NCBI RefSeq assembly: GCF_964194025.1
Contig: NC_134471.1
Coordinates: forward strand, 25,358,001-25,422,000
Direction of reading: 5' to 3'
From: Convolutriloba macropyga
Taxonomy: Eukaryota
DNA length: 64,000 nt
In this document: positions 1-64,000 of the stretch, piece after piece
Position numbering within the stretch: the first letter of the stretch is position 1
How the letters are laid out: every line of letters begins with the position of its first letter
Notes under the pieces: model-generated
Told to the model about the DNA's origin: nothing
The model's input: the letters and a program-made list of their open reading frames with translations, nothing else
Databases searched by the model: none
Translations under genes and position numbers: made by a program

Positions 1-2185
1 CGCGAAGAATGGTTTATTTCCTTCCGATTTTTTTTCTGGTCTGTTTTTTAGATTTGGCCACGAGTAATGTAACTTGTTTGCGTGTGTGTGTTTGCGTGTG
101 TGAGTCTTTGAGACGTTGAAATTTAACTGAAATTAATTTATTACATCGAGTTTAACCACTGAGCCACTGAGTTGCCTGAATGCAATACTGAATGTTTTTT
201 TGCAAAAAAAATGAGGGAATAAAGAACAAAGGTAAAAATCAAAAACGAAAGAAATGAGGAATGGAAGAAAAGGAATCAAATCCAAATTTTGTACCCAAGC
301 TTATACTGCATTCTCTTTGCCCCTACTCTGGCTTAAACCCATGCTCCTTGCTTCAGTCATAGGTCTTTCAAAGTTCGCCTTTCATCTAATAAAATCGATA
401 GTAGTTAGATAAGGAATTGAATGCAGAAATAAAAAATGAAAGAATAAAGAATGAACTTAAATATATAAAGACGAAAGTATGAAACACAGACTGACAAATG
501 CCGGAAGAATTGCTCTTGATCGACAGGCGAGGCAACTTTATTCAAGGTCTTTAGTCTAAATCAATTTCTTTATGGGTGCAGAAACTTTTGCCGCAAACGG
601 GATTCGAACTACTGACCTCTCGACCCATGGCCATCCGCACTAGTTACTGCGCTACGAGTCTTTTAATTTTGCTATGCTGCAACCAATTTTATATTAACTT
701 CGGAGCACTAGAGATCAAAAATTATGAACGAAAGCGTGAAAAAAAACACTTAAGCGTTTTTTCACGAAAGCGTGAAAAAACACGTTAAAAATAATTGCTA
801 TGAATTTTGTTCAAGAGCAGTTATAACAAAACGGAAAGAAATGAGGAACTGAGGAGACAAACTAATCCGAAAATTTCAAACCTGGTAGAATATGCATCCT
901 GTGCCCACACCCGTGCTTGAACTAGTGACCCTGGCTTTTCAGCCATATGTCGGATCCCTTGAGCCAGCGAATCATGTTTTTGTCTATGAACTGACTACAG
1001 ACAAGTTTTTCGTCAGTATTTTTTGTCTCGCTTGTTTTTGCTCAGCCTGCATTCTAAATGGTCGGACCAAGACCTTAAGCATGATAGTTTAGGCTGTTTG
1101 CTTAAAGATCGTCAGATCAAGAAGATATGAACGCTGCTAACCATTGCGCTAAAGTGCGACTTACCCCAAAATAGTAGATAGTAGATTCTAACTCGAATGC
1201 TATGCCACTATGTTAAAGCTATCTTCACGTGTCTGAACGGTCCTTGAACATACAGCTTTGCGTAGTACATGTCTTTTGAGACATGCTATGCTTCCATGTT
1301 TAATCTCCTAATCTGCACATGTGTGTTCTGTGGTAGTGGCTTGGTTTCAGCATGCGTGTGAGTGATGCTCATTGTGTGCAGGTTTTTTTCGTGAACGTGA
1401 ATGGGTGTGCGCACTCGCGTGCGTGTGTGTGCCCGTAGGCATTCAATTGACAATTTTGCTCTTCTCGGTTTTGTGATTTTTGCTTTGTTTTCGAACGTTC
1501 GGTTAGTTTTCAAACTTGAACGCATACATCTATGTGACTGTGTGCCTGTTAGAGCGTGTGTGGTTTTGACCTTAAGCTGAGGACATTAATCTGACGTTAA
1601 CCATGGCATAAGTTACAACAACCCGAATCAAGACTTTGATTCTATCTTTATATGTGTGTGCGTACTTGTTTGCGTGGGTCTTTGCGTGTGTAAGACCTTG
1701 AGACATTGACATTTAACTGAAGTTCTTTTGTTACCACTGAGTTTAACCACTGAGCCACTGAGTCGCCTGAGTACAAAACTGATTGTTGTTTGCAGAAAAA
1801 CTGAGGACATAAAGAACAAAGGTAAAAATAACGAAAAAAAACGAAAATGAGGAATGGAAGAAAAGGAATCAAATCCAAATTTTGTACCCCAGCTTATACT
1901 GCATACTTTTTGCCCCTACTCGGGCTTAAACCCATGCCCCTTACTTCAGTCATAGGTCTTTCAAAGTTTGACTTTCATCTAATAAAACCGATAGTAGATA
2001 GATATGGAATGAAATGCAAAAAAATGAAAGAATACAGAAAGAACAAATATAGATAACGATCAGAGAACAAGAAGTTGAGACATAGACTGACATTGTTGGG
2101 AGAATTGCTCTTGATCGACAGGCGAAGCAACTTAATTCAAGGTCTTTAGTCTAGATCAATTTTTTTTTATCGATGCGAAAACATT

Positions 2186-2256
2186 TGCACCCAACGGGAT
2201 TCGAACCACTGTCTTCTCGATCCATGGCCACCCCCACTATTCACTGCGCTACGAGT
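2186..2256 (-). pseudogene. Degenerate tRNA-like module (tRNA pseudogene or SINE head); paralog at ~590-660
   Basis: Minus strand reads GACTCGTAGCGCAGTGAATAG...GGTTCGAATCCCG, with A-box and B-box at tRNA spacing; acceptor stem does not pair. Confidence 0.6.
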
Positions 2257-2542
2257 CACTTAATTTTGCCATGGTGCAACCGATTTTATATTAGCAACTT
2301 CGGAGCACTGAAGATCAAGCAAAAATTATGAACGAAAGCGTGAGCGAAAGTCACTTAAGTAAAAAATGTTTGACAAAGCGCAAAATTGTCAAGCAAAAAA
2401 TTTGCATAAAAAAGCACACGTTTAAAATAATTGCTATGAACTTTGTTCACAAGCAATTATAACGAAAAGGAAAGAAATGAGGAACTGAGGAGACAAGACA
2501 AACAAATCAAAATTCAAACCTGGTAGAATATGCATCCTGTTC

Positions 2543-2612
2543 CGCCGACACGCGGGCTTGAACTAGTGACCCTGGCTTTTCAACCATATGTCTGATCCCT
2601 TGAGCCAGTGAC
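2543..2612 (-). pseudogene. Degenerate tRNA-like module (Phe-like loop); paralog at ~900-970
   Basis: Minus strand TGGCTCAAGGGA...TGGTTGAAAAGCCAGGGTCACTAGTTCAAGCCC. Confidence 0.5.
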
Positions 2613-4605
2613 CCCTTTTGGTCTGAACTGACAAAAATTTTTGCCTTTTTTGTCGCTTGTTTTTGAGCCTGCTTTCTTAATGGTCGGACCAGGAGCTTAA
2701 GCATGATAGTATAGGCTGTTTGCTGAAGGATTGTCAGATCCTTCACTTGATCTGACAATCCTTAAAGTGCGACTTACCCTAAAATAGTAGATAGATTTTG
2801 ACTCGAATGCTACGCCTTTATGTTAAAGCTATCTTCACGTGTCTGAACGGTCCTTGAACATGCAGCTTAGCGTAGTACATGTCTTTTGAGACAAGCTATG
2901 CTTCCATGTTTAATCTCCTAATCTGCACATGTGTGTTCTGTGGTAGTGGCTTGGTTTCAGCATGCGTGTGAGTGATGCTCATTGTTTGCGTGTTTTTTTC
3001 GTGAACGTGAATGGGTGTGCGCACTCGCGTGCGTGTGTGTGCCCGTAGGCATTCAATTGACAATTTTGCTCTTCTCGGTTTTGTGATGTTTGCTTTTCGA
3101 ACGTTCGGTTAGTTTTCAAACTTGAACGCATACATCTGTGACTGTATGTGCCTGTTAGAGCGTGTGTGCTTGACCTTAGCTGAGGAGATTAATCTGACGT
3201 TGACCATGGCATGAGTTACAACTACCCGAATCAAGTCATTGCTTCTATCTTTTTGTATGTATGTTTGTGCGTACTTGTTTGCGTGTGTCTGCGTGTGTGA
3301 GACATTGAGACGTTGACATTTAACTCAAGTTACTTAATACTTCGAGTTTAACCACTGAGCCACAGAGTTGCCTTAATGCATACTGATTGTTCTTTATACA
3401 TATCATTCCAAATGCAATGATTTTTGCCCATCCAAGACCTTTGTACGCCTAATTCCTTTGCTAAAAATAGGCTTCCGTTTGGAGACTGTTTTTGAGATGA
3501 CTGCTTTACCAATAAAAGGACTGCAGCAAAGCTATATAGCTTGAAATCAATAAATTTGAGCAACAATTTATAGTTGCTATTGAACGGTTGCAGATGGCGT
3601 TAAGTTATTCTGTCAGTCAGTCCGACTGAAAATTAGAAGTTAGCGCGGCGTTGAGAAATTACCCTGAGATGAATAGATTGAGGGCAACTGCCAAAAAGAC
3701 AATGCAGGAGTTAAAATTCCTGCAGTTGATGTTCAATGGCGCCGCAGTAACTTCTATCAGTCTGGATCTGGATCGCGATAACTGTTACCAAAGCGTTGCT
3801 CAAGATGGACGAGGAGAGGTCATGGCGGGCAATGTTGGTTCTTCAGAAAAAAGGCTGGCAATGAAAAGAGAAGCAAGAGACAGACAATCCGTCTTGAAAA
3901 GTGTGAACGTTCATTAAACTTCCACCCGATGGATACAAAAAACTTACTGATCTGTTTTAGTTTCGGTCAATATGGAGAAAATGGAGAAGCATGCACGCTC
4001 GTCTATACACGCTCGTCTCCACTCAAAAAGCGACGAGCATGTTTAGTGTCAGGTTCCAATGAATGTCAGACCTTCAACAGTCAGTTACTTCTCGCTTAAC
4101 TTCTGACAGATGGCTCCATGTGAATGCTGCTCGAATTATGGTAAATTAATTCCTTCTGACTTATTGATCTGGTTTTTTCAGTTTCGGCCACGAAGATAAA
4201 GACATGGCAAGAAAAGACTTGAGTGGATCGAATCAATTTCGGACGATGAACTCAATAGCACGAAATTTGTTACCGTGGCGAGCCAGACCGTTTAGGAACC
4301 TTTGGCGACAATTCTGGCGTCCTTTGATGTTGGGATAGGAGAAATTGTATAACTTTGCTGCAAAACCTATTTTTACAAGTGCAAGATATGATGCAAATGA
4401 GAAACTGGAGTCCTCTTAATAAAATTTTGCCTTTTTGAATTTAAAATCGATAGATAGATGGATGCTAATTAAATGAGAGGGAGACAATGAAATGCAGAAA
4501 GAATAAGGGAATAAAGAAAGAACAAAGACATAACGAATAAAACGAGAGAAGAACGGAAGGACCAAATGAAATTTTTGTACCCCAGCACCTTCGGCACACT
4601 TTTTT

Positions 4606-4677
4606 GCTCCTACTTGGGCTTGAACCCATACCTCTCGCTTCGCAGTCAGAAGTCCAATCCCTTGCGCTACCGACTCC
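4606..4677 (-). pseudogene. Degenerate tRNA-like module (Arg-like)
   Basis: Minus strand GGTAGCGCAAGGGATTGG..TCTGACTGCGAAG..GGGTTCAAGCCC; A/B boxes present, stems imperfect. Confidence 0.55.
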
Positions 4678-5044
4678 TGTTGCTTTTGTCTATTCAGCTG
4701 ACTTCATAGGCAAATTTTAGGTCATTGGCTTATTCCCCCGCTTGTTTTTGCTGAGCTGCATTTTTAATGATCACCATAAGAGGAGCTCAAGCATAGTGAC
4801 GTAGTCTGCATGTTTAAGAATCGATAATACATGAAGATAGGAGCGCTGTTAACCATTGCGCTCATGTGCCACTTACATTTAATATATCAGATAAGAGGTA
4901 GCTTACCATTTTCAATCCCCACTGGGGAACACTTTGGGGAAATTAAACGGACTCGCGTCGCTCTCAAATGCGAGGCAAAGAATTGCTCTCAAATGCAAGG
5001 CATTGTGTTTCGACAAGAAATTTTTTGTCTATAAAAGGGAAGGT

Positions 5045-5118
5045 ATCCTGACACAGGCTCAAACCCTCGTTCCTCAGAGAAGCAGTCCTCCATCTTACCA
5101 ACTGCACTATGACCAGCC
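5045..5118 (-). pseudogene. Degenerate tRNA-like module
   Basis: Minus strand TAGTGCAGTTGGTAAG...GGGTTTGAGCC. Confidence 0.4.
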
Positions 5119-6081
5119 ACCACACAATACTTTCTCATTGCTTTTTTTTCCAATAAACGTATTTCAGATGAGAGAATTTGAGATCAAGCAAAAATCAAAT
5201 AAGTGTGAAAAACTTAGTTGAAAGCTAAGAGTTTTCTAGAATAATGCAGAATCTTTTAATACCAGAACTTCGCTAAAAACACGCTTACAGTAAATACTTC
5301 AAACTTCGTTCGGGGGCAATAAAAGACACGTAGTACCCAGGATAGTAAATCCTCCCTCTGGGCGAATATACTCTTAGCCCTCATGGCCTCGTGGTAACTG
5401 ACTGAGTCTTTTGTCCCACGTTCGGTTCTCACCCATCTACTTAGAGCCTTTTAGGTCATTGACATCTCTGGCTATCTTCACTTAACCGTGCTGTTCAATG
5501 CGGTTCTTAAACATGCGCTTCGAGAAGCTCCTTAAACATGCAAAAATTTTATCCCAATTTAGAGCTCACGCGTTTAGTGTACAGGAAGGATTTCAAGACT
5601 CAACCCTCATTATGTTTGCAATTCAAATCAGCTTTTTGGTTAATGGGCAGCAATGTTCCGCAATTGAAACTGGCCATAAGTCAAGTAGGTTGTAACCTTT
5701 TATAGCTTGTGTTGTAACTTTTTTATGGGTTGTAACTTTTTGTTTGTAAGAACTTTCTACTCGATGTTAACATAGTGCTTAAGCTTTCCGAATTTGTAGT
5801 AGGCGTGCTATTTTGCACTGCACCATCACATGGCACGATTCAAAGCAACCAAATCGAGTGATTGCTTTGATTTTTGTAGTTTACCAGCTCAATTGAGACA
5901 TGGTTTTGCGGTTCACTTTTGGAAGGCAATATTAGTCCAAAAAATAAGGATTAACAACCCCCGTTGATTCCGAGCGAGCGGTCTTTCATTGTTTGCATCG
6001 ATTTCTTTGCGTTTAAAACCGACAAGTCTCTTAATGACTGTACAATTGTTGTAGATGTATGTATATATGCGTTGTACTCAC

Positions 6082-8551
6082 GGAAGCATCCTACATGGTG
6101 GTTGCATTTGTTGGGTTTACAGACAGCTGCAGGGTGTTCGTAGCACTTGAGATTCTCACACACACTCTCGCAACCCTCCAACTCCTTCTCCCCATTCCGA
6201 CAGTATCCCTCTGAACATAAGGAGTCCGGTTTACACATTGGGTATTTGGGTAGTTTTAAAAAGCAGAATTACGTACCCAGCTCTTTCAATGGTTATAGGG
6301 CGTGATCTCCCCTCTTCTAGTATATAAACTTTCCGAGAACATCAAGCTAACCTCACAATTTTGAAATTAAAGAATTTGCGTCATATATTTCAGAGTTCGC
6401 AAAAAACTTCAAAAAATTTCAGAGTTCGCAGCAACATCCATGTTCTACCGACCTTTCAACTTGCACTGGTAGTAGACTTCTAGAAACTTGACTCCCATTG
6501 GACAGTAGTACTCCAGCTCCAAGAAGTCCCTGGATGCCTCAATCACACAGCTCTGCTTACCTTCACATACATATCGTGCCTGAGAAAGAACACTTGATTT
6601 GAATTTGAATAACTAAATGCAAAAATTAAAACCTTAAAACGTTAGTAGTAGCATCTGTAAATTGAATTGCACTAGCGGAGTGCTTGAGCAACTCAAATGA
6701 CAAATTATGAACATTTTATATCGACAATTTTTTCTAAAGCAATGTTACTTCTACAATTTGCTAACAATTGCCTCAGGTGAAATAAGATATGAAATAGCGA
6801 GGTAAATTCATTGTGTTATATGTAAATTGTAATGGCTACTCCAGTTAATCCAGAAACTAATCGTGTAAATTATGGCTAAAAATTATTTCATTCGTGATCC
6901 CCCTTAGGCGCTGACTTCATTGTTCATCTACGACCTGAGTTCATTGTTCTCATATTTGTATATGCTGGAAGGTTATAGGTTATTAAAATTAAGTTTGAGC
7001 CGTTGCCTAAGATTGTCATGTCAGTTCATTCGAAAGTTGGTCAAAGCAAAGGTATTAGATCGAATGAGTACAAAAGGAAAACAAGAAAATTAGGAAAACA
7101 TGAATCGTTTTCAAATATAGCAAATAAACTAAAAACGAGTTAAAATTTCCAGCACTCTTGACGCCCCAAATTCGATCGCAAAATGTTTTTGATCTTAAAA
7201 CGTGTAGGTTCTGTGCGGCGCTCAGCACCGCGCTGCTTGAGCAAATCAAATCACCGATTGAAAAATTTGCTGACCCTGACCTCTTAGAAGTTTGTCAAGT
7301 TTTGAAAAAGACGCCCACCTGGCCAAGTTGCTGTTGTTATTTATTGTGCACAGAAAATTGTCGTGTAAAGTGACATGAATGAAATGCTTAATATCAAAGT
7401 TGTCTTAATTCTTTCAAATCATGCCAGTCCTTGATATCTTCAAGATTATTACAAGAGCTGATAATCTTAAGAGCTTTAAGGATAAAAGTTTCTGAATTAC
7501 TGGAGTAACCATTGCAATTAGCATATACCACTATGAATTTTCGAATCTTTTACTTGATAAAATGTTATAAAACTCAATTGTTGATAACAAAATCAGTTTG
7601 TGTTACTGCACAGCAGTTCATCCCGCCAACAATTCAATTATAGTCTGTCCCATAAAGTTGAAATAATCGAACGTTCGAAAAGCTCCAAAAACGTGCAATT
7701 GAGCTTACATGTAGTCATTTGAATGTCAACGTGTTTTCCATTAAGATTTCGTTTATCAATTTTTTCTACATGTTTTAAAATTGAACTTTGAACTCTAACC
7801 TGTGGCTTTTGAAACGTTCGCTTAGTTCAACTTTATGGGACGCGCTATATGTCGCCAACATGCAGCTGCTGATAGCAACACAATCAGGTGTCTTTTTCAG
7901 CCAACAAACACCCACAATCGGGTTGTCAGTCTTTGGGTTGCACTATTGACTACCATTATGCATGTGAAAATCAATCACGGATGTCAAATTTGAGTCACAT
8001 AATCATAAAAGCTAAGTTTGGTTTCTACTACTTACTTTTCGCCCAGTGTGAAAGAAGTCTCCGCATGGTGCCAGATGGAGCTGTTCCTCCACACTGCATG
8101 CAGCCACTCTGTCTATGCCATAGAAGGCAGACATTATATGGATACTATGTCCATGGTGACACTGGATCTTCAGATCAAACCCCTCACACGCAAAGCGCAC
8201 CTGGATACGGTCTAAAGCACAAATGTTTGTATTGTGATCTATTCTGAGGGTGTAATAATTATATAACCAATAAGGTTGGGGAGAGGTGATAGATCTGAAA
8301 CTAGGTCGACTCGGAATGGCCCACCCCCTCCAGGTTTTCGGAAGCATGATTTTTGACCGCGCACTGGTTACTCTACTACCACTTCTATGTACCGTACTCG
8401 GGGTAATATTACCATTAGTATTTGACTGATTAGTATTATTATTATCATTATTATTATTATCATCAGTTATCATTATCATTATCAACCACGGTAGCAATCA
8501 CCTCAGCCTCGCTGTAGAGAAGCAGCATTTTTGTCGATTGCTGATCCCTAC
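6082..8551 (-). CDS. SUEL / D-galactoside-L-rhamnose-binding lectin domain protein followed by a Cys-rich module; exons 8551-8502 (tentative), 8243-8036, 6579-6453, 6210-6082; 3' exons not located
   Basis: Spliced translation ACEGFDLKIQCHHGHSIHIMSAFYG...CGDFFHTGRK|ARYVCEGKQSCVIEASRDF...CPMGVKFLEVYYQC fits the SUEL cysteine pattern; GT-AG junctions with matching phases (2,0,1). Confidence 0.75.
7641..7847. mobile_element. Tc1/mariner-type MITE in a lectin intron
   Basis: TIRs TAGTCTGTCCCATAAAGTTGAA / TTCAACTTTATGGGACGCGCTA, flanked by TA on both sides. Confidence 0.75.
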
Positions 8552-8812
8552 CTGTAAATTTTTTATATACGGTGGTCCCCGTGACAACTTTAAAAATTGT
8601 TTTCGACTGGATATAATTACAAAATCACATCATTTTTCAAGCATTTCAAGTATCATTCGAGCTTTAAGCATTTTTCAAGCATCGTTGACAGTTCTTTATT
8701 TGAAACAGCTCGCTCTCCTCCCCCCGTTAATATTTTTCCCTAATTAACAACTAAGCAACACTCTTTAAAAGTATACGCCAGGGAAATCACTAAGGTCATG
8801 GACCCCCATCAA

Positions 8813-9209
8813 GATTTCTAACCAAATCTACTTAGAGGGAAAAATCTACTTATTAGAGGGAAAAATCTACTAATTAGAGGGAAAAATCTACTAATTAGAG
8901 GGAAAAATCTAATTAGAGGGAAAAATCTACTTATTAGAGGGAAAAATCTACTTATTAGAGGGATAAATCTACTTATTAGAGGGAAAAATCTACTTATTAG
9001 AGGGATAAATCTACTTATTAGAGGGAAAAATCTACTTATTAGAGGGAAAAATCTACTTATTAGAGGGAAAAATCTACTTATTAGAGGGATAAATCTACTT
9101 ATTAGAGGGATAGATCATGGCCATCTGAAAATTATGTTTAGAGGTTTTCAAGCGTTTGACGGGTTTTCTACCCCTCTAATAAGTTCATTTTTAACGTTGG
9201 TTAGAAATC
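8813..9209. mobile_element. Foldback-like element with 13-bp TIRs and an internal minisatellite
   Basis: GATTTCTAACCAA (8813-8825) and TTGGTTAGAAATC (9197-9209) are exact inverted repeats. Confidence 0.6.
8824..9110 (+). repeat. Minisatellite, ~14 copies of ~21-bp AAAATCTACTTATTAGAGGGA
   Basis: Head-to-tail repeats, no unique spacers. Confidence 0.95.
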
Positions 9210-9273
9210 AGATAGCCATAATCCGCCGACCATGGGGAAGATAATGCAGTTCCCACTGCACTGTCTGTCTTAT

Positions 9274-9501
9274 TCAACAGAAATTTGCGGTCCAAATATT
9301 TCTCCAATCCTCACCTCGATCAGTTTTGATTGGATCATGCAAATACACTTTCTGATCATTCTTCGCTCGTTCCGAATCGGCTGGATCTTCATGGTCATTC
9401 TCGGATCCCGGTCGACTTGTCTCTCGTATTTGCCCGTCACCTTTATTGGGCAAACTTGCCCAAATTATAAATAAAACTATCCAATGAGCGCAGCCTCTCA
9501 T
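9274..9501 (-). CDS. Signal-peptide-like ORF, possible first exon of the lectin gene
   Basis: MRGCAHWIVLFIIWASLP has a short basic/hydrophobic N-terminus and lies upstream on the same strand; I could not find a strong phase-compatible donor. Confidence 0.35.
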   Translation of the reverse strand: MRGCAHWIVLFIIWASLPNKGDGQIRETSRPGSENDHEDPADSERAKNDQKVYLHDPIKTDRGEDWRNIWTANFC

Positions 9502-10149
9502 GTTTGAATGTCCTGTTTGAACGAAATCTCCTTAAATTCTACGATATTTTGCGATATTTTAGTAGCTCCTGTTGTAAATACCGTTGGTTCACAGGAAACA
9601 AAGTTCGAATTCCAAGATCTTTGGTATCGATAATTTATCACAACTTTTGCAAGGTCTTACTTTGTTAACGCCTGATGTCTTAGTTTTGTTAGCAATTTTG
9701 TCAAAAAAGTGAACAACTCGAGCAAAAAACCATAATTATCATTGTTTCGAGGCACACTATTCCACAATTGAGCGTTTTCAAAAATGACCTTGATTAATTG
9801 ACCTTTTTGAACTTTTTGTTCATTTTTACTGCAGGTCTATAGACGTTCCAACATTACATACACGTTACTGATTTGAGCCATCTTAACTTCAAAAGAGCAA
9901 CGATTTTGAATCTTTGTCTGGCGTTCAGAAACTGAGTTCGGGTTTCACGAATTCAAACCAAGCAGGCTTTCAGTGTTGGATGCGTAGGTGTGGGAGGGTG
10001 TGTGAACAAACATGGGGAGGGGCGAAGACTTGAGTCATTATGAGGAACCCAACTACGACGGTGTGAGCAAGTTAGAAACTTAAGAGAACCCACTCAACTA
10101 TTTCACCCCCATCCCCCCTCCCTGATGTTCAATTGTTTCTGGTGCTCAT

Positions 10150-10470
10150 ACCAGGGGGGTCTAGGAAAAAACCCCACTGAACTTTAGGTAGGAAATAAAC
10201 CCCCCACGGAAATAAACCCCATTGTAAAATTTAATTTTGGTCGTGATAGTTTATTCGGTATAGTGATAGTTTCATATCAAGTCCCACGGGCCGATAAGGC
10301 AAGGCCATGGCCCGCGAGGCATGGACAAACGCGCTAAATGCGCAGCTCTTTAATAGTAAAGTGGGGGTATATTTGCGTGCGGGTTTATTTCTGTGGTGTT
10401 TTTTTTCGTGGGGGGTGTATCTAAAATGAAGTGGGTTTTTTGAATTTTTTTCGCAACCGACCAGGGGGTG
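10150..10470. mobile_element. MITE with modular inverted termini and ~9-bp direct flanks (Mutator-like); second copy ~14928-15221
   Basis: Left arm of AAATAAACCCC-type repeats, right arm of GGGTTTATTT-type repeats; ACCAGGGGG at both ends. Confidence 0.55.
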
Positions 10471-11239
10471 CTACAATAAAAACATGATCTGTTATAGAAA
10501 AATACTCTCAATTAAAACAAATATGAGCAAATACCCACCACCCCAAGGACATTTGCCTAAATTTTCCAACATTTAAGAAACTTTATGTCGCAATTTTTAA
10601 CGACCAATTTAGGATGTTTAGGGCAAAAAGCTCAAACGTGTAAAATTTTAGCACCTCAAAACGATATAAAAAATTTGTTGAGCCCAAAAATTATTGATTG
10701 CTACTGAGATTTAAACTTATCGGCTATCTTTACTTGTCTATAAATGCAATCAAACTTACTTGCAATCAAATTGGATCAGATTTAACTCTTAGTAGATCTG
10801 TAAAACAAGATTAAAATGATTTTTTGTTAGACATAATTTAAAGGCGTATAACTATAGGTTGACAAAAATGTGTAAACATCTTAGCAATTCATTTTTTGAA
10901 GCCTCCTAAGTAATTTTTCTATTTCATCAAAAATGAATACTTTCCTAAAATTCATCGGGTATATGGCAAGCTATCGTAAACACGCGCCAGATCAATGATG
11001 ATATTTTTCCAAATTAAAGTCACTTAAATTTCACCTTGGGAGTTCACCTCGGGAGTGATGACCAGTTTCTGTGCAGTTTCTATAGTTACATAGATAGAAT
11101 TTGAAATGCTTTCAATATTTGTGGTACGGAAAATGGGAAATTACAAAAACCTTGAAGCAAATTGCAAATTAGTGGATTGAGTTCTTAAGTCAAACAGTTA
11201 CAACAGTTTTGAACACTAAGAATATTAGACAAGACTTTC

Positions 11240-12828
11240 ACATTTTTGTTGCGATTTTCTGTTGCTCACACAAAAAATGAAATTGGTAGCTGATTAGAGT
11301 GAAAATGCAAAGAAGCATGAAAATAGTGGGCCTTGAGAACTGGTGTTTAACACAATGTGCGCAAAAGTTGTATAACACAATGTGCGCTTTTTAGATTGTT
11401 CCTTTTGTCAATTGGAAGATCTTGCTAAGAAAAAGTATGCTTGCAATGTAAATTTTTTAATACTCTTTTTGAGAAGTAGGCTTTGTCTTTTTTATACATG
11501 ATTGCAGAAGTTGATCTGAAAGGGTACCACAAACAATACTTTTAAAGAAAGATTTGGAGCTTCATTCAAAAAAATTTTTTTGATGATTTTAGAGTAGTAG
11601 ATTTTGACGGCTCTCAATAGAGTTGGTTAATATTTCTAAATAAAGTCATATTTTTTTATTTAGTCTGCTTAAGGGTGCTAGGAAGTTGAGGCGGAAGGAA
11701 AATTAGCCGAATGGAATATAAGCCGAAAAGGAGATTTTAACCAATCAGATTGCAGAACTGTTGTGATATTTTGGTCGGTTGTGATAGATTCATATCAAGT
11801 CCCATAGGCCCATGAGGCATGGCCGTGGCACGCGAGGCATGGCCAAATGCGTTATTTTCATGTGTAAGCGAGTTAGATAATTGCGCATCCCACTTATGTT
11901 TGCTTATAGCAATTATCTCATGCAATCATTTCCGCTACTATTCCACGTTTTGACTTTTTCGGCTAATTTTCAGGTCGGCTATTTTTCCCTGCTAAAGAGT
12001 GGTAAATAATGGCAAATATATGGTAAGCTCTAAACAAATCCTTTATTGTGAGCCCTTAATTTGTACTGCGCCCGTATTCTGGTGAAGGGTTATTATTGAT
12101 AAAACAATGTGACTTTGATTTCAAATAATTTCATAGAAGCTCATATTCTTTCGACTGCTTTAAAAAATTGGAGAGGTCATATCTCAACTCTGGTGATAAC
12201 GTTCCAGTAGCGGAAATGGACCCTTTCTTTTTCTTTCGTTTGTTTCTGTTGTAAAAAAATAATAATGGTTTGCAGTACTTGGGTTTTGTGGATCATCATT
12301 TTAAATCTACGTCACTAGGCGGTTTATTTGTAGCCGTTGTCCGAGCTATCTTTTTCATCAAAATTTTGACAGATGAAATACGTTTAATTTTGTTTTTATC
12401 AAGAGTCTTAAGCTGGTCCCGAGCTCAAGCAAACCTCACCAGATTACAATTAAACTGAGCAATAAAAATACTATTGAATAAAAAAATGCTTTTGGAAAGA
12501 TATAAACCTGGGAATCGTCTAAACCTGGGAGCGAAGTTAAAACAAAGTGTTGTCTTTCGTGCTACTGCTATCCTCATTATCTCCCGCAGCATAAGTGAAA
12601 AGAATCCCTGAGCTTTCGGGTCCATGTAACTGCACTTTTTGTTCTACTGGAGAGAAATTACAATTACAGTCCAACAGAGACATCTAACTTCGGTCCAGCA
12701 GAGACTAAAAAAGTACTGCCAAATGGATTCGAAAGGTCATCTATTGGATGGTTTTTTACTGCTGCCACGCGAGACACCGAGGACATCAATAACAGGAAAA
12801 ACCAACACTCTGTTCAGTCCCGCAAAAG
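11240..12828 (+). repeat. Duplicated block, essentially identical copy at ~17760-19348
   Basis: Identical ORFs at a 6520-bp offset (11737/18257, 12270/18790, 12425/18945). Confidence 0.9.
11690..11992. mobile_element. MITE with GGAAAATTAGCCGA...TCGGCTATTTTTCC termini; second copy ~18210-18512
   Basis: Inverted, internally repeated AGCCGA/TCGGCT terminal modules. Confidence 0.55.
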
Positions 12829-12829
12829 A

Positions 12830-14870
12830 GAAAATGGTCTGTTGTGGAAAAATACTCTCAATTTAAACAAATATATGCAAATACCCACCACCCCAAGGAC
12901 ATTTGCCTAAATTTTAAAACATTTAGGAAACTTTATGTCGCAATTTTTAACGACCAATTTAGGATATTTAGGGCAGAAAGCTCAAACGGGTGAAATTTTA
13001 GCACCTCAAAACGATATAAAAAAATTTGTTGAGCCCAAAAATTATTGGTTGCTACTGAGATTTAAACTTATCGGCTATCTTTAGTTGCCTATAATTGCAA
13101 TCAAACTCGATTGCAATCAAATTGGATCAGATTTAACTCTTAGTGGATCTGCAAAACAAGATAAAAATGATTTTTTGTTAGACAAAATTTAAAGGCGTAT
13201 AACTATAGGTTGACAAAAATGTGTTAACATCTTAGCAATTCATTTTTTGAAGCCTCCTAAGTAAATTTTCTATTTCATCAAAGATGAATACTTTACTAAA
13301 AAATTATCGGGTATGTGGCAAGCTATCGTAAAAAAGCGCCAGATCAATGATGATATTTTTCCAAAGTAAAGTCATTTAAATTTCACCTTGGGAGTTCACC
13401 TCAGGAGCGATGACCAGTTTCTGTGCAGTTTTTAAAGTTACACAGATAGAATTTGAAATGCTTTCAATTTTTGTTGTACGGAAAATGTGAAATTACAAAA
13501 ATCTTGAAGCAAATTGCAAAATTTTGAACACTAAGAACATTAGACAAGATATTCACATTTTTGTTGCGATTTTCTGTTGCTCACACGAAAAATGAAATTG
13601 GTAGCTGATTAGAGTGCAAATGTAAAAAAGCATGAAAATAGTGGGCCTTGTGAACTGGTGTTTTCTTTCTTGATCACTACTAGCCTTTGATATGACTTCA
13701 GAAAACGAAACAATTTGGAAAGTATTTTGATATCAAAAAAAACAGGCCATCACAATGAAAGATTTCGAGCATTTTAGTTTCGCGGCCTCGAAATAGAAAA
13801 AAGTAAGCTCTGAATTTATTTTTTTTATCCAAATGTTTGTGTAGAGATTTGAGAACCTTTTGACTGTCTTCAGTTTTAGAATTGAAAAGTCTCAATATTA
13901 ACTGAGGGCTATGAAAAACAAAGTAGCCATTTGCGCACTTTATTTGACTATTGAACAAGCTCCAAGTGTTCCAAGAGACATTATAATGCAAAATGTTTGA
14001 GGATTTTGAAACTGAAAGAACAAAAAAAAATTAATGCAGATTAGGTCGTCGCCTTCTTAAACTTGCTTTGATAGTTTACTTCAGTAGTTCAATGAGCGTT
14101 TTAACAGAAGTTTTTCTAAAAAGTCTGACAAGATAGTATTATTGAAGATGATGACTTTGTGTCCGAAATAAAAGTTCATAATTTATTTTGAAAAATTTGA
14201 CATTTTTCGGCTCTTTCGCCTCATAACAATTTCTAAAACTTATATTTTAATTCCCCATATAAATTGGGTCACCAAACCAGACTTTAAAAACATCAGGACT
14301 TCATTTTTTTGTAATAGTTTATACAGCTTGTTTTCGACTTAAATTTATTGTTTTTCAAGTTGACGATTGGAAATCTATATGCCGCGAACAATTTGATTAT
14401 CCAGCACTTACATTCTGACAGCTTCAGAGGCAATACAACGTTTTCGTCTGCTGAATGTACAGTACTATCAACCATCACTTTTTTTAGTATAAAAGAATTA
14501 AATGATGAGTATGGAAAATTTTAATCAATTTCAAAGCAATTTAGTCGCAAAATATTTTCAACCCATCGTTTGATAAGATCAAGGTGCAAAGTTTTCAAAA
14601 GTCATAAAGACAACAACTCATACAATCATACAAAGATGTTTTGTACTTTTTTTTAAAGCTATTTTGTAGTAAACAAAACAAGCCAAACATTGAAAGGTCT
14701 TTTCTTAAATCGATTTTTAGATCTACTTAACAGCCGACTTTCAAAAGTTTTTTTGATCGCTTTTCTCTTTTTTGGTGGATATTTATCTGTTTTCCAAACG
14801 TCAGAAAAGCAGCTATTGATAAAAAATAGGAGTCAATTTGCCCTTATTGAAATCTGGGGAAAATTGGCCT
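12830..14870 (+). repeat. Duplicated block, copy at ~15231-17255; first ~830 bp also related to ~10500-11345
   Basis: Near-identical ORFs at a 2401-bp offset (13698/16099); divergence rises in the distal part. Confidence 0.9.
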
Positions 14871-17800
14871 AAATCTATTTCACCCCCATCCCCGCCTCCC
14901 TGATGTTCAATTGTTTCTGGTGCTCATACCAGGGGGTCTAGGAAAAAACCCAACTGAATTTTAGGTAGGAAGCCAACCCGCACGGAAATAAACCCCCTTT
15001 TTAAAATTTAATTTGGTCGTGATAATTTGTTCGGTTGTAATAGTTTATTAGCAAGTACCACGGGCAGATAAGGCAAGGCCATGGCCCGCGAGGCATGGCC
15101 AAACGCGCTGAAAGCGCAGCTCTTTAATAGTAAAGTGGGGGTATACTTCAGTGGTTTTTCGTGAGGTTTTATTTCAAATGAAGTGGGTTTTTTCGTGGGG
15201 TGCCCTAACCGACCAGGGGGTGCTTCAATAAGAAAATGGTCTGTTGTGGAAAAATACTCTCAATTTAAACAAATATATGCAAATACCCACCACCCCAAGG
15301 ACATTTGCCTAAATTTTAAAACATTTAGGAAACTTTATGTCGCAATTTTTAACGACCAATTTAGGATATTTAGGGCAGAAAGCTCAAACGGGTGAAATTT
15401 TAGCACCTCAAAACGATATAAAAAAATTTGTTGAGCCCAAAAATTATTGGTTGCTACTGAGATTTAAACTTATCGGCTATCTTTAGTTGCCTATAATTGC
15501 AATCAAACTCGATTGCAATCAAATTGGATCAGATTTAACTCTTAGTGGATCTGCAAAACAAGATAAAAATGATTTTTTGTTAGACAAAATTTAAAGGCGT
15601 ATAACTATAGGTTGACAAAAATGTGTTAACATCTTAGCAATTCATTTTTTGAAGCCTCCTAAGTAAATTTTCTATTTCATCAAAGATGAATACTTTACTA
15701 AAAATTATCGGGTATGTGGCAAGCTATCGTAAAAAAGCGCCAGATCAATGATGATATTTTTCCAAAGTAAAGTCATTTAAATTTCACCTTGGGAGTTCAC
15801 CTCAGGAGCGATGACCAGTTTCTGTGCAGTTTTTAAAGTTACATAGATAGAATTTGAAATGCTTTCAATTTTTGTTGTACGGAAAATGTGAAATTACAAA
15901 AATCTTGAAGCAAATTGCAAAATTTTGAACACTAAGAACATTAGACAAGATATTCACATTTTTGTTGCGATTTTCTGTTGCTCACACGAAAAATGAAATT
16001 GGTAGCTGATTAGAGTGCAAATGTAAAAAAGCATGAAAATAGTGGGCCTTGTGAACTGGTGTTTTCTTTCTTGATCACTACTAGCCTTTGATATGACTTC
16101 AGAAAACGAAACAATTTGGAAAGCATTTTGATATAAAAAAAAACAGGCCATCACAATGAAAGATTTCGAGCATTTTAGTTTCGCGGCCTCGAAATAGAAA
16201 AAAGTAAGCTCTGAATTTATTTTTTTTATCCAAATGTTTGTGTAGAGATTTGAGAACCTTTTGACTGTCTTCAGTTTTAGAATTGAAAAGTCTCAATATT
16301 AACTGAGGGCTATGAAAAACAAAGTAGCCATTTGCGCACTTTATTTGACTATTGAACAAGCTCCAAGTGTTCCAAGAGACATTATAATGCAAAATGTTTG
16401 AGGATTTTGAAACTGAAAGAACAAAAAAAAATTAATGCAGATTAGGTCGTCGCCTTCTTAAACTTGCTTTGATAGTTTACTTCAGTAGTTCAATGAGCGT
16501 TTTAACAGAAGTTTTTCTAAAAAGTCTGACAAGATAGTATTATTGAAGATGATGACTTTGTGTCCGAAAAAAAGTTCACAAATTATTTTGAAAAATTCGA
16601 CATTTTTCGGCTCTTTCGCCTCATAACAATTTCTAAAACTTATATTTTAATTCTCCATATAAATTGGGTCACCAAACCAGACTTTAAAAACAACAGGACT
16701 TCATTTTTTGTAATAGTTTATACAGCTTGTTTTTGACTAAAATCTATTGTTTTACAAGTTGACGACTGGAAATCTATTTGCCGCGAACAATATGATTATC
16801 CAGCACTGTTACATTCTGATAACTTCAGAGGCAATACAACGTTTTCGTCTGCTGAATGCACAGTACTTTCAACCAACACTTTTTTAGTATAAAAGAATTA
16901 AATGATGAGTATGGAAAATACAAATCAATTTCAAAGCAATTTAGTGGCAAAATATTTTCAACCCATCGTTTGATAAGATCAACAAGGTGAAAATTTTTCA
17001 AAAGTCATAAAGAAACAGCTCATACAAAGTTGTTTTGCACTTTTTTTAAAGCTATTTTGTAGTTAACAAAACAAGCCAAATATTGAAAGGTCTTAAATCG
17101 ATTTTTAGATCTACTTAACAACCAACTTTCAAGTTTTTTTGATCGCTCTTCTCTTTTTTGGTGGATATTTATCTGTTTTCCAAATTTCAGAAAAGCAGCT
17201 ATTGATTAAAATAGGAGTCAATTTGCCCTTATTGAAATCTGGGGAAAATTGACCTGAAAAGCCTTAGTTGATTAGGAAGCAGATATCATTTATTTACATC
17301 GACGGCCTAATATTGTGTTCTGGTTGATGAAATTGGCGTCATTCTTTTTTTGCTGCTGAGGAAACTCGCTACTGACAGAAAAAGGTTAATTTAAGGATTT
17401 CTTTTTTTTTCAATTTATAATGATTAACTATATAATCATTTGTAACCTTCTTTCGTGTGGCACTTTACACATTACTTATGTAAATCAATCTCTATTAGTT
17501 CAGTTTGTAAAAGTGCATGTTTTTTTCAGAAACTCGAACAAAAGTTGTATAACACAATGAGCGCTTTTTAGATTGTTCCTTTTGTCAATTGGAAAATCTT
17601 GATAAGAAAAAGTATGCTTGCAATGTAAATTTTTATATACTCTTTTTGAGAACTAGGCTTTGTCTTTTTTATACATGATTATACGGAAAATGGGAAATTA
17701 AAAAAATCTTGAAGCAAATTGCAAAATTTTGAACACTAAGAACATTAGACAAGATATTCACATTTTTGTTGCGATTTTCTGTTGCTCACACAAAAAATGA

Positions 17801-20447
17801 AATTGGTAGCTGATTAGAGTGAAAATGCAAAGAAGCATGAAAATAGTGGGCCTTGAGAACTGGTGTTTAACACAATGTGCGCAAAAGTTGTATAACACAA
17901 TGTGCGCTTTTTAGATTGTTCCTTTTGTCAATTGGAAGATCTTGCTAAGAAAAAGTATGCTTGCAATGTAAATTTTTTAATACTCTTTTTGAGAAGTAGG
18001 CTTTGTCTTTTTTATACATGATTGCAGAAGTTGATCTGAAAGGGTACCACAAACAATACTTTTAAAGAAAGATTTGGAGCTTCATTCAAAAAAATTTTTT
18101 TGATGATTTTAGAGTAGTAGATTTTGACGGCTCTCAATAGAGTTGGTTAATATTTCTAAATAAAGTCATATTTTTTTATTTAGTCTGCTTAAGGGTGCTA
18201 GGAAGTTGAGGCGGAAGGAAAATTAGCCGAATGGAATATAAGCCGAAAAGGAGATTTTAACCAATCAGATTGCAGAACTGTTGTGATATTTTGGTCGGTT
18301 GTGATAGATTCATATCAAGTCCCATAGGCCCATGAGGCATGGCCGTGGCACGCGAGGCATGGCCAAATGCGTTATTTTCATGTGTAAGCGAGTTAGATAA
18401 TTGCGCATCCCACTTATGTTTGCTTATAGCAATTATCTCATGCAATCATTTCCGCTACTATTCCACGTTTTGACTTTTTCGGCTAATTTTCAGGTCGGCT
18501 ATTTTTCCCTGCTAAAGAGTGGTAAATAATGGCAAATATATGGTAAGCTCTAAACAAATCCTTTATTGTGAGCCCTTAATTTGTACTGCGCCCGTATTCT
18601 GGTGAAGGGTTATTATTGATAAAACAATGTGACTTTGATTTCAAATAATTTCATAGAAGCTCATATTCTTTCGACTGCTTTAAAAAATTGGAGAGGTCAT
18701 ATCTCAACTCTGGTGATAACGTTCCAGTAGCGGAAATGGACCCTTTCTTTTTCTTTCGTTTGTTTCTGTTGTAAAAAAATAATAATGGTTTGCAGTACTT
18801 GGGTTTTGTGGATCATCATTTTAAATCTACGTCACTAGGCGGTTTATTTGTAGCCGTTGTCCGAGCTATCTTTTTCATCAAAATTTTGACAGATGAAATA
18901 CGTTTAATTTTGTTTTTATCAAGAGTCTTAAGCTGGTCCCGAGCTCAAGCAAACCTCACCAGATTACAATTAAACTGAGCAATAAAAATACTATTGAATA
19001 AAAAAATGCTTTTGGAAAGATATAAACCTGGGAATCGTCTAAACCTGGGAGCGAAGTTAAAACAAAGTGTTGTCTTTCGTGCTACTGCTATCCTCATTAT
19101 CTCCCGCAGCATAAGTGAAAAGAATCCCTGAGCTTTCGGGTCCATGTAACTGCACTTTTTGTTCTACTGGAGAGAAATTACAATTACAGTCCAACAGAGA
19201 CATCTAACTTCGGTCCAGCAGAGACTAAAAAAGTACTGCCAAATGGATTCGAAAGGTCATCTATTGGATGGTTTTTTACTGCTGCCACGCGAGACACCGA
19301 GGACATCAATAACAGGAAAAACCAACACTCTGTTCAGTCCCGCAAAAGCGTTGACTTGGTCAAATGCGAAGTCTCGTCTCAGAGGTAGTCAAGGCTCTCG
19401 GTATTATTAAATGAAAAAGCAGAATTGTATTGGGGAGTTCAATTTAATGAAAAGTTGGCGGTTTCGCTGACTAAGAATTTTTGGCGGAACAATACAAGAG
19501 TGTCATCAGAGACCCTGACACAAGAAAACAACTGAATACAAAAAAAAGACATTCAGAGAGATGAAATGAAAATTGGTTAGTTTTTTCTCGCTAAATTTGC
19601 AGGAGAAGGTGAAAAAAGTCAGTAGACCCAAAGAAAACAGTTGAGTTAAAAAAGATAATAGACCTTAAATACTTTCCGGGCTGTTTAAAGAGCAGTTATC
19701 ATGTTAACACTCCCGTCATGGTGAATCTTCGAGATTGTAATAAATTTAAATTCATTTTCCACATCAAATTATTTTTTTCATCTGTGTTCTTGAAACTAGG
19801 ATTTCAAAACATGAGCAAATTTCTTTTCTGTCTAACGGTAATTGCCCTATTTTGTTTAATTTTGTGTCCTTTTGTTCAACTTATACATATGTTACTGAGA
19901 GCTACATCATTCTAGCCAGGTTTACGTTGTAGATCTTCAGTTACCATTCGTCAAGATTATAGCATGCAAAAATTGAATTTAGTCGTGAGGCGATTAAAAA
20001 CACAATCTTTGATGTTTTTAAATATCAGAGCAACAAAATCGATATCAGTTTTGAGAATTTTTTAAAGAATTTACAATAAATTAATAATATTTTAATCAAA
20101 CTTTACAGAGAGTAGAAAATTTTGTTAGGGAGCAAAAATTGCTCCAAGGAGTTGTGTTCGACAACTATTTACAAATTAAAGATTTTTGTTCAAATATTTT
20201 CTTCCATGGTCGTTGTACGGTAGTGTCAGAAAAAAATTCCAAAAATTAGGATAATTCATCGAGAGAAGTTCAAAAAAAAAGTATGGCGTCAGCTTCGTTG
20301 AACTGAGAAAGAAGCTCTGGTACACCTTGCCCCGTCAAGCAAGATCATTGTTACTTTTAAAACTTGAAAAAACTTGTCAAGATCGTGGTACGCAAAAATA
20401 CTACGGAATACTCGGTTAAGATTTTATTAAAACAAGGAGGCTCGTTC

Positions 20448-23400
20448 GCACATGATGTTCCGACCCGAGCTCATCTACATTTTTGACTTAATTGTCAACC
20501 AAATGAAGAGATATCAAAAATAGATGCTTGAGTTTAAGAATAATTGGTACAAAACCTAATTACTAATTGAATTACATAATGCCATGCGTCATTAGAGCAT
20601 TCACAAGATCTGGCATCAAAAAGACAAGAAAAAAACAAACATTAAAGTAAGCAAAAACAAAAATTTCACGGCAAAAACTCAATCTAAAATAAAAAGCACC
20701 TAGTAACAACGTCAAAATGCAATCAGATAGAACCTTAACTACACAAATTTACTTTTTCCTAACTATACAGCAGATGGATGGTGATGAGATTCCGTTACCC
20801 TTAATGAGTTTAGGTAACAATTCGACAAAGAGAAGAAAAAATCAGGTTGAAATCAAATAACAATGAACCTTTTTTAAACCCAATGATTTCAAAATCCAAA
20901 AATATTTAGGTTCTAATGAAGTAAATCTCGAAAAATTTACTTACTATAAAGGCATTATGAAGACAATGGGACCTATCTTTGGTTAGACTACGCCATCGGA
21001 ACGGACTAAAGACGCTAAAAATCTCAAAAAATTGCAAACAGTTTGCAAAAACAAAAATTGTTGAAGCCATTAAAACCATTAGCGATTATCTGAACGTTGT
21101 ATTTTTATTTCAGTTTGTATTATGCTAATTCAGCTAAAATTATACAGAAGGAATGAAAAAGTTCATTTGCACTTCATTTTAAAATCATTGGGATCTGTTA
21201 TTACCTGAATGTGCTAAAAGAAGAAAAAAAGAAACAAAAATACACCATTCGGAAAATTTTTATGAAAACGCATCTTGTCCACCAAACAAAACATCATAAA
21301 AACAGCAGACATGTTAATCTTTGAAATTCAAGGAATTGGATAGGACCTCTCAATGACGAGAATAAGTTACAAGTTGACGAAAAGAACAACAAAAATTGAA
21401 AAGTTTGAAAAATCTTGAAAATGTACAATGTCACAAATTTTAAGACTATTCGCTATAAACTGACTGCTTCAGGTATTATCATTCAATTTATCGGAAATTA
21501 CAAGTTTAAGACACTGGTCTGCGTCTTACGGCTACCTAAGGAATAAAAAAGGCAAAAACAGCAAGTTCAAAAAAAATTAAGCGAGAAAAGTGTCAAAGCC
21601 ATTAGAGAATGCATTTTTAAGTAAAAAAAAATATTTTCAATTAATTTTATAACAGCAGTGGGATTGTTTTTATGGTTAAAAAATGACTTGAAAAACAACA
21701 AATTTAAACAAATATATTAAAACCACGAAGTTTTTTAGAAAATCGCTAATATAAAAGCCATTAAATTCAATAGTTTTCATCTTGGATTTAAAGAAACACG
21801 CCAAGTTCTGCCTTGATGAGAAGGCTAAGATGTTTTTTTCATGGGTTATCGACAACTCATCACAATAAGTCGTATGGCAATGAGAAATACATTAAGACTA
21901 GTAAATTTTTGAGAAAACCCATGGTATCAACTTTGTAAAATTGAATAGCTTTCAACGGAAGCCATTAAATACGCTAAATTAAGCCTATATGTGACGACAA
22001 GGATGTTTGTCGCTCAACAAGGACAGGCAAAATCCAAAAATTCTGCAGAAAAGTGCAAGAAGAAAGTATAGAAGCCAATTAAACCATAAGCTTTGCTCCG
22101 ATACTTTATCTACAATCCATTAAACTTCTTTGTTTTTGCCAAAAACAATGAGAGCCATCAATATTAGGATAGTACCGGATAAGATTTCAAAAAGAATCTA
22201 AAATACGATATGTCAAAAAAAATTTTAAAAACTTTTCAAATCTTGTAACATATAACCAATAGTCAGAAGATAAAACCGCCAAATGGATAAATTTTTGTTG
22301 AAGCAGAAAGTAAAGTGGTTCTGCTATTACTGACACTGACTTACAGTTCACGAAAAGAAGCCTAAGGTTAATTTATGTCCAAAAAAGTTTTAAAATAAAT
22401 ATTTTAAAAGTCTTAGCAGCTTTTAATTTCAATAGCTTTCAACGGAAGTCAATAAATACGCTCGGGTGTACCAAAGATGTTTGTAATGCATAGGTGATCA
22501 ATAAGACATCACAATAAGTCTTACGAATACGAAAATGACAACAAATACAAGCAAAGAGCAAAAATTCTGCAGAAAACTGCGAGAAGATTATGTTGAAGCC
22601 AGTTAAAACATAAGTTTTTTCTCTGAAAACTTTATCGATATTCCATTGAACGTCCTTGCTGAAACATTGGGAGCCATCAATAATAGGATAACGTGATAAG
22701 ATTTCAAAAGGAACCAATAATACGAATTGTGCAAAAGTTGAAAAAAAATGAAATCCTGTGGCATTGAAGTCATATAACCAATAGTTACAAGATAAGATCG
22801 CTAACGACATTAATATTGGTTGCAGTAGGAAGGAAGGGGGTCCTGCGATTACTGAAATTGACTTACAGTTCAAAAAACAAAATTATGATTAGTTAATATT
22901 AAAAAAATTTTGAAAATTTATCTTGAAAGTCTTAACAGCCATTAGCTGTCCTCCCAAAGCACTAGATAGGTTCACTTAATGCTCATAACGACACCTATTG
23001 CACTTATAGTCAACGAGTTATTCCATAGGATTCCAAATTTAGTAAAACCTCAAAAAGAAAATCAAAATTTCATATAAAATTACGAAAACTGAGATACGAA
23101 TCCAAAAAAAACATGAGCGATACCTTGGCATTGTTCATTGGGCTTCATTTGATTGTAAATGAGGTTTGTCATTAACGGAACCTCGATGTGAAAAGTGACT
23201 AGTCTCTAAGTGACTTGAAAAAAAAACAAAAAAAACATGCAAAATTGTCGAAAAAATGAGCTCTCAAATAGAATCCGATTATTTTATAGTAAACTTCCCT
23301 ATGAGACCAGAAATAGTCTTTTTTATTGCCTTCCGTCTATTAGGAACAGAAAATAGATTTTTTTTGTGTTGTGAAATGTAATTTTGATTTAAAACTTTTA

Positions 23401-23570
23401 TAGAAAAAAAAGTTAATTCAACAAAATTAAGGTAAAAGTGAACCGAAAATCCGTGTTTACATGAAAATTTAAACCTCGATAACTCCTCGAAAAAAAATGA
23501 AATTAAAAAAAAATCTTTTTTATTTCGAATTCTACGCTGGATGAGCTTTTTAATGATACCACTCACATTT
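20448..23570 (+). repeat. Long A-rich interspersed repeat with an internal ~490-bp tandem duplication; family members at ~35283-37500 (direct) and ~25159-27150 (inverted)
   Basis: GCACATGATGTTCCGAC.CGAGCTCATCTAC...TTGACTTAATTGTCAACCAAATGAAGAG at 20448 and 35283; TAATGATACCACTCACA (~23552) inverted at 25159; AATAGCTTTCAACGGAAG at ~21945 and 22431. Confidence 0.7.
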
Positions 23571-24562
23571 CTCTACGATGAATATATCGATCGTCTCAAA
23601 ATTGTCTCAACAAAAAAAAACAATCATAACAAGACATGTCAAAAAACTTGCAACTTGCTATAAGATCTTAAATATTCACAGGTTAAATCTTAAATCTTTG
23701 AAAGAGGTCATAAAAAAAGTTGAACCAATTTATTTTACAGTTATAAATGGGGCAATGTGGATCAATCAACAATTTTTGTATCAGAAGGTGGTATAAACAG
23801 ACAAACGAAAGTTGAAAAAGAGGACACTTCGTCTGTTTTTAACCCACTGATTGGAAGCAAACGCTAGCTTTTAACCAGGATTGTGCAAGTGTTTATATTT
23901 TTTTTAATGTTCTCTTGAAAGAGCAAATTCATCAGCTCGATTTTTCAACCATTTTCTTGATTTAAAGAAAATCAGGGTCGTTGAGCTTTTTTGAATTGAT
24001 GTGGTTGGCGACCATGGTTTAGTAGTTCAAGCAATGAAAATTTCTTCCTCCTCGCTTTCAATCTCGGTAACATATTCTACATGGCAATCAAACGAAGTGC
24101 AGACAATATAGTCTAATTAGAAGTTTCTAGACAAAGAATTTCAATGCATGACATCAACAATGCCAAAACTTTGGTTCAAATGAGTGATGTAATAACTTCG
24201 TTACGATCAATAATAACTGACACTGTTCGCTTATTATGAAACGTCAATAACTAGAGAATAATTTTGCAACATCATTATTGTTTGCGATTTATTGTTAATA
24301 GAAATAATATCTCGTGATTCTGCTTGAATAATACCTCTTTACACATCATTATTTCATGGTAATTCATACACAAGAACCGAAGTAAGTTAGCATGTTTTTG
24401 ATTTGTTTCACAATTTTTAATCTTATCAAAAGCCCGGCCTTTTTTTAGATTGGGACTCAATTAATGAAACTAAAATTGGCCACTGCAAACTTAATTGTTG
24501 TTTTAGTTACCCAAATAGTTTCAAAAATGGTAAAAATGGTTTTTTTATTTTTTAGCACTTCG

Positions 24563-24825
24563 ATGGAACTGAACTTGGACGACCTCAGACGCCGATTGAT
24601 TCGCAAGATCGATGTAGAGGTCAAAGAGACACTCGAGTCTTTCTCAGGAGGCGATGACTTTCTCTTACATCCGGGAGGTCGCATTCAGGGCAAGGGAGGA
24701 TCTGTGAATGATTTGAGATCACAGCAGGGATCCAATGAGAATGTCGCTTCAACTGGTTCTGGAGGGGCGACCTCAGAGCAACATCATTGCGACGAAACAG
24801 ACAAAAGTGCAGCTGAAAGAACGGC
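24563..24825 (+). CDS. SOAT1: SOAT coding exon 1 (N-terminus)
   Basis: Acceptor tttttag at 24555, ATG 24563, donor GTTAGT in phase 2 matching the next exon. Confidence 0.7.
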
Positions 24826-27800
24826 GTTAGTGCATGAACGAATTCTCGATTTTCATTGCGTTGTAAAAATGCTTATGATCAACAAAATATACGCAAAAAA
24901 TCATTATTTGACGTGAATGATTAATTTGTCGCTCTCATATGGATTCCATCACAATTAGGGCACAAAAGCTTGCGCTAATGAAAACCTAGAAAATAGGAAA
25001 TTGCCGGTTGATGACTCTTAACTAACATTTTGATACCGCAATCAAAAACTTTTTTTTGCTCCGACGCCCCACTTTAGTGGGGAGGGAGGAACAATATACG
25101 CAAATAGGTTTTTTGTTCAGTCAATTTTGGCCGATCGATATATTCATCGTAAAGATTTGTGAGTGGTATCATTAAAATGCACGTACATCCTATAATATGG
25201 AATTAAAAAAATTTCTTCGAATTTCATTTTTTCGAGGGCGTTTTCGTGGTTTAAAGTTTTGTGAATATTCGACCATTTTTATTCATATTTTCCGTAATTT
25301 TTGCTAACGTTTGGCTCATTTTTGCTAACATAATTGAATTTAAAATTTTTAACGGTAGAGTGTTACTGTTACCGTTAGAGATAGAAGAGAGTTGCTGAAT
25401 TGTTTGATTGGAGATTTGTTTGGCTAAAAATTTTGATAACAATTTCAAAATTCGGAGACAATCTTAATCAGAAATTGCTCTAAATATGCTTCCTTGGTCC
25501 ACTTTGTTTAAGTTTGCATAAAATGGAGACCTATAAACCGCTGACACAAGCTCCTTAATCTCCAAAAGAGTGTTTGTGGAAAGATAGCGCCCTATAAAAG
25601 TCATCTGCATATAGAGCTTTGCGGTTTTTTCAAATTTAATTCGATAATTATACAAAGTCCTTTCACTTATCAGTTGAACAGTTGGTCTAATTGGCAATTA
25701 ATTGAAAACCTTGGGTGGTTTGTTAGACGGGCACCAAAATCAGGGATAAATTTGATATCACCACGGATGCTTACAATCAGAATTTTTTCATATTTTATTT
25801 TGGTGCTGCCTTTTTTTTCAAAGTTATTTTGATTTTATTGTTCTATTTAAGGATGATAACTGCAAAAGTTTTTAACTCAATTCTCCACTAACGATAGCTC
25901 GCACTTAAACTAAAATGAGGCCAGATGCAGATATACTATCTTTTCAGAGAACCTAATGGTTTTTATGGCTTTGAAGAAGAGTTTTAGTAAACTTTTACTG
26001 AGTTCTTGTGTTTTCCTTCAATTGTTATACTTTTTGCAGTCTGACTACAAAATCGAACTAATCAAAAATCCAAATGGCTTCTTCAACAGGTGCAGGTGAA
26101 CCTCTAAAATGCATTCGGTTGTTATCTAATGTCTCTTAAAACATTAAATAAAATTGTTTTAAGAAAATTTGTGATTTTTTGAACTTAACAATTTTGTATC
26201 TTATTTCAGATATTTTTTAGCTTATTCTCAGTAAAAACAGGTCTAAATTTTTTTTAGAAGCTAAAAGTTAATCTTTGTGGCGGAATGTTTCCAAGAGAAA
26301 ATGGGCTTTTTTGGTACACGAGTTTTTATGCGAAAAATTATGATTTTTGTGCATAATTGCCCGTTTTCGCTGTTCTTCCTGTTTTTTTGATAACATTACT
26401 CAACACAACATCTAACTGAAATAGCGTGGCAAATTTCGTAATTGAATATACTTAATTGATTTCATAGCTTAGGGTTTTAAGGGCTGCGACACCGTTCCCT
26501 TGTAGATTTTTGTATAGTTTTTTTTGTTTTTGCCCTAAAATTTTTGTTGTCGTATGCCGATTATTGGTTAAGAAAAGGTCTCTATGGCCAACTAGAGAAA
26601 AATAAGTGAATTTACAAACTGATAACAGTATTTTGCTAATGGTTTTTTTGACTTTCAAGATCTTTTTTTTTCAAAAAGAAGTATTTTTCAACTTATCTCT
26701 TATTGTTCTGATTTTCGTCTTTTTTCGTAATATGCAATTTTGCATCCTGTTCGTTATTTCGAGTCATCATTGAGAGATCTCGTTAATTTTTATGTTGAAA
26801 CTACCAATAATTTGTGTTGGTTATTGATTAAACGTTCTGACTGATGTTTTTAGGGATTAGACAATTTGTTTCAAAAAAATTTTGTGAAATTTAGACATTT
26901 TTCAATTTTTGTGGTTCTTTTTGTTGTCATAAAGAGATCAGATAGTTGTTTAAAAAATTTATGATGTTGAAAAGAGATGCAAGTGATGATTCAACTTTCC
27001 TGCGGTTAATATTTTATAAATTTAGTGACTTCAACACTGTGGTTTTGTAGTAATGTTGTTTGTAAGTTTTTTTAGTTCTGCTTGTATTAAGTGTTACTTT
27101 ATAGTCTTATGAATTAGTCTCACCAATAACATGCCTAATTAGGTTTAGAAAAAGTTGCAAAATAAATTACCTACTATTTTAATAGAGAGCCTATGTTGGC
27201 CTGGCATTTTGAAAATACTTGTTTTTAAAAAAGACAACGGATTTCTGAGCTTTGCCAATCTTAATGCGGTCGACTTATAGCTGGGTATATCTATAGAAAA
27301 GTCACATCCCTTATCTACTGAATTAAACTTGCTATTCATTACGGTTTTGTTTTCCTCAAATGGTCTTTGTTATTGTGTTTTCATGTGTTTACCGCGTGTT
27401 CATAAAATATTAGTTATTTTGCGCATATTCGCCCATTTTTGAAGGTTTGTTTTTTTTTTTCAAAGAACCACAGTAATGGGCAGTTCTCCGGTCATTAAAA
27501 AAAACAATCAAAAATTGTTAACGGCCTTAGTGAACAGCTTAATGTTTAATTGGCTGAGACATCGTTTTTTTGAAAATTTTGATTTCTTTGCCTGCTTTTG
27601 TCGTTCTAATTGTAGTCGTATGACATATCCTGGATAATGAAAAGTCTCACTCACTGTCTTTCGAGGAATAACTGAATCTCTTAATTGTTTCAATTGATGC
27701 ACAGTGTTTCTAATCAGTTTGACATAAATTCTATATAAAAATGCAACGTTTTTCTTTTGCTGATTTTTTGTAGACTTGTTACCAAGTTGCATTTAGGAAA

Positions 27801-30800
27801 GGTCCATATTTTTTTTTCTAATTAAGTAAAGGTGAATCTTTTTTAGTATAAATTTTGTCTGATGCTATTTTGGTTTGAAAAATTGGACAGCGAGTTTTGG
27901 TCGTAATAAATATTTGTAAATATTTGATTGTATCGGTTGTCATGTTAATGACAGGTCTCATCGGCCCTCTAAATTAGATTGTTTCATTCATTTAGTAGTT
28001 TGTTGAGCGATATATTGATATTTTAAAATCTCTTCCTCATTTGGTAGACAATTAACTGAAAAATTTAGACGAGCGGGCTTTTGTTAAACAAAACACTTGC
28101 TCATTTTCAGGCGAGGCGGAGGGGACGCAGGCGAAAGTGGGTTGTTCCGTCGGAAACAATTCCGCTCACGTGAGTCCATTCTGACGGTTTTGCTGAGACA
28201 GTCTAAGAACATCAGGACAATCTACAACATCTTCGCTGCAGTTCTGGTTCATTTGTTCATCAGCACTTGTGTCAATGACTGGCTCAAGAACAAGAGCATC
28301 TTTTGGAAAATTGAGGTATGTTTCCAGTGTGCATCCCGCCTCACCTTGATGACGTCACATGTCGACTTCAAATGCTTAACGCAAAATTGCATCCTATTCT
28401 AAGTTTTTTGCCCTGTAATTGGAAATCGAAATCCCGGTGAGATAACCTTGTGAGATCTTGGGATAACTATCAGTCTCTATTAGAGCCATCCGAGTGGAAC
28501 GAAAATTGAAGTGTCTTGCAAAGATCTTAATAAGAGCTGGCAAGAAAAGGATGAAATTAGCACACGTTCGCAAGATGTTTGGACGTACTTCAAGGAGTTA
28601 ATTTTCTTTCCATATAATATCGAGACATGTCAAAGATTTGCAACGCAAACCCAGCTCTGTCAAAATCAAAACTTTACGTGTCTTGGCAATGTCAATTAAA
28701 TTTTGTCGCACGACTTTAGAAAGTTGAGAGAGAACAACCTAATGTAAATTGTAGAGTCTTTCCCTTTATAATCTCCCCATAATCTAATTTCGTGGGCGTC
28801 TACAATGAGAAAGACTCAAATTGTGCATATGATAAGCTTTGCATAGCTTGTCAAGATCATATACTTAACTAGAGAGATAAAAACAGGCCCGTTTTAAAGT
28901 ATTGGACCTACTTAGACCCCTCTGACGTTCCAATATAGAAAAAGTTTACGCAATATCCACATAGAATTGAACCTTGGAAAAACAGGGATGAAAATAAGTT
29001 CAACCTGCGCTTGCACAATGTTGTGTTATCCCCCCTCCCCACCCCCCCCCCAATTCATCCAAACAATTTGAACCCAAATTTTTATTCAACACTGGAATAA
29101 TATTGAAGATCGACATGTGTTTCAAATTAATAAATTTTTCTCTAAACTTTTAGAACACCGACTCAATAAATATTATCAAATTTGGCTGGGCTGCTACAGA
29201 TCACACACAATACGGGATCTCTTTATGTATGCCAGTCAAACTTGACAAAAGATATAACAAATCGATAACAAATCGAAGGCAAAGATATATGCCTAAGACC
29301 TGTCTGTGCTATAAGTCTCAATTTAAAATAGTTGGGGGGCTCAAAGTGTTTAATTTATAAAAGAGTAAATATAAAATTACAGTTTGCTAATTACCAGTTA
29401 TGTAGTGGTGAAATCAAGATGAGCTGCAAAGCGATCGTTCAGATGTATAGTTATTCAGTTGCGTGACGGCAAAAAAAACGAAAATAGATGTTAAAGTTCT
29501 TTAAACAAATTAATTCGATTATCTTCTTGTTGAAATTTTCAAGTTATTTATTGAAAAAAGGAAAGCAGTTGTCTGCTGCTGATCTCTAGAAATTGTTTCT
29601 GTCTCTCTAATTTTATTCCGTCCCACTTCGCTGAGAGAAACAATAAATTCCTCTCAGCTCTGTTTGGGCCGATAGGGAGCGAATCACAAACTCACGTTCA
29701 TAGTGAGGTGCTTCTTAATTTTCCTATTGGCCGAGAAGGCAAGAGAATTAACTCTTTTTTATCTCACGGAAAAACTGTTGAAACTCCAAAAAATAATAAA
29801 AATCTAAAAAGCTGAGAGCATCAATTATTGATTTTGTAGGCGCCTGTTTTCTGCTTTTCCCCTCTTCTAAAACCGCAACAATTATGGTTTTCTTGGGGGC
29901 CTTTTATGGGACTCTATTGTCTTTTCCCCTGAAGCAATCTGCTTCATCTTTATTGAACTTGGGGGGAAAGATCTGCATTGCAACTGTCAAAAGCAGAAGT
30001 AATTTAAATCAAAAGAAACTGTGGTTTTAAAGGCCGCCTACGTTCAACAACGTACATTTTCTGTCCTGGATATAAGCGAGGAGATCCAGGCCTAAAGTTG
30101 TGTTATTTAAATAAGTCGAACTGAGTTGTTTAAATACTTGTGTACTGGTAGTCTTAACAAGCGTTAGTTTGTTTAGCGCGCGTCGAAAGAATGGTTAATT
30201 AGCGCCTAAATACGTTCGCTCTAATGCGGGATTAATTATCCGTTCATTTGTAACGGCTCTCGTAATACTACAATATTTGAGCAGATTCTCTTATGTTTTT
30301 CGGAACATTTCAAAACGGGAAGAAACAGAAGTTTCTTCCCGTTTTGTATCAAATTTTTGTATCAAAGGGTTAATCAAACCGCAAACGTGAGTTTCTGTAA
30401 AAAAAAACAAAAATTTTTCGGAGATGCATATTCTTCTTGACCATAATCTTCTGAAAAAGAGAAAAAAACCAGTTAATTAATTTGGAACTATATTTTACAG
30501 TTTGTAGCTATAACTGTCCATACTGTCAGGGGAAAAATTCTAGAAAAAGATTCTGGTCAACTGCTTCAGAAATAAATTTTCTTGTTGCCAAAAAAAATTA
30601 AACAAATGCCGAATAATGTCAATTAATTGTGCAAATTAGAAAAATTGTTTGACAACTGCTGAAAATTAATAACCGAAAACTGCTGTAAAGTGTTCTGACT
30701 AAAACAAATTCGTATTTCCACGAAGATGACAAATTTGACAAATAGTCCCTCAGTTGAAGTATTCTACGCTTAAGTGGTTTTCTAACGATGACACTCATCT

Positions 30801-33800
30801 TTCTATCAAAAAGCTATCAAACGGCTGAAATTGGCTGACAAAAAAGGATGAACATGTAATTCATCCCCTCCAATATGGTCCAGAACAACTGAACATCCGT
30901 TGTTCTTAGGTTTGCATGCTTCTTTTTATTTGGATCAAGTAAGTTGAGCAAAACCTGAGTATAAGATGCAATTGTGGGTGCTAATTGATATCGATTGTTT
31001 TTATTTGATTTTTACGGAAATTTATGAAATTAGAGTAGGCTAGCGGAGTGAGTAAAGAAAAAATGGTGAAGAAAAATTATGTTTTTTGAATGTCTTCACT
31101 TGTAGGAAAGGTTTGATTAATTTGGTTAAAAAAATGTTAAGTTCCTTAATAATTTATCGCCATTTTTGTAGATTAGAAACGAAAAATTTTGTACATTTTC
31201 TGATCAAAATACAAACTCTTGCTTAATTATGTGGAAGCAATTAGTTCCAAGAATTCCAAACCACAGACACAGCACGCAATCATTCAAATTGGACGGATTT
31301 GGTCTTTTATTGTGAATGGGAGAATTGTTATTTTTCCTTTCGGTTTGCAGATCATAACCTGGAACTTTGGCAACCTGCCTATAGTGATCACAATCTGGCT
31401 AGTGATGCAAGTGTCCACTCTGTTAGTGGTCTATCATCTCTACAGTTTCTGGGCGACCAATCGGAGACTGTTGTTTGGTGACGTCAGAATAATGGATACA
31501 CTCTTTCTAGTCATCTACATCTCTTATCAGACTGCCTTCTTCGTTGTGCCCGCATACTTGTGCAGAGTCAGTTATCAGGTAGATAACCAATCTGCAGTTT
31601 TAAAGATACTTTGATTAAAGGCGCTCATTTTTCCAAAAAAAGAGAAATTCTTCTTGAAACACGCCCGTTCAAGTTTAAAATGTCAGATTTCTGCAGTGCC
31701 GTTCCCCAGCACTGTTTTGAGATTTGTTCAAAACAAAAAAACGTACGAAATTGTCGGTTTTCGTCGGTTTTTCTTCGCCAAAACCGATAAAAAGCCCTGA
31801 GGTTTGCTTGTCGTTTCAGCGGTTTTCTTTGCTTTGGAAGAATGAGCATCAGAAGCCATGTTTATCAACTTAATATCCATCGATTTTATCAACTTAATAT
31901 CCATCGATTTTCTCAACACGGGTTCTACAATGCCCGATTTTCCTATACAGTACCAGATTTCAAACTTGCTAGTTCGTGTTCCAAGCAAGGTTACGTGACT
32001 CCTTTCCGTGGTTCTCGTGACTCCTTTTCCTACCGCATTTCGTGGTTCTCGAATAATGACAGATTTTTCTCATCGTAGTTACGTAACCTATACAGAAAAT
32101 GGTACCGAATTGAGTATTCCACTCACTTTAAGTGCCGAATATAAGGGCTTTGAGCAAAACTCCCCTAGCTTTGATCTTGAAATCTTTTCCCGTTAATATT
32201 TTGACTCCCGCAATAGCTCTTAATGCCAAGCATATGAAATAACTGTACATTTTCAAATAGGTGAAACAAAATACATTACTATCGCAAAATTTTAATTAAA
32301 ATTTGAAAGAAAAACGAAACAAAATGGTTTCAGCTTCCACCGGCGTCCACGCTGATTGTCATTCTTGAGCAGCTACGATTCTTAATGAAAGTTCACTCCT
32401 TTGTGAGAGAAAACGCAGCCAGGTCAATGCGATACGTGCCAAAGAGTCTGCAAAAGAAACCTAACACATTGAGTACCAACGAGGGTTCGAGCCCGAGTGG
32501 GGACGACAGTGGCGGCTCACTTTCTTCCACATCCCGAAGTGTTAATGCAGAAGACAATATTGCATGTCCAGATTTCTCGTGCTATTTGTACTTCTTGTTT
32601 GCACCCACCCTTTTATACAGGTATGCTGTAAAAAGTATTCGGTAAATCAGGGTGTGGGCAACATACGCTAATTTTGACTTCATATTGTAAAGTGTAAGAG
32701 CCCATGTATTCCTGCCAGTCAAGCTCTAGCTTGAATTCCTACTTTCAGAGCTTTGGTTATTATGGGGGGGGGGGGGGAGTATTGAGTAAAATTACACAGT
32801 AGAGTTTCCAAATTAAGGTTCAGGAAAAGTGTTTTCCATAGGTCGAGCAAAAGTGTCATGGGCATTTGACTCGTAAAATTCCAAAGTACAGGTTAGATCA
32901 ATTTATCGGTCGCTCGTGGTCTTTTCATAAGTCGCAGCCTAAACCTGGGTTGTAAAAAGGCAATCAAAAATTTCTTTTTCAAGACTAAAATTACCATTCA
33001 ATTTTCAAGATGTAGTCAATTCGTGAACATTATCCTGATTGGGAATAGTTCTAGCAAAATACTGACTCAGATGTGACTTTTAACCTGATCAACTTCCATA
33101 TTTTAACATCAGCACAGAGCATCCCCCCGACTTCGCCTCCAGAAGATATTTTATACAAACCAAGAATTTTTTTTGAAGACAAATTAATAGATTGACAAAT
33201 TATTTGATTATAAAAATAATGGTTGATGTTGATAACTAAATCAGGAGTAGAAATTGCAAAACCTTCCATTAATTGAGATGGCAACTTAGCTGCATTTGCA
33301 CCCACATAAGTGGGTCTTTATCGAGAATTCTGTCGTTATAGTGCAACGGAAGTTGCAGAATTTTATTAAACAGTTGTTCATACTTGTAGCTTGTAACAGG
33401 ACGTTTGAAGAAAGCGAAACATCCGATTAAAGTTAAAACTAAACCGAATTTCTGGTGCAAATTTAGGTCTTGAGAATCTTATAGATCTAAAAATTTTACA
33501 GATATACCTTAGAGTGTCACAATGATAGTTTTTTTGTCAAGGTCAAAGTATTAATAAACGAACTTGGTTTAAAAATCTGAGAATAACCTATGCTATCAGG
33601 TAAAATACTGCATCAACCCTGAAATTACCCCCCCCCCCCCCAACCATCCAAAACTCCACTCAGGCCATTATTTTGGCTTTGTTTGAGCTATTTTGGCGCT
33701 CCGACGGGCTGACGACTAGCTTATAGTTTTTTTTTACCATCAGAACGTCGTGTTACTGACGTGCGTAATGTGTTCGTGGAGAAATTCGAAATCATGACAC

Positions 33801-36800
33801 GCTACGGAAATTTTGGTCATTCGAAATTTTCACTTTAATTACGGTCACTGTTAAATATTAGTGGAAACTAGTGTATCACTAGTGCAGCACTAGTGAAAGT
33901 TGTACTATAGTCCTTTTTAGTGAAATTATAGTGGACCACTAGTGGAGATCACTGGGACTCCAACCCGGGCAAACCATGATCAAGATCGTGACCCCTGAAC
34001 AGTATTGGGCGCGACTCTTCATCAGAACTATGTTCAGACTTGAGGCTCTGGTCACACGATCAAAAATGGAATTAACCTCAGATCACAGACATTGATGCGA
34101 CCATGTTTTCGAGACTTGTGTAATTCCAGTAATTACTCATGGGAAATTTTTGTATGAAGGACTCAAATTAAGATGAATTAAAAACTCTGAAGACTCTTAG
34201 TCAAATTGATTAAATGAGTTTAAGGTCAAATTAAGTGTCTGTATTTTCAGGGATGAGTACCCGATGACAGATTCGATAGACTGGAACTTTGTGAGGTCCA
34301 ACTTTATACAGACTGCAGTGTGTATATTATATGCTGCATTCATCGTGTCCAGATTCATATTTCCAGTATTCTCAGGTGCGTAAAAAGTTTTTTTTTCGAA
34401 AGTGTGAAACAAACAGACCAAAGCTTTCCGAGGTTAATGCGTGTAGGCCGAGTGAAACGATTAGTGACGAGTTGTTCGAAAATATCGGTTCTAAGGTATC
34501 ATGTCCTTATGATTACAAATGACGGGGTGTACTTGGACCAATGAAAACCTGCTCTATGCGTCCGAGAGAGCAAATGACTATGATCAGAATTTCCAGAAAA
34601 AATCAGGGCAATTAGTTTTGCTTTAGCTTGAGTCTGGGCTGATCAGGTAGCTGATAATTTTGCCATTAGGTTGAAGAGGATTTTTATTTAAAAAACTACA
34701 GATTTGTGGTTCAAAAAACCGGTTTAAGATGCGGTCTAAATGATTAAAGATCCGAAATGGAATGAGAATATGACCGGAAATACCCGGTTTATGAATCGAC
34801 GTGCGATTATGATTCGAAGTAACAGTAGTTCGATTCATTGACTCTTCCGCAAATAAGTAGTGGGAATTTGATCCAATTTAGTAGGATTGAAGACCATTTA
34901 CCTAAACTGTGAAGTTATACCACAATAATGTTGTGTTCGTTGTATATTGATACCAGGTTATTTTAGAGTTTGGAACGCAAGCTTTCGACTGGGAGCTGTT
35001 TATCCAATCAGTGTTCAGTATGATCCTACCTGGAACTCTTCTGCTAGTGACCTTTCACTTCATGTTCCTCCATTCGTGGCTCAATGCGTGTGCTGAGATG
35101 TTGAGGTTCGCAGATCGTATCTTCTACAGGGATTGGTGGACTTCTACCTCTTATGGACAGTACTACAGAACCTGGAATGTGGTTGTTCACGACTTTCTCA
35201 AGGCATGTTAATTTTTAGTACTCATTTTAGCTTTAATGGCTTGAGAATTTTATTTAAAAAGGAAGGTTGTTAATGTGCATTTGCACATGATGTTCCGACG
35301 CGAGCTCATCTACTTTTTTGACTTAATTGTCAACCAAATGAAGAGATAATCAAAAATGCATGTTTGATTTCAAAGAAACGGTAACACTTCCAAACTATAA
35401 TTGAATTATATATTGCTCTGCCACATTATAACGTGCACAAGATCTGCCATTAACAAGACTAAAAGGAGAAAAAACAAAACAATCACGAATACAAACCATT
35501 TTTTGCGGCAAAAAATCAATATCTAAAATTAAAAGCACCAAGGAACTATGTCAAAATGCAATAAGATCAAACCTTAACTAAACAAATTTACTTTTTAGCC
35601 CCACAGCAGAAAGGACTTTTCCTTAACGAGACTAGGTAACAACGCAACAAAAAAAGAAATAATGAGGCGAAACTCAAAAATCAATCAACTTTTATTTTAA
35701 CCAAATAACTTCAAACGTCTTAAAAACCAGTAGCTTTTCACAAAAAAAAACCCCGGGATAAGTTCACAAAAACGTCGTTAGGAAACCAATAGAACCTGTC
35801 TGTGGTTAACTTAAGCCATAGAAACGGACTAAAAGTGCAGAATAAGTAATAAAAATACAAACAATTAGCGAAAACACAAATTATTTATATAATTGAAAAC
35901 ATTAGCGAATATCTGAATATTATGTTTATTTCAATTGTTATTTTTGCTAATTTAGTTAAAACTACACTGAAAAGTTAAATATGTTCACTTGGACCTCATT
36001 TGAAAATCATTGGAATATGTTATTCCGCGAATTTGTCAGAAAACAAAAAGAAACACGGATATTGACCGCGCACAAAATATTTATGAAAGCGCATATTGTC
36101 CACAAACAAAACAACAGTTATGGAATAATATCAATCAGCACGTTAAAAGGTTGAATATATAAGAAGCGGGAGGGATCTTTTAATGATGAGAAGAGGTTAC
36201 AAATTGACAAAAAAGAACAACTGAAAGAGAAGTTTTTTTTAAAGGAAAACAAATGAAAAAAAAAACTAGCAGAAGCTTAACACCTTTAGCTATACACTAA
36301 CTGCAATGAAGAAGTTATTTCAACTTTCAATTTTTAGCCTATGAAAACTCTTAGCATTCATCAAAAAATTTACGACTACATAAAGAACAAAACAAAACTT
36401 GCAAAAAGAGTAAACTCAAAAAAATTGAGATAGAAAAGGGTCAACGCTATTCAAAAATGAACTATTCAGTAAAACCTTTATTTTCATTTAAGTTTTTAAC
36501 GGAAACGCTTTGTTTTTTTTTGCATTAAAAGGACTCAAAAAACAACAAATTTGAACCAAAATGTTAAAATTACGATACTTTTTAGGAAATTAGTAGTTTC
36601 AAAGCCATTAAGTTCAAAAGAACGGAATTCTATACATACGCAGAGTTCTGTCTCGATGGGAAACCAATGACATCTGTCATTCCTAACTCATGAGTTAGTC
36701 ATTACATTTAATCTCATGACTATGGAAACGAAAAACGTCACAGGCACAAACAAAAATTCATTAGAAAATTGCGAGAAGAAAATGTCGAAGCAATTATAAT

Positions 36801-38868
36801 CATAAGTTTTTCTCTGAACATTTTATCTATGATCAATTGAAATTTTTCATTCAGCAAATTGAAACCATCAATATTAGCATATTAGGGTAAGATTTCAAAA
36901 GGAAATAATAAAATGAAAAATTATACAAAAACTTTTTGAATATTCTGAATACTTATGGCATAGAAGTCATAAAATCAAGAGTTAGAAGATAGAATCCTTT
37001 ATCAAAATATTTTTGGTTGCAGTAGAAACACAAATGGATCTGTCATTATTGAATCTGACTTACAAGTACACAGAAATAGGTTTGAGTTTGGATAATTTTT
37101 AAAAGTACTAGATAGGTTTAGTTGATGCTCGTAGCCAACGAGACTAAAAAGTGACTAGTCTCCAAGCAACTCTAAGTCAAAACCAAAAAAAATCAAAAGA
37201 TTTTCAGAAAGCAGCCCTGTATTAGAATTGGATTTTTTTAGCTGTAAAGTTTCCTATCAGACCATAAATAGCCTTCCATTGCCTTTCGTCTATTAGCGAC
37301 ACAAAACAATTAATTAATTTCAAAGCGTAAAATGTAATTTTGAATTAAATTTTTTAAAAGGTCTAAATTTGAGCAAAAACGCTCCTAAATGAGAACAAAA
37401 TGTTGCCAAATATCACGTGTTCACATACAACTTTAAACTTCGATAACTCCTCGAAAAAAAATAAATTTAATAAATCTTTTTCTTTTCGATTTCTGCGCAG
37501 TACAAGCATCAGTACAAGTTATTTCTCATCAAACGAGCAAAATGAACTTGTGTTGGTCTCGGATTAATCGTTCTAATCACTGGTCTGATTGTTTCTGAGT
37601 TGGTGTTTTGATAATTTCGGGTTCGTTTTCGTTTGTTTTTGACTTGAACGAAGTCTTGTTCATCTTGTGATGTTTCGTCTGCAATGTTTTGTGCTTCAGA
37701 GAGAAGTGCACTTAACTGGCTCATTTCGGCCAGCGCCGTTTTGCGAACTTGAGGCAGGAAGGCTTTAAATTGAGCTTAAGACTTTTGAAGATGAAGGATA
37801 AAACTGGGTGGAAAGTAAAAACTTTTGAGCTTAAGACGTTTGAAGGTGAGAGTAAAACTGGAAGAAAAGTAGAAGAACAATCGGGAAATAGAGGAAAAAA
37901 GTCGATTTAGGGATTTAAAACCTTAAGCAATTTTTAGTGAAAAATCTCTTTTTATAAACGTCTCACTCCCAAAGGACGTTCCTGCACAAAGTGGAGTACT
38001 TGCTTGTGGCTTTCCTATCACACTTTGAGGTACTGATCCGAAAGTGACAATAACAGCGTTTTTGTCACTCTCATGTTAGGCTAAATCGATACTGTAAATA
38101 ATTTCCATTTATTGACCCTGTCTTTATCTTGTGCTCAATTTGTTTTACAGGCTTATATTATGTACGACTCAGAGATCCTGTTCGTGAAGTTATTCGGAAT
38201 CAAGAGGTCCAAAAATGTCCACTTCCTCTCCATTTTGACAGTGTTCCTGGTGTCTGCTCTGGTGCACGAATACGTCATCATCATGGCTGCTGGATTCTTC
38301 TTCCCAATCTTATTCATCATGTTCTCTGGATGTGGATTCTGGTTCATGATTTTGGTGCAGAACAACAGATTTGACAGGTGAGAAAATTGATGTTTTCAAG
38401 CCGGTGAATTTCCCTTTCAGGACTACAGCACCGAGATGAATGGGGTACTAATTTCTGGGTTCCAATTTCCACAGTCTCCTCTGGTTTACAAATTTTGCAT
38501 TTTTTAATTTAATGTGACCTCTTTTTATATTCTCAATCTTAAATGAAATTACACTCCACTGATGCGCTATAGTTATGACTAAATGCATTAAATAAAGGAT
38601 AACAATGAGACAAATTGCCCAATTTTTACCATATTTCCATATTTCTCGCTAGAATCGATAAACCGTACCTCAACAGTAAAAGTCCTGCCGACCCCCCCCC
38701 CCCCCCCCAGTGCAACAACGCACCGCTGTACCCTAGGAGCTATTTAGGAATAAGAGAACCCGAATTCACTGCCACCATTAAACCTTACAGCATAGCGCAT
38801 ATTAACTTCTAACGCCAATTGTGATTATATTCTAGCCGGTGCTTCTCATAGGTAGATAACTGATGCCA

Positions 38869-38929
<61 letters not shown>

Positions 38930-39100
38930 GATTTTAGATTCCAGAACACCATCTTCTGGTTCCTGCTGACAATCGGAATGGGTGTTCTCATATGCTGGTA
39001 CAGTCAAGAATGGTATGCTCAACAGAACTGTCCTCACAAGGGTGAATTTCTAATGGACTACCTCATTCCGAGATCAGTCGCTTGTTATTGGGAGAAATAA
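24563..39100 (+). CDS. SOAT1: Sterol O-acyltransferase (ACAT/SOAT, MBOAT family), 8 coding exons, ~577 aa
   Basis: Exons 24563-24825, 28111-28315, 31351-31578, 32334-32620, 34251-34375, 34967-35202, 38151-38377, 38938-39100 total 1734 nt in frame; motifs [48 protein letters not shown] (catalytic His), YSQEWYA..CP; SOAT1 vs SOAT2 orthology not resolvable. Confidence 0.93.
25159..27150 (-). repeat. Inverted, diverged member of the same long repeat family, in the first coding intron of SOAT
   Basis: Reverse-complement matches to segments of 20448-23570 (e.g. CTCTCAATGA at ~21348 vs ~26765). Confidence 0.55.
28111..28315 (+). CDS. SOAT1: SOAT coding exon 2
   Basis: [23 protein letters not shown]; AG/GT boundaries. 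Confidence 0.9.
31351..31578 (+). CDS. SOAT1: SOAT coding exon 3
   Basis: Transmembrane segments [14 protein letters not shown]; phase 0/0. Confidence 0.88.
32334..32620 (+). CDS. SOAT1: SOAT coding exon 4
   Basis: [21 protein letters not shown]...[13 protein letters not shown]. Confidence 0.93.
34251..34375 (+). CDS. SOAT1: SOAT coding exon 5
   Basis: [14 protein letters not shown]...FIFPVFS; phases 2/1. Confidence 0.88.
34967..35202 (+). CDS. SOAT1: SOAT coding exon 6 (ends at a GC donor)
   Basis: [41 protein letters not shown]. Confidence 0.93.
35283..37500 (+). repeat. Direct, diverged member of the long repeat family, in the SOAT GC-AG intron
   Basis: Collinear similarity to 20448-23540. 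Confidence 0.7.
37505..37965 (-). mobile_element. Possible 5' remnant of a non-LTR retrotransposon (5' UTR plus ORF1 N-terminus)
   Basis: ORF 37509-37724 contains [13 protein letters not shown], resembling LINE ORF1 basic motifs; truncated at the adjacent repeat. Confidence 0.3.
38151..38377 (+). CDS. SOAT1: SOAT coding exon 7 (catalytic His)
   Basis: [11 protein letters not shown]...FFFPILF. Confidence 0.93.
38872..38926 (+). repeat. (CT)n microsatellite
   Basis: Pure dinucleotide run ending ~11 nt before the last SOAT acceptor. Confidence 0.97.
38938..39100 (+). CDS. SOAT1: SOAT terminal coding exon
   Basis: [30 protein letters not shown]...DYLIPRS..C, stop TAA. Confidence 0.92.
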
Positions 39101-42100
39101 ATGGATAGTTTCACGGAACAATCAGACATTATCAATGACAATATTCAGCAACTAATCAACTACAAATCAAACTGGAAATACGTTTAAAATATCGCGACTT
39201 TTGGTAGTCTCGGTTGAACTGGAAATGACACACAAGTTGAAAATCATTGTCTATAGAACTTCTATACAAATGTTTTCTATCAAAACTAAGTCCAAAAATT
39301 TTGAGTGTATTAAATGACCTAGAGGTAAAATTGAAATGATCGATATGAATTTTTATATCAATAACGGGGGGAAATATAAAGGACAAAACAGAATATTTGT
39401 AGAATGTAAAATTTTTAGTGAAATTTGCACATAACGAAATTTTTGGCTTCCTTAATTTTAAAGAAATTCAAAGGAGTACAAACCAAAAATCGTATTGCAA
39501 TACATTTAATAAATTCTTTACGCTGTGGAGCAATGGCGACCAAGGAACGATTTCAAATTTTTCGTCCGCGCGAAAAAAGCTAATTAGATATTTGTAGAGA
39601 TGGGCGTCAAAACTGTTCCTTTAGATTTCACAATAGATTTTAGTCTAATAATACGTTTCGTTTTGATTATAATGGTAATTTTGTAAGAGTGTAATTTTTT
39701 ATCAGTCCACGCTAAATCACACTCTTTGCAAAGAGTGTAAAAAAGAGTGGAGAAAAGAGTAAATACAGTGTATTTTTTTTAAAAGAAATTACACGCTTGT
39801 CTTATTATCCCCGACAAAAAAAGCGTGGAATACGCTTTACACGCTAATCCCCGCTAATTAGGGGTGGATTAGGGGTGGAACTTTGGCCCGAGCTATAATT
39901 TTTACCACCTTAATCCATTGGAGAGTTCGTGTAGGCTTTGGCTAAACAATTCCAAGAGCCGTTTTAGCATAGCGGACTTAGATTCAACAAGATGCGGTCG
40001 CAAGCATAGTCCCGTTTCGTATCTACTAAGGGCGATGGATTGTAATGGTCTATTTGTTTAATTTGTTTTCGAATGCAGCAAATAAAATGCATCGAATGCA
40101 GCAACTAAGCAGGTAAAAAAGTATGTTATAATTTGCTGTTTTGCTTTTCATTGGCAGTTAAAAATAAAATTTTTTGATAAATTTCGGTAACTTTATTATT
40201 TGGTTTGTTTCGAAAATTATATGCCTAACTGAAGACAATAGTGGCATATTTATTGTGGGCAGCGCCCTTAATGAAGAGATTTGAGCTGAATAAAATCGAA
40301 TAAAACAGAATAAAAATAAGTAACTCAAAATCAACGACTTATCAGTGGAAATTTTTTTTAGCTTATCCACTATCAAAACACTACAGCGGCTGGAATTATA
40401 ATTTTTTTTCATCTTATTTAGCCAAATTGCAGAAAATGGAGTTACGAACCGCATCTACGAAAATTGTCGAAAATTTTGATGAAGGACTTAAATAAACATA
40501 TTTTCGGATCAATATGTATCTCCCATATCCAGTTTATGTAAAATCAGAGCGTTCACGTGCGCCAAAACAACCGCGTACTGGCTTTTTTGCAGCAAAATGA
40601 TCAAATCGAGTAGGTGACGAGACAACACAAATGATACAGCGTGAAACGGAAAAAAGCAAAAGATGATGAGTATTTCGTTAAACAAAGAAATACGCCATTA
40701 CAAAGTAATAAATGTTGAAGATAATAACTGGAACAAGACGTTCGACTTTAAAATTATATAACGAAGAAACATTAAAAATACAAGGAGTTACAAAGAACTT
40801 CGATGACATTAGAAGTGGACTTCTCTCGTCTGGCAACAAATCTGCCTGAGTCTCTATTAAGTGCTAAGTTACTCCGAGAGCTAGTTCCGTAGCATTTTTT
40901 GAAAAAGAAAAACTTCAGATAATTGGCTCACCATTTAACTTTTCCACTCAGTAGCAGCAGTACTAATCGTATTAATTTGCGATTAGTACTAATCAATTGC
41001 GCTGTATCATTTGCACTAATCGTAATTATGCCAAAGAGTGTAACGTCTAGAATTGTATTAACACTTTTTCCAACAAAAAGCAATTCCCTTTAGCAAAAAC
41101 GTCATAAATTGTAATGAGTAGAAGGCGACTTTTTTGTATTTTCTGTTCACGTTTAAACAACTTTTTAAAAACCAATCTTGCTCAAGGAAGCAAAAGAAAG
41201 TCACTTTCGAGTGTGAACAAATTGAGCAAAAGTTCTGGTGAGAAAAACAAAGTGCTATAGAGACCAGACAACAGGAAATTCCATTATTCACAACATTATT
41301 ATCAAGTTTCAGACAGCAGATTAATTTTCCCAGATTACGTTTTGATAAAGCTGACTTAGAACTCCGGAAAAATACATGAACTGGACTCGAACGGTTCTTC
41401 TAGATTGTTTTTATACACAAGCGAAAAGAACTGTGCATTCACTCTATTTTCATACACTGGAATTCGGGACACTCGTCGAATGAAGCCACGGCACTGCCAT
41501 TAGAAATCTGAATGGTATTAAATCTCGGGGTGAGGTGGTAGAAATGTGGTATCTATTCGAAACGAATTGCATCCCATTTTTTCTACTACATAAAACCAGG
41601 AATGAGCGGAGTTAAGTTTTTTGATGGTATAGTCGTGGCTTACTCTCACGAGTATCCCCAATTCCACTGAGGAAAACAGAGCGACAGAAACTTTCAATGG
41701 GAATGAAGCATTTTCATGAAATTTACAAACTATGCGCTGTAATAGAACATGTTACAATTGAAATAAATTGCGCGTAATTCTGTTATCATAAGTTACAGGC
41801 TCACTAAGCTGGGCGTAGGGTTGAATTATAATAGATCCATAACACAAACCAGGTGCTCCAAACAAACATGACCACCAATCCAGAACAAAGATCGGCTTTA
41901 TCTCAAAATTTTTTGATCTCTCTGAAGCAATAGATAAAAATCGGCAACGTTAATTTGTTAATGGTTCAAACAATGCAGGACTGTGCAAATATTTTCGACT
42001 AAGGCTCAAAACTTTCACAATTTGAAACTCTGCTAATACGATCAGACGAAACGATCTTATGGATTGAAACTAAAATTACCCCAGGAGTACTTGCGGAGAT

Positions 42101-42704
42101 CAGATTTACATAATGAAAAAACATTTGTACATAAAGTCCAGTTATAGGCATCATAATTGCGATCTGAAATATGGTTTCGAAATCAATCCATTAGTTTTGT
42201 CTCAATCTATTTATTTTTTAATATCTTTTTTCGAAATTTGAGATGACCTTATGTTCATCATTTTATGATTTGAAAGGACAATGAACGCGAGCCTAGTCAG
42301 GGCCGCATGATTATGATTATGATACCACCGGAAATTTGAACGAATTCTTAGAAAAGTGTAAATGCATACCATCTATGGTATCCCCTGCGACTGATTTCTG
42401 GGAAATTTGCAGAAGCAAAGCATATTGGGTAACCCTTGCGACCTCCACTGTATATCATGGTGTCAAGATTAGTTTTGTATCTTGACTTTCTTGCACTGAT
42501 AATGGATATATATACAGCTGATCTTTGAGCCTTTTTTCATCCCCAAAATCAAATCATCATCTTGATCTAATAATCAGATCTCTCCTGTAAATCTCTAAAT
42601 TCTACTGTAAAATATCATTCTGGTTATTCTCTCATTTTGAGAAGTTAATTTTCTAATTAGTTAAAAACGCTTTCCTTCCGCTTGCGAAAACCCATAACCC
42701 AACA

Positions 42705-42717
42705 GGTTATGGGCCCA
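42705..42717 (+). other. Copia primer-binding site (internal tRNAi-Met fragment type)
   Basis: GGTTATGGGCCCA directly after the LTR-terminal CA, as in Drosophila copia. Confidence 0.85.
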
Positions 42718-42836
42718 TCAATTTTCTAAGTAAAAAAACTAATTTCTAAAACAAAACTAATTGGTTGTTGACAGTCATAATCCTTTTCTGCTTAGTACCT
42801 TTTCTTTTCACAACTGTTTTGCCTACTCAAACTACG

Positions 42837-45800
42837 ATGGATCAACAGACAGTCAAGCTGCTGACATACACTGGAAAGGCACAGGACTTTCCAATCTGGA
42901 GCACAAGACTTGTGGCAATGATGCAGACGAAGGGACTCTACAAATCACTACTTGGGACAGAGGAGCAACCCAATGAGCCTGCACCACTAGCCAATGGGGC
43001 GATCAATGATAAAAAGAAGAACCACAATGTGCTGAGGGATGCATATGAGAAAGAAGTTGCAGACATCAAGGAGAAACGGAACAATGTGTGGTGCCATCTG
43101 GCACTGACTTTAGATGCAACAACCCTCATGCTGATGAGACATGACTGTGTGGGAGATGACGGCGTCGGAGATGGGGCAAAGGCTTGGAATCTTTTGCAAG
43201 AGAGATTTCAGAGTGTGAAGACGACGACAGTGGTGACTTTGGTGGCACAGCTTGCTCGACTAGAGCTCGAGGATGCTCAGGATTTGGATAGCTTCTTCAT
43301 CAAAGGACAGGAGTTCCTCACAAGGCTACAAGAAGCAGGCGAAGCAGTCTCAGAGACCCTCTTCAGCGCCTTGGTCCTCAATGGTCTGCCAATGAGGTAT
43401 GAAAGTTTTGTTATAGAGGAAAACTTTAACCCGGCAACGAACTTCACAGAGTTGAGGAAAAGCTGCAGAACTTCCATGAGAGCACAGCACAGAAGCACAA
43501 GGGGACAAAGTGGCTCAGTGGCACTGGCACTGAAGCGTGACTTCAAGAAGGGACCCAGGAAAGGAAACTGCTTTGTGTGTTGGATCCCTGGACACTTTGC
43601 CAAGGACTGCAGGAGGAAGGAAACAGCACAATGCAGCAAATGTGGTGAGAAAGCTCACCTAGACAGGGCATGCAAGAGACAAAGAGATGGAGGCATACAT
43701 GAGTCAGTGGCAATGGGTCTAACATTGGCTTCACCAGACGAGGAATACTGGGCAGCTATTACCCAGTGGAAGACAGCAGGCATGCTAGCGGACAGTGGTT
43801 GTACAGATCACATAGTGACGAACATCGATGCGTTCCTATGCATTGTGCCCATTCAATCAGTGCTCAGAAATCCCAACGGATAGGCTTCCAGAGTGGTGGG
43901 CAGAGGCTTTGTGAGGATCAGCATACCCTCAAACAAAGGGGAAATCCAATGCGAACTCAAAAATTTTTTGTGTGTGCCGGACTACTCTTCAAACCTCTTA
44001 TCAGTCTCAAGATGCACGGAGTTGGTACATAGTTTCACCTTCGTGAAAGGAAATAGCTGCATGAAACTCCAGAAGGGAACTCGGGTAAAACTAAAACATG
44101 AAAATATTTTGCATTACTTACCCTGCAGCGTTCTAGAATTCAAGATGAGTTCTCACAGCGTGTAACTTGACAATGCAAGGAAGTGGCACAGACAATTAGG
44201 TCATTTGAATCAAGCGGATGTGGTCAGGAATGCACCAAAAACAGTGGGGGAACTCGATGATGTATGTAATATGTGCGCATTGGCCAAGATCACAACGACC
44301 CCTGTACCACGATTGGCAGAGACCCAAGCAGAAGAGAAGCTGGAGAGTGTGTTCACAGATGTGATGGGACCTTTCAGAGTAGAGTCACTGTCAGGGTTTC
44401 GGTTTTGCATTGTGTTTGCAGACCAGTACACAAAGTCTGTGTTTGTGGATTTACATAAGGCAAAGAGGGAAGCACCGGCCAGCCTGAAGAAGTTGGTTCT
44501 CAGTGTGGGGACGCCCATGAACTTGAAACAAGACAATGCGAAGGAGTTTCTCTCAGGGCAGTTCAAGATGTACTGTTTAGATGCAGGCATTCTACAGGAG
44601 AAGACTATACGAGAGACGACACAATAGAATGGGTTAGCTGAGAGGCGCAACAGGGCACTGCTGGAGATGGCAAGAAGCTTGCTCATTAACTCGGGTCTTC
44701 CCAAGACGATGTGGGGGCAGCAATTCTCCGTGCAACAAGGATCAGGAACTTGGTTGTGAGACGAGGAGAAGAAAAATGCCCAGCGGAGCTGATGCGAGGT
44801 ACAAAACCTAAGCTTTCATTTAGTAAACTATCTATTTTTGGTTGCACAGTCTTCATGAGGAAGCGGGACAGAGATGTCAGCAAACTTGAATGCAAGACAC
44901 TGGAAGGAAAAATTGTGGGTTACACTGAAGGAGACAACGGATACCTGTTGTACGTACCCAACACACGCAATGTTGTGGCAGTCCGAGATGTGATCATCAA
45001 GGAGTCCGAAGTGGGCTCAATCCCTGACAACACAGAGACGCCCGACCTATTAGATGAGGGGTCACAGCAACTGGGGATCTGGCACCCAGATGATGGTCAT
45101 CAAGACGATGGCAACAAAGAGGAGCAGGGCACATCTACTGCAATAAAAAAGGAGTGGCATGATGCAGAGAGCGTGAACAATCAAGAAACGACACTGAGAC
45201 GAGATGCCTCAGATGTTGATAAAGCGGCACTGGATGAAAAATCTACTGCAACAAGAGGGAGTCTCAGAGACTCAGAAGGAGTAATTGGAAGACAGTGAAA
45301 CGGAGGTCTTCTCACAGACTCCTTAAAGGCTCACAGGCTTCTTTGAAGAGGCACTGGAGCAAGTGGAAGGGCAGAGCCCAGACGGGGAACACGAGCAAGG
45401 AATGTGCCGCAATTTTTTGGAGAATTCAGGACCCATCTTGCTGTGACTGAGGGAGACTATGTGGAACCCAAACTAGTCTACAAAGCCAAGCAAGGTGACG
45501 ATTGGGACCAGTGGCAACGGGCAATGAATGACGGGGTCAAGTTACTCCAAGACAACGATTCTTGGAACCTAGTGAGACCACCCACAGACAGGGACGACAT
45601 ACCGGGAAAATGTGTCTACATAGTGAAATTGCGACCCAGTGGTCATGTGGACAAATACAAAGCACGCTATGTGGCAAAAGGTTTCAAAAAGGTGGAAGGA
45701 ATGGACTACTTTGAAACTTTTGCGCCCACCTGTAAGCCAGAGACATTCAGGATTCTACTTCAACTATCAGCGAAGCAGGGCTATGTGATGCACCAGTTTG

Positions 45801-47035
45801 ATGTCAAGTCGACTTTCCTGCACTCACCAATGGAGGAAAAAGTGTATCTGGAACAGTCACAGGAGTTTCTAAAACAAGGATCAGATGGGGAGAACTTAGT
45901 ATGCCGACTGAAGAAATCAATTTATGGTTTGAATTAGGCAGCTAACAACTGGTATAAGGAACTGGCAAATTTCCTACTGAGACAGGGTTTCACCAGAAGC
46001 AGGAATCACCATTGCTTGTTCGCAAGAGCAGAGACAGAGGGTCACATTTTCATCTTCGTCTGGGTTGACGACATCATAGTGGCATCAAGAAGCATGACAG
46101 TGATCTCCGATGTCAAAAAACCACTCGAAGCAACATTTCACATAGAAGACAGAGGAAGATTACACTGGTTTTGGGGTCTAAGAATCAGACGAGAAGAGGG
46201 CAAAGTCACAGTCGACCAAGAACGCTACGTAGAAACAATGCTTGAGTGTTTTTAAATGGATCAATGCAAACCCTCAAGAACTCCAGTTGATTTGAATTTG
46301 AAACTTCAGACAACACAGAACGGAAACAAAGAAGTGGACCAGAGGATCTACAGAAGCTTGGTTGGGTCACTTCTGTATCTGGCCAAACAGACAAGGCCAG
46401 ACATCATGTTGACAGTCAACATTCTGTCCAGATACATGAATGCACCTACCAATCAACACTGGATGTGCGGAAAAAGACTTCTGCGATATCTTCAAGGTTC
46501 AAAAAGTTTAAAACTTACTTACACAGAAGAACCTAGTTATGATCTAGTGCGCGAAAGTGATACAGAGTGGTCTGGGGACGTGAACGACAAAGAAATCAAC
46601 GACGGCTACTACTTCCAGCTCAACGGACGTGGCGCAGCACTCAGCTGCGGTGTCAAGAAGCAGGCCACAGTTGCTCTTTCTTCATCAGAAGCAGAATATC
46701 AGGGCATGGCAGCAGCAGTTCAAGAAGCGTTGTATCTGAAACAACTTCTGGAGGATTTTGGCATCCAACAGAAACATCCAATAGCAATTGGAGAGGACAA
46801 CCAGAGTTGTATTAAATTGTGCCAAAATCCAGTCATGCACAAGAGGAGCAAACACATTGAGACAAAATTTCACTTCATTCGTGACAAGACGGAAGATGGG
46901 ACTATTTCAATTACTTACGTTACTACTGGCAAAATGGCAGCCGACATCTTCACGAAATCTTTACCCGTATCGACGGTGGAACCATTCAGAACTGTTTTGA
47001 TGGGAACAGACTCTACGCAATCAGCTCAAGTCTGA
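42837..47035 (+). pseudogene. Copia gag-pol polyprotein with several stops and frameshifts
   Basis: Two CCHC knuckles (CFVCWIPGHFAKDC, CSKCGEKAHLDRAC), protease DSGCTDH, WHRQLGH..CxxC, integrase DVMGP..QDNAKEF, RT YKARYVAKGF/WVDDII, RNase H SSSEAEY/EDNQS/ADIFTK. Confidence 0.93.
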
Positions 47036-47043
47036 AGGGGGGT

Positions 47044-47898
47044 TGTTACGCACTGATTTTTAAAGGTTGACTTTATGGTGTTATTGAGGTAAATATTCGA
47101 AGCAAATAGTTAGCAAAATTGACATTTTATATGGACTTATTTAGTGTTTCACAGTGCAATTTTTAGCAGATAAATTTTGAATAAAATTAGCTAGTAATAG
47201 CTTTTTATTGAGCGGTTCAGATGCGTGATATATCCACTAGTTTGCCTTGTATTTTAAAGTTTTGTTAATAAAGGTTTCGGATCTAATGAATTTGACTCAA
47301 ACTTAGAGTTTTTAGAGAGATATTCCAGTTCAATTTTTAATTATTTGAGCAATAATTATTTAATAACTTTAGCAAAAATTTTCTCAAGTTTTATAAGATG
47401 TTAGGCAACTTATTGTCAGGCTGGTTCTCCGGTGTTCTGCTGACAGTGGGTTCCGCAGGACTGTGTCCTGAGTTGTATTGGTCCTTCGCAAATATTTACT
47501 GATTTTCAAGCTGGGCAATTTCCGGCTTTTGTACGTCTCTTGATGTTTGTTAAGTACATATACAAGTTCCGTATTAGCACCTACTTTATCAGAATAATTA
47601 CTTCACCAAGTACATAATCTCTCACAAAGTTATTTACTGATTATGTGAATTTATCATCAAGAAATTCAAAAAAGTAAATATTGAGGCTTTTAGGCACTTA
47701 ATATGTTTGCTATTAAACTGTCACTCTGCGGTTGTTTTTCGTAAACATAAACAAATTAGAGGTTACAGGCCTAGATGGAAATACTGGCTATATATGGCCT
47801 TGAAACTAACTGAATACTAATTGAAATAAAGCACCTAATTATGGATATTTTAAGGAATATCATCACGTAACTATGAGGGACGAAATAGGGGCGTGACA
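47044..47898 (-). repeat. 3' LTR of the Gypsy element (~855 bp)
   Basis: Termini TGTTACGC (47044) and GCGTGACA (47898) form a 7/8 inverted repeat with TG...CA; lies downstream of env; no similarity to the copia 5' LTR; partner LTR not in window. Confidence 0.7.
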
Positions 47899-48487
47899 CT
47901 ACCGGACTTTATGAAAATTTTCCATGAAAATTTTGGGAAAAAACTGGGTTTTACAATTCTTCTATAAAACATATAATCTGCATCAGTATGAGGATATAAA
48001 CATATTTTTGTTGGAGCCACCCAAATTAAGTTTTCTTAGAAAAGAGTTTTGAAACGAAAGCTTTTAAGTTAAAGACAATTAAAGAAGTTAAGAGAAATAA
48101 AGTTTAAGTTAAGACAAATGGAGATAAAGTTTAAAGTAAGGAAAATTAAGACAAGATTAAGAGCTTTGAAGGAACATTACAGATGTGAAAGTCTGCTAAT
48201 TTCAAAGTAAAGAGTGAAGACATAAGGTAAGGTTAAGTTTAAGAGAATAACGGGAATTAGCACTGGAAATAATCATGGTTATTTCTTTGAAAAATGGCTC
48301 TAAACTTTTAGAAGGAGGATAAGAAGAATGCTGGTTACATGAAGGGTTTAAAGCACTGGTTGATTTCTGGAAGTGAACAGTTATTTCGAGTATATAAAGC
48401 ACTGATTAGTTTTACTTAGTGAATGAATGGGTACTTAATCTGTGAAAAGAACAATACTTATCGAACTTTTATAAGATTTTCAAGAGC

Positions 48488-50622
48488 TTAAAGTATACTC
48501 TCGTCTCGGGGTTGAGCTTGATAGTCCAATTCGTCATCTGTGTTAACTCGATCCATGGTGTTGAGTGACATGGTAGAAGTTGCAGGCATGGAATTTCGTC
48601 GTTGTCGTTTGAGGGTTCCAAGTTCTTCTGGGGAGATGACTGTTGGCGGTTGCTTTAGTTGTTTGGCTAAAGTAGTGACTACATCTGCTTTCAGATGTTT
48701 GGGTACGGAAACTACTGGGTTTAGCGGTACATTGTTTCCGTTAAGGTTCATGGAATTTGGTACCATTCGTCGTACAAAAGCTACTTTATGGTATAAGAAC
48801 ATGAAGAGAATATGTAGGGCTAGATTTCCGACAAAGACAATGATTGTTAGCGAGAGAGAAAGTTTGATTGGAACGTAAGATTCAAGTTTGTCGATTAGTG
48901 CTGGCTTAAATGACTTCATTTCAGTAGTAATTTTTTTGCTACGGCATCTAGTGATTCTGTTGATAACTTTCGATTCGAGTAAATAAATTCTGTTTTAACT
49001 TTCTTTAATAAATCGAGATTTGCTCCAGTGCTTGATTCATACTTTGGAAGTTCGTTTATGTTCGGAACTGAGTCAATTAAATGTGCAAGTGGATCTGGTA
49101 ATTTTACATTAATTCTCGTTGCTGGAAGGTACTGACAGCTTTGTAAATCAGCTCGAATTTTAATGTGGTCACTGAACATTGTATGTCCACATTTTAATGT
49201 GATTAAACAGATATTACAACCTTTATGAGGAACATTGGTGTGTCGGCCATTTTCATCCGTACCAATCTTACTAAGGGTATAATCACTTGAAGCTGATGTT
49301 AGGAGCCAAATTCCGTATCCAAGGTTCTGTGCTCGTTCAGGGTTGGGTAACACAACCTTCTCTGTGTCACATACTTTCAATGCTGAGATTGAGTGGTGAA
49401 ACTTGAGGGTTGCTAGACACGAGGAGAATCAAAGGTGGGTTTCCATTGTCTCATGACAGATTCGGTATCGTGGCTTTCCAAGACAGTTGTCATACTGAGC
49501 TTTCGTCAGTACTGTAGTTTCCATCTGTCCTTCTGAGATTGCTAAGTACTCTCCCTCTATCACGTATCGTAAGGCATCTACAGAGTCCTTCTGAGGCATA
49601 GGGATTACAATTGCACGATAAACTTCAGACACTGTCTGGCTAGAGGCTAGGGGAATGGCTAGTGTCAGTAAAAGTCCTTCTTCAACTGTCGAAATCTCTT
49701 GTACTAATTTCGCATCGTAGTACGAAAGTATGTCAGTCATGGGTATTGCCAATGTTAGACGATCTGGGGCGTTCTTTTGGCTATCATGGACTGCATCAAG
49801 GATCTTAATTAAAGATTTTCGAGGTACTAAAGAGATTGGAAGGCGTTTGTCAAGTAGAGTAGGTATAGCATTGATAACATTAATTCGAAAAGAATATAAT
49901 GCTGCTCTGTAACTTTTGATATCTGCATAAAGAGTAAGAAGTAATGAGGCTGCTGTGTCAAAGTTAAAGTTCACTTGTTGCCGTGATGATTGAATTTCCA
50001 TACAGGCTGCTAGTGCAGTCAGATTATGGTCTACAATTGCAAATTGTTCCTCAACTAGTTTCCAGTTTCTGTTCTGGTTTTCTTGCATTTCGTTTTGAAC
50101 TTTATAAACCTTTGCAAGTTCGTCAGCAACTAGGAAAAACTTCTCATCGGTTTGTGCGCCGATTTCCATGACATAGTCGTTAAGGCAATTAAAACTGTTA
50201 GCTAATCGATCGATGTTTTCAGCGTTTTGAGATGTGCGCTGACAAAATCCGAAAATTCCTGTTATTCCACCGCATCCTGCGCTGCTCATTGCTATTCCTG
50301 GGCCGAAAAGTCCAATCCAGCGACTGCGGCTGCTATAGCAAGCGGGGCGGCTCTTTTTGTAACTTGACGTCATGTTACAAAACTCTGACTTTGTTATCCA
50401 TTTATCTGAGAGTTCGTTAAGTAGAGTCTCTACTTGTTGTCGTATCGTGAAATTATAACGAGGAAACGGGACTAAAAATTCCACGTTAATGAACTTCTCA
50501 GTAATTAATATCTTCCCTTCCTTATGGAAAATTATTCCTTGAGTCAGAGCTGCTTCCGTGTTAATCGGAGTCTCAAAACTGGGGCCGAAAAGTACGAGAC
50601 TTAACACAATTGTAAGCAACAT
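48488..50622 (-). pseudogene. env: env-like class I fusion glycoprotein (~710 codons; one in-frame stop at 49429, one frameshift at ~48930)
   Basis: Signal peptide MLLTIVLSLVLFG, basic site RSR followed by Gly-rich hydrophobic WIGLFGPGIAMSSAGCGGITGIFG, heptad repeats, Cys-rich region, TM LSLTIIVFVGNLALHILFMFLY, cytoplasmic tail. Confidence 0.85.
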
Positions 50623-51824
50623 TTTCGTATTTCAATAATAACAACTATGTTTCAGGACAATCTTCTACTGATGTGGCTCTTCTAAGTGTTTCAACTGGTT
50701 CTATTTGGTCTTCTGGTGTTTATTTGTTCATTTATGTGCGTTACTCGGGCTTCTAGTTCTAGCTTTCTCAATATGGCACTTGTTTATGTGATGTTTACTC
50801 ATTTCAGGTGTACTCTACTTTTGGGTCATGTGTGCTAATGTGTGTATTTATTGATATTACTACTAAATATGGAGTTTAAACATGTTAAAGTGTAGTTATG
50901 TGGTTGAATGGTGGGTGTGTGATGATGGGGATAGTGGTTGGGGGGTCGAATTGTGCAGTGTTTACATGTTTTTTCGAGTTTTTTCAGATTATATTGCCCC
51001 CAATATTGCACCATGTGCTTTAATATCACTGTTTTTGCCCTAACTATTGGATGTTGTACGAATGGGACCAGGTTTGTCGGAAGGAACGCTGTTCACTGGT
51101 CAAGATTGATTCATCCAAAGTGTAATATGACGGCAGTAGATAATATATTTATTGACAAGGAGAGTGGTGGTGGGAGTGAGTGGTGGATTATTATTATATT
51201 AGTAATCTTTTTATTATTATCATTAGTATCTGTGTTGTTGTGAGTGTGGGCAAATCGGAGGAGGAAAAGGAGGAAGTGAAAAGATCAGAGGAAGCTGTCG
51301 GGGAAGATTCAGTGTGACTTATTATTTATTTTTATTATAATTAATTATATTAATTGTTGTAATATTGTGTAATATTAATATTAATATGACTGCATAGGGA
51401 CTATTGGAACTGACTTTTATATTGTAGTTGTAGGTGTAATATTGACTGGTGCTACTAATATACTTCTCACATGGTGCTAGTAATATGGTAGTAATTAGTA
51501 TATGTCAAATTTGTTTTGTGAGGGAATAAGCGCGTAAGTAGGGGATAAAAGGAAGAATTTGGAGGTAAAAGAATAAGTAAATATTAGTGAAGGGTGTAAT
51601 TTTGTGTTCAGAGCGGCGTTGTGTGTTTTGCGGCATGTGTTTTTAGCGATTAGTGACCGTAGTGGCATGGTATTTAAACGACCTTGGCATTTATTGCATA
51701 ATTTGTGCTGTTTGTGTGTTTTCATTCCTGTGATTGTTCATTTTTGACTTAACACTTTAACTTTCTGCTTGCTTAATAACTAGTTTGGCTCAATATTTGA
51801 ATTTTCAGATAGTTATTGCTAGTC

Positions 51825-53307
51825 ATGGATGTTGCCCAGTATGAGGATTTTCTGACTTTCTTGCGGAGCAAGTCGTTGTCTCAATCGGAATGGATGTATC
51901 CATCATTTGTTCGGACATCTGAGGAGCGACGAGCTTATCGGGACAAAGCGGAGCACATGGTACTGGGAACAAAGAATGTGGGGACTTCAGAGTTGGCTGT
52001 AAATCGGGAGGTGTTGATGTATAAGGTGGAAGTGAAGGTGGGTAGCGAAACGCAAGTTCAGGAGAAGGAAATTCCAACTCAGCAGATGGTGTCTCAGGAG
52101 TTGGCTTCGCTTCATGTCGGGTTCAGTGCTTCTGCAAAGCACATTATTCGTGTGAGGTCACAGGTCGATCGTCTGAAAGCTGCTAGGTTCTTCTTTCCAC
52201 GGTCGATGGGTGGATTGGAGGCCGCTGTTGAGAGGTAATTGCATATGTTTATAATATTCATTTATATTTCTATTTGTTTTTCTTTAGTTTGTTACATGTA
52301 TTATTAATTGTGGTGTGGTGTATGCTAATTGTTTAGAGCACGTCGTGAATGTGTGTCAAGTTTCGTGAAGAAGATGCACGGCAAAGAGGTGCATCGCACT
52401 TTTTTCCGTGCAAATCTTCGTGCAAACTTGTGTGCCGAATTGGGGTACGAGTTTACAATGACATTTATGCTGAGTATGTGGACGTAGTGTCATTTAAAAC
52501 TCCAAAGTTGCCTGGTGCGGCTGGTGTGAGGGCCGAAGTTGGTGGTCTGTTTGCTCTCAGTGCTCTGTACTACACTTTAACTGGTCGGAAGTCAGGTATT
52601 TGTTGTATTTTATCGCAGTTTTCAGGAAGTTTAGGGCTTTAATTCACTTTTAATCGATTTATTACAGACAAGAAGGTTCCCAAGCATAATGTTCATGCTC
52701 TACGCTTGGCTATTGTGGCCAAAATGCGTTCGCCTGTGTTCTCTGAGCTTGTGAAAGACCAGTTAGGGTACTTCGTGTCGGAGTATGAGATTGCTGAGAG
52801 TGAAGATAATGGGTCGTTGGTCGAGTTCTGGGTAAATTATACCTTCAATACGTGGTAATTCTGGTATATGCATGTGTAGATATGTATGATTGGAGATTTT
52901 GCTGTTTAGTTTGTCGGTATGGCATATTTCTTCGGATGCAATGTCAATACCTATTGGCAGTATACTGAGGAAATGGGGGCGGCTGGGTGTGTTACCGGCA
53001 TTCTATCAATGCTAAGACCAGCGCTCCTGCTGTACTGATCCAGTGCATCGGGAAATTCATCAACAATGAGTATCGGTACCATTGTGAGCCAATCGTAGAC
53101 TTTCCAAAGTGAGTATTTAACTGCTTTTGTGAAGATTTATCGTGTTTTTCGTGTAAATTTGAGGCTTTTTGATCATTATAATGACATTTAAACAGGTTGG
53201 ACGATGCTGAGCGGTACGTGACTCGTTCTACTAGGACAAGGGGTCAGTCCGCTCAGAGTACTAGTGGTGGTGGTACCGTAGCTGAGGATAGCGCCGGTGA
53301 GAAATGA
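51825..53307 (+). pseudogene. Antisense spliced gene inside the Gypsy element: YPYY/H2C2 integrase-type N-terminus plus OTU-like protease domain (~381 aa reconstructed); exons 51825-52234, 52337-52595, 52668-52831, 52910-53108, 53196-53307
   Basis: Four short AT-rich GT-AG introns (102, 72, 78, 87 nt; the third is least certain); exons total 1144 nt and restore to frame with two 1-nt insertions (~52452, ~52971); motifs YP..ERRAYR..LMY..LH..H..FFP..CVSS and GGLFALSALYYTLTG..HALRLAIVAKM..E.MAYFF..W.CY..HCEPI. Confidence 0.65.
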
Positions 53308-53870
53308 CTAGTGTCGGTGCAATTGTATTCATCATGTAGTTTAGTTTCATCTATAGGTGAGTTTTTACTTATTATTTGGCAATTGTAGCTTTGATAGTTG
53401 GTTTTTACTGTTAGAACTAGGAGCTGTGGTGTGTATGAGAGTGTGGTAACATTTTAATTGCGGTATGTGACTTTAAAATGACATATTGTTGAAAGTGAGT
53501 ATTTGATGACATAACTAATGTCTGAGCATTAACCTTAATTTACTTGTAAATTATTAATCATAGACAGGTTCCAATGGTTCTAGATACTTGTCCTGGTTGT
53601 TAGCAGCACTTGTGTCTAATTTGAACTGGTTTAGAAGAGTATTTGGTACTAATTTTCACAAGTAATTTTTTCGTAATTTTGGCCATTTTTCCGCATCAGG
53701 GCTGGTGTTACATATATGTGAACTTTTCGATTTTTATTAAACTTTGGGCAAATTTTTTGGCTTAGCCCACTCAGTAGACATCGGTGGGGAATAACTATGC
53801 TATAAATTCAGGTTTTTTGGCACTTTTTGGTGAACTTTTTCACTAATGTATTAAAAACCGAAAAATGCGA

Positions 53871-56055
53871 AAAATTGAGGGCTCCAGCATCACTCAATTT
53901 TTAAATTGCTCCAATCGGACTCAAAATTGGCAGGTCGCTTCAAGGGCTCAAAAAATCCGGCAGCGCAAATATTTGGCGTAATTTGAGCATTTTTCGCAAA
54001 GTTATGACTGTTTTTGTGATCTGAACCTGGCTATTTTTGGATCATGAAATTTCGGTCTGAATAAGTCGTCACTGTTCATACATTATCGGTATTGAATGGT
54101 TAAAATGGTACTGTCTGTGCTTGGTACTAGTGTATATTACTGAATTATAGGGTTTGAAGCTATTTATCGGGTCAGAACATTGATTTTTTTTTATCCAAAA
54201 TGCTAATTTTCAGGCATGATTTTTCCACTAATTGAGCTTCTTCGAGACATGTGTCAGTCTGGTGATTCTCTAGTGGCCTAAATCAGGTGCTAATTGTTAG
54301 TACTGATATCTGTGGTTTTCAGGGGTAGCATTTTGGTAGCCTTGAAGTTGAATAACTTGTGTTTTATGCCGGTCTTTCTGTGAAATTTACTAGATTTTTA
54401 CTTGTGAAGCATCATGTTTTGTGCATAAGTTGACATAGATTGGAGAAAATTGATTTTTGACAGTAATTGTTGATCATACTAGTGAGTACTATGTTAGTAG
54501 CGACTATTGGTTGCAGTTTGGTTCATGATTTGGCTTTACTATGTGGAGTTTTTTTACTTTAGAATTTTGGGTTAAATTTGATCAGATATGTGCAATTTTC
54601 GATTTTTTTCCTTTTTTTCAACATTTATGAATTTCTATGCAATTGTATGGGTTGATTAGGCTTAGACAATTACTAGGGAGACTGAATATTGGATATGGGC
54701 TCAAAATTCGGCTATTTGATACTATTTTTCTCGTCTGAATCTGGCTCTATTTTGTCGAATTTGAGAAGAGTCTGAAAGGCTTCAGTTTTTTACTTTTATT
54801 TCAACATTTTACTGAACAATTTTCAATATTTTTGATATGGGCGTGTACAGCTTGAGCATGCGGATGTTTTAAGCTAATAATATCGGAGCTAATAACAATT
54901 TTTGATCAATATTTCGGATCTTAGGAACTTGTTCGTAAATTTTCAAAAAGTCTCCAAAATTGAGTGGCCCAGCGTCACTCAATTTTTTAAATGCTTCGAT
55001 TGAGCTCAAAAATGATGGATCGCTTTATCGGCTCAAAAAACCCTGCAGCGCAAAAATTTGGGCAGTTTCAACAATTTTTTCACTAGTTATAACGTTTTTG
55101 CTGCAGTGAACCTGGGTTTTTTGAAAAGGCTCAGATAGAGGATAGGTTATTGGCTATGAGGCTATGAAAACTTGTTCAAAATGATTGATATTGCTATGGT
55201 TGGATTGCTCATGAATAGTGCTAACTGAATTAACAATAAATTTAGGCATATTCAGGTATTAAGAAGCATTTTGATCACTTTAGTTGGAAATTATACTTAA
55301 ATTTTTGTGATTTTCGTTATGTTGGCAGTCTTTTCTCAGCTTGTATTGGCACTAGGGGCTGGAAGTGCATATTCTGAGAGTTATATTCTGAAGTGCATAT
55401 TCTGAAGTGCATATTCTGAGATGTGGGCGTGCTGGTGGTATGGTTAATTGTTGTCAGAAGTTAATAATATTGACTCTAGCTGGAAAATAACTGAATTTTT
55501 TCTGACAAAATTGTGGCAATTTCAGAGCTTATTTGGGTTTAAGTCTTCATGGTTGATACTGGGATGAAATGGGATTGGTTTTTATGGTACTACAAGGCTA
55601 GTGATGGGTTGCACTAGGGTTGTAGTGGGTATAGGTGGCTTTTATCGGTTCAGGTGGAGAATAAAATGACAAAATTTTTGAAGCGGAGGATTGAAGCAGA
55701 AGCGCAATTTTGGTTTTTTCATCATTTTTCAACATATGCTTGGAAACATTGGGTTTTAATCCTTGTCTGAGTTTGTACCATATAGGTGGCTGTTGGGAGT
55801 AGCTGCTGGAGGCATTTGTGACAGTTTTTGGCATATTTTTGGGGGTTTTTTGTGGGAGTTATCATTGAATTCGAGCGGATTCGAAAAGTGTCAAAAATTG
55901 AGGGCTCCAGCGTCACTCGATTTTTAAAGTTCTCCAAATCGCTTCGAAATTTGCATGTCGGTTCCTCGGCTTGAAAAGTGCTGCAGCGCAAAAAAATCGG
56001 GATGATCGGGGCTTTTTTCACAATTTTATTACTATTTTTCTGAAGTGAACCTAGG
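53871..56055. repeat. Three dispersed ~160-bp hairpin modules (53871-54030, 54956-55115, 55893-56055) within the Gypsy element
   Basis: Each starts AAAATTGAG..CCAGC.TCACTC.ATTTT, contains GCAGCGCAAA and ends TGAACCT. Confidence 0.8.
55362..55420. repeat. Short tandem repeat, ~4 x AAGTGCATATTCTG
   Basis: Direct reading. Confidence 0.85.
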
Positions 56056-56339
56056 ACTTCCGGAAGGGTCAATTTTAGGCTAAGTTTTTGGTACTTTAAA
56101 CGGGTCAAATGGGGTCAATAATAGCGGGAATTGCTTCTAATAGATAAGGGCTTTTCAGAACAATGGGTTAATCCAGGTTCAGACAAGTAGTTCTGGAGAT
56201 ATAACAAAATAACTAGGATTTGAGGTCATAATTTTTCGAATTTTTTGCGATTTTTGGACTTTAGGGCTAACTTGCTAAGGATTGTTGGGCTTTTGGGTCA
56301 AATGAAGGGTGCTGCTAGACTGTACTGGGTCTTTACATG

Positions 56340-56789
56340 CTAATGGATATAGATGTTTATGGGTAGAGGGTCGAAGACTTGACATATAAGCTCAAAAGTG
56401 ATGTTAAAATCCAGTTTATCATAGCCACTGGCGAGTTTTGGAAGACTTAAGTGTGAAGTTCCTGCATCTATTACTATTTCTCTCAGTTCATAGAGACTTG
56501 CTAATACGGATTTGTGTGTGGGTTTGTGGTAGTATCTAAATTTGGTGACTAAACTGAAGATATAACGTTCAGAAATGGGGTCGAAGTAAATTAAAACTGA
56601 GCCAACATCAGGTGGATATCTAAGTCTAATTGCACTTGGGGCTGCTGGGTACCAGCTTTTGACTTGTCGGGCTAATCCCTTTGTCATTGCAAGGTCTGCT
56701 GATATACAGTGTGCAAAAGAGTGTGGAGAGTATAAGATATCTGTTGGTGAACTTAGATATGTTGCATTTATTTCTTGACTAAAATGATT
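56340..56789 (-). CDS. TARG1/OARD1-type macrodomain, probably the C-terminal extension of Pol
   Basis: Frame is open upstream of the listed ORF: DILYSPHSFAHCISADLAMTKGLA...RYIFSLVTK...KPT...LSLPKLASGYDKL...VF; compare human OARD1 SLAHCISED.MGAGIA / YYLITK / MPRIGCGLDRL. Confidence 0.88.
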   Translation of the reverse strand, partial: NHFSQEINATYLSSPTDILYSPHSFAHCISADLAMTKGLARQVKSWYPAAPSAIRLRYPPDVGSVLIYFDPISERYIFSLVTKFRYYHKPTHKSVLASLYELREIVIDAGTSHLSLPKLASGYDKLDFNITFELICQVFDPLPINIYIH

Positions 56790-57109
56790 TAATTTTTTGG
56801 TTTGAAGAGCCTGGTGAAGAGTTTTTTGTTTGAGATCAGGTTACTGGTTTGTTTGCTGAACTGCTGGACTTTTTCCCTGAAAATTTTGCTATACTTGCTC
56901 TAACTTGATCTAGTTTTGTCTCTCTACTTGGTGTATTTGACTGTTTTGCTGCTTGTGCTGATGCTTTTATTGCTTCGCGTCTTTCTTCTTGTTCGTCTGG
57001 CACGTGCATTTTTTGGTCTAGGACTGCCTGATCTTCTAACTTGGTTGATTAGGTAAGGGTTTGATCTATCTTTATCATGCAACTATATTTGTCTGCTCAC
57101 TTTGAACCC

Positions 57110-59100
57110 TTAGTTATTTTTCTTCTGTTGGTATTCTGGTGATTTAAAGGCACTTATCTCTGGTTTTCGTTTAGTGTGATAAGGTCGGGCACTTATTTTT
57201 CTATCAGTTAACGCAAATTGTTCTTCGTGTGTTTCTAGAGGCGACTCACTATCGAATGGTTCTATTGACGGTGGCTGGTGAGCTGGTAGAAACATTTCGT
57301 CATCTGATGAGGATGATACGAGAGGAACACGATTTTCTGGTTCTTGCTGTCGAATTTCATCAGCAATTAGTGGATCAACCGGTATTCTTGCTATTTGATC
57401 AGCATCTAGGTTCTGGTCAGCTAGGTTTTCGTCTGAACTACTATTTTCTTCAAATAAGTTAGGAATTGCTTCATCTGAGCTTGAAGAATCAAATACTGGA
57501 AAATGTACTGGAGCTGTTCGTGGTCTAACTGCTGGTGCTACTACCCTTGGTGGGGCCGGTGGTGCTGCTGGAAGTGCTGCTAATGCTGTTCCTGCTAAGG
57601 GTTTACCTAATGGAACATTTTTAGTCACTTTTACTGGGTCCTGCTTCACTTTTGTAGCTTGTTTTATCTCCCTTTCTTGTTCCTTTATCAATTCCGGGAT
57701 ATGTTTATCGAATAGGTATGGCTCCATATGTTGTTTCCTAGATGGATCAGGTTGAAATTTTGCAGGGTTGATAGTCTCGAGGTCTTCAGGAGTTTCACTT
57801 GGTTGAATTGGTTTCAATCTTATTCGATGAACAAACTGGGTGTAATTCATATTTACTTTTCGAATGATGTAATTAGAGTCAGTAAGGGCTTTTTCCACTC
57901 TATAAAGCGGTAGCCATTTCTGAACTTGGGAAGCTATTACCATTGATTGCTCTAGTAGCTTAGGACTCAATAGTAAACAGAATGATTTTTCCGGAATCGG
58001 TTTTGCTGAAGCTTTTTGATCATAATACTTTTTGTACTTCAGGTAAGCAGTCGTTAGTTTTTCTTTGTTTTCTCCAAACTTTTGCATCATGGCGTCTTGC
58101 AGTTCATTAACAAAATCAGAATATACTGCTACTGCATCCATTACTTTTCTGGAGAACCTAATGTCAAGGGGCTTTATAGGTTCTCTGCCATGGAATAAAA
58201 TTGAAGGACAACAATTTGTCGCTGAATGATATGAAGTATTATGAATAAAAGTTGCAAGAGGAACATATTTGTACCAGTCTTTGCATTGTTCCTCAGTATT
58301 GAGCTTTAATATTCGTTTTAGTGGTCCGTGAGATTGTTCTACTGCTCCAATAGTTTGAGGGTGCTTTAGTGAAGCGTGCTTCAACTTTACTTCTAATAAA
58401 CTTGCTCATTCTGACATTAATTCTGAAGTAAAATTTGTTCCTAAGTCACTAAGTATCGTTTGAGGAATGTAGCTGTCTTGGAAGAACACCTTTACTAGTT
58501 CTCGGGATACTGTGTCAGCGTATCCATTCGTTAATGGAACTGCGAATAGGTACTTTGTGAAAACATCTATTCCACTCAGAACATACTTATATTGTGTTGA
58601 CTTTAGGGGGCCTATTAAATCAATTTGTAGCATACCTCCTGGATATGATTTTAGAGAACTGACTGGTTGTACCTTTGGTGTGATGTGGTTTTTTGGTACT
58701 CTGTTAAAATGAAGACAAGTGAGGCAGTTTTTGATGAAACTAATGAAATGTTCAGTGAAACCTGGGTAATAGAATCGCTTTCCAAATTCCTGAATTGTTG
58801 CTTTAATGCCTAAATGACCTGCTGTTTGTGAATTATGGAGCCTGTATATACTCTCTTTCCACAAAGTACTTTTCCAGTATCGCCATAAAAATTCCGGTAT
58901 GAGACATTTCCTTCAAGAATTAATCTGTTGAAATGTTTGTAATACTTTTTTAAATTGGTTGAAGCATACTTTAAGTCTAATTGTTGATTGTTTTGTTGAA
59001 TCCAGCCTATTACTGTTCTAATGTCTGCATCTTTTTGCTGCTCTTCTGTTAAATTGAGACTAATTAAGTTGTCTGTAAGGTCTGGGAATTCATCCAATGG
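57110..59100 (-). pseudogene. Gypsy integrase with a long Pro/Ala/acidic C-terminal linker (frameshifted)
   Basis: H..GHLG..CLTC, QIDLIGP, SDLGTNF, HPQTIGAVE. Confidence 0.9.
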
Positions 59101-59165
59101 ATTTGGGTACTCAATTGAATTTTATTTCTTGTTTTCTTTTAAGTTTAAATAGCCCTTGAATTTCT

Positions 59166-61055
59166 CTACTGGGAAATTAGTTTTTTGTATTCATCATAGA
59201 AGCCGAGTTTTTTAAGCACATCAAGTTCGTCACTATTAATTTCATCACTAAAGTTTTCAGTATCAAGTAATACATTCAGTTCAATATCAGGATTTTGTGC
59301 TTCTGTATCAATTTCTATTTCTTTAACTGGAATTCTATCTGTTAATTTTAAAGACATTGTTGCTGTTTTGTCATTCTCCATTCGGGAGAAGAAATCTGCG
59401 GCGTAGTTAGCGCGTCCAGGAATGTGAGCAATTACTATATTAAATGCGAGTATTCTGTCTAAACAATTCCAAAGAGATGGCGGTATTACTTTTGACTGGA
59501 AGAATTGTGTGAGGCTTTTGTTGTCAGTGAATATAATTACTTGTTTACTTGATCCCCAAATGTACTGCAAAAAGTAGTCCAGCGCGTAGTACAAAGCTAG
59601 GAACTCTTTGTAATAGATTGAAAACTTTAATTGCGTTGCATTAAACAAATGCGATCCAAACGATACGGGAGCGTATATTTTCTTTTCTTTCTTTCCAGTT
59701 TCATTTACGTAGTCTTCCACCATTAGTACAAAACCTGCACCGTGGAAATTAGCGGCACAAAGAATTACATACTGTAGGCCTGGTTTTGGCAATCGCAATG
59801 TTACATTCGTTGCTTCCATTAGATCCTTCTTTATTACTTCTAATGCTTTTACGTGTTCTTCGGTAGTTTCTATCACTGCATCCTTCTTCAGGAGCTTGTA
59901 AAATGACATTAGTGTCTCACCTAGATTAGGTATGTAATTGCGGAAGAATTGAGTGAAGCCGATTAAACGCTTTACTTGTTTTGTCGTTTTTGGCATTTTG
60001 AATTTATCAAGAAATTTCGTTATTTTTGCTTTTTCTGGTGATATTCCTTCTGCACTGATGTTATTTCCAAGGAATTTCATTGTATCTGTTGCTATTTCAC
60101 ACTTTTCGGGCGACAGTTTTAGACCGGATTGACGTATACAGATTATTATTTCTCGCAAAGAGGGTACCAATTGTTCAAAAATTGTTACTGCATTTCCGAT
60201 ATCATCCATAAACTGGGTACAATTTCCTGAAGCTAAGCATGGGTCCAAGTAATGTCTAATAAATGAGCAAAATCCAGTTACTGACTTATTCAATCCTTGT
60301 GCCAGACATTTATAGGCATAAGTTCGCGAAGCAAAGTTAAAAGCTAGCAGTTGCACTGATGCATCGTCTGCCATTTGCACGCAGTGATATGATTGAGAAC
60401 AATCAAGTTTTGTGAATAATTTTTTCCCGGCAAAGTAGTTTATTGCATCACTCCTGTTCGAAATTGGGAAATTTGTTTTCACATAATCGTTTTTCAGCAA
60501 ATGATTTACTTTTCTCAAGTCAATTAATAGTCTAAGTCTTCCTGAATTTTTCCGTTGAGCGAAAAGTGGACTACTATATCTTGATTGAGACAAAGTTGTT
60601 ATCAGTCCGTAGTATTGCATTAATGCTGGTTCTACTTGTAACTCATTTCTCAAGTGGACAGGCGTTGGAGGGCCTTGTTCGTAAATTGGTATGTTTCTTT
60701 CTGGAGTTAGATTTATTTTTAAATCTGTATTATATCCAACGTCAAATCTGTGTTTCGCAAAGATATCACTGAATTCGACTAATAGTTCACCTACTACTGC
60801 TTTTTGCTCATCATTGAGGGCTGATTTGTCCCGCGGGAATTTGCTCAAAAAGATTATTTTGTCCTGATGGTTACCCTTTGGATCTAATTTCTCCATTTCT
60901 TGCAGTTTTAGCAGTTGCTCAAAGCTTTCTCTCTGCAAGGGCGACAAATTTGTCGGATCTGGGCACGTTTCAGGCGTTGGGAACCACAATTTTTCATATT
61001 CCGGGGCCGGTTTTGCGTATCTGTGGCGTATCTGTGGCCATATTCTTTTTGGCAT
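59166..61055 (-). CDS. pol: Gypsy reverse transcriptase and RNase H
   Basis: SSPLF..RLLIDLRKVN, KLDCSQSYH, QGL, FMDD, FLG; RNase H KEFLAL..TDNKSL. Confidence 0.93.
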   Translation of the reverse strand: MPKRIWPQIRHRYAKPAPEYEKLWFPTPETCPDPTNLSPLQRESFEQLLKLQEMEKLDPKGNHQDKIIFLSKFPRDKSALNDEQKAVVGELLVEFSDIFAKHRFDVGYNTDLKINLTPERNIPIYEQGPPTPVHLRNELQVEPALMQYYGLITTLSQSRYSSPLFAQRKNSGRLRLLIDLRKVNHLLKNDYVKTNFPISNRSDAINYFAGKKLFTKLDCSQSYHCVQMADDASVQLLAFNFASRTYAYKCLAQGLNKSVTGFCSFIRHYLDPCLASGNCTQFMDDIGNAVTIFEQLVPSLREIIICIRQSGLKLSPEKCEIATDTMKFLGNNISAEGISPEKAKITKFLDKFKMPKTTKQVKRLIGFTQFFRNYIPNLGETLMSFYKLLKKDAVIETTEEHVKALEVIKKDLMEATNVTLRLPKPGLQYVILCAANFHGAGFVLMVEDYVNETGKKEKKIYAPVSFGSHLFNATQLKFSIYYKEFLALYYALDYFLQYIWGSSKQVIIFTDNKSLTQFFQSKVIPPSLWNCLDRILAFNIVIAHIPGRANYAADFFSRMENDKTATMSLKLTDRIPVKEIEIDTEAQNPDIELNVLLDTENFSDEINSDELDVLKKLGFYDEYKKLISQ

Positions 61056-61457
61056 ATCTGTGACTTGAATTAATTGATTTATTTCTGTTTAATAATTTTC
61101 ACTCATTTTTGCTACATTTATTAATTGAGGATCTACTTCTAACAACTTTTCTGCTTGATCAGACGCTAAGAACAAGAATTTGGCTATTTCTTCGCCTTTA
61201 TTTATGGTAATTGGGTGATCAGTAAAGTTCAGGACGTAGATGTAGAGAATATTATTTTCAGCAACTTTACTTAATGAAGACGTTAATATTACTTCGCTAT
61301 CATTTTCAAAGATTTCATTTGGAATTATTACCCCACAAAGGTCAGTGAAAGATTATAGTTTATCGTAAAGCTTGCATTCTAATACTGCTTGTTGATTTGG
61401 TTGTAAGACTTGTTTTTTCTGTGTATAAACTCCAAATTTTTTGCGTTTTACAACTCT

Positions 61458-61860
61458 TCAGGGTTGCTTTTCTGGCTTTATTTCATTTATTTGTAGAGTT
61501 TGATCAGGGAATTTAATGTAACTTTGTCCTGGGCAGATGCTAACTTTGTGTTTAACGAAGAAGGGGTTGCCTAATATTACAGGAGTTGTGACAATTAAAA
61601 CAAGGAAATCTTCTGTAAATGTTTGTGTGCCCAATTTAAATGTAACTTTAATTGCTTTGTCAATTTTAACTATATTTCCGTTTGCCATTTTTACTTTATC
61701 TAGATCAGGTTTTTCTATTTCTGCTATTGAATTGATATTTGTAATAATAAGCTCCTTGTAAAACTCACGACTCATCACGTTTGCAAATGCTCCTGTATCA
61801 ATTAGTGCGCGTCTTTCTAATTCTCCATTAAATTTAACTTTAACATAGGATAATGTTCTG
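61458..61860 (-). pseudogene. Gypsy aspartic protease
   Basis: RALIDTGA (DTG at ~61791-61799) and VILGNPF. Confidence 0.85.
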
Positions 61861-62112
61861 CCTAAAAGTGGGACAACACTGAATAATGTGGTGTTGGCTT
61901 TGGTGTGGATTGAGGTACTTGTGTTGGGAGTTGCACAGATTTATTCACTTTACATTTATTATTATTACTTTTGCGTTTTCTACGCTTTTTGTTACTTTTA
62001 TTGTAAACTGGCTCTATTACTTCATCTAAACTAGGGCTATACGTGCTTTCGTTATAATGTTTAACTGAGTTTTTATAATTTTTATTTGGTTTTTTAAAGT
62101 TGGGTGGCTTTA

Positions 62113-63366
62113 TTAGTTTTTTTGTTGACTAAATGGAAAATTCATACCTCTCATATTTCTATTTTGAGGAATACTTGCACGATTGAACTGGTTTGCTTGC
62201 TGACTACCATATCGGTTTTGTGATGGGCTATCATAAACTATTCCCTGTCTAAGAAGGATTTGAGGGGTATTTTTTGTTGGGAACCGATAAATTTGTCTAT
62301 TAACATCAGCTGGTTGAACTAATGGGGGGTTATCTGAAGGTTCAGTCCAATAATTCCGAGTTTGTGGCTGTTCATTATAATGATATGGTCTAGGAGCGTT
62401 AAATTGTGGTCTAAACTCTCGGTAATTATTAGAACGGGGGGATTATTGTTGCTGGGGCCGATAGTTTTGCCGAAATTGACGATAATTGGGCTGATATTGA
62501 CGGTAATTTTGTCGATAATTCTGATATTGAGGGCGGAAATTTTTTCTATAACTTTGTTTGTAGACTTGTTGTGGGTAATGTGGTGTGAAAATGTTTGCTG
62601 GGCCTAATTCTGTTTGCTCAGTTTTAGGTGCTGTTCTCTGTTCAAGCTTCTGCTCAAGTTCTTTTTGATTATTTGAAATAACAGTTATTGCTTTTAACAT
62701 TTTATCAGTGTTTGTTTCAGTTATTTCATTAAATCCGTCATCAAAGTACTCTTCTCTGTTGCACATCTCCCTAATTGCAATCTGTTGGCTAGCTAAGGTG
62801 CATAATTGATCAATGGTATCTGTATCTGGCCTTTCTAAGAGCTTAGACTTAAGCCAATTTGGCATAGACTTAATAAAGAAGTGCTTTATTTGTTCGTTTT
62901 TTCTATTTTCTGACATCTGAAGGGCAGATTCTCTTGCTGCCGTCTCTCTTTTGAATCTACGGGCTTTAGGTTCACCTGCTCCTGCTGGCGCTACTACTAT
63001 GTAATGTGCTGGATATGCTTTATTGGCTTCAGTTCTTAACTTTACTAAGAAATTTTTTACAGTGTCTGTTTTTGGATTAAACTTTTGATTCTCTAACTTT
63101 ATGACTCTCATCTCTCTCAAGTCATCCTGCGTGAATCTATTTCTTAGAGCTGTTATACTGTCTTCGAAGACTAGTCTGGTAGCCTCTGGTAGAGTTAAGA
63201 AGTATCGTAAAGCGTCTCCTTTTAAATGTAACTGTAAAAAGTTCGCTTGTTGCACGTTTGCGATTGCTGCTACTCCGATTGCACCTGTTATTAGTTGTTC
63301 GAACTCGTTAAAATTGTCCCTTTCTGATCCGGAAAAAGGCGTGATGTTGATTTGCGCGTGTGCCAT
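62113..63366 (-). pseudogene. gag: Gypsy gag (one frameshift at ~62443) with a Q/N/R/Y/P-rich C-terminus
   Basis: PFSG..F..FE...LHLKGDALRYF..L.NRF capsid-type pattern; reading continues in another frame to TAA at 62113. Confidence 0.85.
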
Positions 63367-64000
63367 TTTGCTTTTTACCCGATTAGATTACATACTTTTC
63401 GTTAAATCAGTCTTACTTTCGTTCTAAAGTATTAAATAGCACACTTAACTTAACTCAATGGAGAAATTAAGGGGTTTTAAGAGATGAAAACAGTTAACTG
63501 AATAGCACAAGAATATCAGAAAAGAAACTACTGAAACCCTTCGTTTAGAGAATAATAAAGACTTATATCGTTGAAGCCGTATGGGCCGCCGAAGTCTCAC
63601 CTCTTAAGAGTGCCCATTAGTCTAGGAAAAATTGTGGGGACCACGACCGCACAGGCCTTGTGGAAGCTGCACTCAGATAGGCAACAGCATAATGACCGAA
63701 GTCACTGTTTGATTCATCAACCTCCGGAGCTGGGCTGGGAAATAAAATATAATTGTTTTATTATTCTGTTTAAAATTTTGTTTTGCCCTCTTTTAGTTAA
63801 TGTTTAAGTGATGGTTTCAGTAATTTAGCTTATCCTGATGTTATCTGATAATCAGTAATTATGTTTTCAAGGTTAATGTCTCTGTCAGATTGAAGTTTGT
63901 TGCAAATAAGGCCAAATTTGCGAACTTTTTGATTTAGACTTTTTGCTGTCCAATAAATTGCAACACGTTTATCATCTTTATCTAGCACATAAATGACAAT

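Follow-up and report, generated by a model that had tools for sequence, protein, structure and literature searches.

The analysed window, a 64,000-nucleotide stretch of the Convolutriloba macropyga genome (contig NC_134471.1, positions 25,358,001 to 25,422,000), contains a Gypsy element on the minus strand, which starts at 47044, occupies the window to its end (47044..64000) and continues beyond it to the 5′ LTR. The 3′ LTR (47044..47898, minus strand, 855 bp, TG...CA) pairs with a 5′ LTR located just outside the window (contig positions 25422556-25423410, window-equivalent 64556-65410); the two differ at 31 of 855 bases (96.4% identity), and the element is flanked by a 5-bp target duplication, GGGGT. 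A preliminary description of this DNA had proposed a search past 64 kb for precisely these features. The total length, 18,367 bp, is larger than the >17 kb claimed there, and gag, pro-pol, macrodomain, a block of approximately 3 kb, an antisense spliced gene, env and LTR follow one another in sequence where it had placed them. Since a matching 5′ LTR and a target duplication enclose both pol and env, these are parts of one element and do not derive from different ones. The paired LTRs, the target duplication and the PR-RT-RNase H-integrase order identify it as a Ty3/Gypsy LTR retrotransposon.

The window copy is one among many, and 10 further elements with paired LTRs and target duplications were found. 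A primer site beginning with TGG adjoins the 5′ LTR (TGG start in 10 of 11 elements), and none of the tRNAs sampled pairs with it. The tract preceding the 3′ LTR is conserved, yet not purely purine. As had been recognized earlier, the window copy is decayed, both pol and env being interrupted by frameshifts and stop codons.

The minus-strand pol region encodes an aspartic protease (61458..61940; Pfam Asp_protease_2, E 5e-8), reverse transcriptase and RNase H (59166..61088; RVT_1, E 3e-18; RT_RNaseH, E 7e-14), and an integrase with zinc finger, core and C-terminal motif (57110..58912; Integrase_H2C2, E 1e-12; rve, E 5e-8). Pieces of a gag-like ORF (62113..63387, minus strand) lie in the place expected for gag and were assigned by that position, but Pfam returned no gag family for them. 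The env gene (48488..50622, minus strand) is broken in the window and 153 bp shorter than in another copy. In other copies it encodes a signal peptide, a basic cleavage site, a hydrophobic peptide and a membrane anchor, and two of them match Pfam Baculo_F under the curated cut-off (E 9e-4 and 2.7e-3); the PDB profile search gave no match under E 0.2. The product is likely a class I fusion protein of the F type. Across 36 copies, omega of env was 0.13 for shared variants vs 0.94 for singletons.

A TARG1/OARD1-like macrodomain (56340..56840, minus strand) follows the integrase behind a long low-complexity linker. It had been described as a separate gene; instead, it forms the C-terminal domain of Pol, as in other copies the integrase tail continues into it in one reading frame. 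Its TARG1-like character was borne out, the best PDB match being 2lgr (E 4.6e-14) and the top matches all TARG1, with no viral macrodomain among the 19 PDB matches at E up to 1. Viral immune-antagonist macrodomains are typically of the MacroD-type class. Equivalents of the catalytic Lys and Asp are kept in all 33 copies compared, in which omega was 0.06 for shared variants and 1.56 for singletons. In TARG1 the catalytic dyad consists of Lys84 and an acidic residue at 125, which is Glu125 in PMC7050489 and Asp in the PDB sequence. By homology and dyad the domain is of the TARG1/ALC1-like class and is a predicted hydrolase. Eleven of 53 Pol relatives terminate in a macrodomain; two of these are RT-identical to families of this genome and therefore do not constitute independent evidence from other species. 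The RT tree is a quick version in which one of 19 loci yielded no RT and two rows are less than half filled. Longer proteins with the macrodomain were not returned by a word search.

Between env and the macrodomain lies a gene on the plus strand (51825..53307; approximately 381 aa) with five exons (51825-52234, 52337-52595, 52668-52831, 52910-53108 and 53196-53307), encoding an N-terminal zinc-finger-like part and an OTU-like protease domain. The window copy carries two frameshifts and has lost the catalytic Cys. The earlier prediction of an antisense spliced gene, made from sequence, held: the splice sites are conserved in 41-43 of 43 copies and the introns diverge 2-5 times more than the exons. 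Intron 2 is 72 nt long in 21 copies and 73 nt in 20, so the reading frame needs splicing. That all four window introns are multiples of three is a coincidence, as the lengths differ between copies. Coverage by four read runs was even, with no junction at a predicted intron in the matches listed; these runs are uninformative on expression and splicing. The gene is under purifying selection (omega 0.24 for shared variants vs 1.07 for singletons; 43 copies, p 2e-12), as is its OTU-like part (0.19 vs 1.39). The dN/dS analysis suggested for the accessory genes thus revealed purifying selection on both the macrodomain and the OTU-like gene.

The OTU assignment was based on two exon profiles, which matched Helitron OTUs in the right order (exon 2, 91%, E 1.1e-6; exon 4, 89%, E 2e-6), while JmjC control profiles gave no match in this comparison. 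The Cys loop is followed by the His strand, with conserved residues: the catalytic Cys is present in 42 of 43 copies and 14/14 family rows, the catalytic His in 41 of 43 copies and 12/13 rows. On the other side, the domain falls under the Pfam OTU (PF02338) cut-off, lacks the Asp usually found three residues ahead of the Cys, and reached only 0.7 bits against a local OTU HMM, less than the best of 1000 shuffles; a predicted model of the intron-containing read-through had a pLDDT of 31, and single-exon PDB profile searches gave no meaningful match. The OTU identity proposed earlier is accordingly likely by profile, for a divergent member at best. In the N-terminal part, two His and two Cys are conserved (His-His...Cys-x-x-Cys), and an integrase H2C2-type profile matched over 91 columns (E 0.015), no better than the best control. 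A Ginger1 transposase remnant was also considered for this gene; the five exons contain no DDE integrase core, which in such a transposase separates the zinc finger from the OTU domain.

The preliminary description had named absence of the 50.7-56.3 kb block from other copies as evidence against its reading, and this is partly the case: five of 11 LTR-selected elements, some with young LTR pairs, lack the OTU-like gene, which is therefore dispensable. In three env-less copies the loss of env is accompanied by that of the OTU-like gene; other copies have env but no OTU-like gene, and an env-less copy that retains this gene also exists. At E 0.001, a word search with the antisense protein returned no homologue from other genomes, and a full search gave 29 matches, all fragments (38-98% identity), which are likely the same kind of element.

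A small antisense ORF (51013..51279, plus strand), additional to the genes of the earlier reading, encodes a protein with one membrane helix and a Cys-rich ectodomain that bears an N-glycosylation sequon; in the window copy it has a premature stop. Three Cys, Gly and Trp are invariant or almost so in 15 rows; the product has no PDB match and belongs to no known family. The ORF is co-oriented with the enzyme gene in 31/31 stretches and is common to sister Gypsy families as well; its omega values (0.58 vs 0.68) do not differ significantly. Within the 3-kb non-coding block (53871..56060) there are three dispersed 167-bp repeats (53871-54037, 54956-55122 and 55894-56060), found in all 45 copies examined and with slightly fewer shared variants per 100 bp than the spacers (14.4 vs 20.7, p 0.03). 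This block had been described as hairpin modules. Folding was computed for two of the three repeats, which did no better than shuffles (z +0.83 and +1.96), and Rfam gave no match, so that the term is unsupported past a 33-nt imperfect palindrome.

In 59 stretches of related elements, the antisense slot holds an OTU-like gene in 27, a JmjC gene in 26, neither in six and both in none, although the ratio 27:26 is not a frequency because 40 of the 59 were chosen by similarity to one cargo. Occupancy is either-or, never both. The cargo strand is opposite to env in 43/43 stretches and to the macrodomain in 45/45, and the OTU-like gene keeps its slot and orientation across families that are only 17-34% identical. 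For the JmjC profile, all nine PDB matches were PHF8/KDM7/PHF2 (best E 7e-4), and the iron ligands His-x-Asp/Glu...His and cofactor Lys/Thr are conserved in 16, 16, 15, 15 and 15 of 16 rows. The predicted model is confident (pLDDT 86); the Pfam match is weak (2/16 rows), with no PHD finger family among the 16 rows. Many JmjC proteins are hydroxylases acting on non-histone targets. The sister-family gene is KDM7/PHF8-like, a putative histone demethylase.

The element thus combines a Pol-borne macrodomain with an antisense OTU-like gene, and we give an even chance to the reading that this gene, like the JmjC gene of sister families, strips repressive marks and keeps the element active. Replacement of the OTU-like gene by a KDM7-like JmjC gene points to chromatin, not antiviral signalling, and we infer that the cargo resembles a kit of chromatin-mark erasers more than viral antagonists of innate immunity. 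The copying cycle of retroelements accounts for the antisense layout, because introns outlast reverse transcription only when facing against the genomic RNA; transcription of the cassette would start from an internal promoter close to the env start. The OTU-like protein may remove ubiquitin from chromatin or element proteins, its JmjC alternative may demethylate H3K9/H3K27, and the macrodomain, attached to integrase in the place of the chromodomain of other Gypsies, could bind ADP-ribose, or take it off, where integration occurs. A captured eraser has a precedent in the AlkB demethylase of an orchid Gypsy element (PMC9289625). The wider proposal, that a clade of enveloped Gypsies carries its own anti-silencing enzymes (an ancient exchangeable antisense slot for a spliced deubiquitinase or an H3K9/H3K27 demethylase, plus an ADP-ribose eraser on integrase), is made more tentatively.

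The predicted activities of the OTU-like protein and the macrodomain are equally compatible with a role in DNA repair or immunity. The macrodomain and the protease might undo ADP-ribosylation and ubiquitination at integration breaks, or shield element proteins, leaving silencing marks untouched. We consider this unlikely but a genuine contender: integrase and macrodomain form a fusion, TARG1 undoes PARP marks and relocates to sites of DNA damage (PMC7050489), Helitrons of this genome carry OTUs, and a similar role was proposed for Ginger1 and Helitron OTU/Ulp1 domains (PMC2836005). It leaves unexplained, however, both the separate antisense gene and its replacement by a KDM7-like one. Doubtful, in our view, is the parallel drawn in the preliminary description with antagonists of innate immunity in RNA viruses, whereby an infectious element would counter antiviral ADP-ribosylation and ubiquitin signalling with its enzymes and small membrane protein. 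Purifying selection on env, its joint loss with the OTU-like gene in three copies, and a small membrane glycoprotein gene recalling viral accessory genes in layout speak for it; yet env and the OTU-like gene also occur each without the other, the macrodomain is TARG1-class with no viral match, the OTU relatives found are transposon-borne (the clearest being Helitron OTUs of the same genome), and we know of no JmjC gene in such RNA viruses. The idea of a complex env-bearing lineage with accessory genes thus survives as a Gypsy family with a selected macrodomain and OTU-like gene; the viral parallel is not the best-supported reading.

Very improbable is a nested remnant of a Ginger1- or Helitron-derived DNA transposon, carried without benefit. 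Its zinc-finger-like part, OTU and introns do recall Ginger1 transposases (PMC2836005), and some sublineages dispense with the gene. Strong purifying selection on shared variants largely refutes this explanation; furthermore, there is no transposase core, slot and orientation are constant across the diverged families, and all 20 diverged exon-1 matches fetched adjoin env or another portion of an element of this kind.

Counter-silencing enzymes encoded by mobile elements are known mainly from plants. The present series bears on the question of how animal retroelements resist chromatin silencing and makes it testable, as a natural set of families whose common slot is filled by either a deubiquitinase-like or a demethylase-like gene. 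An intron-bearing gene kept over deeply diverged retrotransposon families is, moreover, a natural antisense-intron cassette, as in retrotransposition reporters.

Among known systems, the env-carrying Ty3/Gypsy 'ancient errantiviruses' (PMC13524379) share the gag-pol-env order, LTRs, primer site and many copies in animal genomes; their env is of the F type, and the present env has a weak Baculo_F match. Our element differs in its 18 kb length, its antisense cassette and the macrodomain that closes Pol, a position occupied in some errantiviruses by a chromodomain; the main text of that source contains none of the terms macro, OTU, antisense or accessory. Plant Retand/Tat elements (PMC11963269) have a similarly long region between pol and 3′ LTR with antisense ORFs and repeats, but no env, and their cargo is TRP28, to which no function is assigned; that paper makes no mention of intron, OTU or peptidase. 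Captured enzymes also occur in the large orchid Gypsy with its AlkB m6A demethylase (PMC9289625), in bdelloid LTR elements with an exchangeable third ORF (GDSL/DEDDy ORF3; PMC5408684) and in the large planarian Gypsy Burro (PMC6431247); there the enzymes are different, and the portions available describe neither a spliced antisense gene nor an OTU or JmjC domain. Macrodomains in endogenous retroviruses have been reported previously, as ORFs of fish epsilon-like elements (PMC4977317), but those are true retroviruses, whereas here a TARG1-class domain is fused to a Gypsy Pol. OTUs of mobile elements are known from Ginger1 transposases, with a zinc finger and 1-4 introns, and from Helitrons/Helentrons (PMC2836005, PMC6431247); these are DNA transposons, in contrast to a cargo gene inside a retroelement without DDE core or helicase. 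The literature searched, outside most subscription journals and Repbase reports, contained no description of a Gypsy element with an OTU or JmjC gene as cargo. What is new here is that the same antisense slot in sister Gypsy families holds either an OTU-like or a JmjC gene.

The env-bearing Ty3/Gypsy element on the minus strand (47044-64000, continuing past the window end) was expected to possess a matching 5′ LTR and target duplications, and both were found. The partner of its 3′ LTR (47044-47898) lies just beyond the window (G000:C4:25422556-25423410, same contig), the two LTRs differ at 31 of 855 bases (3.6%), and the element spans 18,367 bp between 5-bp target duplications. Its pol domains are ordered PR, RT, RNase H, integrase. 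It inserted into a decayed plus-strand Copia element (42750-47043), in the polypurine tract where the Copia 3′ LTR begins; the remainder of that LTR is located beyond the Gypsy 5′ LTR. The Gypsy tract preceding its own 3′ LTR (47899-47915, minus strand) is kept among copies, yet is itself no pure polypurine run. Elsewhere in the window are 13 tandem copies of a 21-bp unit (8832-9110) and an ORF piece (8012-8497, minus strand) with Cys/Gly spacing reminiscent of a galactose-binding lectin-like exon.

A genome search with the LTR (40 scored among 924 candidates) was followed by analysis of ten other paired elements, whose LTR divergence is 0.5-3.1%. Among the 11 pairs, env is complete in four, partial in two and absent from five. 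The macrodomain is present in 10 of the 11, and the antisense gene is complete in five elements, partial in one and absent from five. In an env-less subfamily (L004:2089-2846, L008, L013, L020; ~15.7 kb long in three elements, 7.3 kb in the fourth) a different segment of ~750 bp replaces env, and the OTU-like gene is absent.

The macrodomain was correctly recognized as TARG1-like (human TARG1, E 4.6e-14). In other copies of the family the integrase tail continues into it without a change of frame, and a macrodomain terminates 11 of 53 related Pol proteins, at least two of the 11 representing families of the same genome. Equivalents of the catalytic Lys and Asp are kept in 33/33 copies. Omega was 0.06 for variants common to several copies vs 1.56 for singletons; since the reference was a natural copy and the transition weight was fixed, the result is this contrast and not the exact value.

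The antisense gene (51825-53307, plus strand) is composed of five exons and four GT-AG introns, with GC contents of 0.46-0.55 and 0.23-0.32, respectively. The exon-1 search scored 150 of 183 candidates, and 43 full copies were analyzed, a set skewed towards gene presence because 40 stretches had been chosen for their top-ranking exon-1 matches. Splice sites are intact in 41-43 of these copies and exon frames are uninterrupted in 30; introns diverge by 0.08-0.15 vs 0.03-0.04 for exons, and omega is 0.24 for shared variants vs 1.07 for singletons. On the reverse strand of exon 1, low omega occurs only in the codon-aligned shadow frame, which contains stops. The window copy has indeed decayed, with two frameshifts and the catalytic Cys missing. 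Introns antisense to the sense RNA survive copying through that RNA, and the orientation of the gene thus accounts for their preservation. An extra splice-donor-like site past the stop codon (53196-53360, plus strand) is present in 5/5 aligned copies, and the transcript may extend through non-coding exons into the repeat block. Tandem duplications of a segment that holds env and the antisense gene were seen in L044-L045 (G000:C11:44.71-44.73 Mb; 5.5-kb period) and L054.

The Pfam search of the antisense protein gave no OTU match, and a local HMM built from OTUs of the same genome scored it at 0.7 bits, below the best shuffle. The intron-containing read-through yielded no confident predicted fold. 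A profile from the window family alone matched Pfam-positive OTUs of this genome weakly (117 columns, score 22.4, exceeding 60/60 column shuffles). When diverged families were included, the exon-2 profile (14 rows) matched the OTU Cys loop (91%, E 1.1e-6), and the OTU His strand was matched by that of exon 4 (13 rows; 89%, E 2e-6); JmjC control profiles produced no match in the same comparison. The Asp that usually precedes the OTU Cys is missing. The protein very probably has an OTU-like fold and is somewhat more likely active than inactive. Its N-terminal part conserves two His and a Cys-x-x-Cys pair, resembling an integrase zinc finger; the profile match to such a finger (91 columns, E 0.015) did not exceed the best control. 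Ginger1 DNA transposon transposases contain OTU (PMC2836005), and a Ginger1-like origin of the gene is a lead only. Open frames of ~2,500 aa whose N-terminal domain is OTU were also noted (L021-L039, L159), several clustered on C10 near 43.2-43.6 Mb; the single one checked, from the OTU comparison set, is a Helitron Rep/helicase.

Searches with related Pol and cargo genes revealed many sister Gypsy families. Stretches of 10 kb were surveyed for the slot between macrodomain and env. Of the 59, selected through Pol (19), an OTU-like exon (20) or JmjC (20), 27 carry the OTU-like gene, 26 an intronless JmjC ORF, none both and six neither. The Pol-picked stretches alone gave 7, 6, 0 and 6, respectively. 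Cargo is oriented oppositely to env in 43/43 cases and to the macrodomain in 45/45. Two sister families inspected by eye have common introns of the OTU-like gene at identical places and phases. The JmjC cargo retains iron and cofactor ligands, its structure prediction is confident (pLDDT 86), and 9/9 PDB matches of its profile are PHF8, KDM7 or PHF2 (best E 7e-4). Such antisense ORFs of ~400 aa (L100-L103, L109, L110, L139-L158; 105 genome matches) partly occur in elements without env found within 10 kb (10/20). A quick RT tree (44 rows) recovers a JmjC group as sister of the window family and nests one JmjC family among OTU families (support 98 for each); this interleaving would reflect either several exchanges of cargo or differential loss.

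In all 31 stretches where a small Cys-rich membrane ORF was found, it shares the strand of the cargo; it had no PDB match, and its selection test within the window family gave no clear signal. Three 167-bp modules spaced ~1 kb apart (53871-54037, 54956-55122 and 55894-56060) are present in 45/45 copies. Described initially as hairpins, they proved no stable hairpins when two of the three were folded, and they have no Rfam match. They are slightly more constrained than the spacers (p 0.03) and are likely DNA or RNA cis-elements.

With three predicted eraser activities, including a KDM7-like one, the cargo enzymes and macrodomain would act on chromatin and silencing, a role to which we assign an even chance. 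It ranks ahead of repair at the integration site, which we consider rather unlikely. An action against innate immunity, favored by the preliminary description, is placed third and seems doubtful; the 19 PDB matches of the macrodomain include no viral chains. The antisense gene as a passenger ranks last, as a very improbable reading. Young LTR pairs in env-less and cargo-less sublineages show that amplification can proceed without the cargo.

Among the papers listed by our literature search, none describes JmjC cargo or a spliced antisense OTU-like gene for Gypsy elements; supplements of PMC13524379 could include such families. Individual components have precedents. Gypsies with env are common across animals (PMC13524379), fish endogenous retroviruses contain macro domains (PMC4977317), and plant Retand elements have antisense ORFs (PMC11963269). 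Captured enzymes are carried by orchid (PMC9289625), rotifer (PMC5408684) and planarian (PMC6431247) elements, and OTU is found in Ginger1 (PMC2836005) and Helitrons (PMC6431247).

Follow-up and report, generated by a model that had tools for sequence, protein, structure and literature searches.

The window, a 64,000-nucleotide stretch of the Convolutriloba macropyga genome (NC_134471.1, positions 25,358,001 to 25,422,000), carries a real, conserved and spliced accessory gene that runs antisense inside an 18.4-kb, env-bearing Gypsy LTR element, between the integrase and the env-like gene. The gene is under purifying selection at the protein level, is found throughout a clade of such elements and has been inherited with them; its product is predicted to join an integrase-like zinc finger to an OTU-like domain. 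An intron-containing antisense accessory gene in a retroelement is what the original prediction had described. Read on the minus strand, the carrier has the order gag, protease, RT/RNase H, integrase, macrodomain ORF, (antisense gene) and env-like gene, with the following features.

47044..47898, minus strand: 3' LTR of 855 bp, TG...CA
48488..50631, minus strand: env-like gene in three pieces, with a hydrophobic N-terminal stretch and a hydrophobic C-terminal segment
56340..56840, minus strand: TARG1/OARD1-like macrodomain ORF (sibling ORF against human TARG1 structures, E 1e-13; position conserved)
57110..58912, minus strand: element integrase (H2C2, rve), in pieces
59166..61088, minus strand: reverse transcriptase and RNase H, from a domain search
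61458..61940, minus strand: aspartic protease, from a domain search
62443..63387, minus strand: gag-like ORF, assigned by position (Pfam gave nothing over the cut-off)

The PR-RT-RH-IN order, the paired TG...CA LTRs, the primer binding site (TGG) and the 5-bp target duplication place the carrier in Ty3/Gypsy. Its partner LTR lies 556–1410 bases beyond the window end and the two LTRs are 96.4% identical; the LTR pairs of five siblings are 90.5–99.9% identical. The whole element is nested in a Copia element (gag, integrase and RT; window positions 42129–47043 and past the window end), the insertion being just before the Copia 3' LTR. The env-like gene is a candidate on the grounds that it has hydrophobic segments at both ends and keeps its position; Pfam and the PDB gave no match for it. 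Rfam has no match within 47000–57200. The spacer between the antisense gene and the macrodomain ORF holds a 167-nt repeat three times (53871–54037, 54956–55122 and 55894–56060), which starts with an imperfect 33-nt palindrome, is also present in siblings and is without an Rfam match. Elsewhere in the window, and unrelated to the antisense gene, are a 21-nt tandem repeat between inverted arms (8786–9158) and a block of 2.4-kb tandem repeats (10263–18417).

In the window sequence all four introns begin with GT and end with AG, and the junctions lie exactly at the predicted positions. The gene is laid out as follows.

51802..51808, plus strand: splice-acceptor-like TTTTCAG, 16 nt 5' of the ATG; predicted 5' UTR intron or trans-splice acceptor
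51825..52234, plus strand: exon 1, integrase-like N-terminus with both His of the HHCC finger
52235..52336, plus strand: intron 1, GT-AG, 102 nt
52337..52595, plus strand: exon 2, zinc-finger CxxC, linker and OTU Cys box (G-x-C); frame break in the window copy
52596..52667, plus strand: intron 2, GT-AG, 72 nt
52668..52831, plus strand: exon 3, predicted helical portion of the OTU-like domain
52832..52909, plus strand: intron 3, GT-AG, 78 nt
52910..53108, plus strand: exon 4, predicted OTU strands and His box (HCxP); frame break in the window copy
53109..53195, plus strand: intron 4, GT-AG, 87 nt
53196..53307, plus strand: exon 5, short tail and TGA; unconstrained in close copies (dN/dS 1.0)

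The original prediction had the gene run from 51809 to 53307; the end and the exons stand, and the start is revised to the ATG at 51825, 51809 being merely the first base after the TTTTCAG. In all eight distant rows that begin at the first Met, TTCAG or TTAAG is found 5–7 nt 5' of the ATG. The introns of the window copy span 72–102 nt and have a G+C content of 23–32%, against 46–55% in its exons. This copy is not intact: the frame is broken in exon 2 and again in exon 4, and other amino acids replace the predicted catalytic Cys and one Cys of the zinc finger. The modal exon lengths of 30 aligned copies (410/260/164/200/112 nt) give a product of 381 amino acids, in agreement with the roughly 381 proposed, and the frame is open from ATG to stop in 10 of the 30, one of the ten having a non-GT donor. 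Four sequencing runs that matched the gene (no RNA run among those listed) covered the introns, and the four junctions were absent among the joints shown, which has no bearing on expression.

The gene occurs in well over 100 places of the genome. A DNA search of the 1.18-Gb assembly, in which 40 of 164 candidates were scored, gave at least 41 matches (40 of them near full length, 84–100%), and a search with exon 1 gave 174 candidates, of which each of the 150 that were scored was a match, so that there are at least 150. The spliced frame has a dN of 0.025, a dS of 0.10 and a dN/dS of 0.24 in the 13 close copies with modal exon lengths, the other 17 of the 30 aligned copies being left out for non-modal lengths or as the window copy itself; in the same 13, dN/dS is 1.1 and 1.7 in the two other plus frames and, as expected, 0.27 in the mirror frame, and third codon positions are the most variable. 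Divergent copies agree, with a dN/dS of 0.18–0.34 in 14 comparisons (14 of 17 copies, three being dropped as truncated or too decayed). Splice dinucleotides are canonical at 235 of 240 sites in close copies and at 109 of 129 in the 17 divergent copies, against fractions of 0.74 and 0.40, respectively, expected from intron divergence. Exon DNA is mostly 77–91% identical compared to 51–81% for introns, and exon lengths are fixed where intron lengths are free (intron 1 has about 95–111 nt in intact divergent copies). Not one of 47 aligned copies shows precise intron loss; the two without intron sequence are also without exon sequence. In the decayed divergent copies, the predicted catalytic Cys is kept in 13 of 17 and the His in 14 of 17, no better than the median site (0.82). 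The dN/dS of about 0.2–0.3, the fixed exon lengths and the residues that stay invariant at 21% protein identity together demonstrate selection acting on the protein. Introns persist in retroelements only in antisense orientation to the packaged genomic RNA, and we suggest that those of this gene are kept because that RNA carries them in reverse.

A comparison with sibling elements, proposed as a check, put the gene at the same position, both flanks being common to all 29 close siblings fetched. Beyond these, the strand opposite env and/or pol carries pieces of the gene in 68 of 69 additional stretches (20/20, 20/20, 9/9 and 19/20; the one miss had no gene match), which form at least 13 sequence groups when grouped by eye; as the stretches were picked by matching the gene, these counts do not give the share of related elements without it. 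Distant families of the same genome, reached via database fragments at about 30% identity, have their donor sites at the same protein positions. In five of five tested, the LTR pairs are 98.9–100% identical and the elements measure about 13–14.5 kb; these families are young and have been inserting very recently. Over 11 elements, identity ranges from 41 to 91% for the integrase and from 21 to 91% for the gene, and the two sets of distances are correlated (Spearman 0.57, a value reached by 1 of 2000 permutations). Trees of the gene, the integrase and env, from the last of which one stretch without env (L143) was omitted, have their best-supported deep clade in common and differ in shallower branches. 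The macrodomain ORF is present in most families of the clade, with no match in one branch. The gene is thus clade-wide and inherited with its carrier element, and, being a conserved ORF under selection that lies antisense and 3' of pol, it belongs with the antisense accessory ORFs.

The OTU-like C-terminal domain of the original prediction is borne out by profile homology over the whole domain. A diverse alignment of 14 rows from nine groups, compared with 14 OTU domains of the same genome, gave an HHalign probability of 97.2% (E 4.4e-11) and a score of 76.5, whereas none of 30 column shuffles exceeded 16.9; with the introns left in, the values are 95.4% and E 1.9e-8. The template set in turn matches the structures of OTU1, OTUD3 and OTUD5 (E down to 3e-10) as well as viral polymerase OTUs; the one template examined in full is a Helitron ORF. 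The G-x-C and His-Cys-x-Pro motifs are invariant in all 14 rows, and, along an aligned stretch of about 120 columns, their Cys and His coincide with the catalytic pair of the templates. At His+2, 13 of 14 rows have Glu; one family has Asn there, and a further one Leu. OTU proteases are marked by a DGxC box and a WGG..E motif; in the 14 rows the Asp of the former (Cys −3) is absent, its position being variable, and the latter is replaced, so the ubiquitin-binding site may differ.

This signal, like that of the N-terminal half, arose only once the distant families were added. The close copies gave colinear but non-significant matches for both halves (for the OTU domain, P was 0.058 and HMM scores did not rise above decoys in a full-length set from which 29 of 47 rows had been dropped). 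A profile check of both domains, suggested at the outset, therefore came out positive by comparison through distant families and negative by direct search: Pfam has no family at a useful score for the exons, the intron read-throughs or the alignment members (PF02338 and PF17921 included), and the PDB searched by sequence has no match for exons, read-throughs or alignment. AlphaFold models of the read-throughs reached a pLDDT of 33 and 45, and a fold search with a low-confidence read-through model gave a best Z of 4.6, OTUD1 coming 17th with a Z of 3.8 and an rmsd of 7.8 across 90 residues. A protein database search, of limited sensitivity, gave no longer relatives of exon 1. We rejected a PDB row for heliorhodopsin (E 0.03) as chance-level, and the best ESM Atlas match to exon 1 (score 0.81, unnamed) was not taken as a lead.

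The N-terminal half matches integrase H2C2 regions more modestly than the C-terminal half matches OTU domains (HHalign 55.7%, E 1.1e-4), scoring 36.8 where shuffles gave 23.2. Its ligands occur in the order H, H, C, C and are invariant in 14 of 14 rows. We regard it as an HHCC-like finger of the integrase type, so that the H2C2 N-terminus of the original prediction is retained on invariant ligands and a weaker profile match. The YPYY signature noted alongside it is only partly upheld: Y6, Y25, P26 and Y38 are kept in the window's subfamily, and YPYY is not invariant in distant families. A DDE core had been predicted to be missing, and indeed about 60 residues separate the CxxC from the OTU Cys in all rows, with no rve match and no GPY/F.

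As to origin, it had been proposed that the gene is a captured derivative of Ginger, and we give roughly even chances to a single capture, in reverse orientation, of an internally deleted Ginger1 transposase (YPYY, HHCC, OTU and introns) by the clade's ancestor. Ginger1 transposases are described as having H2C2 and DDE domains, an OTU or Ulp1 domain and 1–4 introns (PMC2836005), and those with a C-terminal OTU resemble our gene in that an HHCC finger precedes the OTU and the introns are GT-AG (PMC2836005). Loss of DDE after host domestication is documented for the Ginger1-derived Imagin (PMC12863088), and plant Retand elements carry DNA-transposon-derived domains in antisense (PMC11963269). 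Imagin, GIN1 and GIN2 are likewise multi-exon, integrase-derived and have kept H2C2, Imagin being without DDE function; as described, they differ in being single-copy host genes without an OTU, whereas our gene is kept by a mobile element at well over 100 places (PMC12863088, PMC2836005). Ginger1 proteins of 500–800 amino acids (PMC2836005) also stand against a gene here of at most 381, inside an LTR element and lacking the DDE core, GPY/F and TIRs. No inverted repeat of 40–270 bp with a 4-bp target duplication, as would flank a Ginger, surrounds the gene (50400–56400), and neither the 69 stretches nor the protein database searches yielded a DDE-bearing relative. In the end, we conclude that, without DDE core and TIRs, the gene is not a Ginger element; the antisense accessory gene part of the proposal stands, and a Ginger1 origin is not established, with YPYY not invariant in distant families and Ginger1 having been compared by description only.

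A chimera, in which a duplicated integrase N-terminus was joined to an OTU from a Helitron or a host gene and the introns came from the donor or were gained later, is a reasonable but somewhat improbable alternative. OTU-bearing Helitrons are known (PMC2836005), and this genome has Helitron RepHel ORFs with an N-terminal OTU, which are what the gene's domain matches. As Helitron OTUs were the main templates compared, that match is no proof of closest kinship; moreover, the Helitron ORFs are intronless over about 2,470 codons and a chimera needs two captures against one. Several such ORFs occur in the genome, for instance an intronless one of at least 2,466 amino acids with an N-terminal OTU at L145:2599-9999 on the minus strand.

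As to function, we think it somewhat probable that the product is an OTU-type protease aimed by its zinc finger, most likely a deubiquitinase that counters ubiquitin control by the host. In this mechanism, an integrated copy would be transcribed in antisense, with either an internal promoter or the 3' LTR as the starting point, and the transcript would be spliced onto the acceptor just 5' of the ATG. The gene would then encode an active OTU-type cysteine protease joined to the integrase-like finger. With zinc bound, the HHCC module would bring the protease to chromatin or to the integrase complex of the element itself, and the protease would remove ubiquitin or a ubiquitin-like modifier from proteins by which the element is held in check. 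As a result, element proteins would be shielded from degradation or ubiquitin signalling would be damped. The substrate and the docking partner are pure inference on our part.

An OTU fold that does not act as a deubiquitinase seems rather unlikely to us. The domain could cleave something else (itself, Env or Gag), or it could serve for binding, its Cys and His holding zinc. The missing DGxC Asp and WGG..E, the varying third triad residue, the Cys next to the His in all 14 rows and a further invariant Cys in the linker would allow this; on the other hand, Cys and His keep the register of the catalytic pair, and the Glu at His+2 is as in Helitron OTUs. The Cys directly after the predicted catalytic His is present in exon 4 of all families and is not found in the Helitron OTU templates. 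It is very improbable that the antisense RNA is what counts, through double-stranded RNA regulation of the element, and that the protein is incidental: regulatory antisense transcripts of LTR elements are discussed in PMC7264820, but fixed exon lengths, invariant residues and above all dN/dS largely refute such an explanation. The idea that a DNA transposon jumped into this copy alone, as a secondary event, can be set aside, nesting being common here (the element itself is inside a Copia element) but the gene having the same position in all close siblings and at least 13 groups, codiverging with the integrase and lacking TIRs.

Several RNA viruses counter host ubiquitin and ADP-ribose defences with OTU and macro domains, the same two enzyme classes that we find in this parasite genome. 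Here they are separate genes on opposite strands of a retrotransposon, and the OTU, whose activity is predicted, is spliced and fused to a zinc finger. The likeness suggests a larger picture, which we offer as a speculation and consider doubtful: that this is an old, still active Gypsy clade with a two-part counter-defence kit of the RNA-virus type, a sense TARG1-type macrodomain and a spliced deubiquitinase on the antisense strand, the latter having arisen when one mobile element domesticated the transposase of another and being tethered through the integrase zinc finger to the element's integration complex. A literature search for a macrodomain together with an LTR retrotransposon and Gypsy found no paper.

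The HBZ gene of HTLV-1 is a spliced antisense gene with its acceptor just before the coding part. Like our gene, it is an accessory gene that an env-bearing retroelement carries in antisense, and the acceptor is near the coding start in both; it differs in its unrelated protein, in the four internal introns found here and in the Gypsy rather than retroviral pol of our carrier. An antisense promoter in the 3' LTR has been described for retroviral antisense genes (PMC7264820). The plant Tat/Retand elements offer a second parallel: they have antisense ORFs, many with a transposase-derived domain, and Tat, Retand and Grande hold a conserved antisense accessory gene between pol and the 3' LTR, that of Retand carrying TRP28 (PMC7264820, PMC11963269). 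Our gene differs from these in its four conserved introns, its OTU-like protease with intact Cys and His, its env-like neighbour and, often, a macrodomain; the word "intron" does not occur in the main text of either paper. Env-carrying metazoan Ty3/Gypsy elements (PMC13524379) and the Oikopleura Tor elements (PMC4402516) have the same gag-pol-env LTR plan, and Tor elements have internal promoters between pol and env (PMC4402516). PMC13524379 surveys metazoan elements with env, and its main text has no occurrence of "antisense", "OTU" or "macro". Bdelloid elements are known to capture extra ORFs (PMC5408684). Among literature titles and the beginnings of abstracts we found no description of such a gene, and supplements and Repbase reports may annotate these elements. 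Among antisense accessory genes of LTR elements, this one appears new in combining an enzyme domain with four introns and a history that reaches deep and spans the clade.

LTR retrotransposons are usually treated as gag-pol(-env), and to our knowledge the extra antisense ORFs known so far mostly lack a recognisable enzyme. Here an enzyme gene with four introns has been retained through a radiation in which integrases have diverged to 41% identity and the gene to 21%. If deubiquitination is what the product does, the gene is a sign that the host restricts retrotransposons through ubiquitin and, given the macrodomain, also through ADP-ribose, and it would be a handle with which to test this; should the capture have been as we propose, this would be a case of one transposon domesticating the gene of another.

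ORF-based annotation misses genes of this kind, and the databases contain only exon fragments of the present one. A search of viral contigs gave no match, and in metagenome contigs two loci have a 30-residue match (E 1e-4). Four database fragments (P0043, P0044, P0045 and P0047) are about 30–45% identical to anything in this genome and have introns 2 and 3 at the same positions where these are covered, which hints that the gene may occur in other genomes. Finally, tandem duplications of the gene region together with env or the macrodomain, in single elements or in arrays, are seen at several loci (L038/L039, L144, L151, L153, L179 and L049).
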